A stretch of DNA of 64,000 nt from Octopus sinensis. Taxonomy: Eukaryota. The DNA lies in assembly GCF_006345805.1 (NCBI RefSeq), contig NC_043002.1, forward strand, positions 109,616,001 to 109,680,000, given 5' to 3'. This document shows positions 1 to 64,000 of the stretch, piece by piece. Under the pieces are notes generated by a model. It was not told where the DNA came from. It did not search any database and worked only from the letters and a program-made list of their open reading frames with translations. How positions within the stretch are numbered: the first letter of the stretch is position 1; each line of letters opens with the position of its first letter. Both the position numbers and the translations under genes were made by a program.

Positions 1-1925
1 CTCTTTTTTTTAGCCCCTTGTGGGTAGTAAAGAAATAGGTATTTCATCTGCTGTTACGTTCTGAGTTCACATTCCACCGAGGTCGACTTTGCCTTTCATC
101 CTTTCGGGGTCGATTAAATATGTACCAGTTACGCACTGAGGTCGATATAATCGACTTAATCCGTTTGTCTGTCTTTGTTTGTCCTCTCTGTGTTTAGCCC
201 CTTTTGGATAGTAAAGAAATAGGTATTTCGTCTGCCGCTACGTTCTGACTTCAAATTCCACCGAGGTCGACTTTGCCTTTCATCCTTTCTGGGTTGATAA
301 ATTAAGTACCAGTTGCATACTAGGGGGTGGTCAATCTAATCGACTGGGCCCCATCCCACAAAAAGTTCGTGTCTTATACCTAGAATACCTCTTGTATGCG
401 GTGGAGAGTTGAATTGAGATAACAGTCGATCCCCGAAGAATATCTTTTGTTTTCTGTAATATACCTGTTTTTAAAACTAGTTTTGCATGGTTGTAAATAC
501 TAGAATTTGGTAACGGAGGCAACCAGAGATGGCCACAGACAGACAGCCACTTGAGACAAACGGCCAGAGGGAGAAGTTCAATACCAATCAGGTAGGACCA
601 ATGCCTCACTTGAACGGTTAGATTTAGCAACAAACTCCGTGTATGGGAAACTTTAAAAAAAACGTGTTGTCAAACAGAGTATTTGAAACTTTTCAATCAA
701 GCTTTGTATCTAAGTTACCTGCGTCGCCACATTCCTGTTATACTTGTTAGAGACATAGGCGCTATAATGAGAGAGTGTTAGAATGCTTGAATAATTACCG
801 CCAGACATATTTTGACACGGAAAAGCTGGAAAGGTTCGGCTGTTTCAGAATGGAAATTCATCTTATCAAGTATGACCCACGATAGGGTGGTCATCTCATC
901 CATCTTCACGTTTCTGAAGATTAAAATCATGAAGAGTTTATGGTGAATTAAATCTCGAGGTGTATCATTAGCATTACGCAAAAAAAGAAAAAGAAAATGG
1001 AAGAAAAAATGTCACGAAAAACAGCTTCGAATCGTTAAACTTTAGCGCTGTTTATTGTGACGGTTTCGCATTGAACAACATTGCGTGGATGGAAGCACTC
1101 CGTCGGTTACGACGACGAGGGTTCCGGTTGATTCGAATCAACGGAACAGCCTGCTCGTGAAATTAACGTGTAAGTGGCTGAGCACTCCACAGACACGTGT
1201 ACCCTTAACGTAGTTCTCGGGGATATTCAGCGTGACACAGAGAGTGACAAGGCCGGCCCTTTGAAATACAGGTACAACAGAAACAGGAAGTAAGAGTGAG
1301 AGAAAGTTGTGGTGAAAGAGTACAGCAGGGACCACCACCATTCCCTGCCGGAGCCTCGTAGAGCTTTAGGTGTTTTCGCTCAATAAACACTCACAACGCC
1401 CGGTCTGGGAATCGAAACCGCGATCCTATGACCGCGAGTCCGCTGCTCTAACCACTGGGCCATTGCGCCTCCACATTGTGTAACCAGGAACCAGAAAGAA
1501 AAAACAGCCTACAGTTTGAAAACGAAATCAAACAATAAAACTTAATTCGCTTAAATTCCAAGTTATTGACGTTCTGTACAGTAAAGTGTGAGTGAGCGAG
1601 TGTGAGTGAGTGAGTGAGTGTGAGTGAGTGTGTTGGTCTACAGTTTATTGGTATTTATTAAGGACTTAAAAAACAAAACAAAGACAAAAGATTGTCAAGG
1701 GAAATAACTCTGCGAACATTAGCTATAAATATTGGCATTGAAATTCAGAGCAATCTCTTTGTATTTGTATTTGTCTGTCTTGTAATGTAGCCATTCTATG
1801 TTTCGATCCGTAGTGATCTTAATAAAGATTTCATCTCTTTTCTTCCTGTTGTTTTGCTGCGGTGTCCGAAGGCGGTAATAGATGGATAGGGAATAAATGG
1901 TATTGATGATAATCAATACCATTTA

Positions 1926-2160
1926 AGGCGGCGAGTTGGCAGAAACGTTAGCATGTCGGGTGTAATGCTTAGCGGTATTTCGTCTGCGTTACGTTGTGAG
2001 TTCAAATTCCGCCGAGGTCGACTTTGCCTTTCATCCTTTCGGGGTCGAGTAAATAAGTACCAGTTAGGCACTGGGGTCGATATAATCGACTTAATCCGTT
2101 TGTCTGTCCTTGTTTGTCCTCTCTGTGTTTAGCCCCTTGTGGGTAGTATACAAATAGGTA
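1926..2160 (+). mobile_element. SINE family A (GGCGGCGAGCTGGCAG...CTTTGCCTTTCATCCTTTCGGGGTCGAT...); dozens of copies, e.g. 1-330, 4145-4365, 24050-24520, 48455-48670, 56665-56890
   Basis: Highly repeated about 235-bp unit with degenerate tRNA-like A/B boxes; central block resembles the Nin/Deu-type SINE domain (from memory). Confidence 0.85.
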
Positions 2161-2382
2161 TTGATGATAATCATGATGATTGTGGTGATGGTGATAGTTG
2201 GGTGACCGTGGTGGTAGTGTGATGATTTCTTTTTCAAACTCTAAGTTGTTCTTTCTTTTTGATCTTTGGTTACACTCTGTCGGTCACTTCTTTGACGACA
2301 ATGATGGTAATACTAATGATCGTGGTGGCCATGATGATGGCAAAACAAAGCTAAACCATTTAATACCAGAATTGGTTATCAA

Positions 2383-2546
2383 GGCGTAGGAGTGGCTGTT
2401 GTAGTAAGTAGCTTGCTTACTTACGAACCACATGGTTCCGAGTTCAGTCCCACTGCGTGGCACTTGGGCAAGTGTCTTCTACTATAGCCTCGGGCCGACC
2501 AATGCCTTGTGAGTGGATTTGGTAGACAGAAACTGAAAAAAGCCCG

Positions 2547-2585
<39 letters not shown>

Positions 2586-2790
2586 TGTGTGTGTGTGTGT
2601 TTTCCCCCAACATCGCTTGACAACCGATGCTGGTGCGTTTACGTCCCCGTAACTTAGCGGTTCGGCAAAAGAGACCGATAGAATAAGTACTTGGCTTACA
2701 AAGAGTAAGTCCTGGAATCGATTTGCTCGATCGACTAAAGGCGGTGCTCCAGCATGGCCTCAGTCTAAATGTCTGAAACAAGTAAAACTG
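2383..2790 (+). mobile_element. SINE family B (tRNA head, CCTTGGGCAAGT CORE-like block, internal (TA)/(TG)n, GTAAAAGA tail); copies 14208-14620, 15443-15830, 16750-17155, 47128-47705, 57100-57510(-)
   Basis: A-box TGGCTGTGTGG and B-box GGTTCAGTCCC; repeated many times. Confidence 0.85.
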
Positions 2791-5189
2791 TAAGGGTAGC
2801 AGAGTTATTTCCCTTGTCAATTAGTTTCACTTTTTTCTCTTTTTTCCTTCTACAGACTAACAATATGTGTTACAAAGTTAATGACACTGTATATTAAACT
2901 AGCAGTATCGCCCGGCGTTGCTCGGGTTTGTAAGGGAAATAACTATATAAGCATTTTTAGAGATGTAAAGTATAATAGCCATCTCAATATGGCTAACCAC
3001 AAAGGGGGGGGGTGTTACTGTAGCTTTTTACGTTCTGAGATTTAATAATAAATTTTTAGAGAGTTACTTCCCTTATATATGCCAAAAATGCATTAAAAAT
3101 GGGAAAAATTGATGGTTTTTAATCGTAAACTCATCGTAGACGCGCGCTAATACCCAGAAGGGCTCGATATGAATCACGACTATAAGATACCCGGTTTTGG
3201 TTAAACTGCACCGCAAAATGTGGGAGTAGTTAGGAATCTAAATCGTAGGAGACAGACAGCACACAACCTCACTTTTTTATATAAATATTACCGCTTCTCT
3301 AGATCTTGCTTTCTTTTTTCCTTGTCTTCCTCTAGTTTCTTCTTCAGTACCTCCATTCAACTCCACATGCTTTCTTTACATACAGAAATCGTTCTCCTTG
3401 TACTGCTCCTCATTTCGGCGTTCACTGTCCATCACACTCTCCTTCTCTCTCGGTTTATTTTGGCATTTCTCTTTTATCTTAGTTAATACTAGCACTATCG
3501 CCCGGCGTTGTTCGGGTTTCTTTCGACCCTTTAGAATTGGAATTTTTGAAAAGTAAAAATGTTGCATTATGTAGCTTGTTATTCTCTTTAAGTGAACATT
3601 TTTCTGGTTGAAATACACCGAAAAATGGCAACGCAGCAGTCAAAAAATCATAAAAGATAGGGATTTTCATAGAAGAAAAGCACCTTTTTGATGTAAATAA
3701 TTTTTGGTGTTAACATGGTCCGATTTGAATTACATCTTCTACAGACTGAAGAGCACGCCTTCTATCATACTCTCAATTTTGGTCAACTTGCGCCACAGGG
3801 TCTCGGAGGAGATAGTGTTAGTTGAAGGCTACCAAACCTGCCACACACATACTTCAGCTTTATATATGTAGATTTACAAATGCAACAAAAGTGATAGATT
3901 GGCCTAATCGCTAGAGTGACGGACAAAATGTTTTATCCTATTGAGTTATGTAATGTTTATGATCTGAGTTCAAATCCTGCCATAATAGGTTTTGTCTTTT
4001 CTCCTCCTGGTGTTGATAAAATAAGTACCATTGGACTACTAGGGTCAATATAATCGATTGTGGCTCTCTCGCCGGGAAATCTGAAGCTTGGTCATGCTAG
4101 AAATCCAAAATACCATTCAGTATTCGATCACATTTCTCCAGTCTTATTTCTTTATTACCCACAAGGAACTAAACATAGAGGGGACAAACAAGGACAAAGA
4201 GATTACATTGACCCCCAGAGCGTAACTGGTACTTAATTTATCGACCCTGAAAGGATGAAAAGCGAAGTCGACCTTGGTGGAATTTGAACTCAGAAGGTAA
4301 TGGCAGGAGAAATATTGCTAAGCATTTCGCCCGGTGTGCTAACGTTTCTGCCAGCTCGCCGCACATTTCTCCAGTCTTGCTATATCTCTCACTTTCAATG
4401 GTCATAACTTTTTTTTCTTTTTAATGCCATAAAACACCATCACACTTCTTACAGCCATATGTTTTCAGGCAACCACTTTTGCTAGCAGAAGCCCTCTGGA
4501 GGCCTTCCACGCCTTCTTTCTTCTAGCTACAGAACTTTTATTTAAGCAGCTCATGGCTGGCACAAAACACCAGACAAATTAGGTGATTGCCCAAAGTGCT
4601 AAAATGTCAGGGTGCCTCACAAACTCTGAATTAAAAATATAGAAACTTAGTAATAAAAGGAACAGGAGGGGTCACTCTGAACAGAGGAGGATGGAGGACA
4701 GTTATGGCTAGATGAGGGTAGACAAGGAGGACTGTGTTGTGATACAAACTGTCAAATGATTTAGTGTGAAATATTTCAAAATTTGCCAACACATTTATTC
4801 AGTGATATATGGGATCACAAAACTATAGATTTCTTGTTCCCAACTTTTTTGGGGATGCATTGTCAGCTGGTATAAAACAGGGTGATAACAAAGAGGGAGC
4901 TTTAGAAAATGGGCTGAACATTGTATAGGGCCCTTATTATATCACTTAGATCAGTGCTACTTAAGCAGAAAATATGAACCCCACCCTGCCACTGCCCCCC
5001 ACCACCACCAACAAACAAAATAAAAATTGTGAACTTTTGGGGTTTTCTCACTTTTTATTAATCAGAAAACAAAAGCCATTCATATAATTTGTTCTTCCTC
5101 ATGGCATTGGGCAAGTTTAAAATGTTTTAAACTTATCTTAATTTTATCAAACATAAACAAATCGGAATCGAAATTGAACCAATCCTATG

Positions 5190-5571
5190 ACTGGCACCCG
5201 GCAGTTGCCAGGACCGCTGGACTGACTCCTGTGCAGGTGGCAAGTGAAGAAACACCATTTCGACCCTGTGCCGGTGGCATGCAAAAAGCACCATCTGAAC
5301 GTGGCTGATGCCAGTGCCGCCTAGACTGGCTTCCGTGCCGGTGGCACGTAAAATGCACCAATCCGATCGTGGCCGTTGCCAGCCTTGCTTGGCTCCTGTG
5401 CCAGTGGCACATATAAAGCACCCACTACACTCACGGAGTGGTTGGCGTTAGGAAGGGCATCCAGCTGTAGAAACATTGCCAGATCAGACTGGAGCCTGGT
5501 GCAGCCTTCTGGCTTCCCAGACCCCAGTTGAACCGTCCAACCCATGCTAGCATGGAGAACGGACGTTAAAC

Positions 5572-5602
<31 letters not shown>
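5190..5602 (+). mobile_element. RTE 3'-UTR-derived repeat ending in (GAT)n; further copies about 13570-13810(-), 14745-15095(+), 42060-42420(-), 43735-44040(-)
   Basis: Shared AGGAAGGGCATCCAGCTGTAGAAAC...CCAACCCATGCTAGCATGG...TAAACGATGATG. Confidence 0.75.
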
Positions 5603-5608
<6 letters not shown>

Positions 5609-6210
5609 TTGTCTGCTCCTTTTTCAGTCCTTTCAGACTCCACCACCCAGAGGAGTTTGGTCCTTTTCTTTAGAAACATTGACCCATCCTTACTTGTTCC
5701 TGTCCTTTTTTGTATTGTCTAACTGTCCAGATGTTTTGTTGTCACATATTATGGTCTTGTTCCATTTTTTCTTTTATGTATACATACAGCGGTACATACA
5801 CTTTTGGTCTCCTGTGTGTAAATATATATATGTATGTATGAATATATGTGTGCCAGAAACTGCAGTTTTTGATCAGGGAGTAAATTATATTTCAATAATA
5901 ATAAAAGGGTAAAATTAATTAATTAATTAATAATTTTTCAGTTTCTCAAATTTCTTTTTAATTTCATTTTTTTATTGTTTATAATAATTTTTTTTTTACA
6001 TGTATTGCTTAAATTTCATTTCTTTTTGTTAACCTGTTGTTGTTGTTGTTGCTTAGCTCCAGGCCAGCCCTGATTGATCAGGGCTCTGATCAAAGGTAAT
6101 CCAAACACGACCATCCTGTCTTTTTTTTTGTACACCAGGAACTACATTGTTACATGAAAACTTCTTTGTTTGTACATTAAGATAACCTTTTTTAGGTAAA
6201 ATTATACAAA

Positions 6211-6701
6211 TCTATATATATAAAACTGTAGTTGTGTGAGTGTCTGTCCCCTTCGATTTAGATTCCTAACTACTCCCACATTTTGCGGTGCAAATTTGGG
6301 TATCTTATAGTCGTGATTCATATCGAGCCCGTCTGAGTATTAGCGCACGTCTACGATGAGTCTACAATTTTAAAAATAATTTAACATCATTTTTTATTCC
6401 ATTTTAATGCATAATTTTTCATGTGTCGATGGCGGTGGAGTTGGCGTCCATGGTCACACCTGCACCTGTTTGCTTCTCCCCCTTCTTCCCTCCCTCGTGA
6501 AGCTGTGGGGAAGGGAGTGTAAGGAAATCAATGTCGTAAAGCGTTGTCAAGGAGACCAGCGTTCTTTTAGAACGACTTCATGGCTTGAAGACACCAAAAC
6601 AGAAATGGCTAAGAAAGCCCGAATTGGCATCTATAAGGGAAGTAACTCTCTAAAAATGCTTATATAGTTATTTCCCTTACAAACCCGGGTGATACTGCTA
6701 G
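6211..6701 (+). mobile_element. Non-autonomous Helitron (A|TC ... CTAG|T)
   Basis: Starts TCTATATATATAAAA, ends ...CCCGGGTGATACTGCTAG between A and T. Confidence 0.8.
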
Positions 6702-7056
6702 TATTTTATAATTATAAACATAATTATAATCAGGGGTCAGCTAATTGCTTCACCATGCACCAAATTTAGAAATAGGAGCTAAATGCCTTTTCTACTACCA
6801 TAAATGATCTTCCAGACAGTAACACACTTTTTTATATATACATACACACACACACACACACACACACTTAAAACCCTGCTCCAGCACAGAAAAAGTTTTT
6901 CATAGGAAAACACAAGAAAACGTTCAGAGCATAACATACAATTATAAAGAAAACAAGAGTCCAATATCTTTAAATAATGTTTATTAACGAAATCATTTAT
7001 AATAATAATTATAATAATAATAGTAATGATATATATATACATATACATACATATAA

Positions 7057-7088
<32 letters not shown>

Positions 7089-7550
7089 TATACACTCAGT
7101 TTTTATATATACACACATATATGTTTAGTTTTTCATTTGTTCAGGATCCTTAATAATTAACCCCTCGTTTGGTTGTTTTCATATGTTTTACTGTGGGTGG
7201 AGGAGTGCCAGGGTGGGGGTGGGTGGGAAAGAGGCAGAGGAGGTAAGAGACAGTGGAAGGAGGAGTTTGGGTGGGTAGGTTGGGAGGATCCACAGTGTTT
7301 TCATTCATATAGTGGGGGTGGGGTAAGGAGTTGGCGGATGATAATATAGAGCCCTCTTTAAGGGACATTGTTCAAATATGGGAAGATGTTGGAGCGGGGG
7401 GATACAGGGGTAGGTAAAGATTTGTGTTTGTAAGATTTTAAATGATGTGAGGTGATGGTCTCCAAATAGGTTGACCTTCTCAGTACAGAATACACACACA
7501 CAGACACACACACACACGTGTGTGTGTTTATATATATATATATATATATA

Positions 7551-8593
7551 AGTTTGATTTTGCTGCCTGCTTTTCCATGTTAGCATGGAAGGCTGGTAGG
7601 ATTAACGAAGCAGTTTGTTTTAGAGACAGGGGCTCTTCCTGTCCCCTGCTCTATCTTAGTCCCTTCTTACAACACACATGGACACACACCATTTACTTTA
7701 AAACCAGGATATATATATTTATATATATTACTCTTTACTCTTTTACTTGTTTCAGTCATTTGACTGCGGCCATGCTGGAGCACCGCCTTTAATCGAGCAA
7801 TTCGACCCCGGGATTAATTCTTTTGTAAGCCCAGTACTTATTCTATCGGTCTCTTTTGCCGAACCGCTAAGTAACGGGGACATAAACACACCAGCATCAG
7901 TTGTCAAGCAATGCTAGGGGGACAAACACACTCACACAAACACACACACGCATATATATATATATATACATATATACGACGGGCTTCTTTCAGTTTCCGT
8001 CTACCAAATCCACCCACAAGGCTTTGGTCGGCCCGAGGCTATAGTAGAAGACACTTGCCCATATATATATATATATATATATAAGTTTGATTTTGCTGCC
8101 TGCTTTTCCATGTTAGCATGGAAGGCTGGTAGGATTAACGAAGCAGTTTGTTTTAGAGACAGGGGCTCTTCCTGTCCCCTGCTCTATCTTAGTCCCTTCT
8201 TACAACACACATGGACACACACCATTTACTTTAAAACCAGGATATATATATTTATATATATTACTCTTTACTCTTTTACTTGTTTCAGTCATTTGACTGC
8301 GGCCATGCTGGAGCACCGCCTTTAATCGAGCAATTCGACCCCGGGATTAATTCTTTTGTAAGCCCAGTACTTATTCTATCGGTCTCTTTTGCCGAACCGC
8401 TAAGTAACGGGGACATAAACACACCAGCATCAGTTGTCAAGCAATGCTAGGGGGACAAACACACTCACACAAACACACACACGCATATATATATATATAT
8501 ACATATATACGACGGGCTTCTTTCAGTTTCCGTCTACCAAATCCACCCACAAGGCTTTGGTCGGCCCGAGGCTATAGTAGAAGACACTTGCCC
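7551..8593. repeat. Tandem duplication, period 533 bp, separated by (AT)n
   Basis: 7551-8060 and 8084-8593 look identical by eye. Confidence 0.95.
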
Positions 8594-9763
8594 ATATATA
8601 TATATATATATATATAGTTGCAAAGGAGTGAAGAATGGACATTGAAGGAGGGATATATGGGAAGGCTAGATAGAAGACGAGTGAGTATTCTCTACTGAAT
8701 CTGTAATGTTAACGGACATAAAAGATGAAGCACAAATGAGCTGAGGGAAAATATATATATATATATATATATGAAATAAATTGGAATCAGATGGGGTGTG
8801 CAAGAAAGGAGACTGCACTATAATGGAGATGAGAGTCGGGTAAAAAAAAATGCCAAAGAATCTGTCGAAGAGAGGAAGACTACAGAAAAGATGAAGACAT
8901 GATGGAAGATGATTTAAGGAGGGTGAATTGCACAAAGGTGATGACTAAGGAGTACAACAAGTGGCAAGATGCTCTAGTAAAGAAGATCTATCCAACCCAC
9001 ACAAGCTTAAAAGGAATTGATGTAAAGTAACGATAATATGTGTGTGCAGGTGTGTTTAAGGTGTGTATGCAATACAAGAGACATGCAACACCACTTGACC
9101 ATTGGTAGACGTGTACATATTTAATTTCACTCTTCGGAGTGAATGAGAACATGCTGTTGTTATTAATTCTATAGAAAGATTTATATACAGTTTTAAATGT
9201 CAGGTGTATGTCTGTGAGTGCATTATACACCCACCCACAGATCTACACACAGGACATATGTATATATATATATAGACACATACAAACATATATACATGCA
9301 CACACCTATATGTTTCTATACATAATTATATTCATTTATAGTTTTAAAGATGAGAATTCACTGCACAAGTCTTGTTTCTGAGACATCTTGAAGGAGATGA
9401 AAGAGACAGGAAACTCAGAGAAGCAGCAGCAGCACGGTCAGGCCTCAGCTACAGAAAGAATAACTATACTCTACTGCATGGAGTCAGTACTTTTTTTTAT
9501 TGTTTCATCATCAAAATGCATATAAATGATGCATGACTACATAGATGTACACACACACGGATGTATATGTGTGTGTGTGTCTGAGTGTGTATGTATATAC
9601 AAAGTCCTCAGAGCAATAGATCTGAGAGTCTTGACTCTCAAGATAGTTAATCAGTAACTGAGAGTCCCAGTAACTATGTGTGTGTGTGTGTGTGTATGCA
9701 TATATTATACACACACACACATATATACATACATATGTATATGTTTATATCCATATATGTGTG

Positions 9764-9809
<46 letters not shown>

Positions 9810-10787
9810 AACATACATATGCACAAACACTTCCATATGTGTGTGTGTGTGTGATAGACTTTCACTCTTTTCATCTCTCAGATTATACTCATAGGATATT
9901 GGTCAACCCAAGGGTTTGGTGGATGACAAATGCGGGGAATGCTGTATGATGTGATTGAAGCTAGAATCAAATAGCTGCAAAGCAAACATCCATAATAACA
10001 TGTGTAAGGTGTGCATCACCTCTAAATCATGTATTGAGTGCCACCTCTACAGCCTGTACAAGTAAGTTAACTGTATCTATTATATAGAGTGTGTTATGTA
10101 TATATTGAAGAACACCTTGTAGAATGTGTCAATGTTGATAACAGAACAAAAACATTCAGCTATGGGTTTCATGTTTCATGGCAAAACAAAATTCTACAAA
10201 AGTGCATACACACAAAGATAGATATATACACATATATACATTTATGTTTGACAGTTCACTATGTAGAAAAATTGTTTAATTTAGCAAGTGACCACATATT
10301 TATCTCAGAGCTTGCTGGGTGTGATTGGTGGAGGTTTTGCCCTATGAAGAAAGGCATTGCAGCCGCTACGACGCCACCTTGTTATGGATTTGTAAGGCCA
10401 TATTATATAATGTGTCCTTTCCTTTTTTAAAGATGGCTGGGTAAAACTTTGAGGGAAAATTTGGCTGCTACTTCCAGTAGAGGCTCCCTCGTTGTAAGAA
10501 ATGATAGAAGTGCTCTGTAAGAAATGACAAATTCCAACCATAAGATGGTTAAAAAAAAAATTCTTCAAGAAGCAGTGAATTTAACAATATCTGAACAAGC
10601 TCAGTCATCTGTCAGGATTGGTAAAATTCCACAGAGAGGAACTGGTAAATGCCAATCTTGAAGTAGAAGTCTTCTTAATAGAAGCACTGGCAACAGCAGA
10701 TGATGATGTAAGCTGCTGACAGATTTACCTAAACCAAAGGTTGATGACTGCTACAGGAAACGGAAGAAACCTGCTAAGAAATGTCCA

Positions 10788-10792
<5 letters not shown>

Positions 10793-10855
<63 letters not shown>

Positions 10856-10888
10856 GAATTCCACCTTTATTTACCGTGTGCATATATG

Positions 10889-10931
<43 letters not shown>

Positions 10932-10952
10932 GTATATATGTGTATATATATG

Positions 10953-10984
<32 letters not shown>

Positions 10985-10994
10985 ATACATATAT

Positions 10995-11077
<83 letters not shown>

Positions 11078-11135
11078 GTATATATATGTATGTATATATA
11101 TGTATATATATGTACGTATATATATATATCTATAT
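10793..11135. repeat. Compound (TA)n microsatellite; similar tracts at 52720-52970, 53125-53440, 62490-62595
   Basis: Direct. Confidence 0.95.
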
Positions 11136-12060
11136 ACACACATTTACACACACAAGTCGATGTGAAAATGTTGACTGTTAACAAAAGTTTTATATTTTTC
11201 AGTTTCTCAAATTTCTTTTTAATTTCATGTTTTTTTTTATTGTTTATAATAAATTTTTTTTTACATGTATTGTTTAAGTTTCATTTCTTTTTGTTAACCT
11301 GTTGTTGTTGTTGTTGCTTAGCTCCAGGCCAGCCCTGATTGATCAGGGCTCTGATCAAAGGTAATCCAAACACGACCATCCTGTCTTTTTTTTTTTGTAC
11401 ACCAGGAACTACATTGTTACATGAAAACTTCTTTGTTTAAGACCACAGAGTGTGATTTGAGGGAGACATAACTGTTACATCTAGCAAGTACACTCACCCT
11501 CTTGTGGAGAATCATGAGAATTCTTTTTCTGTAGACGTAAAAAACAAAAACATTGGCAACTGTACACATGCATGCATGTGTGTGTGTGTGTGTGTGTGCA
11601 TGCATGTGTGTGTGTGTGTGTGCATGCATGTGTCTGTGTGTGCATGTGTGTGTCTGTGTGTGTGTCTGTGTGCGCATGTGTGTGTGTGTGTGTGTCAGTG
11701 CACATGTGCACTTTCTGATTGGCTTGGAATCAGTGGAGAACAGCGAGAAGCTCGAATGGCATATTGCGCAGCAATTGAGGGTCTGGGCCCTTTTATCTTA
11801 TCTGTCCTACATGGACCATTATTCCTGCTGTAAAGTGGGTTCCGAAACTTCCGTTACTTGGATAAAAAAACATCAGGGTAGATAGAAACGGTCGGAATGA
11901 AAAGGTGAACTGGAGTTTCTTCCTGGTTTGGTCCCCCGATGATGAACAGAAAACAACAACAACAACAACAACAACAACAAAACATACACACACAAACGCA
12001 CATAAAAAAACCTGCTCTCTCTTTCTCTCTCTCCCCACACACACCCCCACAATCCGTCAG

Positions 12061-12182
12061 CTATTTCGGTTTACGGCAATGTTTCTTGAGTAAAAACACG
12101 CAGATCATTGACCCAATAATAATGGCTGTCAGTGGAACGACGACAGTGATGATGATGATGTTGTTGTTGTTGGAGGTTTCAT
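12061..12182 (-). CDS. CRIM1: Terminal TM exon (DETSNNNN-IIIITVVVPLTAIIIGSMICVFLL-KKHCRKPK*)
   Basis: ccttgtctctttcag acceptor, phase 1; 24 hydrophobic residues followed by a basic stop-transfer segment; VVVP motif as in human CRIM1 TM (VVVPII). Confidence 0.8.
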
Positions 12183-15100
12183 CTGAAAGAGACAAGGAGA
12201 ATGGCTGTTACTGGAACGATGAGAGTGATGAGGATGTTGTTGTTGTAGTTGTTGTTGTTGTTGCCTTTGGAACTGATGGAAGGTTCATCTGAAAATATTC
12301 AAATAAAAATACGCACGTCGTTAATTGAAAGAAGGCAAAGTAAATCAATGCAACGATTTCTTAACGAAGCATCAACCGAATCTGTGTTTGTGGAAAAGGC
12401 ACTGCATGTAGAGTGGAGTATCTTGCTGAAGGTTGTAACTTGGAGAGATTTTCCAATTTGCAACAACTGGGAGAGGTTACACACAGAAGTTACGTGCAGT
12501 GGAGGTTATAGAGATTGGAAATGACATGCAGTAGGGATTACAGGCAGTGGAGGTTACATGCAGTGGAGATTTTAAGCATTGGAGATTAGGCAGTAGAGAT
12601 TACATACAGTAGAGATTCCAACCAGTGGAGGTTACATGCAGTGGAGATTATAAGCATTGGAGATTATAGGCAGTAGAGATTACAGGCAGTGGAGGTTACA
12701 TGCAGTGGAGATTATAAGCATTGGAGATTATAGGCAGTAGAGATTACATACAGTAGAGATTATATGCAGTGGTGATTATAAGCATTGGAGATTACAGGCA
12801 GTGGAGATTACATGCAGTGGAGATTATATGCAGCGTAGGTTACATGCAGTGGAAATTATAAGCATGGAAGGTTATATGCAGTGGAGATTATAAGCATGGA
12901 AGGTTATATCCAGTGGAGATTATAAACATTGGAGATTACAGAGAGTGGAAATTACATGCAATGAAGATTATATGCAGTGGAGATTATATGCAGTAGAGAT
13001 TACATGCTGTGGAGATTATAAGCATGGAAGGTGATATGCAGTGGAGATTATAAGCATTGGAGGTGATATGCAGTGGAGATTATAAGCATTGGAGATTAGA
13101 TGCAGTGGAAATCATATGCAGTGGAGATTACACAGAGTTGGGGTTGAATACGATGGAGGTTACATGCAGGGGAGGTTGAACACAGAAACGCTGAATAAAA
13201 ATTGTTTGAAATTGCAGTTTTAAATGTTTTCACTTCAATCAATTTATCTGTAGTCAAGTCATAGAAATCAGGATGAGCATCACAGCTTTCCACTTCCATC
13301 CCTTAAAATATCAGGACATCATTCTGTTTCAGAAACTCTCAGATCTACCTTTCTGGGTCAAGGAAGACATGAGAAGGGAAATTAGCTTATAGCTGAGGAA
13401 ATAGGGTTTTATTAGCACAAGATATTACAGTGCAGGGGCAGTGTTTGTGGAGTAAAGAATTATTGACCTATCAAACCCAAGACAGCATGAAAGGAAATAT
13501 AACACTGAGTACGAGAATTGCATGAAGCAATAATGGAGCTCCTGTGGCAACCCAACCTGCTTGAAATCATCATCATTGTCGTTTAACGACTGCTTTCCGA
13601 CTGGCAAGCCAGAAGGCTGCACCAGGCTCCAGTTTGATCTGGCAAGGTTTCTACAGCTGGATGCCCTTCCTAACACCAACCACTCCAAGAGTGTAGTGGG
13701 TGCTTTTTATGTACCACCGGCAAGAGGGCCAGTCAGGCGGTACTGGCATTGACCACGCTTGAATGGTGCTTTTTACATGCCACAGGCATGGACGTGTCAC
13801 CGGCACAGAAGTAAAATTTCCCTTAAATCGTATCTTTGCTTCTTAAAAATGGAGGACTCCTGTAATTTAAGATGAGTAGGATGAAATGGTCAAAGCAGAA
13901 ATACCTTTGATCGTGGGTCTACTCAGTTAGGACTGACCTGGGGCTAAACAAATTCAAAACTAGTGGTTTTGAAAGATCTCACCGAAGAGTGGTGCCACTG
14001 CTGCCACCACCGTCGTCATCATCATCATCATCATCATTATCAATGAAACCAAAAATAAAGCGTCCTAAGAAAGCATTTTTGAAATGTTCAATATGAAACA
14101 CGATTGTCAAATGGTTCAAAACTAGAACACTTTCTCAAAGATTTCAAATCAGATCAACTCTGTCTGTTTGTCTTCTTTATCTAATTGTGTATCATTCTTA
14201 TACAAGGCACGGGAGTGGCTGTGTGGTAAGTAGCTTGCTAACCAACCACATGGTTCCGGGTTCAGTCCCACTGCGTGGCATCTTGGGCAAGTGTCTTCTG
14301 CTATAGCCCCGGGCCGACCAATGCCTTGTGAGTGGATTTGGTAGACGGAAATTGAATGAAGCCTGTCGTACATATCTATATATATATATTTATATGTATG
14401 TGTGTGTATATGTTTGTGTGTCTGTGTTTGTCCCCCTAGCATTGCTTGACAACCGATGCTGGTGTGTTTATGTCCCCGTTACTTAGCGGTTCGGCAAAAG
14501 AGACCGATAGAATAAGTACTGGGCTTACAAAAGAATAAGTCCCGGAGTTACTCGATTAAAGGCGGTGCTCCAGCATGGCCGCAGTCAAATGACTGAAACA
14601 AGTAAAAGAGTAAAAGAGTAAGTCTCCCTCATCACCAATACTCATCAATAGATGTCAGATGTATCTTTAAAGACTTCATCTCCAGAGCTTCAGTCCTTAC
14701 ATAACGGTTCTCCATATTTATTTCTCTGGAGATTAATTTAAACATGACCGTTGCCAGCCTTGCCTGGCCTCCGTGCCGGTGGCACGTAAAAAAGCACCAT
14801 CCGATCGTGGCCGTTGCCAGCCTCGCCTGGCCCCCGTGCCGGTGGCACGTAAAAAGCACCATCCGTCCGTGGCCGTTTGCCAGCTCCGTCTGGCACCTGT
14901 GCGGGTGGCATGTAAAAAGCACCCACTACACTCACGGAGTGGTTGGCGCTAGGAAAGGCATCCAGCCGTAGAAACACTGCCAGATCAGACAGGGCCTGAT
15001 GCAGCCTTCTGGCTTCACAGACCCCAGTTGAACCGTTCAACCCATGCTAGCATGGAAAGTGGACGCTAAATGATGATGATGATGATGATGATGATGTCAA

Positions 15101-16912
15101 ACTAGGTAAGATCGCAGCCATCCATCCATACAGGTATCCATCAACACATCCTTTATGGCCACCACCCCCAGCTGAGAGGGCTTTGTCTTGCAGGTGCTAG
15201 TGCTGCATAAAATGCACTCATGCTGGTGCCATATAAACTGCACTTGTGCCAGTTCCACATAAAAGCACCCAGTGCAATCTGTGAAGTGGTTGGCATGAGG
15301 AAGGGCATCCAGCTGTAGAAAGCATGCGAAAACAGACAACTGGAGCCTGGAAAGCTCTCCAGCCTTGCCACCTCCTGGCAAACTGTCTAAATCATGCCAA
15401 CATGGAAAATGGACATTAAACAACAACGACAATGATAATATAGGCGTAGGTGTGTCTGTGTAGTAAGTAGCTTGTTTACCAACCACATGGTTCCGGGTTC
15501 AGTCCTACTGTGTGGCACCTTGGGCAAGTGTCTTCTACTATAGCCTCAGGCTGACCAAAGCCTTGTGAGTGGATTTGGTAGGCGGAAACTGAAAGAAGCC
15601 CGTCGTATATATGTATTTATATTTGTATGTGTGTGTATATGTCTGTCCCGCCAACATTGCTTGACAACTGATGCTGGTGTGTTTATGTTACTGTAACTTA
15701 GTGGTTCAGCAAAAGAGACCGAAAGAATAAGTACTAGGCTTCCAAAGAATAAGTCCTGGGGTCGATTTGCTCGACTAAAGGCACTGCTCCAGCATGGCCA
15801 CAGTCAAATGACTGAAACAAGTAAAAGTGTAAAGAGTATATCATCACCATTTACTGTCTGTTTTCCATGCTGGTATGGGCCGGAGGGAATGGTAGGAGCT
15901 TGTAAGCCTGAGGATGTTAGATAATGGTGATGGCGATGATGACGATGTTGATGGTAGTTGTTCCAGATACCAGTTTGAGAAATATTACTGTTTTATTTTC
16001 GGTCATCAGAAATATCCAAAAATGGGTGAAATGTTGAGTTTTAGTTTGAAACTCTCTTCTCTGCCCCACCCTCAATGTTCATTGCTACCAATTAAGGTGA
16101 GAAGGAGGAGGAATCATATACATACCTGCGCTAACTCCAGCGACATATGATGTTGGTTTTTTATTGACCTTTTCTTTGACGACCTCTGGAGGACCAACTG
16201 TGGTCAGTATGATGGGTATGTCCTTGGATATGATTGACTTGGCTGTTTTCGTTTCATTATCTGGCAAAGAAGAAACAAAGAAGTCAGTCCAGTGTGTGTG
16301 TGCTGATGTCTGTATGTCTTCATGTTGACGCAACTCATGGCAAGATGTCACTATTCCTTGCGATTATGATAAGATTTATGTCTTACAGAAAGAAAATTCT
16401 TATTTCTTTAATGCCCACAACATAGAGGGGACAAACAAAGGTATTAAGTCAATTACATCGACCCCAGTGCGTAACTGGTACTTAATTTATCGACCCTGAA
16501 AGGGTGAAAGGCAAAGTCAACCTCGGTGGAATTTGAATTCAGAACGTAGCGGCAGGCGAAATACCGCTAAGCATTTCGCCCGGCGTGCTAACGTTTCTAC
16601 CAGCTTGCCACCCTATAGAAAGAAAATTCTGATAGCTTGGTGGTTCATGTTAAGTCACTGAATAAAAGGGCTGGGTTTTGAACCTGAAATGACATGGTTG
16701 CAGGGGAAACGTCTTAAACCTCACAGCCATTTTAAAAATGACAACGATGAGTGGCTGGGTGGTAAGTAGCTTGCTAACCAAACACATGGTTCTGGGTTCA
16801 GTCCCACTGCGTGGCATCTTGGGCAAGTGTCTTCTGCTATAGCCCTGGGCCGACCAATGCCTTGTGAGTGGATTTGGTAGACAGAAACTGAAAGAAGCCT
16901 GTCGTATATATG

Positions 16913-16951
<39 letters not shown>

Positions 16952-18456
16952 TTGTGTATCTGTGTTTATCCCCCTAGCATTGCTTGACAACCGATGCTGG
17001 TGTGTTTACGTCCCCGTCACTTAGCAGTTCGGCAAAAGAGACCGATAGAATAAGTGCTAGGCTTACAAAGAATAAGTCCTGGGGTCGATTTGCTCGACTA
17101 AAGGCGGTGCTCCAGCATGGCAGCAGTCAAATGACTGAAACAAGTAAGAGTAAAAGAGAGACGGTAGCCACTGCCACCGCTGCCACCAGCACCAGCACCA
17201 CTACCACCACCACAAATCCCTAAAATGAAAAGGGTTTTTACTTACCCATACAGACTGCACAACACTGTCCTTTACGGAAAGATGCCTGTTGACATTTCAT
17301 GGGTGGACAATTCTGTGAGAAACAGTTGATCCGTCCGTTTCGACACATACAGCTTTGGCAGGGACTCACACGCCATACTTCACCATGTTTGAATGATGTC
17401 TCGCCTCTACAATACTTTAGGTGAGGCTTACTGACTGTTGGTTTGTCTGGGTATTGGTCTGGTGAAGAAATAGACACAGAGTCAAGGATCAATGCAATAA
17501 ATAAGTAACATCATGCATGCATGTACACACACACACACACACTTTCTCAAGCCCTGGGACACCTAAGTCTGGTTCCCCAGTTTCTATGGCCAATATGTGA
17601 CTGAGATCACAAAAATCCCTCTGAATGACAAGATGCTCCACTGTAGGGTTCAAGACCAACGATTTCTGAGGGGAGGGGACAAGTCAATTACACTGACTCC
17701 AGTATGTGACTGGTACTTTATTTCATTGACCCTAAAGGCATGAAAGGCCAAGTAGACTTTGGCAGGATTTGAACCAAGAATGTAGAGAGCTGCAAGAAAT
17801 GCTGCTTAGCATTTTGTCTTTGTTTGTAAGTATGTGTGTAAAAAGCACCCAGTCCACTCTGTAAAGTGGTTGGTATTAGGAAGGGCATCAAGCTGTAGAT
17901 ACCATGTCAAAACAGACAATTGGGACATGGTGCAGCTCTACAGCCTTGCCAGCTCCCGTCAAAATGTCCAAACCATGCCAACATGGAAAATGGACATTAA
18001 ATGACACTGCTGCTGGTGTATGTAACAAGTAAAAGCATGGAGGTATTGGGCATTACAATAAGTCCCACTGAAGCAATGTTCCCTTCCAGATGTCCTGTTA
18101 GCCAGTTTTTGCATCAACACTGGCTAATTATTTACATTTGACAGATATTTGTCCTCATCTTGTTTGTTGCTAACACAACATTTCGGCTGATATACCCTCC
18201 AGCCTTCATCAGGTGTCTTGGGGAAATTTTGAACCTGGGTTCTCTTTCCTAAGGTATTTTTTCGATGTTGTTGTTCTTCTTCTTATTACTATTACTATTA
18301 TTGTTATTGTTCAGGTCACTGCTTGGAATCAAACTCGGAATCCTGGGGTTAGTTACCCGCGCTCTTAATCGCTACACCATATGCCTGTGGGCAATTAGGG
18401 AGTGAATTTTAGGGCTTATAAATCTAATATTTTCCTATCCTTCTTTACTCATAATA

Positions 18457-18535
<79 letters not shown>

Positions 18536-20663
18536 TTGAAGAAATACCTTAGGAATGAGAACCCAAGTTCGAAATTCCTCCAAGACACCTGAAGAAGGCT
18601 GGAGGGTATATCAGCCGAAACGCTGTATTATTATTATTGTTATTCTTCAGCATATGGGAACTGGTATTAAGGAAGGATAGAAAATATTATATTTATAAGC
18701 CCTAAAATTCACTCCATAATTGCCCACTGGCATATGGCATAGTGGTTAAGAGCGCAGGCTACTAACCCCAAGATTCCGAGTTTGATTCCAAGCAGTGACC
18801 TGAACAATAACAATAATAATAATTATTATAACATCGAAAAATACTTTAGGAATGAGAACCCAGGTTCGAAATTTCCCCAAGACACCTGAAGAAGGCTGGA
18901 GGGTACATCAGCTGAAATGTTGTGTTAACAATAAACACGATGACAAATATCCGTCGAATGTAAATAATGTAAATAAAACAAATAGCAGTTGTGTACTGGT
19001 ACTTATTTATTGATCCCAATAGAAAAAGCAGGCAAATCTCTCTAAAGAACATATTAGGTAATGTAGTCTCGGATACACAATGTCTTGACAAAATGATAGT
19101 TGGAAAATCTGTTTTGATTACTCTATGTCGAACAGGACTGACCAAGGGTCAAACCACAACTGCAAAGTTAATATGAATTGATGAAAGAACTGAACTTACT
19201 TGGACAAAGTGGACAACACTGATCCGATTGCTGTATTGGATAATGACATAACTGTGGTGGACACTTCTCTGTCGTACACAATATGATACCATAATGACAT
19301 ATGCAGCTGGTGCACTTGCCCAACTGCCACACCTCACCTTCAACATAATCATTACCATTGTTACCATGACATGTCCGTTGTTGAGTGGAGCCCTTAGATG
19401 GGAGAGTGTCAGTACCTGCAGGGAAATACAGAGACAAGGATTTAATAAATTGATGTTGAAGGGAGTCAGAAAATGTTTAAGGAAAGAAAGAAAGACACCT
19501 GAGCATTGTATACAAGAATTTCATTATTATTAAGAGCCTTGTTTAGTCAAGTTGATCAGGCATCTACAGTTGTATGGATAAGCCTGGGCAAGGTGTTATG
19601 AGAAGGATTGGTAGTTGATTATCGTTAACGAGTCTTTCCTCTCTCCACCTTTGATATTATCCACAAAAAAAAAATAAAATGACGGCTGCCTTTAGGGTCA
19701 CTACAACTTGGTACCCATGTTGTCACAAACAACGAGAACAAGTACTTCAAGACATTCTCTTTGATATTCTACTGTCATCATCGCCGCCACCTCCGCTGCT
19801 GCCTCCACTACCACCGCTGCCGCCACCACCACCACTTAACATCTGTTTTCCATGCTGGCATGGGTTGGATGCTTTCACAGGAAGTGGCAAGGTTGGAGAG
19901 CTGTAACAAGCTCCATTTGTCTGTTTTGGCATAATTTCTACAGCTGGATGCCCTTCCTAGTGCCAACCACTTTACAGAAGTGGATTGGGTGCTTTTTTAT
20001 GTTGGCACCAGAACCAGTGCTTTATTTTGTGGCACCGGTATGAATGCTTTTTATGTAGCACCAATATAATTCCACTAATGTTCTGCTTCAGATTGGAATC
20101 ATTTTTTTCCCTTGACCCAGGAAAGGTGAAAGGCAGAACTAAATTTGGCAACATTTGAATTCAGAGCACAGACAGTCATGAAAACACCATAAGGTATTCC
20201 CAAGCCAACATTCTAACAATTCTTCTAGTTCACTGCCATTTATGGTATATTGCGTAAAAGACTTAATGATAGAAGTTGGCCGTGGTGAAGGTAGAAAACC
20301 AAGGAAGAATTGGTAAGAAATAGCGATATCAGGTCTAAGAATGTTGGAGCCTTGCAAATCTATTATCAGGAAAAACAAGGTTAAGACGGGAGAGATAGTG
20401 TTAGGTAACATGGAATAGCCATTATGATGGTGCTGCTGCTGATGGTGGTGGTGGTGGTGGTGATGATGACGAAGATGGTGGTGGTGGTGGTGGTGGTGAT
20501 GCTGATGTTGAAGATGAAAATTTGTGAAATAGCAAACATACACAGCTTTTTCAAAAGTTCTCTATCAAAATACTACAGTTTAATTGTTGTCTGTGTTTGA
20601 GTTACAACAGAATGACTTTGTTGTAGTTTGTAGTATGGCATGTGGTCTGTTGAAATTAGACTA

Positions 20664-20709
<46 letters not shown>

Positions 20710-23700
20710 GAGAAAGAGGGAGAAAGAAAGAGATATGGAAAAGTTTGCCAGAGTAGTTTTTGCATCTGACGCAACCAGTTTGACATTGTCTCAATTCTTA
20801 CAATGGAAGCGTTGTGTCTGAGAGACTGTTGGCTGCTTTGCTGGGTAAATGGTAAATAATAATGAGCAAGATTAAGCAGCGCACGTGCACACACTACAAT
20901 CGTATATACACAGATAAAATATGCTTAGATACATATAGTACAAACACTATACACACTTTTACATCCCTCATCATCATCATCCTCATTTAACATCCATTTT
21001 CCATGCTGGTATGGGTTGGACGGTTTAACCAGAGATGGCCAGCTGGTTGTTGTTTGGGTCAATTACAAAACATTTAGAGTGTTCTGGGTGTTTTTTGTGC
21101 TAACAACATTGTTGGGGGTTGCCTTATAGTTTACAAAGGGAAAGAGAGAAACCTACAATGTTAAGGAACAAAAGAGGAAAAAAAGTTTTATGAGAGGATA
21201 GTCTTTCACCACCACCACCACCACCACCACCCTGCCACCACCACCATCATCATCACTTAATGTCTGTTTTCCATGCTGGTGTGGAGGTGCATGGCTTAGT
21301 GGTCAGGGGTGTTGGACTCGTGATCTTAAGGTTGTGTTTTCAATTCCTGGACCAGGCAACGTGTTTCTGTTTATGAGTAAAACCCTTCATTCCACATTGC
21401 GCAGTCCACTCAGCTGGCAAAACTGAGGAATCCTGAAATGGACCATGCTTCCATTCAGAGGGGAATATATACACCACAGAAACTGGCTCTAATGAGTTGG
21501 CAAGGAGCTTTCTATGTTTATATGGGTTAAATGATTTGATCAGATCAAGTGAGCTACAGAGCTGCGTTGTGCTCCAGTGTCTGCTTTGACATGGTTTCTG
21601 TGGCTGGAGGCCCTTTCTAATGTTTATTGTTTCAACTGGGGTCTGGGAAGCCAGAAGGCTGCACCAGGCCCAGTCTGATCTGGCAATGTTTCTATGGCTG
21701 GATGCCCTTCCTAACGCCAACCACTCCGTACCCACTACACTCGCGGAGTGGTTGGTGTTAGGAAGGGCATCCAGCCATAGAAACACTGCCAGATAAGACT
21801 GGGCCTGATGCAGCCTTCTGGCTTCACAGACCCCAGTTGAACCGTCCAACCCATGCTAGCATGGAAAGCGGACGCTAAATGATGATGATGATTGTTTTAT
21901 ATAATATATGGATGAGGACAGCTGTGTAAAGAAGTGCCAAGCTCTAATTGTGGAGGGAACTTGTGGAAGGCATTGACCAGGGAAGACATGGGAAAGAAGT
22001 GGTGAGAAAGGATCTTCAGATGCTGGGCCCCATTGAGGAAATGACAAAGGGCTGGGAGCTGTTGCAATTTGCTGTACTTGAGAAGAGATGTCAAGCCAAG
22101 TAAAATCACTGTTGTCCATACATACAGGCTCCACTCTGCAGGTGCTGGTGTTAAATAAAATGCATTTGTGCCGATGCTGCATTAACACACCTGTGACGGT
22201 GGCATGTAAAAAGCACCCAACATACTCTGTAAAGTGGTTGGCATTAGGAAAAGCATCCAGCTGTAGAAACCATGCCATAACAGACAGTTTGGATAATTCT
22301 CTGGTTCTCTGGACAGCCTCCTGGCTGTCTTGACAACCCTTGGTTCTCCAGACAGCCCCCTGGCTCTCTGGACAGCTTCCTGGCTCTCTGGACAGCCTCC
22401 TGGCTCTTTGGACAGCTCCCTAGTTCTTTGGACAGCTCTCTCGCTCTCCGGACAGCCTCCAGGCTCTCTGGACAGCTTCCTGGCTCTCTGGACAGCCTCC
22501 TGGCTCTTTGGACAGCTCCCTGGTTCTTTGGACAGCTCTCTCGCTCTCCGGACAGCCTCCTGGCTCCCTGGCCAGCTCCAGTCAAACTGTCTAACCCATA
22601 GTAAATGGATGGATGATGATGATGATGACAATGATGATGAATATATTACTTGTTTCAGTCATTAGATGTGGCCATGCTGGGGCACCACCTTGAAAGATTT
22701 TAGTCTAACAAATTGACCCCAGTAGTTTTTTTTCATTAAAGTCTGGCACTTATTCTGTCAGTCTCTTTTTGCTGAGCTGTTAAGTTACATGGACATAACC
22801 ACACCAACATCTGTTGTGAAGCAGAGGTGAGAGACAAACACAAGCACACACACAGTCATGGCACAACAAAGAATCTCTGGGCTTTGCCTTCCGCAAAGGT
22901 GTTATTTACCTGCGCATGATGGGCAGCAGTCTCCAGGTCGAAATATTGGATTGTGACACTTTGGAATGTTACAGGTAATTAATGAGCAAAGTTCTTGTCC
23001 TTCCCTACAGTAGCACTCACGGCAACCATCATACCACATGTCGCCATCTTTGTAATGTATTCCATTGGACATGCAGCTGCTCGGTAACCATAGCGATGAT
23101 GATGTTGGGATCTGAGGGGTTGACGACTTTCTGTTATATGGCTCATCTGAAAGAACAAATAAAAATTCCTTGAAATATTTATGTCATTAAGGTTTGACTA
23201 ATTGGGGGTGGGGCATGGGTGGGTGAGGCTAATATTAAATGTCTTTTTCTTTTATAAGCCATTTAAGAAACACACAAAATCCATTAGATTCACTTCAACA
23301 TTTAAATTAGATTTGTCAAAATATTTTCATCGCTTTGAGACACTGTTTTTGTGTTTCTTAAATGGCTTATAAACACCCCCCACGCTGCAATTGTTTTCGT
23401 TCCAGCACATGATCCCAGATCAGGTCACTTGCTATGCAAGTACATCTCCATAAATCTTTTTCTTTTATCTTTTCTTTTACTTGTTTCAGTCATTTCACTG
23501 CGGCCATGCTGGAGCACCACTTTTTAGTCAAGCAAATCGACCCCAGGACTTATTCTTTGTAAGCCTAGTACTATAAGTCTTCTTTTGCTGAACCGCTAAG
23601 TTATGACAACAGATGCTTATAAACAACATATCTCAGATTCACAGAGTCAGTATTTACTTTCTATTTTCAGTGCTTGGTAAGTGAAGTGTGTAGAGTGTGG

Positions 23701-26700
23701 ACATTGCATGTATCTGGCGAGTGGCATTTGCGGGACCTAACTTTTGGAAAGAGGGAAAAAGTTGCAAGGAGCAAGGCCTGGACAGGTGCATCATTGTGGT
23801 GGACTTGCCACTCACCGGACACATGTGATGATCACACACTTCCAAGCACTTTTTTATATACAATGGAAGTGAGCAAGAGCGTTAGAATTTAGTATGCCTG
23901 TGCGACAGGGTTCAAGATCAATGTGTGCCACGCAGCTTCACTCTGAGTACTTTATTTCGGTTACCATAGTAAAAGTCCTGATACTTTTGATCAGACCTCA
24001 TAAACACACAAACATATACACATGCATACATACACACATCACAAAGATAACATTTATTTCTTTATTAACCACAGAGGGCTAAACATAGAGGGGAGAAACA
24101 AGGACAGACAAAGGGATTAAGTCGATTAGAGTGACCCCAGTGCATAACTGGTACTTATTTAATAGACCCTGAAAGGATGAAAGGCAAAGTTGACCTTGAT
24201 GGAATTTGAACTCAGAACGCAACGGCAGACGAAATACTGCTAAGCATTTCGCCCGGCGTGCTAACATTTCTGCCAGCTCGCTGCTTTAAATATTTATTTC
24301 TTTATTGCCCACAGGGGGCTAAACATAGAAGGAACAAGCAAGGACAAAAGGATTAAGTCAATTACACTCTAGTGCGTAACTGGTACTTATTTAATAGACC
24401 CTGAAAGGATGAAAGGCAAAGTTGACCTTGGCAGAATTTGAACTCAGAACGCAATGGCAGATGAAATACCGTTAAGAATTTTGCCCGGCGTTTTAACGAT
24501 TCTGCAAGCTCACTGCCCTATCCTGTCTGAAATATTACAAAGGATAATATTAAATGTGTTGACAACATATTCTTAGCAACAACGTATCTCAAGAGAGTAT
24601 TTACTTTCCGCTTACCTACACACATACACAACTTGCAGCCCCTGCGGTTGGTTATAAAGCCGAAAGGACAACGCTTGTTGCAATGGATGTATGGACACGT
24701 GTGACATTTGCAACGAAGACAACCATTTCTGGTGCGCTTGTAGCCGAACTTACAGCGGCGCTTACATGAAGTGATGGCAGGACATTTAGAGGGAGCTGCG
24801 GCACATTTACAGGTCTGGCGGTTCTTTTCATCCACTTCGTAACCATATTTACAGGAAATGGAACAATTGTCTGAGAATGAAGAGAGATATTAATTAAATA
24901 TAATAATTATAGCATAGATGATATAGTAACAAGATAATGAGTGCTAAAATATATGAAATGAATGAAAGGATGACAGATGGGGAAGGACAATAAGGGAAAT
25001 CAGTTTCTTTGTAAGATGTTACAATAGGTTAAATTGAACTGGTATTACTGGTACTTCTGACTCCAGCTCTGATAAATAATTTGAATCAGAAAACAGAAGA
25101 ACAAGATGTAATTCTACATGGTGCAATGGGTAAATTGTCACTGCTTTATATTTTTAATTTTGTGCATTGTTTGTTTTTGATTTTGTTGACTACACAGTAT
25201 AGTAGGGTCAGTTGGGCACCGTCTGTGAGAAAAACACCAACATGACGCAATTGACTCTGCCAGAAATTTGGAAACGACGTGCTGTACTGCTTGCTTGACA
25301 TTTGCGCTGGAAGCTCTAATACAAACAGATCGTGAACACACAGAACAACCGTTGGCTTGCCGTGTCCCCAAAACATGTACTGAGAGTGATAGAAATCAAA
25401 CATCCAGTCAACATCATAGCATTTGGAGTGATCACTAGTGATGGTGACGTTATGCTTCCAATCACTTTCCCCACAAGGCCTCAGACTCAACACAGAGGCC
25501 TACATCAAGTGCCTGGAGAAGGTAGTGCTGTTCTGGGTCAAGAGGGTGGCTGCTGGAAGACCCTATGTCTGGCAACGGGACTCTGCACCATACCACACAA
25601 GCAGAAGAACCCAGTCATGTCTGTCAGACAATTTCTGCAACCACATCTTCCGTAACATTTGGCCACCTAACTCCCCTGACTGCAGCCCCCTTGATTATTA
25701 TATGTGAGGCATGGTTGAGCGAGAGACCAACAAAACCCCTTGTAACACCAAAGATGAACTGAAGGCAAGGATTACGGCAGCATTCACCAACTTAAACAAG
25801 GAGACTGTCCAGAAGAGTTACAGGAGATCCTGAAGTCGTCTGGAGGCTGTGGTTGAAGCCAATGGTGATTTTACTGAATAAATTTACTCTTTAGTATTTC
25901 AAGATATTTTTATGTAATTTTGGTGAATATATCTGTTAAAACAAGCTTCTTTTATTCTTTTAATTGTTTCAGTCATTTGACTGTCACCATGCTGGAGCAC
26001 TGCCTTTAGTCGAACAAATTGACCCCAGGACTTATTCTTTGTAAGCCGAGTACTTATTCTATTGGTCTCTTTCACCAAACCGCTAAGTTACAGGAATGTA
26101 AACACACCAACATTGGTTGTCAAGCGATGGTGGTGGTGGGGAGACAAACACTGACACAAACATATACATAAAAATATAAATATATGTCGGGCTTCTTTCA
26201 GTTTCCGTGAACCAAATCCACTCACAAGGCTTTGGTTGACCTGATTCTATAGTAGAAGACACTTGTCCAAGGTGCCATGCAGTTGAACTGAACCTGGAAC
26301 CATGTGGTTGGTAAGCAAGCTACTTACCACACAGCCACAGATGTCAGTGTTATTTTCATTTTTGCGAAATTTAGATGACAGTTTGTTCATCACACTCTGA
26401 ATATATTTGTGAGATGAGGAATCTGTATCATGGACACTGTTTCTATTAGTTACACTGGTGCCCTTCCCATCTTGATTGTGGCTTTCACTATGTTTCAGCT
26501 GTTGTATGATCCAATCTTCTCCAGACATGGCACCAAGGTTAATTCACACAAGAATCAATTGAAGCAAGAAATATCATGAAACACAGAGACTGGAATGAGA
26601 ACAGTAAAACCCGGTGGATCAAATAAAGGGTTAAGTTTGATTGGCTGGATGTGTAATGTCAGTGTGCACACACGACAGAGTGTAAGCGCCCTGAGAGAAA

Positions 26701-29700
26701 TGTTGGACATGAGAAGCATCAGATGTGGCGTGCAAGAGAGACATTTGCGTTTGTATGGTCATGTACAGCGGATGGATGAGGAGAGATGTGTGAAGAAGTG
26801 CCACTCCCAAACAGTGGAAGGAATCCGGGGTAGAAAGAGACCCAGGAAGACATGGATGACCTTCGAACGTTGGGCCTCACAGAGGCAATGATGAAAGACC
26901 GAGACCTCTGGAGATATGCTGTGACTGGGAAGACCCAGCAAATAAAGTGAGTTCACAGCTCTAACCTACACCAGTGTCGCATAAACAGCCCACTCAAAAG
27001 GTTACTTGGATCGTAGGGCGATATGCTGTGCTTGAGGAGACCTATTGAGTCAAGTACATCATAATCAAAAGGAAATGGAAATTGTAGTTGTGATTCCCGT
27101 GCCGGTGGCATGTATAAAGCACCAACCGAGCGTGGCCGATGCCAGTGCCGCCTTGACTGGCTTCCGTGCTAGTGGCATGTAAAAAGCACCGTCCGTTTGT
27201 GGTCGATGCCAGCCTCCTCTGGCCCCTGCTGCTGCTGCTGATGACGATGATGAAGTTGATATTGATGATGACGATGATCGTGGTGATGATGATGCTGATG
27301 TTGATGATGATGATGATATTGATGATGATAGTTTAGTTGATGACGATGCTGTTGATGCTGCTGAAGTTGATGATGATGGTGATGGTAATGGTAATATAGC
27401 CCTCATATCACCCAAATAACACAAACTTTATTTATAGTGTAAGGCTTGATCAGAAGAAGAAGAAGAAGAAGAAGAAGAAGACCAGCGACAGAAGGAAGAC
27501 AGGGATCTTCTGACTGGAAACGGGGTGAAAATGCTTGCAACAACAAACTGGACTCCATTAAAGTTACTCAACAATTATGCGTGTGTGTGTGTGTGTGTGT
27601 GTGTGTTAAATAAAGTTACAGATTGAATTTACCTGGCTTTCACACAGTTTTTACCAAATTTGCTCAAAAAGGCATCAATAACCTAAAGAACCAGTCAAGT
27701 AATTGGCTGATGTAATTAATTAATTAACCCTACACACCAGCTGGCTTTGTTTCTGAATTAGAAACAATTATCAGAAAGAGCTGTTCTTCACTCCTGCTCC
27801 AGAGCGTCGGCTGCGGGGTCATTCTGAAAAGCTCTATCTGCGACGATTTCATCTCAATCGAAGGAGAGGAGCTTTCTCTGTCTGGGTTGCGGATCCGTGG
27901 AATAAGCTGCCAGATGAGATGGTGAAGATGCAGACGACTGCTCGGTTCAAAGTCTCCCTTGACCTCAAGTGGCCTGAACTCTTTACATGAACACCACCCT
28001 GTACATAACTCTATGTCCCCCTACATGGCCTTGCTTTTTGCCTTTTGAGCCAAAAAATTAACTAACTCACTAACTAACTTATAATTATAATTATAATTAT
28101 AAGGCGGTGAGCTGGCAGAAATGTTACCACACCAGGCCAAATGTTTAGCAGTATTTTGTCTGTCCGTACTTTCTGAGATCAAATGCCACCAAAGTTGACT
28201 TTGCCTTTCATCCTTTTGGGGTCGATAAATTAAATACCAGTTGTGGGTTGATCTACTCGACTGACCCCCTCCCCCAAAAAGTTTCAGACCTTGTGCTTAG
28301 AGAAGAAAAGAAATAACCCCACACACAAGCTATCTTTGTTTCTAAATTAGAAACAATTGGCATTATAATTTCAGACCTTGTGCCTTTAGTAGAAAGAATT
28401 ATTGCCTCTGCCATCGCAAAAGTGGAGGTATTGTTTTCAGTTGCGTTTGTTTGTTTGTTTGTCTGTGGACAAGATATCTCAAGAACTGCTGGATGGATTC
28501 AGATGAAACTTTCAGGGATGTTTGGCCTTGTGACTGACACAAACTGATTCGATTTTGGGATTGATCCGGTACTGAACAAAGATTCTGGTTTATTTTACCG
28601 TTTTTTTTTTTACTTAATTTTTGAGAGTGATCAGGTTCATTTTTAGTATTCTCATTTGTGAGAGCAGTCGAGCTTCTTTCAGATATTCTCATTTTAAAAA
28701 TCATCTCCAGGATGTTGATGTTGCTTTGGCGGAGTTTTGTGCTCTCTGAGTGCTCTTGTTGTTGTTGTTGTTGCTGCTGCTCTTCTTCTCCTCCTCCTTC
28801 TTCTTAATAAGGTGGTGGTGACGTGGCAGAATTGTTAGCATGCTGAGTTCAAATCCCACTGAGATCAACTTTGCTTTACATCCTTTCAAGGTTGATAAAA
28901 TAAATACCAGTTGAACACCAGGGGTTGATGTAATCTACTTACCTCCTCCTCCTCCTCCTCTGAACTTGCTGGCCTTGTGCCAAAATTTGAAATCATTATT
29001 ATTATTATTTATTGTTTTTGCACAACTTCTAACGCTGGAGATGTACTACGGTGCCAGCTGTTCACTATGAGTGAACGAAGGTAACACCTCTTATTTTTTG
29101 AGAACCTTCCAGAGTATTTGAGTGGTTCCAAGTAGTGTTTTTTTTTTTCTGCAAGGGCTCTACCCTTATTGCAGCCCCTATTTGTTCCATGTACTTCTCA
29201 AAAAAAAAAAAAAAAAAAAAAAAACTTGAAAATCCCACCCAAATTATTATTATTATTATTAAGGTAACGGGCTGACAGAACCATTAGCATGCTGGCAACA
29301 AGCTTAGGCAGCATTTCATCCATTGATTTTATATTCTGAGTTTAAATGCTGCAGGGTTTGGACTTTGCCTTTCATCCTTTTGGGGTTGATAAAATAAGTA
29401 CCAGTTGAGTACTGGGGTTGATATAATCAACTTACTCTCTCCCCTGAAGTTGCTGGCCTTGTGCCAAAATTTGAAATCATCATCATCAATGACAATGATG
29501 ATGATGATGACGACGATGATGATTTTTAATAATAAGGTTGCAAAATTTGGGAGGAGGAAGTTCAGTCACTGATATTGAACTCAGCATAAGACTGGTTGTT
29601 TATTTGACCAACTCTTGAAGGAAGAAAGGCAAAATGGACCTTAATGTGGTTTGAACTCAGAATATAGAGTTAGAAAAAAATACCACAACAAGGTATTTTG

Positions 29701-29726
29701 TTCAACACTCTGCTGATAGCAATAGC

Positions 29727-29823
<97 letters not shown>

Positions 29824-32800
29824 GGATAATAACGATAGATAATAGCAACTAAATCAGGGTTTTAATAAAGAAAAGGAAAAACAAAAACAAAAAGAGAAAC
29901 AAACAACAAATACTTTGCAGGTAGGAAGAATGACAATAATGAGAACTTACTCTCACAGACTGGACAGCACTGTCCTGGGACACTTCGGGCATTCGGACAG
30001 CGAACGGAACACATTTCTGTCTGACATTCAACAACACCATTATTACATCGACATGACAAACAACCTTCTTCTTTCCATGTCTCAGAATTCTTGTAAAGTC
30101 TGTCACCATTCATACAACCTTCGGTGAGGAATAATTAAATAATTACATGTCAAATTAGAATTATTAATTTATTACTGACTATAGCCTTAATTTATTACAG
30201 TCCCATGGCGGTAAATTACTGAAGGAATGTTACTTATTTTATTGACCCCAGGATGCTGAAAGTCACAGTCATTGAGATTTGAACTTGGGATACAAAATAA
30301 GCTAATCAAATAAAAATCCTTTCTATTATAAGCACAAGGCCTGGATTTTGTGGAGATGGGGATTGTTGATTACATCGACCTCAGTGATCCACTGGTACTT
30401 AATTTATCAATTCCAAAAGGATGAAGGGCAAAGTCGACCTCAGCGGAACTTAAACTCAGAACACAGCAATGAGCGAATACTGCTAAGCATTACGTCCAGT
30501 GTGCTAAAAAGTCTGCCAGCTTGCTGTCTTAATCTAATTGAATAATACCATCATCTGTCTTAGACACAAAGGGAAGGGAAACAGTCAGATGTATCAACCC
30601 TAGTACATGTCATGGCACTTCGTTGGTTACGATGACGAGGGTCCCAGTTGATCTGATCAACAGGGTAGCCTGCTCGTGAAATTAACGTGCAAGTGGCTGA
30701 GCACTCCACAGATATGTGTACCCTTAACGTAGTTCTCGGGGAGATTCAGCGTGACACAGAGTGCAATAAGGTTGGCCCTTTGAAATACAGGTACAACATA
30801 AACAGGAAGAAAGAGTGAGAGAATGTTGTGGTAAAAAAGTACAGCAGGGTTCACCACCACCCCTGCCATAGCCTCGTGGAGCTTTAGGTGTTTTCATTCA
30901 ATAAACACTCACAATACCCGGTCTGGGAATCGAAACCGCGATCCTACGACTGAGTCTGCTATCCTAACTACTGGGCCATTATGTCTCCACAGTACAGGTA
31001 AAGTGAAGAATCTTCCCAGTCATATAGAATCATGATGCTGGTCTCCTGGGTTCTATGGTGTCCCCACCTGGATGGAACACTGGTCTGTTGCAGGAATACT
31101 CAGTTTTACCAGCTGAGTTGGCTGGAGCAATGTGAAATGAAGTGTTTTGCTCAAGAACATAACGGGTCGCCCTGTACAGGAATTGAAACCACAATCTTAC
31201 GATCTCGAGTCCAACACCCTAACCATTAAGCCATGCACCTACACCCTAATACATGACTGGTGCTTTATTTTATCGACCCTGAAAGGAAGAAAGGCTAAGT
31301 TGATGTAACCAGGATTTGAGCTCAAAACACAAAGAGTGTAAAAAAAGGATTTAAAAAATATTTCTGGGACCTAAATGATGCTAAAAATAGCAGTAATTTC
31401 CCTCAGATTGTACCCTAAGAGGAAAGATACATTGGATAATGTAGACTCAGATAATCAAAGCTTTATTTCCCTAAAGTCTTATTTTTTTTTCCTGAATATA
31501 ATCTGGAGAAATTGATTGCATCAAATATATCCCTGTGTCTTTTATGCCATCAACTATGGTAACTAAATACTTCCAGGAATTTAATCCATTTCTCCAATGT
31601 TACAGATAAAGGCATTTCCTCTGCTACTCTATTGCGCAGCAGACAAAAGATCTTTAGCTGCATTAGGAAACAGCAGCCAAATCTCCCTCAAATCACACCA
31701 TTCTTTTGAAAAAATAAGACATACAGAACAGTGTAGTCTTTGATATACAAAAAGGCAAGAGGGTCATGGTTAGATTACTTTTGATTATGGCTGATCTGCT
31801 GAACTTCTATGTGGTCCTTTAACCTGCCAAAACTAGAATGTAAACCTCCTACAAATTACACCCTGTATTTGATCTTCTGCTTGTTTCAGTCTGTAGCCAT
31901 GTTTGGGCAACCCCTCGAAGGGTTTTAGCTGAATGGATTGACCATCAGAACTAATATTTTCTGAAGTCTGGTGGTACTTATGGTATTGGTCTTTTCTTTT
32001 TTTAAAATCAAACTGCTAAGTTATGGGGACATAAAAAAAACTAATACTGGTCATCAAACACTGGTAGGGGTCAAACACAACACACACACATGATTACATG
32101 ATGAGCTTCCACCTAGTTTCTAACAACCAAATTTATTCACAAGGCATTGGCGACACTTGCTCAAGGTGCCATATAGCGGGACTGAACTCGAAACCATTAG
32201 GTTGCAAAGCAAGCTTCTTAAGCACACAGCCATGCCAGTACCTATCATTTAATATATATTAAGCAAAGACAGCCATAGCTGGAGAGGCTAGCTCTGAGTG
32301 ATAAGTTATACATACCTTTGCAGACAGGACAGCACTGTCCTTGCGGGACGGTCATCCAACCACACTGGAGGGGCTTACACTTCTCCTTCTGACAAGAGAT
32401 TAGACCATTGTTACAGCTGCACTTGGTGCAGTTGTCATGCTTCCATTCAGCAAGATGTTGGTAGATTCTTCCATCAGAAAAACAAATGTTCCCTAAAGAA
32501 GGAAAGAAGTGGGGGCGGGGGAGTGGGTGAGAGAAGAAGAAAGAGAACAAAAAATGTATAAATACAAACAAAAAAACATTGCAAAAATATATTTTATTGT
32601 TTGTGGGAGAGGTACAGCTTTCACTTTCTTTTGAATATACATCAAAGCTTTGGTATGTTTATGTGTGTGAGTGTGTATATGCACCTGCCTATATGTGTGT
32701 GTGTATATACATGTGTCTGTGAGTGTATTTGAATGAGTGCAGGTGTGTAAACACCCAGTTTTCTACACAAAGTCATGTAAACACACAAACCTCTACATGT

Positions 32801-34213
32801 ATTACAATAATTAACTTGCTCCAGATAAACACAGATGTGCTGGTGCCACATGTAGAGCCCCCATGCTGGCACCATGTGACACCAGCACCTGCGCTGGTGT
32901 CACATAAAAAGCACCCAGTCCACTGTGTAAAGTGGTTGGCATTAGGAAGGGTATCCAGCTGTGGAAACTATGACATAACAGACAATTGAAGTCTGATGCA
33001 GCTCTCTGGATGGCCAGCTATTGTCAGACTCATGCCAGCATGGGAAACGGATGTTAAATGATGATGGTGATGATGATGATATATACACACAAATGCATAC
33101 CGTAAATCCTCGAGTATAGTCCGCCCTTGAGTATAACACGCCGGGGATTTTTAGGGGGCTGTACCTCTGAAAAACCTAAACCTTGTGTATAATACGCACC
33201 CCTTCTCTAACTTGAGTCAAGGAGGTCTATATAACGTCCTTGGTTTGTAAAAATGTATATGGTAATGTCCTTTATTATTATTGTATATATAACACAATGC
33301 AAACGTGTAGCTTTTTTGTGCATTTTGTTTGCAGAAAATAAAGAAATAACAGTAATAACGTTTAATAAATGTTGCTTACTGCAAGTTATGGATGATTCTT
33401 TTATGACTTCATTGCTTTCAGGCTTAGCTTAAGGTATTTTCACCCCCGACATCACAAAATGCGTCTGAATAAACATTGCCAGACAGCAAATAGAGACTCG
33501 GACATTGTTTAGAAAATAATTTTCATTTTTAACCTCGTATATAGTACGCACTAGGGATTTTGAACTTTAAATTTTGGGGAAAAAATGCAGATTATACTCG
33601 AGGATTTACAGTACTTGTATTTTACACACATTATCAGATCAGGTCTCCTGCCCCTAAATAATTCACTATTTTGATACCTGGCTTTCTATGGCTCCTTGCG
33701 TAATGTAACCATTAGTTAGAATAGACAGGCAGAAGTGAGGGCGCTTTTCTCTCGGAAGACCAGAAAATATCATGAGTTATGGCCTTTCTCCTGTGACAAC
33801 CACCACCAAAACACACACACACACAAAAGTGCAACACCTGGAATGCCTCAACTTACCATTACAAACTGGACAACATTCCCCAACAGGAATCGTTACCCAT
33901 TTACACTGCAAGCTTCTGCATGTCTGCCGCTGGCAATACGTCAGGCCATTCTTGCAGCTGCATTTGGTGCAGTTGTCCAGTTTCCACACATCTCCATGTT
34001 GGTAGGACTGACCACGAGAAAAACAGCTGTTCTCTGTCACAACACGAAAACAGAAGAGGGTTAGAAGGGGGTTAAAGAAGGAGTTAGGGGAGAGTTCAGA
34101 AGGACTGGGGGGGAGGCACCTAAACACATGTGGGTGTGGGTGTACTACTACAACAGACCATGTATACTATCACACACAAACACATACACCACCTCTGACT
34201 GCTGCTGCTGCTG

Positions 34214-34247
<34 letters not shown>

Positions 34248-34269
34248 AACTTCTACTACCACCACCACG

Positions 34270-34316
<47 letters not shown>

Positions 34317-36422
34317 CTAAGTACCACAAACTACTACACACACATAGACTATCACAAACCACCACATACATGTATACATACACCAACCTCCAACTGAATC
34401 AGTGAGGGACAGCTACATGGCTGCTGATCAGCTAGAAATGGCAGTCAAATCTCCTTCAAATCACACCTGCTGCTTTAAAAAAAAGGGTACCTTGGACAAT
34501 TAGATGATAGATATATAAGTTGGGATGGGCATGAGTAGACTGTAGATTATAAACCTACACAGTGAGAGCTAACCTACAGCTAGCTCCAACCTCCTCTTTT
34601 TATGGAATTGTTTCATATACTTACTGTTAACACATTTGAATTTATCACAGCAGGAACCAGGCTGGTGGGTCGCCTTCTCCACCACCTCAATTCTAAAGTT
34701 TTGAGAGCATTCAACAGCAGGGCACCTGTCTCTGTGCTGGCACTGGCACCTGAAACAAGGACAAAGAAAAGAGAGACAGAGTGAGATATGATATGTAATA
34801 TTATATTAAACTGATCACACACACACACACACACAAAGTGACAACCACATACAGATATAAAAACACAAACATAGACTCAATACTTACACAGATTCAGCAG
34901 AACAACAGCCATCCTTGCTGAGTTTTTTCACCATGTTGACACTGTCCTTGGGACAAGATTTTGGCTTAGGGCATTTCACCAGCGCACAATTTTCTGGAAG
35001 AAAAAAGAATCTACATATTTGTACTTTTAAGTAGAGAATAATGAAAATAAGGGCCGTATGAGGGGAACTACAAAGAAAGGACAAAGAAGAGGTGTACGAC
35101 AGGGAGTAGATAGGACGGTAGACAAGAGGTATGGGAGAAGCATAAGACCCTTGCTCAAGGTGCTGTGCAGTGGGGCTTAAACCCAAGATCACATGGTTGG
35201 CACACAAGCTTCTTAACCACAGAGCCACACCAATATTTTTCTATAGATGTAAAATCTTTGTTAACTGATCAAGCAGGTTTGAATAGAATATACTCTACTG
35301 ATGAGGTATGGTGGACCAAAACATGTCCATAGTTATCTACCATGCTGCAGTTTCCACTAAGCTATGTAAATTAATTTGGCAAAATAAAGTCTTCATTTAA
35401 AAAGAAAATTATAATTCTTTTTTCTTTGGGAATTGCTAACAATGACCACTAGGTCTTTGTTTTCTTCCTCCAACTAAAAGAGGACACTTCAATAAAAAAA
35501 TTTTTGGCATCCAACATGAAATACCTCCACCCCCACCCCTTAATTTAGTTACCATAGTAACAGGCAAGAAAATGATGCTGGTCAGAAGAAAGAACCTCAA
35601 TTGAACCAACTGATAATTTATTGGTAAATTAAGACAACAGGGACCTAAATGGCAGTACAGTGTGATAGGTAATGGTGGCAGCCAGCGGTCAGTCCATCCA
35701 GAAAGCAGTTGGTAGGAAAATTCTTCAAGTCTCGTAAGTTATCTTTTCAGTCTTTTTAAAACTCTTTTATGCATGTGTATGGGAGTAACTGTTCCTATAT
35801 AGCTATTCTACGTTCTGAGTTCAAATCCCGCCGAGGTCGACTTTGCCTTTCATCCTTTCGGGGTCGATTAAATAAGTACCAGTTACACACTGGGGTCGAT
35901 GTAATCGACTTAATCCGTTTGTCTGTCCTTGTTTGTCCCGTCTGTGTTTAGCCCCTCGTGGGTAGTAAAGAAATATATATATAGCTATTCATATGTTAGT
36001 GCATGTATCATCATCATCATCATCATCATCATCATTTAATGTCCATTTTCCATGCTGGCAGGGGTCGGACAGTTTGACTGGGTCTGGAGAGTCAGATGGC
36101 AGCACCAAGTTCCAATCTGATCTGACAGTGTTTCTACAACTGGATGTCCTTCCTAACACCAACCACTCCGAGAGTCTAGTGGGTGCTTTTTACGTGCCAC
36201 CGGCATGGGAGCCAGTCAGGTGGGCCTGGCATCGATTACATTCAAACAAATAGTGCCTTTTAAGGTCCACTGGCATGGGAAGCCGGTCAAGGGCTACTGG
36301 CATCAGCCACGTTTGGATGATGTGTTTTACATGCCACTGGCATGGGAGACAGTCAGGCAGTCCTGGCATACACACACACACATAATCATTATCATTTAAA
36401 ATAGTTTGATTAGACTCAGATA

Positions 36423-36456
<34 letters not shown>

Positions 36457-38698
36457 TGAGTGTGTGTGCATGCATGCATAAATATATACACTCATCTGAC
36501 CAGTGCACCCATGGAAAAATGGCTGTTAAACAATGATGATGATGATGATTGGCCTGGTGCAGCCTTCGGGCTCCCCAGACCCCAGTTGAACCGTCCAACC
36601 CATGCTAGCATGGAAAGCGGACGTTAAATGATGATGATGATGATGATGATATATAAATACACAAACACATATCTATATCTATCTATCTATCTGTCTGTCT
36701 GTCTCTCTCTATATATATACACACACACACACATATATAGTTGAAATTTACAGAAAAACAAAAGATGAAGACAAGTGTATGAACAAGAAGCAGGTGTATT
36801 AGTTTGAAACTCGGGAAAGTGAGAAAGTCTTTTACGTTTTGAGCCTATGCTCTTCAACAGAAAGGAACACGAGGAAATAAGCAGAGAGAATAAAAAGAAC
36901 TTGTGGATTTAGTAGTTAAAAGAGTGAAAGAGAGAGAGAGAGAGAGAGAGAGGTAAATGGACACATAGATATACACAGGCCACACGAACAGATTTCCTTA
37001 TTGCTATGTCATACAAGTCAATTTAACCTTTCGTTCTTTTAGTGTCAAAATAAAGTACCAGTCAAGTACTGAGGTCAATGTAATTGGCTGTCTCACTTCA
37101 CCTCAAAACGCTGCCTTTTGAACTAAATTAGAAATCATTATTATTATCATACTTATTATTATTTTCCAAGGTCATATGAAATAATACGTCTTAAAATTAG
37201 CTCCATCACGAGGAACACTACAGACACACCATGCTTTCCACTCTGCACAGATGAGACTTCTGAAGCGCAGTTTAATTTCCGCTTATGTTACAGTGACATT
37301 TTACGCACTACAAAACTGATCTCATGCTGCATGTGATTAACAAACATTACGCAACACCATAAAAACTGAACCTGGAAAACAGTGGATATTGTACTTGTTG
37401 AACAATACATTAGCAGCCGTCACTTACTGAACATCATTCATTAAATTCTATATATTAATTAGTATTTTTATAACGAGACTGAAATTATTTACTTCTTGGT
37501 TTAATGAATAACAATGTCAGTTTTATTCCATTTCTTGCCTATCCAAATGCCACATTCCTGTTATTTGTGCTGGTATCAAAAGCAGTGGCCCTAGACCCTT
37601 TTAATATCAGGGCCAAATCTAGACCTGAATTTTTTTAGAGGGCTGCACCACAAAAAAGTAAAACAAAAGTCTATTAAAGGAACATATATTGAATTTATAG
37701 AGGGAAGACTGTCAACGGCCACCAGAAGGATGCTTGAGGGCCACATGAGGACCTGGGAGCTGCGGTTGGTAACTACTGATCTAGAGTCTTCTTCAGTTAG
37801 GGCTTGTTAAGGGTTTTCTGTACCAGTAAAGTTCCTCGCAGACATAGGCATGGTTTGCATGCAGGACAACTAGCAGCTGCCCATGCATGCATGTCCCCCA
37901 CCACCTCTCCTCATGCCACCAATGATGTCTGAGGGGAAACCCAAGGCCAATACAGTTTCTTTGTTATTGTTATCACAGGTGTGACCACCAGACTGCAAAG
38001 ACCAGGTACAGTTTCCATAAAACATCCTCTCTGTTCTTCATTACAGTTCTACAATTTCACCACCCAGAATTAAAATAAAAAAATTAAATGTTCCTTCTCA
38101 AGCCATGCCAGGCCCATAAGGGCCGGTTTCCCAGTTTCAGTGGCATAGAAATTCCCCACCTGGACGGGACACCGGTCCACCGGTCTGTCGCAGGATTACT
38201 CATTTTTGCTAGCTGAGTGGACTGGAGCAACGTGAAAATGAAGTGTTTTGCTCAAGAATACAACGCATCGCCCAGTCCAAGAATCGAAACCACAACCTTA
38301 CGATCATGAGTTCAACACCCTAACCACTAAGCCATGCGCCCTCCCCCCCACAGAATTGGTACCCTTTAAACAATCTGGAAAGGATAAAATTAAACTCAGA
38401 ATGTAGGGAATCGTGAGAAATGATAGTTTTAAATTTTAGCATAATGACAACAATGTTAGGTGAGGGGACAGTCAATTACATCAAACCCAAATCTCAACCG
38501 ATACTTCTGTTACTGACCCCAAATGGAGGAAAGGCAAAGTTGACCTTGGTAGAATTGGTGCTCAGAATGTAGAGAGCCGGAAGAAATTCCATTGAGCATT
38601 TTGTCTGCTGTGCTGCTGTTTGTCAGCTTGTCACCTTAATCATAAGGAATAATGCAAGACATTTCCATCTAGTTTTTATAATGACTCTTCAATTTGAC

Positions 38699-38729
<31 letters not shown>

Positions 38730-40467
38730 CAAATAAGATCTATATATATATACTAGCAGTATCGCCCGGTGTTGCTCGGGTTTGTAAGGGAAATAACTAT
38801 ATAAGCATTTTTAGAGAGTTATAGCCAAAAAATAACAAAAAATGCATTCAAAATGGAAAAAGAATGATGGTAAATTTTTTTTAAATCGTTGACTCATCGT
38901 AGACATTTTTAGAGAGTTACTTCCCTTATATAACAGCGAAAAAAATGCATTAAAATGGAAAAAAATGATGGTAAATTTTTTTTAAATCGTAGACTCATCG
39001 TAGACGTGCGCTAATACCCAGAAGGGCTCGATATGAATCATGACTATAAGATACCCGGTTTTGGTTAAACTGCACCGCAAAATGTGGGAGTAGTTAGGAA
39101 TCTAAATCGTAGGAGACAGACACACAACTTGACTTTTATATATAAAGATATATATCAAATAAGATCAGTAGCCAAATTTTAGAAATTTCACTACCAGTGG
39201 TCCAGCATGTATAAAAAGTCAATAGACAACATATTTTCCATATAAAATTAGAGTACATTTAAACACAAAAGAGGCGACCTTTAATAGGCAGCCTTACATA
39301 CTAGAAGACATACATAAAACAGGTTTCTTTTAGTTCTTATGTACGTAATTCACTCATAAGGCTTTGGCTGGACCAGGGCTATAGTGGAAGACACTTGCCT
39401 AAGGTGCCATGCAGTGGGACTGAACTCGGATCCAAGTGGCCAGGTAGCAAATTTCCTACCACACAGCCATGCCTGATTATCAATGACCAAATAATCAAAA
39501 CTGCTTTTATATATGGAGAGAGAGAGAAGCTTCGTGTTTGCGTGTCCTTCACATCACTCGTCTACAATCTGTATGCTCTATAAACCTTGGACAGGACAGT
39601 ATTGAAGTTTGTATTCTACAAAACAGAATATATTGAGATGTATTCCTAAATAATATTAATTTGTCAGCCTGTCTAGCTATCTCTTGCTACTATATTAAAA
39701 TTACCACCACCACCACCACCACCACTGCAACCGCCGCCACCACCACCGCCAAAGGTAATGTACAGATTACCTTCACCACCATCACTTCCTCCTCCACCAC
39801 CATCACACAGATGCCATCATACAAAGACGCAGAAATGTAAAGAATCTCAATGTCATTACATTTAACAAGACATTCGCAGGTGTGGGAGGAGTGGTGGCAG
39901 GTAACTGTTATAGTGGTAGTGGCAACTGTGGTGAAGTCAGTGGTGGTGGTGATGGTGGTGGTGATGGTGGTGGGTTAATGTTATACAAATGTTAATATCA
40001 AACACTTGGCAGAATCTGTAGAGCATCAGATAAAATGCTTTCTGATATTTGTTTTTTGGTTCTTGAGGTTCTAAGTTCAAATTCCACCAAGGTTAAGTTT
40101 GCTTTTCATCTTTTGGGGAGCGGGGGGGGGGGGGGGGGGGTGTTAATAAAATACCAGTTACATTTTGGGGTTCATTTTAATTGCTTAAATCCTTTCCACA
40201 ACCTTCAGGCATTGTACCCGTATTAAAAACTGGGTGGTTGGATTGGAAGGATCTGTTCAATGTCGGACAAAGTACCTTCTGGTTATTTAGAGGTGGTTCT
40301 TTGATTTCTGATTTCAAATCCTGTCAAAGTAAACTTTCTAATTCATTCTTTTGAGGTCAATAAGATTGTTTTATTCCTTTCTTTCTTATCTTTTATGTAA
40401 ATCTCCTCACAAACTGTCTATTCTTGTGACATCCCCCTCATCTATGCCCATGTGGCTAATGAAAGAA

Positions 40468-40498
<31 letters not shown>

Positions 40499-40514
40499 AA
40501 TTATTAATTATTAT

Positions 40515-40549
<35 letters not shown>

Positions 40550-43500
40550 TTACTATCATTATTATTCAAATGCTGTCAAGCTGAACTTAATCTTTCATCC
40601 TTTTAGAGTTGATAAAATACATACCAGTTAAGTACTGGGGGTTAATGTAACTGATTATCTCCCTCCCCACAAATTTCAGGTCTTGTGCCTATAGGAGAAA
40701 GGGTTATTACTATTATTATTATTATTATTATCATCAACATCATCATCACCAGCACCAGCACCATCATCATCATCATTATCATCAGTAAGTTGGCAGAATC
40801 GTAAGCATGCCTGACAAAGTGCCTAGTGGTATTTCAGCCGATTAGATCGACTCCAGTACGCAACTGGTACTCAGTTTATCGACCCTGAAAGGATGAAAGG
40901 CAAAGTTGACCCCAGCAGAATTTAAACTACCGCTAAGCATTTCGCCTGGCATGCTAACGTTTTTGCCCAGTTTGCCACCTTTCTGCCTCTTTATATTCTG
41001 TGGATTCAAATACTTTTTAAAAATCCACTTTTGCCCTTTTAAGGACATCAAAATAAAGTATTTGTCAAATACTGGGTGCTCAATGATAGCGACTAGTTCC
41101 TTGCCCTCAAAATTACGGACCTAGAACCTAAATTAGAAACGATTGTTGTTATTGTTACAGGGGTTACTGTTGTAGTGTGGAGGCATAATGGCCAGTGGTT
41201 AGGGCAGCGGACTTGCGGCCATAGGATCGCGGTTTCGATTCCCAGACCGGGCGTTGTGAGTGTTTATTGAGTGAAAACACCTAAAGCTCCACGAGGCTCC
41301 GGCAGGGGATGGTGGTGATCCCTGCTGTACTCTTTCACCACAACTTTCTCTCACTCTTACTTCCTGTTCCTGTTGTACCTGTATTTCAAGGGGCCAGCCT
41401 TGTCACTCTCTGTGTCACGCTGAATATCCCTGAGAACTACGTTAAGGGTACACGTGTCAGTGGAGTGCTCAGCCATGTTAATTTCACGAGCAGGCTGTTC
41501 CGTTGATTCGGATCAACCGGAACCCTCGTCGTCGTAACCGACGTAGTGCTTCCACTCCACTGTTGTAGTCTAATCAGAGAGGAAATATCAAATGGTACAA
41601 AGGAGACCCATTCTATGAATCAGGAGGAATCCAACACATTGAACAGAGGTAACTCCATCACACAGAGCAGTAATAATCATCTCCGATACAGTGGTAATCT
41701 TCCTCATGGTGATGGGGGTAAACCATCATGTGACAGTGATAACCTGTCACATGACATAAGGAGAAGATAATCTTTCGTAATTTCACAGCTTCTTCAAACT
41801 ATCATAAACTATAAAATATACCCAGTTTATCATTTAGGATCAATATTTAAAAGATCTCCAGGGATCATCTTGTGGTCGTTCCGTCTTTACTGTGGGACGT
41901 TTTGTTCTAATACTGGTTTTAAATTTTGGCACAAGGTCAGCAATTTGGGAGGAGGGGGTAAGTTAGTGACACGGATCCTAGTTTCTACTGATACATATTT
42001 TATTGACCCTGAAAAGAGGAGGTTGTTGATGATGATGGTGGCGGTGGTGGTGGTGGTGATGATGAGGAGGATGATCATCATCTAACGTCTGTTTTCCTTG
42101 CTGGTATGGGTTGGATAGTTCGACTGGGCTCTGGGAAGCCAGGAGGCTGTACCAGGCCCCAATCTGATCTGGCAATGTTTCTACAGCTGGATGCCCTTCC
42201 TAAAGCCAACCATGCTTTTTTACGTGCCACTGGCCCAGCACAAGGGCCAGTGGGAGCTGGCAATGACCACGATCGGTCAGTGCTTTTCACATGCCACCGG
42301 CATGGAAGCCAGTCAAGGCGGCGCTAGTATCAACCATGTTCGGATGGTGCCTTTGATGTGCCACCGGCACGGGGATCACAACTACAATTTCCATTTGATT
42401 TTGATGATTTTGATGTCGATCAATTTCCATAGAATTTGAACTCAGAACATGCTTAAGTATTTTGTCCAGCATGCTAATGATTCTTGTGGTCTTACTTTGT
42501 CCTAACACGGACAACTTAAACCTTCAGGATCGTTAAGCAGAAGGATAAATACATAACCTCCATCACATTAGGACTTCTAGGTCCCTTACAATGAAAGGTG
42601 ATATCAACTGAACAAGTGACCCTTACAGAGAGAGAGATCTGTTTTTCTACCAGGCACAAACTGATCTTATTAGTGCTAGTTTGGTGGTTGTTGTTGTTGT
42701 GTCGCCTTTGTTGTCTTATCTTCTTACATTCCGCCCCCTCCCCTCCCCCTCTACACAATAAGGAACAGTAAAAGTGTAACAAATGAATACATCAAAGACA
42801 TCAACACAAACACCAACACACAAAAACACCATCCCACCAGATGGCTCCCCCTCCCTAACCCTATCAATACCACTATTTAAAACCTAGCCACCACCACCAC
42901 CACCACCACCGCCACAACTTCCTACCCAACACACACACACACCAGCTACACAGGTATGATATATATTTACCTGTTAGGCAAGCCAAGTCAAACCTCACTC
43001 CACTACCCCTTTTGCTTGCTTTAATACATGCAGTTCTGACACCTGGTGATTGTTGTTGTTGTTTTTGTTTAACCCTAGGCCAGTCCTGATGGAGCAGACC
43101 TATGATCAAAAGTATTCTGGATGTGACTGACTTGTCATTTTTTTTTTTAAGTTACCTTTAATTACACTGTTTAATGTGTCCTTCCCTTTATTAAAAAGGT
43201 GGAGTGCCATTTGAGGGAAATTTGGCTGCTATTTCTACCAGATGGAAAGACCACAGAGAGGTTTCCTCATGACTTGATGGTGATGTAGTGTAAGATGATA
43301 GGGGGGGAGGGGAGAGAAGGTGGAGGGGAGAACATGAGATAAATTAAAACATGTCAACAGGTGCCCTCCCTAGTAAGGGGGTGGTGAGGAAGGTGATGTG
43401 TAAGGTGGTGGTGGAAGTGCGGGAGTGTAAGGTAGTGGAGAAGGGTGGTGCAGTGTGGTAGTGGTGGTGGTGGTGGTGTGTGTGGGATGTTTTGTTATTG

Positions 43501-45064
43501 TCATGTAAGGAATGTCTTGAGAATTGCTGGAATGTGACGAGACTAAAAGATATGAGAGACAATTGGACTTTGGTGCCTCCACACACGGTTCTAATGGTGG
43601 CTGTGTTGTCTGTCTAAAGATTGAACACATTAAAGGGATATGTGTACGCTACTTTAAAGAAAGTAGGGAGTCGGTGAAGGGTAGAACGCGCTGATCAACG
43701 CAAACTACATTGTTGGTTTAAAATCATCATCATCATCATCATCGTTTAGCATTCACCTTCCGTTGAGGCAGATTTTCTATGGCCATGCCAGCACCGCCTC
43801 GACTGGCTTCTGTGCCGGTGGCACATAAAAAGCACCAACCGATCGTGGCCGATACCAGACCCCTCTGGCACCTGTGCAGGTAGCACGTAAAAAGCACCCA
43901 CTACACTCGCGGTAGTGGTTGGCGTTAGGAAGGGCATCCAGCTGTAGAAACACTGCCAGATCAGACTGGAGCCTGGAGCAGCCCCTGGCTCCCCAGACCC
44001 CGGTCGAACCGTCCAACCCGTGCTAGCGCGGAAAACGGACGTTAAACGATGATGATGATGATGATGAGATGCCCTTCCTGTCACCAACCCTTACCTGTTT
44101 CCAAGCTAGGTAATAAATACTTCCATAATGGCCAGATAGGTTTTTTTTTCCAAAGAAGATTGGAAATGGTGGGCACTGCTTGCTTTATGGTGACACAACT
44201 ATCAAATGATGTCAAAACAGAGAGACACTAACACACACATATACCTGATGGGCTTCGTTCAGTTTCCAACGATCAAATTCACTTAAAAGGCTAGGCCCAG
44301 ATCTACGGAAAACATCTGCTCAAGGAGCCATGCAGTGAGGCTGAACCAGGAACTTGCTAGAAATAGTAAATTGCATCCTACCATTTTGGAAAAGAGAAAG
44401 AAAGAAAGAAAATGCAGTCCTAAACAAACCCTAAAAATAAATGGGGTGGTCACTGTTGGAATACCTTTGATCAAAGGCCTTTTTCATCGGGTTAATCTGG
44501 GGATTAACCCTTTCGTTACCAACCTGGCCAAAGCCGGCTCTGGCTCTGTAGTACAAATGTCTTGTTTCCATAAGTTTTGCATTAAAATATACCACCAAAC
44601 CTTAGTCGCAATTTATGTTCCTAACACTTGTTTAATGGTAAACTAAGTTATTTTACTAAATTCTTTGTTATATTTAAAATAATTGAAAGGAACACAGAGC
44701 ATCTCAAAATAAATATAGTAACGAAAGGGTTAAGCAACAAAACCTGTAACTTCTTACTCGCAAGATAACCCTACAGCAAAACCCCACACAAACTTACTGT
44801 TCCGTTTACAGACGAAGTTATCACAGCAATCTCCTGGCTTTCTGGTGCCATGGTGCACTCGCTGCGGAAGGTATCCAACAATGCACTTTGGTATGTTGCA
44901 AGCATCCATATTGCACTGACAAGTGAGTCTCTCCTTGCAGCAGATCTCCATTGATGCGCTTCCGGTTGCACCACTCACATTGGCCACAAGTAAAGAATCC
45001 CTTGGACACTGGTACTTTATTGTGGTATCACAGCCAACATTGCGACATGGATCGGGGATGTCAT
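12061..45064 (-). CDS. CRIM1: Multi-exon CRIM1-like gene (partial; 5' end not found): Cys-rich repeats, VWC x3, antistasin x3, VWC x3, TM
   Basis: 12 exons with AG/GT boundaries and compatible phases join into one open frame of about 730 codons. Domain order and Cys spacing match vertebrate CRIM1 as I recall it (e.g. WYDGCRECYC vs human WHDGCRECYC; PGDCCDNFVC vs PGECCDLYEC). Confidence 0.93.
12179..12288 (-). CDS. CRIM1: Candidate alternative terminal exon (DEPSISSKGNNNNNYNNN-ILITLIVPVTAILLVSFR*)
   Basis: atattttcag acceptor, phase 1; diverged duplicate of the TM-exon 5' part; TGA stop falls just after the second acceptor. Confidence 0.5.
12494..13170. repeat. 16-bp minisatellite, about 40 units, consensus CAGTGGAGATTATATG
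   Basis: Direct reading of unit boundaries; variants CATTGGAGATTATAAG and CAGTAGAGATTACATA recur in blocks. Confidence 0.95.
16126..16260 (-). CDS. CRIM1: Probable CRIM1 stalk exon (NETKTAKSIISKDIPIILTTVGPPEVVKEKVNKKPTSYVAGVSA)
   Basis: tttgccag acceptor, gtatgt donor, 135 bp, phase 1-1, open frame; assigned by position, not homology. Confidence 0.7.
17246..17458 (-). CDS. CRIM1: CRIM1 VWC exon 5
   Basis: 213 bp, phase 1-1; YCRGETSFKHGEVWRVSPCQSCMC...RKGQCCAVCM. Confidence 0.92.
18668..18970 (+). mobile_element. tRNA-headed repeat with Penelope-like 3' part; copies 18126-18445(-), 18534-18625(+, partial), 56905-57600(-, split by a family B SINE)
   Basis: A/B boxes (TGGCATAGTGG, GAGTTTGATTCC), then CTGAAGAAGGCTG...CAGC.GAAA. 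The 57.5-kb copy carries a copy of the family's end motif (TCAAATGTAAATAATGTA) inverted at its opposite end. Confidence 0.6.
19200..19415 (-). CDS. CRIM1: CRIM1 VWC exon 4
   Basis: 216 bp, phase 1-1; CHGNNGNDYVEGEVWQLGKCTSCIC...CCPLCP. Confidence 0.93.
21890..22630 (+). mobile_element. RTE-clade LINE 3' end with expanded internal minisatellite and (GAT)n tail
   Basis: MDEDSCVKKCQALIVEGTCG-like remnant, then the same UTR motifs (AGGAAAAGCATCCAGCTGTAGAAAC). Confidence 0.7.
22300..22580. repeat. 20-bp minisatellite, about 14 units, consensus CTGGCTCTCTGGACAGCCTC
   Basis: Direct reading; 5-unit higher-order repeat visible. Confidence 0.9.
22910..23146 (-). CDS. CRIM1: CRIM1 VWC exon 3
   Basis: ttctttcag acceptor, gtaaat donor, 237 bp, phase 1-1; SCMSNGIHYKDGDMWYDGCRECYCREGQELCSLITCNIPKCHNPIFRPGDCCPSCA; not in the ORF track. 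Confidence 0.93.
24616..24870 (-). CDS. CRIM1: CRIM1 antistasin-like repeat exon (3 repeats)
   Basis: 255 bp, phase 1-1; NCSISCKYGY...TCKC / CPAITSCKRRCKFGY...GCLRCKC / CPYIHCNKRCPFGF...GCKLCMC. Confidence 0.93.
25242..25881 (+). mobile_element. Decayed, internally deleted Tc1/mariner-superfamily transposase, maT (DD37D) type
   Basis: Frameshifted pieces: NTQNNRWLA...FGVITSDG / YVWQRDSAP...WPPNSPDCSPLDYY / ...RLEAVVEANGDFTE*. There are 37 residues between the QRD and SPLD aspartates. Confidence 0.85.
26640..27230 (+). mobile_element. 5'-truncated RTE-clade LINE (ORF end plus 3' UTR with internal GTGCCGGTGGCACGTAAAAAGCACC repeats)
   Basis: RLYGHVQRMDE...GRKRPRKTW motif, running into the repeat-bearing UTR. 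Confidence 0.8.
27802..27990 (+). mobile_element. CR1-clade LINE ORF2 C-terminal fragment
   Basis: Translates to RLRGHSEKLYLRRFHLNRRRGAFSVWVADPWNKLPDEMVKMQTTARFKVSLD, the typical RGH..KL...R..FS.RV...WN.LP...FK..LD tail. Confidence 0.8.
28400..28705 (+). mobile_element. DINE-1/HINE-like (Helentron-derived) short element
   Basis: CCTCTGCC...GGAGG subterminal hairpin, (GTTT)n, then GATATCTCAAGAAC...TGGATGGATTCAGATGAAACTT core. Confidence 0.55.
29951..30118 (-). CDS. CRIM1: CRIM1 VWC exon 2
   Basis: 168 bp, phase 1-1; CMNGDRLYKNSETWKEEGCLSCRC...PGQCCPVCE. Confidence 0.92.
32316..32492 (-). CDS. CRIM1: CRIM1 VWC exon 1b (paralogue of 1a)
   Basis: 177 bp, phase 1-1; NICFSDGRIYQHLAEWKHDNCTKCSC...CCPVCK; ag/gtatgt. 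Confidence 0.92.
33100..33611. mobile_element. pogo/Tigger-like MITE
   Basis: TA|CCGTAAATCCTCGAGTATA ... TATACTCGAGGATTTACAG|TA terminal inverted repeats with TA duplication. Confidence 0.8.
33857..34033 (-). CDS. CRIM1: CRIM1 VWC exon 1a
   Basis: 177 bp, phase 1-1; NSCFSRGQSYQHGDVWKLDNCTKCSC...CCPVCN; ag/gtaagt. Confidence 0.93.
34625..34749 (-). CDS. CRIM1: CRIM1 exon (CQCQHRDRCPAVECSQNFRIEVVEKATHQPGSCCDKFKCVN)
   Basis: gtttcag acceptor, gtaagt donor, 125 bp, phase 2-1. This frame is not in the ORF track; matches human CECL...PGKCCDVFECVN. Confidence 0.92.
34888..34993 (-). CDS. CRIM1: CRIM1 exon (NCALVKCPKPKSCPKDSVNMVKKLSKDGCCSAES)
   Basis: cttccag acceptor, gtaagt donor, 106 bp, phase 1-2; matches human DCRTVEC...CPPDS...DGCC. 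Confidence 0.9.
38753..39148 (-). mobile_element. Non-autonomous Helitron; related copies 2899-3287(-) and 3489-3872(-)
   Basis: Same termini. Confidence 0.8.
41176..41555 (+). mobile_element. SINE family C (tRNA head GGAGGCGCAATGGCCCAGTGGTTAG...GGTTTCGATTCCC); copies 1093-1475(-), 30615-30990(-), 58373-58750(-)
   Basis: Four similar about 380-bp copies. Confidence 0.85.
44508..44729. mobile_element. piggyBac-type MITE
   Basis: TTAA|CCCTTTCGTTAC ... GTAACGAAAGGG|TTAA. Confidence 0.85.
44798..45064 (-). CDS. CRIM1: CRIM1 exon, first Cys-rich repeat (DIPDPCRNVGC...PGDCCDNFVCKRN)
   Basis: tttcag acceptor, gtaagt donor, 267 bp, phase 1-1; CP.DS...CC...C.C...C...C..G...PG.CCD...C pattern. Confidence 0.92.
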
Positions 45065-45371
45065 CTGAAAAACAGCAGACACACAGACAGACATATACAG
45101 ATGGGTGATAACAGTAAATATATTGCAAGACATGTTATATGTGTGTGTGTGTGTGTATGAGTGTGAGAGTGTATATAGTGTGTGTGTATGTGTGTGTGTG
45201 TGTGTTATGTGTGTGCAAAAGTAGGTGCACAGTAAGTATCACATGAATGTTATAATAATTAATTCATTAAAATTATTAGCATATTAAAGTAGTTAATCTC
45301 ATTTTTGATATTTTCAGTGTCATTAATCATTAGAGTACATTTATCATTTCAAAATCTCTCTAAAGAAGACT

Positions 45372-45711
45372 ATGGCAGTCCAGAAAAACAGGACGAATGC
45401 TGCCGCTGATTAGCTCCAAGAGGCCATCACCTCTAGCTAGCTATGTGACACACAAACATGTGTCCATATATATAGACCTTTGAACAGACAGTCAACAGCG
45501 ACACCTGCTAGGTTTGACTACTCCACATTGATAAGGGGAAAATACCCCGAAATTAGTCTGTGGATGTCTGAACCAGCATGGGGAAGCTGATGACCTCACC
45601 TGTTTGAAGGTTGTAATGGACACAGGTTTGTGTGTCTCATAGCTAGCTAGAGATGATGGCCTCTTGGAGCTAATCAATGGCAGCATTCGTCCTATTTTTC
45701 TGGACTGCCAT
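45372..45711. repeat. Inverted repeat, 96-bp arms, 148-bp spacer (foldback/MITE-like)
   Basis: 45372-45467 vs 45616-45711, 6 mismatches. Confidence 0.9.
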
Positions 45712-47287
45712 GTTAGCGTGGCAATATTATTAATACATTTATCATAACTATAATAATAATTTTAAAGTAATATCTACCAAATCCACTCACAAGGCTTTGG
45801 TCAGCCCAAGGCATAGCAGAAGACACTTGCTCAAGGTGCCATGCAGTGGGACTGAACCTGGAACCATGTGGTGGTAAGCAAGCTACTTACCACAGAGCCA
45901 TATATATATATACATATACATACACACACACAATATATATGAGGTCTGCTTTGGCATGGTTTCCTGTAGCTAGTTGCCTTTCTTAATGGCACCCACTTCA
46001 TAGAGTGAACTAAGTGCTTTTACTGTGGCATTAGCATCAGTGAGGTGGCCAGGTGACTTTCAAGAGATGACCACCCAGATGAGGAAGGGGTGTAGCATCG
46101 AATGAAGTGGCTTTATGCCAGGTGATGAGAGGCTTAAAGCATGACAGAGGAACGACAGAATAATTGGCACTATGCCAAAATTTGGAAAAGCATCCAACAC
46201 ATTCTGTGAAGTGGTTGGCATTAGGAAGGGCACCCAGTTGTAGAAACCAAGTGAAAACAGACAAAGGAACCAGGGGTGGCCCCTGGCCTTGCCAGTTCTG
46301 GTCAAGCCGTCCAACCCATGTCAGCATGGAAAATTGATGACAATGATGATGATGATGATGCTCATTCAGAAAGACAAAATTTTTCCCAACATTTTAAGGT
46401 GAAATCAAACCCATCACAGCTCCCAAAAGGTGTCTTATTATAAGGGATTTACATTGTTAATCCAGTCGGAAGAGAGAGAGAAGATAGTAGTGATGATGTA
46501 GTCAGGGCATATTCCCAAGTTACAGGAAGAAAATATAAGTGATAGAGAGGTGAGCAGGGTAAGTGGGTAGATACGTTGTTAAGTTCATGGGGAATGTGGA
46601 AGGAGAGTGGGAGACGGCAGAGATGTGGATGGAGATGTGGAATGCAGGGAAGAGGTGAAAGCTGTCAAGTGAACATCATTGGTCTCTTTGAGAGCCTCTC
46701 ATTACTCTAACACCCCTTAACACTTACCTCTCTACCCCCATGTCCTTTTTGTCATACAACCTTCTGTCTCTTGGCAATAAACACACACAATCTCACATCA
46801 TCATCATCATCATCATCATCAATATAATCACAGGCACTCACCAGACATACAAGCAATGCAAAACTAAAAATATGACCGGGTGGGGGGGGATGATTCCATA
46901 CCAAGGTTTGATACTAAATTTGGGGTGTGACTTGTACATGAGCAAATACAACAAATATGTTTATTAATTCTTCAGCATTTAAACCATCCATATCAGGCCC
47001 AAATATTCCACCTATTTGATGTTCAAACCAGCTAAATCTGGCCTCTCACACATAACCTACAATGTCATTTTAATAATAAAGAATTACATCAATGAAATCA
47101 GATCGTGTGTGAGAAATTCAAAATAATGCAGGAGTGGCTGTGTGGTAAGCAGCTTGCTAACCAACCACATGGTTCCAGTTTCAGTCCCACTGCGTGGCAC
47201 CTTGGGCAAGTGTCTTCTACTATAGCCCCGGGCCGACCAATGCCTTGTGAGTGGATTTGGTAGACAGAAACTGAAAGAAGCCCGTCG

Positions 47288-47337
<50 letters not shown>

Positions 47338-48121
47338 CGCAGAAGTGGCTGTGTGGTAAGTAGGTTGCTGACCAACCACATGGTTCTGGGTTCAGTCCCA
47401 CTGCGTGGCATCTTGGGCAAGTGTCTTCTGCTATAGCCCCGGGCCGACCAATGCCTTGTGAGTGGATTTGGTAGATGGAAACTGAAAGAAGCCTGTCGTA
47501 TGTATGTATGTGTGTGTGTGTGTTTGTCCCCTTAGCATTGCTTGACAACTGATGCTGGTGTGTTTACGTCCCCGTCACTTAGCGGTTCGGTAAAAGAGAC
47601 CGATAGAATAAGTACTGGGCTTACAAAGAATAAGTCCTGGGGTCGATTTGTTCGACTAAAAGGCGGTGCTCCAGCATGGCTGCAGTCAAACGACTGAAAC
47701 AAGTAAAATGACAAAAGAATAAATGAGCATTACATTTGACAGAGTAGTCTGACTGCAAAAGGGTCAAATGAATGCTGACACTCAACAAGTCTCATGTGGG
47801 GGAGGGGCGGTCCTACACAGGCATTGCTCCCTCTCTGGGACTGTGCATCTATGGGGTCATGAACATAGAACCACATCCAGAGAAAGGTAATACATGTTAA
47901 ACTAATTAGCAGAGATGTAGATGTTAGACTGAGATCTGATGGCAACAAGTATTCTGAAATGTCAAGAATATTTCTTAGGATTCTTGTGGAAAACAAAACA
48001 GCATTTTTTCTGTATTCTTTAATTTCTTAGCAAGTAGTTTGGGCATTATACCAAATGCACCAATTACCACAAGAACAGTTATTATTAATATTATTATATT
48101 TTGGCCTTGTGCCTATAGTAG

Positions 48122-48181
48122 AAATAATAATAATAATAATAATAATAATATAATAATAATAATATAATAATAATAATAATA

Positions 48182-48254
<73 letters not shown>

Positions 48255-48321
48255 TAATAATAATAATAATAATAATAATATAATAATATAATAATAATAT
48301 AATATAATAATAATAATAATA

Positions 48322-48352
<31 letters not shown>

Positions 48353-48442
48353 TAATAATAATAATAATAATATAATAATAATAATAATAATAATAGTAAT
48401 AATAATAATAATAATTATTATTATTATTATTATTATTATTTA
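48122..48442. repeat. (AAT)n microsatellite switching to (TTA)n; other (AAT)n tracts at 18455-18533 and 29725-29820
   Basis: Direct. Confidence 0.95.
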
Positions 48443-51400
48443 TTTGTTTATTGCCCACAGGGGGCTAAACACAGAGGGGACAAACAAGGACAAAGGGATT
48501 AAGTTGATTACATTCACCCCAGTACATAACTGGTACTTATTTAATCAACCCCGAAAGGATGAAAGGCTAAGTCGGTCTCGGTGGAATTTGAACTCAGAAC
48601 GTAGTGGCAGATGAAATACCGCTAAGCATTTTGCTTGGCATGCTAACGTTTCTGCCAGCTCGCCACCTTTTATTATTATTATTATTGAGCAGTGCATGCC
48701 ATCAAAGTGAGACTGGGGTAAAATATATGAAGCCCAGTATATCCCTCATGGCTACCCGTCTGATAAGGGTACACCAGGCACATGCATCACAACAAATATG
48801 TGCGTGACATGGTGATCTCATATCAAGATTAACAGCACATGACCTTGCAGGTGGGGCCCAGTTAGAATTTTTTTCAGGTTGAGTAGCACATCCTGCTCAA
48901 AAGGTCCCTGAATAAGGCTTGTTTAAGTATGTTGAATGAAACACGTATGTTTCCAAAGGTGAATTATTCCAACCCCAAAGAATCCCTCTCAACACATGGC
49001 TATGATGCTCCCCCACTACTTCTGCTCGTGATCAGAGATGCACATATCTTCAGCCACTAAGGGACATGCTCAACTGGTTAAGGTCAAACAATTGACAAGC
49101 AAATCTTTGGTACTGAGCAGAATATTTGCTGTAGCCCATCTTTTATACCAAGACAAAACAATGTACATAATAACACTTCCAATCAGTTAAGATCAGAAGC
49201 CATGAGAGCTATTGCCTGGTTATTATTATTATTATTATTGACTTCCATTGTGTGAAGAAGCTATCTTGCTTCCCTCTTTGAAAACTGATCAATTCAAATC
49301 TTATCAAATGAAATTTTCATTGAAGTATTTGTAAAGATGACAATAACCTCCTCAGGAAGGTCTGCTCTCAATATGTGGAGTGAGACAACCTGCAAAAACA
49401 TGAGGTTTGTTTCATAAAACTTTTAAACTTTTATTCGCATACATTTCATTTTCACGTCGAAAATGGTCACCACACAAGACTAAACACTGCAATGGCAAAA
49501 AAACAAAAACAAAAACAAATCAAAACACACAACTGAGTGTACAAGAGGAAAATGAAAACCCAGTTTTAGTGAACAATTAACTGGAGAAAAAGTGCCAAAT
49601 TCTCAAATAAGTAATTTAGGACACGACGATGATGGTGGCGATGACAACAACAACAACAACAAAAATAGTATCAGTGATTCTTGGTTTCAAATAATGAGGG
49701 TCTGTTCACACAGCAGTTGTTGTGTGAAGGCAAACCTTCCCTTAATATGAACTGAACATATAGAACTTTTTAGATGTATTAAGGTTACATGAAAAAAAAA
49801 TGCAAGTGGGAAAATTTTATAAGCCCAAACAGCATTTCCTTGCTACAGGAGCTAATCCAGAAAAGAGCAAAGAAAAAGAATATATATCTCTGCTTATGAA
49901 AGGAATAGAATTAAATGTCAAGTAGTACAAAAACTCTTCAAGATATATTGGGAGAAGATCTCTCAAGTGAGAATGGCAAAAGCTATGGCACTGATAGCTG
50001 CACCTTTAAAACTGAAGATACAAGTAATACACTGGCTGGAATTGCCAGACATATCTCTGGCAATATATTTGTACCCTGGTACATAGGTCAAAGAAATACA
50101 AGAGTGGCAGTAAGAGACATCAAAAAATGACATAGATTCATCTCTAAGTAGTGACTTTTGGGAGAGAGGTCAAAGAAGGATTAATGAAAAGTGACATGTG
50201 GTTAGGGAGGGCCAAAATGGGTTAGTAAGTCATAATTCAGAGGCCACAGAGCCACGCTGGAACTGTGTACAGTAGAAGGCACCTAGACAAAGGGCGTGGA
50301 ATTAATGATACAGAGTAGAAAGCCTAACCGTCAGATTTGTTAAGAGTGAAAATCTCCTTAGAGTTGAAAGCAGAGAAGTATTGGAAAGGCTAAGCAAATT
50401 AGAAATATTTTTATGCTGACTATCAGAAATAGATGAACAAACAACCTGTTCCATAACAGTTCCAACCAGTAGTATTACACCTTCATTATGTAACGAAGGG
50501 AAAAAATAATTACAGAGAAAAAGAAGCCTCAATGCAGGACAAGAAAAACAAGTGATGAGGAACAGATTCTTTCAAACAATGACAACAAAAAAATACTGCC
50601 TCAGGAAAATAAAAAAGAAAATTAAGAGAATGAAGATGAATTCAGTGGCTTTCAAAAATCAAACGAATTATTAATAGACAAAATTATTCATCTGTAGTGC
50701 CATGGGCTTTTCTAAAGTATGACCAGAATACAAACAACATGTGAACGGTAGATTATTGGTAGAATTAAAATTAAGCATTACACCAAACTTATTTTTCAAC
50801 ACCAAATGTCTCAAAAAATGCTCATTGGGGCATTTGGCTGCACTTACACAAAATTTCAGGAATGTGTGTGTGTGTGCGCACACATGTATGCCTACCTTTA
50901 AAATTCTTAATACATCTTTCCATATATTGCAGGTTTCTCACGCCTACCTTCATTTTTGCATTATCACACCACATTTTCCTTCTCTTTCTTTATAATCTCC
51001 CATGAACATTATATATCTCTTTGAGCTTTTGTTACTAATAAAGATGATGGTAATTATTATTATAATTAAGGTGGAAAACTGACAGAATCATTAGCACACT
51101 GGACAAAATGCTTAGAGGTATTTCACCTATCTTTATGTTCTGAGTTCAAATTCCACTGAAGTTGACTTTATCTTTCATCCTTTCTGGGTCAATAAATTAA
51201 GCACCAGATGTGTACTGGGGTCGATCTAATCCACTGGCCCCCTCCCTCCACAAAATTTCAGGCCTTATGCCTAGAATAGAAAAGAATACTTTGCCTTTTA
51301 TTTTGTCTGTCTTTACATTCTGAGTTCAAATTCCACTGAAGATGCCTTTGCCTTTCATCCTTTCGGGGTCGATCTAATCGACTGCCGCCCCCTCCCCCAA

Positions 51401-52748
51401 AATTCTGGGCCTTGTGCCTAGAGTAGAAAAGATTTTGTTAAAAGTGGCAAGCTGGTAGAACTGTTAGCATATCAGACAAAATGCCAAGAGACATTTTATC
51501 CATCTTTACGTTCTGAGCTCAGCTTTGCCTTCATCCTTAAACAGCCAATAAAATAAGTACCAGTTGACCACTGGTGTTGATGTAATTGGCCTTCCCCTTC
51601 CCTCAAAAACTGCTGGTACTATGCCAAAATTTGAAAAAGCATTCAATACATTCTGTGAAGTGGTTGGCATCAGGAAGGGCACCCAGTTGTAGAAACCAAG
51701 CGAAAACAGACAATGGAACCAAGGCTGACTCCTGGCCTTGCCAGTTCCGGTCAAGCCGTCCAGCATGGAAAACTGATGACAATGATAATGATAATGTTCA
51801 TTCAGAAAGACAAAAGTTTTCCTAACATTTTAAGGTGAAATCAAACCCATCACAGCTTCCAAAAGGATTGCTAACCCACAAGCATTAGCAGTGAAATAAA
51901 CCCTCTAATCACTTAATTAGAGTTTTAATTTTGTTTTTATTATGGGATAATGAAGTCTGGTGTTACAATGCAAGTGAGAAAATTTTATAAGCCCAAACAG
52001 CATTTCCTTGCTACAGGAGCTAATCCAGAAAAGGGCAAAGAAAAAGAATATATATCTCTGCTTATGAAAGGAATAGAATTAAATGTCAAGTAGTACAAAA
52101 AACTCTTCAAGATATATTGGGAGAAGTTCTCTCAAGTGAGAATGGCAAAAGCTATGGCACTAATAGCTGCACCTTTGTCTGATATGCTAACAGTTCTACC
52201 AGCTTGCCACTTTTAACAAAATCTTTTCTACTCAAGGCACAAGGCCCAGAATTTTGGGGGAGGGAGCGGCAGTCGATTAGATTGACCCCGAAAGTATGAA
52301 AGGCAAAGGCATTCTCAGTGGAATAAAACGACAGTCATCACACATACACACATAGGCAAACACACACCACACCACAAACCAATAACATATGTTGGATCAG
52401 GGACTGACCTGGGGCTAAATTACAACAACAAGAACAACAACCAGCAGCAGTGAGAGGTGATTCTAAGAAAATTTTCCACATTCACACAACAGATGGTGGA
52501 GGTGGGGTGGTGCCTTGTCCACCTATCTGCCAGATATGGTGTGGGAGGGAGTTGGGGGTGTGGAGACTGATGGCAGTGTGGCGGTGGTGGCTCGTGGCGA
52601 TTACACAGTGTCTCCATGTAACCTTCATCTTTAATAGGATTACAAACCTAAAATATCTCAACTGAGAACTGACTGCACTTATTGGTCCTAAAGAGATCAT
52701 AATTATCTCATGCTCCCCCCACCCCATATATACATATACATATATATA

Positions 52749-52805
<57 letters not shown>

Positions 52806-52880
52806 TATATTATACATATAAACATAAATATATACATATCTATGTAAACATATATATATATATATATTATGGCTGCCCCC

Positions 52881-52966
<86 letters not shown>

Positions 52967-53126
52967 ATACATACCCGCACACACACAAGAAATAATTGAG
53001 ATTCAGTTGAATTCGGTACTTCAGTTGAAGCACGAAGTCAGTATGGTATTATCCGCACAGCTCAGCTCAGAAGTAAGGTGAATAAAATCAAAATAATGAT
53101 ATCTTGATATCCTGTTGCTTGTTTTG

Positions 53127-53170
<44 letters not shown>

Positions 53171-54206
53171 TATATATACACACACACATATATATACATA
53201 CATATATGTACATATACATACATACATACATACATATATATATATATATAAACACTCACTCACATGCATGTATATATATATATATATGCACACATACATA
53301 TATATATATATACATATACATATACAAACATAAATGTATATACACACCTACATGTATCCACATATATGTGCATACATGCACACATACATATATATATACA
53401 CACACAGAGACACACACATATATATATATATGTATGTATGTATAAAATACCAGTTTTACACTCAGTGACATTTTCAGCAGCAAGCTGTAAACATCACACA
53501 CCTCTACAAGCCACCGCCATGACCACCACCACCACCACCACAGCAAACCTGACCCAAATTCCTTCCCTATACTATTGCCTGTCTCCTCCATATAGCCTCC
53601 ACCTCTGCACTATGTCATAACAAAACCCGGGTGTGGGGGGGGGCAGTCAGGGAGAACCCATGGCTGACCTTGAACCATTACCATCACCACCAGCAGCTTC
53701 TATCATATATCATTGCCATTACACCACATCACCACTGCCACCACCTCACACTGTCATCACCACTAAATCTACCATCACACACTAACCTCATAAAGACTTA
53801 CCACCACCATCACGTCCCCCCCCAACTATCTCTGCTCCCCACCTGCATCCCTCTAACCCCCTACATACTACAAGAGCCAACAAAGGGAGCCTCTATATCA
53901 TCGCTCGATCTGCTAAAAATAGCAACTAAATATTCTTCAAATCACACACCGAAGGAGACATTGGTTAACATGTTTGATGAGATCGTCATGGCTGGACTGT
54001 CTTTGATCATAAATCACTGTTCTGCCAGAACTAACTTATTTACACAACCCTCTGTCCCATAGAGTACAGAACCATAGCATATACTGTCATCACTATACAC
54101 ACACACAACCATAAGTACATCCGACACATGACAAAGTCTCTGTCCATTGGTGTTGATGGTGACCATTCAATTGTTTGGATCAAGTGAATCTCTCTCCTGC
54201 AATTAA

Positions 54207-54426
54207 CCCTTTCGTTACTGAATTTATTTTGAGATGCTCAGTGTTTCTTCCAATTATGTTAAATATAACAAAGAATTAAGTAAAATAACATCGTTATCAT
54301 TAGCTAGAGTTAGGGACATAAATTGTGTGTAAGGTTTGGTGGAAGGTTTTAATTCAGAACTTTTGAAAACCAGACATTTGTACTAAAGAGCCAGAGCCGG
54401 TTTCAGCCGGGTTGGTAACGAAAGGG
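54207..54426. mobile_element. piggyBac-type MITE, same family, opposite orientation
   Basis: Same TIRs and TTAA flanks; internal sequence is the reverse complement of 44508-44729. Confidence 0.85.
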
Positions 54427-57400
54427 TTAAAGTACAAGAGACCGAATATACCACAGACATGTGTGACCTCAGACAGAGGATAACCCTCTGACAGAACTGA
54501 CATGTCACCATGTGGCCCAGTGGTCAGGGTGTTGCACCCATGACTGCAACATTGTGGTTTCAATTCCTGCACTGAACACTTCATCGTGTATGTTGCCCCA
54601 GTCCACTCAGCTGTCAATGAATCACCCTGCAACAAACTGACCCCCCACTTCAAGGGGACTGCTGTGACCTCGGTCACTTATGATGCGATGAAAACTGGGT
54701 GACTGGTTCCCATGAGGCCAAAGAGTTGAGACAGTAATGTCCAGGGTGTTGATGATGATGATGATGATGATGTGGAAAGACTAGATTATCATATTATGGA
54801 TTATAAGGGAAGAGAGGGAAAAGGGGTGGTGGTGGTGGTGGCAGAATTGACCCCAGTACTGAACTGGGAAGAATAGAGAACAGGCTTGGCCTTGTGACCT
54901 TAGCAGGATTTGATTTCAGAGTACAGAGTACAAGGAACAAGATTGAATAAATGACACGATTTTGCTAATTACGCACCTGACACATACACAGACACACACA
55001 CACACACGGCAAAAACACAGACATCAAGTTCCACCAGAAGGAGAATAAGAGATGTCATCTCATTGTTATATGCACACACACTACCACAACTACCACACAC
55101 ACACCACCACCACCACCACCACTACCACAATAATATACACAAATTCCTCTCTGCATCACACACACATATACACACACAACCACCAAAGAACACGTACAAA
55201 TTCAACATTGCATCACACACACACATGACACACCCAGCACTGCAATGAAAAACCAATGACAGAATGTCCAAGTGGTTGCGTCACCTGTTAGAAATAGCAG
55301 CAGCCAAAACTTGCCCATATCACACTCCATTGTCTTGAAGAAGGATACAGATAATGTAATTCTGCGTTCTCTGCACATGGGAAAAAGATGGAATGGTCAT
55401 GGGTGGAACGCTTTTGATCATAAGTGTGTTGACTCAGGACTGACCTCGGGCTAAACAACCATCTCCACTACCTATAACCATTACAGTACACATCACTACC
55501 TATAACCATTACAGTACACCACCACTACAAGTACTAATTCCTCTGACAATCCAACTGTGACCAATCAGACCTTCCCTTATTAACCAACTCCCTTTGTTAA
55601 CACTGTTTCACCTGAATGACTTCCAGATATTTCACTGGATTTCTCCACTCATGGCTGTCACCCTCAATTTACTCTCTGATGGTACTTAATTCCCCCGACT
55701 ACTTCACCTAGTTTTGTTGTTTAACCCCAGGCTAGCTCTGATTAGGCAGGCCTATGATCAAAGATGCCCTTTGCATCTTATTCACACAAAACGTACCTTA
55801 AGGTAAAGCACTGTTTGTGGCTGTGTAGTTGTTGCTTAGCTCCAGGTCAGCCCTGATCTAGCAGATCTATAATCAAAGACATTCCAGCTGTGACCATCCC
55901 GTCTGTTTTTTCAGGTGTAGTATATTCTAGAATACCTTTGCCAGGCAGGAGTGATTTGAGGGATATCTGGCTGCTATTTTTAGCAGGTAGAGGAACAGCT
56001 ATAGAGATCCTCATTCACATGTTTGTCTGGACTGATTAGAAAGAGCCGAGTGTTATTAGGGTGGTGTTTGAAGGTGGGGTGTTTATAGGGTGGTGTTGTA
56101 GATGTGATTAGACTGACTGGTAAGTGTTGTACAAGTGTTCTGGAAGTGTTGAAGTAGAATTCTGGGGTTGATTTCAATGCTTAGAGGAATGTAGTTCTTC
56201 AATCACTGCACTGTACCAATGTCTCAAGTAAGAACCTCTTGCTCCTTCTTCTGTACCCCCCCCAGCCAAAGATCCTCGTTTGCTTCCTGTTAATTGACAT
56301 CTGAAGATAAATGAGAATGGTGGAGGGTCCTACATTTGGCACAGACAGAGAGGACACTGGACTTCAACCAAGTTTGAGAAAGAAGGAATGTAACTGATGA
56401 TGATGATGATGATGATGGTAATGAAGTTAATGATAATTATAATTATAATGATTACAGCAATAAGGGTGACATTAATGATTATAATGATGATGGCTGTCAG
56501 TAATGAGGACGTCATAGCAACCGTCTCACTTAAAAGAGTAGACATTATTTAGTACTACTTTAGATAATGGTCTACTGGAGTATTTGTAACCTATGCTGTG
56601 AAATGACCCGATCTGGATTAGGATTAGGGTTAGGGTTAGGCTGCATGCACTTTATATACACTTGACGAGCTGGCAGAACTGTTAGCACACCGGGCGAAAT
56701 GCGTAGCCGTATTTCGTCTGCCGTTACATTCTGAGTTCAAATTCCGCCGAGGTCGACTTTGCCTTTCATCCTTTCGGGGTCGATAAATTAAGTACCAGTT
56801 ATGCACTGGGGTCGATGTAATCGACTTAATCCGTTTGTCTGTCCTTGTTTGTCCCTTCTATGTTTAGCCCCTTGTGGGTAGTAAAGAAACATATATACAC
56901 TTGACGGATATTTGTCCTCATCTTGTTTGTTGTTAACACAACCTTTTAGCTGATATACCCTCCAGTTCAAACCTTGGTTCTCATTCCTAAGGTATTTTTC
57001 GATGTTGTTATTATTATTTATAATCCTGGGGTTAGTAGCCCAAGCTCTTAACCACTACACCATATGCCTGTGGGCAATTATGGAGTGAATTTTAGGACTT
57101 ATACTCTTTACTCTTTTACTTGTTTCAGTCATTTGACTGCGGCCATGCTGGAGCACCGCCTTTAATCGAGCAACTCGACCTCAGGACTTATTCTTTTTGT
57201 AAGCCCAGTACTTATTCTATCGGTCTCTTTTGCCGAACCGCTAAGTAACGGGGACATAAACACACCAGCATCGGTTGTCAAGCAATGCTAGGGGGACAAA
57301 CACAGACACACAAACACACACACGCATATATATATCTACATATATACGACGGGCTTCTTTCAGTTTCCGTCTACCAAATCCACTCACAAGGCTTTGGTCG

Positions 57401-58174
57401 GCCCGAGGCTATAGTAGAAGACACTTGCCCAAGGTGCCACGCAGTGGGACTGAACCCGGAACCATGTGGTTGGTAAACAAGCTACTTACCACACAGCCAC
57501 TCTTGCGCCTATAAATCTAATATTTTCCTACCCTTCCTTAATACCGGTTCCCATATTCTACTCATATCTGCACTCCATCAAATGTAAATAATGTACATAA
57601 TTCCTCATCTCTTAAATGTAGAACTGAAAGTGCAAATGGCTGGGTAGATTGTACATTAAATTGGCACCCAGTATTTTGTGTCGTATTGACAGAATTAATG
57701 AGATCAAAGCAATTAATGTTTAATGTTCCTTTTGAGCCATTGCAAGTTGATAGCTGCAGGAATCGGTTCTTTTCACTTTGAACGGCAGATCATGAAATTA
57801 AATATTTGTAACTAAACACTTTGAAACTTCAGACACTGGTAGAATGTGTCATATAAAACATATTTTACTCTTAGCATTTTTGAGAAAAACTTATATTTAC
57901 GAAGTTATTTCATGTTAAAGTTGTATTTCGGTAATTTCAACCAATCAATGACGTGTATTCAGCTGAATAAAACTACTGCTGTTGTTTGTCAACAACAACT
58001 ATCGGCGGAGTATATTTCGTTTGCCACTGTTATTTATGACATTGTTATTTATGACATCATCTCTCAGATGATAGAGAGGTGATAGGTGTTAGGGGATGCA
58101 ATGTGTATGTGTGTGGGGTGGAGAGGGAGGAAGAGTCCCTCACAGACAAGCATAAACCAAGGGGGGTTAGGTTA

Positions 58175-58330
58175 TCAAATCTGCTGTGGCAGACGGGTCT
58201 TCTTGAGTAAAGCAAGGTACCAGATATCTTGGTCCTTTGTAAGGTTCAGTGTCTGGAGATCGACCATCAGTACTTTGTCCCATGTCTTCCTGGGTCTCCC
58301 TCTTCCACGAGTTCTAGGGTATTTGCTTGG
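58175..58330 (-). mobile_element. RTE LINE 3' ORF remnant
   Basis: RGRGRPRKTWDKVLMVDLQTLNL. Confidence 0.7.
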
Positions 58331-59485
58331 ATTTCTTTCACTATAGCAAATACATGTATATATATTTGTTGGCACTCCGTCGCTTACGACGACGAGGGTT
58401 CCAGTTGATCCAGTCAACAGAACAGCCTGCTCATGAAATTAACGTGCAAGTGGCTGAGTACTCCACAGACATGTATACCCTTAACATAGTTCCTGGGGAG
58501 ATTCAGCGTGACATAGAATGTGACAAGGCTGGCCCTTTTGAATTACAGGTACAACAGAAACAGGAAGAAAGAGTGAGAGAAAGTTGTGGTGAAAGAGTAC
58601 AGCAGGGTTCGCCACCACCCCCTGCCGGAGACTCGTGGAGCTTTAGGTGTTTTCACTCAATAAACACTCACTGCGTCCGGTCTGGGAATTGAAACTGTTA
58701 TCCTATGACCGCAAGTCCGCAGCCCTAACCACTGGGCCAGTGCGCCTGCACATATATATATATACACTCATACCTTGGTACTATGGATCTCCCTTTAATG
58801 GATTTCGGAAGCAGCAGAGAAAATGATGGCATATCAATAACATCACTTCACCATCCACGGTAAGTCTGATTTTAAATTAAAAATGTTCAATTTACTGTAT
58901 TATAGTGTATATTTACAGTGTACAGGTATTTCACGCTGTCAGATTGGACAGTGGGCTTCATTAAAGGTATTTATTCCCATGTCTTTCATGATGTAATTCT
59001 TTAATTGACTGTAGCCATGCTGGAGCACCACCTTTAGTCGAACAAATCGACCCCAGGACTTATTCTTTGTAAGCCTAGTACTTATTCTATCGGGTCTCTT
59101 TTGCCAAACTACTAAGTTATGGGGACGTAAACACACCAATGTTAGTTGTCAAGCGAGAGTGGTGGTGGTGGGGGACAAACACATACAAATACATACATTA
59201 TGGGCTTCTTTCAGTTTCCATCTACCAAATCCACTCACAAGGCCTTAGTCAACCCAAGGCTATAGTAGAAGACACTTTCCCAAAGTGTCATGTGGTAGGC
59301 TGAACCCGGAAGCATGTGGTTGGGAAGCAAGCTTCTTACCACACAGCCACCACTTCTAATGTAACCTAACCTTAGTGTTGGTACCTACAAACAATTGGCT
59401 TCATCGGACCAATGTTCCCCACTTTTAGCCTGTAGTACCGAAATAGGAGCGCATATATGTGTGTGTGTGTATATATATATATATA

Positions 59486-60000
59486 CTAGCAGTATCGCCC
59501 GGCGTTGCTCGGGTTTGTAAGGGAAATAACTATATAAGCATTTTTAGAGAGTTACTTCCCTTATAGATGCCAATTCGGGCTTTCTTAGCCATTTCTGTTT
59601 TGGTGTCTTCAAGCCATGAAGTCGTTCTAAAAGAACGCTGGTCTCCTTGACAACGCATTACGACGTTGATTTCCTTACACTCCCTTCCCCACAGCTTCAC
59701 GAGGGAGGGAAGAAGGGGGAGAAGCAAACACAGGTGCAGGTGTTTGAGCGTGGACGCCAACTCAGCCGCCATCGACACACGAAAAATTATGCATTAAAAT
59801 GGAATAAAAAAATGATGTTAAATTATTTTTAAAATCGTAGACTCATCGTAGACGCACGCTAATAGCCAGACGGGCTCGATATTAATCACGACTATAAGAT
59901 ACTCGTTTTTGGTTAAACTGCACTGCAAAATGTGGGAGGAGTTAGGAATCTAAATTGTAGGAGACAGACACTCACACAACTACAGTTTTATATATATAGA
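59486..60000 (-). mobile_element. Non-autonomous Helitron, same subfamily as 6211-6701
   Basis: 3' CCCGAGCAACGCCGGG hairpin plus CTAG; 5' TC; same internal 215-bp segment. Confidence 0.8.
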
Positions 60001-60322
60001 TATACATTCTTTTATTCTTTTACTTTTGTGGCCATGCTGGAGCACTACCTTTAGTCAAACAGATCAACCCCAGGGTTTTTTCGTTGTCAGCCTAGTACTT
60101 ATTCTATCGATCTTAGCTGAACCGCTAAGTTATGAGGATGTAAACACACTAACATATACACATACATATATATATATATTGTGCGCAGCTGAAGAAGGCT
60201 ATTGACATACATGTTACATCAATTATGCATTGATATAAACAGTCCAATAAAGCCAGAAACATATGTACCACTAAATCCTTTGCATCCTGTTTTTCTTTTG
60301 ATAAATATACATATATATATAT

Positions 60323-60536
60323 ATTAACAATTAAGGAACGGCCATAATAGGCCAATCACCCACTAGAAATAACAGCCAAAGCTTCTACCGCAAATAAAGA
60401 TCAATTCCGTAAACAGGAGAAAATTAAAAAAACATTTACCTCCTGTTTACGGAATTGATCTTTATTTGCGGTAGAAGCTTTGGCTGTTATTTCTAGTGGG
60501 TGAATGGCCTATTATGGCCGTTCCTTAATTGTTAAT
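60323..60536. repeat. Long inverted repeat, 97-bp arms, 20-nt loop
   Basis: 60323-60419 vs 60440-60536, one mismatch. Confidence 0.95.
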
Positions 60537-60635
60537 GTTGAACTTAAAAATGGTCTATGACTATTTAATTTTTTCCCACTGGGCCGCTGGTGGCAATAAA
60601 ATTCTACAAAATTTTCCTTGCCACCCTATATTGAT

Positions 60636-60672
<37 letters not shown>

Positions 60673-60776
60673 AAAATGGTAAATAATTTTTCAGTGGTTT
60701 TTCATATAACCAACAATTATTTACCGGTAAATTTCGGTATGTAAATATGACAATTCATCGTCAGGAACTTCTATAA

Positions 60777-60808
<32 letters not shown>

Positions 60809-62553
60809 TATATTATATATATATATGTGAAGTATATTTGCCACTTAAATGTGGCTAACCACTAAGGGTAGAGGCTACTGTAGCTGTAGCCCCAGGAGAA
60901 CATCTCCTGCTAGCTATTGACACACTTTCTGTGCCCTATCAGTATTTGCAAAGGGAAGCCATCCTTCCTATCGGTGACCTGACGTGATACGCACGGGCCC
61001 GGGTTTCTGGGTATTTACCTGTCATCAGTGCATGACAATCAGCGGTCTTTGATGCGAAGGGGTTCCAATGCAAATACATATATCCTTTTTCCAGTGACGA
61101 AAAGTCACTGATCTCGAAAAAGTGTGAACAAGATACATACATACAGACAGACGTACAATACATACATATATAAAGTGCAGGTATAGGCTGTATGGTTTAA
61201 GAAGCTGTTTGCTTTGCAATTGGGTGGTTTCAAGTTCAATTCAACTCTGCAAATGTCTTCGTTACTATAAGCTTGAGATGGTCAAAGCCTTGTGAGTGGA
61301 TTTGGCAGAAGTAAACTGAAAGAAGCCCATTGTGTGCATGTATGTGTCCCCTTGCATTGGCATCATGCACTAATTATATAGAAACAGCATCTTCATCATA
61401 GAAGTGTTGTCTGCAAAACTATGGAAAAACTATAACCGTAACACTTCCACATACTTTACACTACACCACTTTTACACTGCTCAACAACTCCTACCACCAC
61501 CACCACTCACTCCATTACTCGTACTAGCACTACCACAGCCACGACCATCATGACGATGACGACAACCACCACCACAACCACAACCAATGCTACACCTGAG
61601 CAAAGTAAGATGCTGGGTTCTCACATAAATACATACATTACACATTGATGGTGGGAGAATTACAACTGGTCTTTAGTGGAAGGGGTGGTGGTGGTGGTGG
61701 TGGCTGTGATTTATTGGACACTAGCAGTAGTAGTAGTAGTAGTAGCAGTGTTGTATTAGTGGTGGTGGTGGTGTGAAATAGTAGCTGCACTGTGTTGGTC
61801 ATTGTGTGGTAGTAGTAGCAGAGTGGTATCTTAATAGTGATAGTAATAGTGGTGGTGTTTTGGTAGTAGTCGTAGCAGTGGTAGTAATGGCAGTGACTGG
61901 TGGTGGTGGTGGTGAAGGCAGGGAATGAGAAGGGGGAGCAGAGACCTCACTAAACAGAATATTTATATGGCAATACGCATTAAATGTAACTAATTCACAT
62001 AGCCATATAGTTACACATATACATATATAACTATGCACGCATACATATGAACCACACACGCACAAACACACATCTGTATATGTACAAGGGCGGAGAGCTG
62101 GCAGAACCGTTAGCACGCCGGGCGAAATGCGTAGCCGTTCTGAGTTCAAATTCCGAGGTCAACTTTGCCTTTCATCCTTTCGGGGTCAATAAATTAAGTA
62201 CCAGTTACGCATTGGGGTCGATGTAATCGACTTAATTCGTTTGTCCCCTCTATGTTTAGCCCCTTGTGGGTAATAAAGAAACATATATATATATATATCC
62301 CATCATATATATATATATATACATATACGAAGGGCTTCTTTCAGTTTCCATCTACCAAATCCTCACAAACCTTTGGTTGGTCTGAGGCTATAGTACAAGA
62401 CACTTGCCCAAGATGCCACACAGTGGCACTGAACCCGGACCCATGTGGTTGGTAAGCAAGCTACTTACCACACAGCCACTCCTGCACCTATATATATATA
62501 TATATATTATATATATATATATATATTTGTACACATTGAAAAAATACACATAC

Positions 62554-62601
<48 letters not shown>

Positions 62602-63083
62602 AGAAAATGGAGAAATATATCTCTCCATTTTCTTATCTTGTATTAGTAATTTGTGGTAAATCATTTTAGCTTTGCCCATATAATACAGTAAATGAATTGA
62701 TTGCATCGCAATCCTTAACATTTATGTATTAACTTTGTTGGGTACTTCACTAGCAGTATATTGGATATATGTTATCCCATGGAGGGTTGCATTTACAACC
62801 CCTATCTCAATTTGTATATATATATATAATATGATGATAAATGTGTACAAATAACACGGAAAAAATAAATAAATAGTTAGCAGTGTATCAAAAATTCACA
62901 TAAGTGCCAAGAATGTTACAGCCTACTTATAAAGGTAGAAATTCCAGGGTTAAGTGAAATTCTTCGAAACATATGTCGGAAGTATAAAGATTTGAATAAC
63001 ATCTGCATTTGGGTACTTCACTAGCAGTATATTGGATATATGTTATCCCATGGAGGGTTGCATTTACAACCCCTATCTCAATT

Positions 63084-63151
<68 letters not shown>

Positions 63152-63739
63152 TAATATATGTATTTTTACCCATTTATACAGTAACATATATATCAACACA
63201 CTAGTGTGCCTCCTCAGACAGTGTGCCATACCACAAGGGTATTCAAAGGGCACCGTTTTGAAATCCTAATTTAAGACTTCTGAAAATTCATATTTATCCT
63301 TGGCCTTCATGTAAAAAAACAACATGTTATTTATAATTTTGTTCCACATAAGTGTGAACAGAAGCAACTAATTTCCTTTGTTGTTTAAAACTTTTTTAAC
63401 AACAAAACAATTAATTATTATTTTTAACTTCCCATGTGAAATATCATTTTTATTTGAACTCCAGTGATTCAAATGGATTAATGATCACTGCCTTATACAC
63501 TCTCATACACAACATCAGATATAAATATAGGAACACAATGGCATAAAAAGGCCTTTTTATTGAAATATTAGTGTGTATATATTACTGTGTGTATGCATCA
63601 CCACCACTACCACCACCACCACCACCACCATGTCCATTGGTGGCGGTGGTGATACTAGGAACAAACCACAATATAATCACAAATGTGCTATTGTTTTCTG
63701 GTCTAACAATGTACAGTGTCTTCTCACACATGGACACAT

Positions 63740-63784
<45 letters not shown>

Positions 63785-64000
63785 GACAGAGTCCAGTAAA
63801 GAAATTAGTACAGGCATTAAGTCTTGTCAATACAGCAACTGTTTTCCTCAACCAATGCCCTATTCTCCCTAAAGTAGGAGACACAAAACAGGGAACATGT
63901 GTTGAAAGGTACTCAGTGGAAGTACAAGGTGTAGCTCCTCCCTACCATATATATATAAATTGGTGCCCTGGTTATATGGGGTAAGGGTTGACATCATCAC

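What the first reader, a model, noticed from the sequence alone, without database searches (positions are those of the whole stretch)
12061..12288. Duplicated last exon: two acceptors predict a TM versus a GPI-anchor-like CRIM1
Seen: on the minus strand the start of the TM exon occurs twice, 106 bp apart, each behind a pyrimidine tract plus CAG in phase 1. Distal copy (12182): DETSNNNN-IIIITVVVPLTAIIIGSMICVFLL-KKHCRKPK*. Proximal copy (12288): DEPSISSKG-NNNNNYNNN-ILITLIVPVTAILLVSFR*. Because 106 is not a multiple of 3, the proximal frame stops at a TGA just after the second acceptor. Known: GPI signals are a small omega residue, a small omega+2, a polar spacer of roughly 7-10 residues and a terminal hydrophobic tail with no cytosolic domain. 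S-K-G, 9 polar residues and about 17 hydrophobic residues fit this layout. Vertebrate CRIM1 is a type-I TM BMP/VEGF-binding protein. Inference: alternative 3' splice-site choice could switch this BMP regulator between TM and GPI-anchored or releasable forms, with an (AAC)n-encoded spacer.
Basis: partly seen in the sequence, partly recalled or inferred. Interest (0 to 1): 0.8.

Follow-up and report, generated by a model that had tools for sequence, protein, structure and literature searches.

The report
Octopod CRIM1 duplicated anchor-exon start
In an octopus-like CRIM1 gene the start of the last (membrane-anchor) exon is duplicated together with its splice acceptor. One gene could therefore make either a normal transmembrane protein or a tail-less form with a lipid-anchor-like (GPI-like) end; a second octopod has the tail-less ending, but whether both forms are made is untested.

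Summary
On the minus strand two AG acceptors lie 106 nt apart, with exon starts at 12288 and 12182. Each opens a copy of the start of the last coding exon of a CRIM1 orthologue (6 VWC and antistasin domains; best hits are mollusc and vertebrate CRIM1). The copies are a real, diverged partial tandem duplication: 106-nt and 79-nt units, a 59-nt ungapped core 83% identical (52-nt best local alignment 87%), and a 27-nt in-frame indel.

- **Distal acceptor:** gives a 24-residue transmembrane (TM) segment plus KKHCRKPK.
- **Proximal acceptor:** gives a polar S/K/G/N spacer and a 17-residue hydrophobic end, ...VSFR*. Its last codons and stop are the distal acceptor itself (TCT TTC AG|A TGA).

New evidence: the Argonauta hians CRIM1 model ends ...NNKNNIISIAVPLTAIVIVSFR*. 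The proximal-type reading frame is therefore kept in another octopod family and used in an annotation. A squid-like transcript has a TM segment plus a 7-residue tail, like the distal form. Cephalopod CRIM1 lacks the long cytoplasmic tail of other animals.

Both proximal-type C-termini fit the published layout of a GPI signal. No spliced reads, GPI predictor or biochemistry could be obtained. If true, this is a new member of the known class of TM/GPI isoform switches. Interest is moderate.

The parts
16126..16260 (-). Penultimate coding exon (juxtamembrane stalk, ...KKPTSYVAGVSA). The phase-1 donor GCAG|GTATGT ends the exon at 16126.
   Evidence: 71% identical to Argonauta P0002 residues 974-1001
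12289..16125 (-). Last intron as defined by the proximal acceptor. It contains a 16-nt minisatellite at 12495-13130.
12291..12325 (-). Native intronic context of the proximal acceptor: branch-point-like TTAAC (A at 12321) and a U-rich tract (14/20 pyrimidines).
12289..12290 (-). Proximal 3' splice-site AG
12189..12294 (-). Tandem duplication unit 1 (106 nt): TTTCAG plus the proximal copy of the exon start
12179..12288 (-). Coding sequence used if the proximal acceptor is chosen: (D)EPSISSKGNNNNNYNNNILITLIVPVTAILLVSFR plus TGA at 12181-12179
12235..12263 (-). (AAC)5 TAC (AAC)3 tract encoding the poly-Asn spacer of the proximal form
12185..12212 (-). Branch-point-like GTAAC (A at 12208) and pyrimidine tract (17/20) of the distal acceptor. 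Both are made of the hydrophobic-tail codons of the proximal copy (dual use).
12183..12184 (-). Distal 3' splice-site AG. It lies inside the Arg codon AGA (12184-12182) of the proximal frame.
12110..12188 (-). Tandem duplication unit 2 (about 79 nt): TTTCAG plus the start of the distal exon
12061..12182 (-). Coding sequence used if the distal acceptor is chosen: (D)ETSNNNN, the 24-residue TM IIIITVVVPLTAIIIGSMICVFLL, then KKHCRKPK and TAG at 12063-12061
   Evidence: same layout as squid-like transcript P0009
11952..11984 (-). (GUU)n tract in the 3'UTR, complementary to the exonic (AAC)n tracts. Its relevance to splicing or editing is speculative.
17246..45064 (-). Upstream CRIM1 exons in the window: 45064-44798, 34993-34888, 34749-34625, 34033-33857, 32492-32316, 30118-29951, 24870-24616, 23146-22910, 19415-19200, 17458-17246. 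All except two are phase 1 to phase 1 (the 34993 exon ends in phase 2 and the 34749 exon starts in phase 2). They encode 6 VWC domains and antistasin repeats.

Best explanation
**What it is.** This is the 3' end of an octopod CRIM1 gene, a membrane-tethered BMP regulator. An old partial tandem duplication copied the last 6 or more intron bases (TTTCAG) and about 73 nt of the start of the last coding exon.

**How it works.**
- The unit was 79 nt, not a multiple of 3. A transcript spliced to the upstream (proximal) acceptor therefore reads copy 1 in the normal frame and then runs out of frame into copy 2. It stops at once at TGA, inside ..TTTCAG|ATGA...
- The proximal acceptor keeps the native intronic branch point and U-tract.
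- The distal acceptor is served by a branch point and pyrimidine tract made from the hydrophobic codons of copy 1.
- I propose that both acceptors are used. The distal one gives the ancestral cephalopod form: a 24-residue TM segment plus an 8-residue basic tail. The proximal one gives a form ending in a polar spacer and a 17-residue hydrophobic stretch with no cytosolic tail. This is most likely removed and replaced by a GPI anchor (omega about S in S-K-G).

**Shown:** the duplication, the frames and stops, the acceptor context, the gene identity, and retention of the proximal-type frame in Argonauta.

**Inferred:** use of both sites, and GPI attachment. I put use of both sites at about 0.5, and about 0.3 for both sites used with the proximal product GPI-anchored.
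For: - **Sequence and frames:**
- **Duplication is significant:**
- **Acceptor quality:** both acceptors fall within the range of the gene's other acceptors, and each has a branch-point-like motif at -26 or -33.
- **Gene identity:** CRIM1.
- **Argonauta hians model:** CRIM1 model GAB1609489.1 ends DKTSTSSNNKNNIISIAVPLTAIVIVSFR*. It aligns better to the proximal copy (score 75) than to the distal copy (47), and shares the xSxSS motif that the distal copy lacks. Its identity to the proximal exon is about 55% by my own count on that alignment. The 28-residue matched part of the neighbouring coding exon J is 71% identical.
- **How the Argonauta models were built:** ab initio, RNA-seq and Octopus protein evidence. 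The Argonauta/Octopus split is calibrated at 29 Ma or more.
- **The distal copy looks alive:** it keeps an uninterrupted 24-residue TM segment plus a basic tail and a stop, the same layout as transcript-derived P0009 (23-residue TM plus 7 residues).
- **Substitution pattern:** in the 14-codon hydrophobic core the copies differ at 8 sites, 6 at codon position 1, none at position 2 and 2 at position 3. All exchanges are I/L/V.
- **GPI layout:** met in both species by the rules in 10.1101/838680.
- **No nonsense-mediated decay expected:** both stops lie in the last exon (inference).
Against: - No transcript evidence for either junction in this species.
- The Argonauta model may rest on homology or ab initio prediction rather than RNA.
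- The presence of the distal copy in Argonauta is unknown, because its DNA was not retrievable.
- The absence of position-2 changes is weak statistics: about 0.04 at best.
- Hydrophobic codons stay hydrophobic easily, and S-F-R-stop may be conserved only because it is the distal acceptor.
- No trained GPI predictor was run. With the S-K-G triad the hydrophobic run starts at omega+12, on the long side.
- A 17-residue hydrophobic end plus Arg could instead act as a short TM anchor.
Confidence: 0.5

Rival explanations
1. The proximal acceptor is used, but its product is not GPI-anchored. It would be a type-I protein with a short (17-residue) TM segment and a single-residue tail. That would change its trafficking (for example retention in the early secretory pathway), its stability or its shedding.
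For: The hydrophobic run is 17 residues followed by Arg. With the S-K-G triad the run starts at omega+12, later than the typical omega+10 or so. Cephalopod CRIM1 already works with almost no cytosolic tail. The difference between the two forms may therefore be mainly TM length.
Against: Both octopod proximal-type ends place a small-residue triad (S-K-G, S-T-S) 9-12 residues before the hydrophobic run, after a polar linker. This is the published GPI-signal layout.
Confidence: 0.25
2. In octopods the proximal acceptor has become the only one used, and the distal copy is a decaying relic inside the 3'UTR. There is then one isoform (tail-less) and no switch.
For: The proximal acceptor keeps the native intron context and comes first on the transcript. 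The only octopod gene model seen uses the proximal-type end.
Against: The distal frame is still open for 40 codons. It has a clean 24-residue TM segment, a basic tail and a stop at the same place as in the squid-like orthologue. The distal acceptor has the better pyrimidine tract (17/20) and a UAAC branch point at -26.
Confidence: 0.15
3. The proximal copy is an unused intronic remnant of a neutral duplication. Only the distal acceptor is used, and the Argonauta model is a mis-annotation.
For: The proximal pyrimidine tract is at the low end for this gene (14/20). The Argonauta models partly rest on ab initio and homology evidence.
Against: A neutral intronic remnant should not keep, over 29 Myr or more, an open frame of 29-36 codons, a polar spacer plus hydrophobic run, and an identical ...VSFR* end in two octopod families. 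None of the 8 differences between the copies falls at codon position 2.
Confidence: 0.1
4. Assembly artefact: two haplotypes or a mis-join placed in tandem.
For: None specific. Tandem false duplications do occur in heterozygous invertebrate assemblies.
Against: The copies are about 17% diverged and differ by a 27-nt indel. An independent assembly of another genus encodes the proximal-type end.
Confidence: 0.01

Closest known systems
[quoted passage not shown]
   Same: It is the same family. The window encodes six VWC domains and antistasin repeats, and the cephalopod orthologues carry an IGFBP-like N-terminal motif. The best database hits are annotated CRIM1. The distal form has a type-I single-pass anchor.
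   Different: Vertebrate CRIM1 has a 76-residue cytoplasmic domain (PMC11922885). Other molluscs have 60-100 residue tails with an (R/K)PKSTNL motif. The cephalopod gene stops 7-8 residues after the TM segment, and the window holds no exon for that motif. The window has a 3+3 VWC arrangement with two tandem-duplicated VWC exons. A full-text search for CRIM1 together with GPI listed no paper whose title or abstract describes a GPI-type CRIM1 isoform.
CD58 (LFA-3): GPI-anchored and transmembrane isoforms
   Same: One gene gives a type-I form with a hydrophobic TM segment and a very short (12-residue) cytoplasmic segment, and a GPI-anchored form without a cytoplasmic domain. The two sit in different membrane domains (PMC8218816). 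This matches the proposed pair here: a TM segment plus 8 residues, versus a tail-less hydrophobic end.
   Different: The CD58 isoforms are demonstrated biochemically; here nothing is. From my own knowledge the CD58 forms differ by alternative splicing at the 3' end. I did not verify that here, and I know of no acceptor duplication there.
NCAM1 isoforms (NCAM-120/125 GPI versus NCAM-140/180 TM)
   Same: Alternative processing of one gene yields GPI-linked or transmembrane forms with different cell biology (PMC2290859).
   Different: From my own knowledge, NCAM uses separate alternative terminal exons and poly(A) sites. Here two competing acceptors lie 106 nt apart within one terminal exon region, and the stop of one form is created by the frame shift at the duplication junction.
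Alternative 3' splice sites, and tandem exon duplication giving mutually exclusive exons
   Same: Two AGs compete for the same donor, and they arose by tandem duplication of exon sequence.
   Different: The spacing of 106 nt is not NAGNAG-type. The duplicates are not whole exons and cannot be mutually exclusive exons, because there is no donor between them. Copy 1 serves both as coding sequence and as branch point and pyrimidine tract for copy 2.

Membership tests
CRIM1 | Multiple VWC (chordin-like cysteine-rich) repeats | tested here: met
   Pfam VWC, 6 stretches, E=1e-45, on the conceptual translation of the window exons
CRIM1 | Antistasin-like repeats between the VWC groups | tested here: met
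   Pfam Antistasin, 2 stretches, 32.7 bits against a cut-off of 21.2. Vertebrates have four.
CRIM1 | N-terminal IGFBP motif | tested here: inconclusive
   The first exons lie outside the window; tblastn covers P0002 residues 370-1036 only. The orthologues P0002 and P0009 hit PF00219 at E=6e-6 and 1e-4, just under the curated cut-off.
CRIM1 | Closest relatives are annotated CRIM1, not KCP or BMPER | tested here: met
   The top 60 or so hits are CRIM1 from molluscs and vertebrates (431-220 bits). KCP and BMPER score 182 bits or less. Argonauta CRIM1-like is 74% identical in the antistasin exon.
CRIM1 | Single TM segment followed by a cytoplasmic domain of about 76 residues | tested here: not met
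   The TM segment is present in the distal form (24 residues), but the tail is only 8 residues. No exon for the conserved tail motif was found in the window. The squid-like transcript has 7 residues, so this is a cephalopod-wide departure.
GPI-anchored protein (C-terminal attachment signal) | Small omega residue with G/A/S at omega+2 | tested here: met
   S-K-G in the window's proximal form and S-T-S in Argonauta. Rule taken from 10.1101/838680. This is a rule-based check only.
GPI-anchored protein (C-terminal attachment signal) | Polar spacer, then a hydrophobic stretch from about omega+10 to the C-terminus, with no cytosolic domain | tested here: met
   Window: 9-residue spacer NNNNNYNNN, then 17 hydrophobic residues plus R. 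Argonauta: 6-residue spacer SNNKNN, then 16 hydrophobic residues plus R.
GPI-anchored protein (C-terminal attachment signal) | N-terminal signal peptide | not tested
   The N-terminus is outside the window.
GPI-anchored protein (C-terminal attachment signal) | Positive call by a trained predictor (NetGPI, PredGPI, big-PI) | not testable with these tools
GPI-anchored protein (C-terminal attachment signal) | PI-PLC release and dependence on GPI transamidase | not testable with these tools
   Requires experiment.
Alternative 3' splice-site pair | Two AGs, each with a pyrimidine tract and a branch-point-like motif, compatible with the same donor phase | tested here: met
Alternative 3' splice-site pair | Spliced transcripts using each site | not testable with these tools
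   No cephalopod transcripts of this lineage were reachable. The only indirect evidence is the Argonauta gene model with the proximal-type end.

The most novel reading that the evidence does not exclude
Octopods have kept, for tens of millions of years, a duplication-born pair of acceptors. It toggles the BMP regulator CRIM1 between a transmembrane form and a GPI-anchored, releasable form. The choice between them, or recoding of the poly-Asn spacer, would be controlled by a 28-bp exon-to-3'UTR (AAC)n·(GUU)n RNA duplex. That duplex loops out the distal acceptor and would be a natural ADAR substrate in these heavily RNA-editing animals.
Probability: 0.12. Interest if true: 0.65.

Novelty: new member of a known kind. 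Interest (0 to 1): 0.42.

Why it matters
CRIM1 tethers BMP-family and other growth factors at or inside the producing cell, so how it is anchored decides where it acts. A GPI or tail-less form could sit in other membrane domains, or be released to act on neighbouring cells. The case also shows cleanly how a small out-of-frame tandem duplication can create a new protein C-terminus and a new splice site in one step. Hydrophobic TM codons, which are T-rich, served at once as the pyrimidine tract and branch point for the second acceptor. Finally, it records that cephalopod CRIM1 has lost the conserved cytoplasmic domain. The catenin- and cadherin-linked functions reported for that domain in vertebrates (my own knowledge, not checked here) therefore cannot apply in cephalopods.

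Tried and rejected
- **Homologue searches with C-termini.** The window's distal C-terminal 156 aa and the squid-like C-terminal 141 aa both returned nothing. The third search, with the 562-aa conceptual protein, returned CRIM1 from many animals but no cephalopod. That index therefore could not supply octopus isoforms.
- A single-exon query was used instead.
- **Argonauta DNA.** Not delivered, because the gene spans 154 kb.
- **Squid-like genomic contig L003.** It ends before the last three exons.
- **Metagenome scans.** A degenerate pattern for the junction and a scan for relatives of the C-terminal alignment both found nothing.
- **A further downstream coding exon for a long cytoplasmic tail.** No match to the conserved (R/K)PKSTNL motif in any frame. 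The squid-like transcripts also stop right after the TM segment. Rejected.
- **Proximal copy as an internal cassette exon, spliced from a donor inside it to the distal acceptor.** The only GT candidate (CCA|GTAACA) is weak and would leave an intron of about 30 nt. Rejected by inspection.
- **Canonical di-lysine (KKXX) retrieval signal in KKHCRKPK.** Position -4 is R and position -5 is C, so this is not claimed.
- **Assembly artefact.** Rejected because of the divergence, the indel and the Argonauta data.
Full report
**Observation**

- The penultimate coding exon (16260-16126) ends GCAG|GTATGT in phase 1.
- Two AG dinucleotides follow, at 12290-12289 and at 12184-12183. Each is preceded by ..TTTCAG and followed by ATGAA.
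- Spliced to 12288, the frame reads D-EPSISSKGNNNNNYNNNILITLIVPVTAILLVSFR and stops at TGA 12181-12179.
- Spliced to 12182, it reads D-ETSNNNNIIIITVVVPLTAIIIGSMICVFLLKKHCRKPK and stops at TAG 12063-12061.
- The last three codons and the stop of the proximal frame, TCT TTC AG|A TGA, are the distal acceptor itself.

**The similarity is a real partial tandem duplication**
- The repeat finder gives a 59-nt ungapped pair at 83% identity with 79-nt spacing. The exon starts are 106 nt apart. The 27-nt difference is an in-frame insertion in the proximal copy: ATC AGT TCC AAA GGC plus extra AAC units.
- The local alignment score is 34.5, against about 8 ± 1.2 (maximum 14) for shuffled sequences.
- The units are 12294-12189 and 12188 to about 12110. 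At least six intron bases and roughly the first two thirds of the exon were copied.
- The original unit (79 nt) is not a multiple of three, so the frame shift and the immediate TGA existed from the moment of duplication (inference).
- The copies are about 17% diverged and differ by an indel. That excludes a haplotype or assembly artefact.

**Gene identity**
- The minus strand carries a series of cysteine-rich exons, nearly all phase 1 to phase 1.
- Their joined translation has six VWC domains and two antistasin stretches in Pfam.
- In the large protein database its best hits are annotated CRIM1 from molluscs (Solemya 45%, Gigantopelta, Haliotis, Lottia) and vertebrates. KCP and BMPER score far lower.
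- An exhaustive HMMER scan with the antistasin exon found P0002 at 74% identity. This is GAB1609489.1, 'cysteine-rich motor neuron 1 protein-like isoform X3 [Argonauta hians]'.
- The same scan found P0009 and P0151, two 1156-aa ORFs on RNA-derived Logan contigs of a more distant, squid-like cephalopod.
- tblastn shows that the window holds the part matching P0002 residues 370-1036. The IGFBP-motif exon lies upstream of the window. P0002 and P0009 carry that motif at E=6e-6 and 1e-4.
- The window therefore comes from a coleoid close to, but not identical with, Argonauta. It is most likely an incirrate octopod.

**What relatives say about the two ends**
- The squid-like transcripts end ...DTSYIIVIAILVIIICGVFGVLCLLLFNKYRNQA*. 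That is a 23-residue TM segment and 7 further residues, followed by 3'UTR. This matches the layout of the distal form (24 + 8).
- The TM exon is thus the last coding exon in cephalopods, and the distal form is the ancestral one.
- All non-cephalopod CRIM1 sequences inspected have 60-100 residue cytoplasmic tails, many with an (R/K)PKSTNL motif. Human CRIM1 has 76 residues (PMC11922885). The window holds no match to that motif. Cephalopod CRIM1 has lost the cytoplasmic domain.
- The Argonauta model ends ...KKPTSYSGFIDK-DKTSTSSNNKNNIISIAVPLTAIVIVSFR*. This is a polar S/T/N/K stretch, a 16-residue hydrophobic run, one Arg and a stop. It is the proximal-type end, down to the same four last residues.
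- It aligns better with the proximal copy (BLOSUM62 score 75) than with the distal copy (47). It shares the xSxSS motif that the distal copy lacks.
- Identity between the window's proximal exon and the Argonauta end is about 55% (my own count on the alignment). The 28-residue stretch of juxtamembrane exon J that tblastn matched is 71% identical.
- The Argonauta models were built with GINGER from ab initio, RNA-seq and homology evidence (Octopus vulgaris and O. bimaculoides proteins). The Argonauta/Octopus split carries a fossil minimum of about 29 Ma (PMC12682272).
- The duplication therefore predates that split. The proximal reading frame has stayed open and kept its character. At least one annotation pipeline chose the proximal acceptor.

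**Are both acceptors plausible?**
- Pyrimidine content at -23..-4 is 14/20 (proximal) and 17/20 (distal). The other ten acceptors of this gene have 14-19.
- Branch-point-like motifs: TTAAC, with its A 33 nt before the proximal exon start, and GTAAC, with its A 26 nt before the distal exon start.
- In a tandem duplication the upstream copy keeps the native intron. The proximal site is therefore the original acceptor in its original context.
- The distal site kept only TTTCAG. It must take its branch point and pyrimidine tract from the P-V-T-A-I-L-L-V-S-F codons of copy 1.
- Hydrophobic codons have T at position 2 and so make a ready pyrimidine tract. The last 14 nt of copy 1 (ATTCTCCTTGTCTC) have 12 pyrimidines, against 9 in the homologous stretch of copy 2 (ATTATTATTGGGTC). 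This is compatible with later tuning of the distal acceptor (inference).
- In the 14-codon hydrophobic core the copies differ at eight sites: six at codon position 1, none at position 2 and two at position 3. All are I/L/V exchanges. This is weak (about 0.04 at best) but consistent evidence that hydrophobicity was preserved in both copies.
- Both stops are in the last exon, so neither mRNA should be a target of nonsense-mediated decay (inference).

**Is the proximal end a GPI signal?**
- The published layout is a polar linker, a small omega residue, G/A/S at omega+2, a moderately polar spacer to omega+9 or beyond, and a hydrophobic stretch from about omega+10 to the C-terminus (10.1101/838680).
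- A simple rule check finds one candidate in each octopod. In the window it is S-K-G, with spacer NNNNNYNNN, the hydrophobic run starting at omega+12, and 17 hydrophobic residues plus R. In Argonauta it is S-T-S, with spacer SNNKNN, the run starting at omega+9, and 16 hydrophobic residues plus R.
- In the distal form the only triad that passes the same rule (G-V-S) is followed by a 24-residue TM segment and an 8-residue basic tail. It therefore lacks the defining feature of a tail-less hydrophobic C-terminus.
- The layout test is met, but it is only a rule check. No trained predictor or experiment was available.
- A short TM anchor with a one-residue tail remains a serious alternative.

**Verdict**
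- The most likely reading (about 0.5) is a conserved pair of alternative 3' splice sites, born from a duplication, that gives octopod CRIM1 two membrane anchors.
- About 0.3 overall that the proximal product is actually GPI-anchored.
- Rivals, with my confidence in each:
  - The proximal site is used but its product is not GPI-anchored: 0.25.
  - The proximal site is the only one used and the distal copy is a relic: 0.15.
  - The proximal copy is unused: 0.1.
  - Assembly artefact: about 0.01.
- One gene giving both a GPI-anchored and a transmembrane form is a known kind of system: CD58, with a 12-residue tail in its TM form (PMC8218816), and NCAM (PMC2290859).
- A full-text search for CRIM1 together with GPI listed no paper whose title or abstract describes a GPI-type CRIM1 isoform. 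No paper in the library mentions CRIM1 together with octopus.
- I therefore rate it a new member of a known kind, of moderate interest, with an instructive origin.

**Limits**
- No cephalopod proteins appeared in the word-indexed homologue search.
- The Argonauta gene is too long for DNA retrieval.
- The JGI metagenome scans were empty.
- The decisive data are junction reads and the orthologous DNA of other octopods. They exist publicly but were out of reach here.

Noticed in passing
window 11952-11984 versus 12235-12263 (and 12159-12172): The exonic (AAC)n tract of the proximal copy and a (GUU)n tract 77-109 nt after the distal stop form a 28-nt, 96% complementary inverted repeat, 255 nt apart. 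The RNA fold of 11940-12300(-) pairs them in a long helix that encloses the distal acceptor and the distal coding sequence (MFE -106 kcal/mol against -88.5 ± 5 for shuffles, z = -3.5). Only two such tracts of this orientation occur in the 64 kb. This could influence acceptor choice or be an ADAR substrate (AAC to GAC, AGC or GGC would recode Asn to Asp, Ser or Gly)..
   Followed up: partly
window 12495-13130 (and 11567-11628): A 16-nt minisatellite of about 40 copies (TGCAGTGGAGATTATA on the + strand) sits in the last intron, roughly 200-840 nt upstream of the proximal acceptor. On the mRNA strand this part of the intron (12525-13168) carries 8 UGCAUG hexamers, 7 of them inside the array, against about 0.3 expected from the window-wide density. 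Four more lie in a TG-rich repeat in the 3'UTR. UGCAUG is the Rbfox-type splicing-regulator motif (my own knowledge)..
   Followed up: partly
window 34033-33857 and 32492-32316; 30118-29951: Two adjacent VWC exons of equal length (177 nt) look like paralogues. Both match the same VWC of Argonauta and of the squid-like protein at about 56-72% identity. The squid-like transcript P0009 has only one VWC at that position. The Argonauta model lacks the third VWC exon (30118-29951), which is present in the window and in P0009. Exon duplication, and perhaps exon skipping, recur in this gene..
   Followed up: partly
window 12061-12084; proteins P0009, P0152-P0162: Cephalopod CRIM1 ends 7-8 residues after the TM segment. 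Gastropod, bivalve, nemertean, crinoid and vertebrate CRIM1 have long cytoplasmic tails, many with an (R/K)PKSTNL motif. The cytoplasmic domain appears to have been lost in cephalopods..
   Followed up: partly
window 23146-23175 versus 12288-12315: The acceptor of the fourth-VWC exon and the proximal acceptor share ATTTTTATTTG..TTTCAG|ATGA(G/A)CC, and both exons start by encoding D-E-P. This may be chance in AT-rich intron ends or a trace of older exon shuffling..
   Followed up: no
locus L003 (ENA ERZ21867824, contig ctg112452l): A 136-kb contig filed under a metagenome assembly is cephalopod host DNA. It carries CRIM1 exons 81-85% identical to the squid-like transcript P0009..
   Followed up: partly
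window, many places (e.g. 8440-8571 and 7907-8038; 47087-47563; 14152-14478): Repeated interspersed elements translate to recurring peptides (PRADQSLVGGFGRRKLKEARRIY......IHSQGIGRPGAIAEDTCPRCHAVGL...). Abundant TA, TG and CA microsatellites fill the introns. These look like SINE-like repeats typical of a repeat-rich genome..
   Followed up: no
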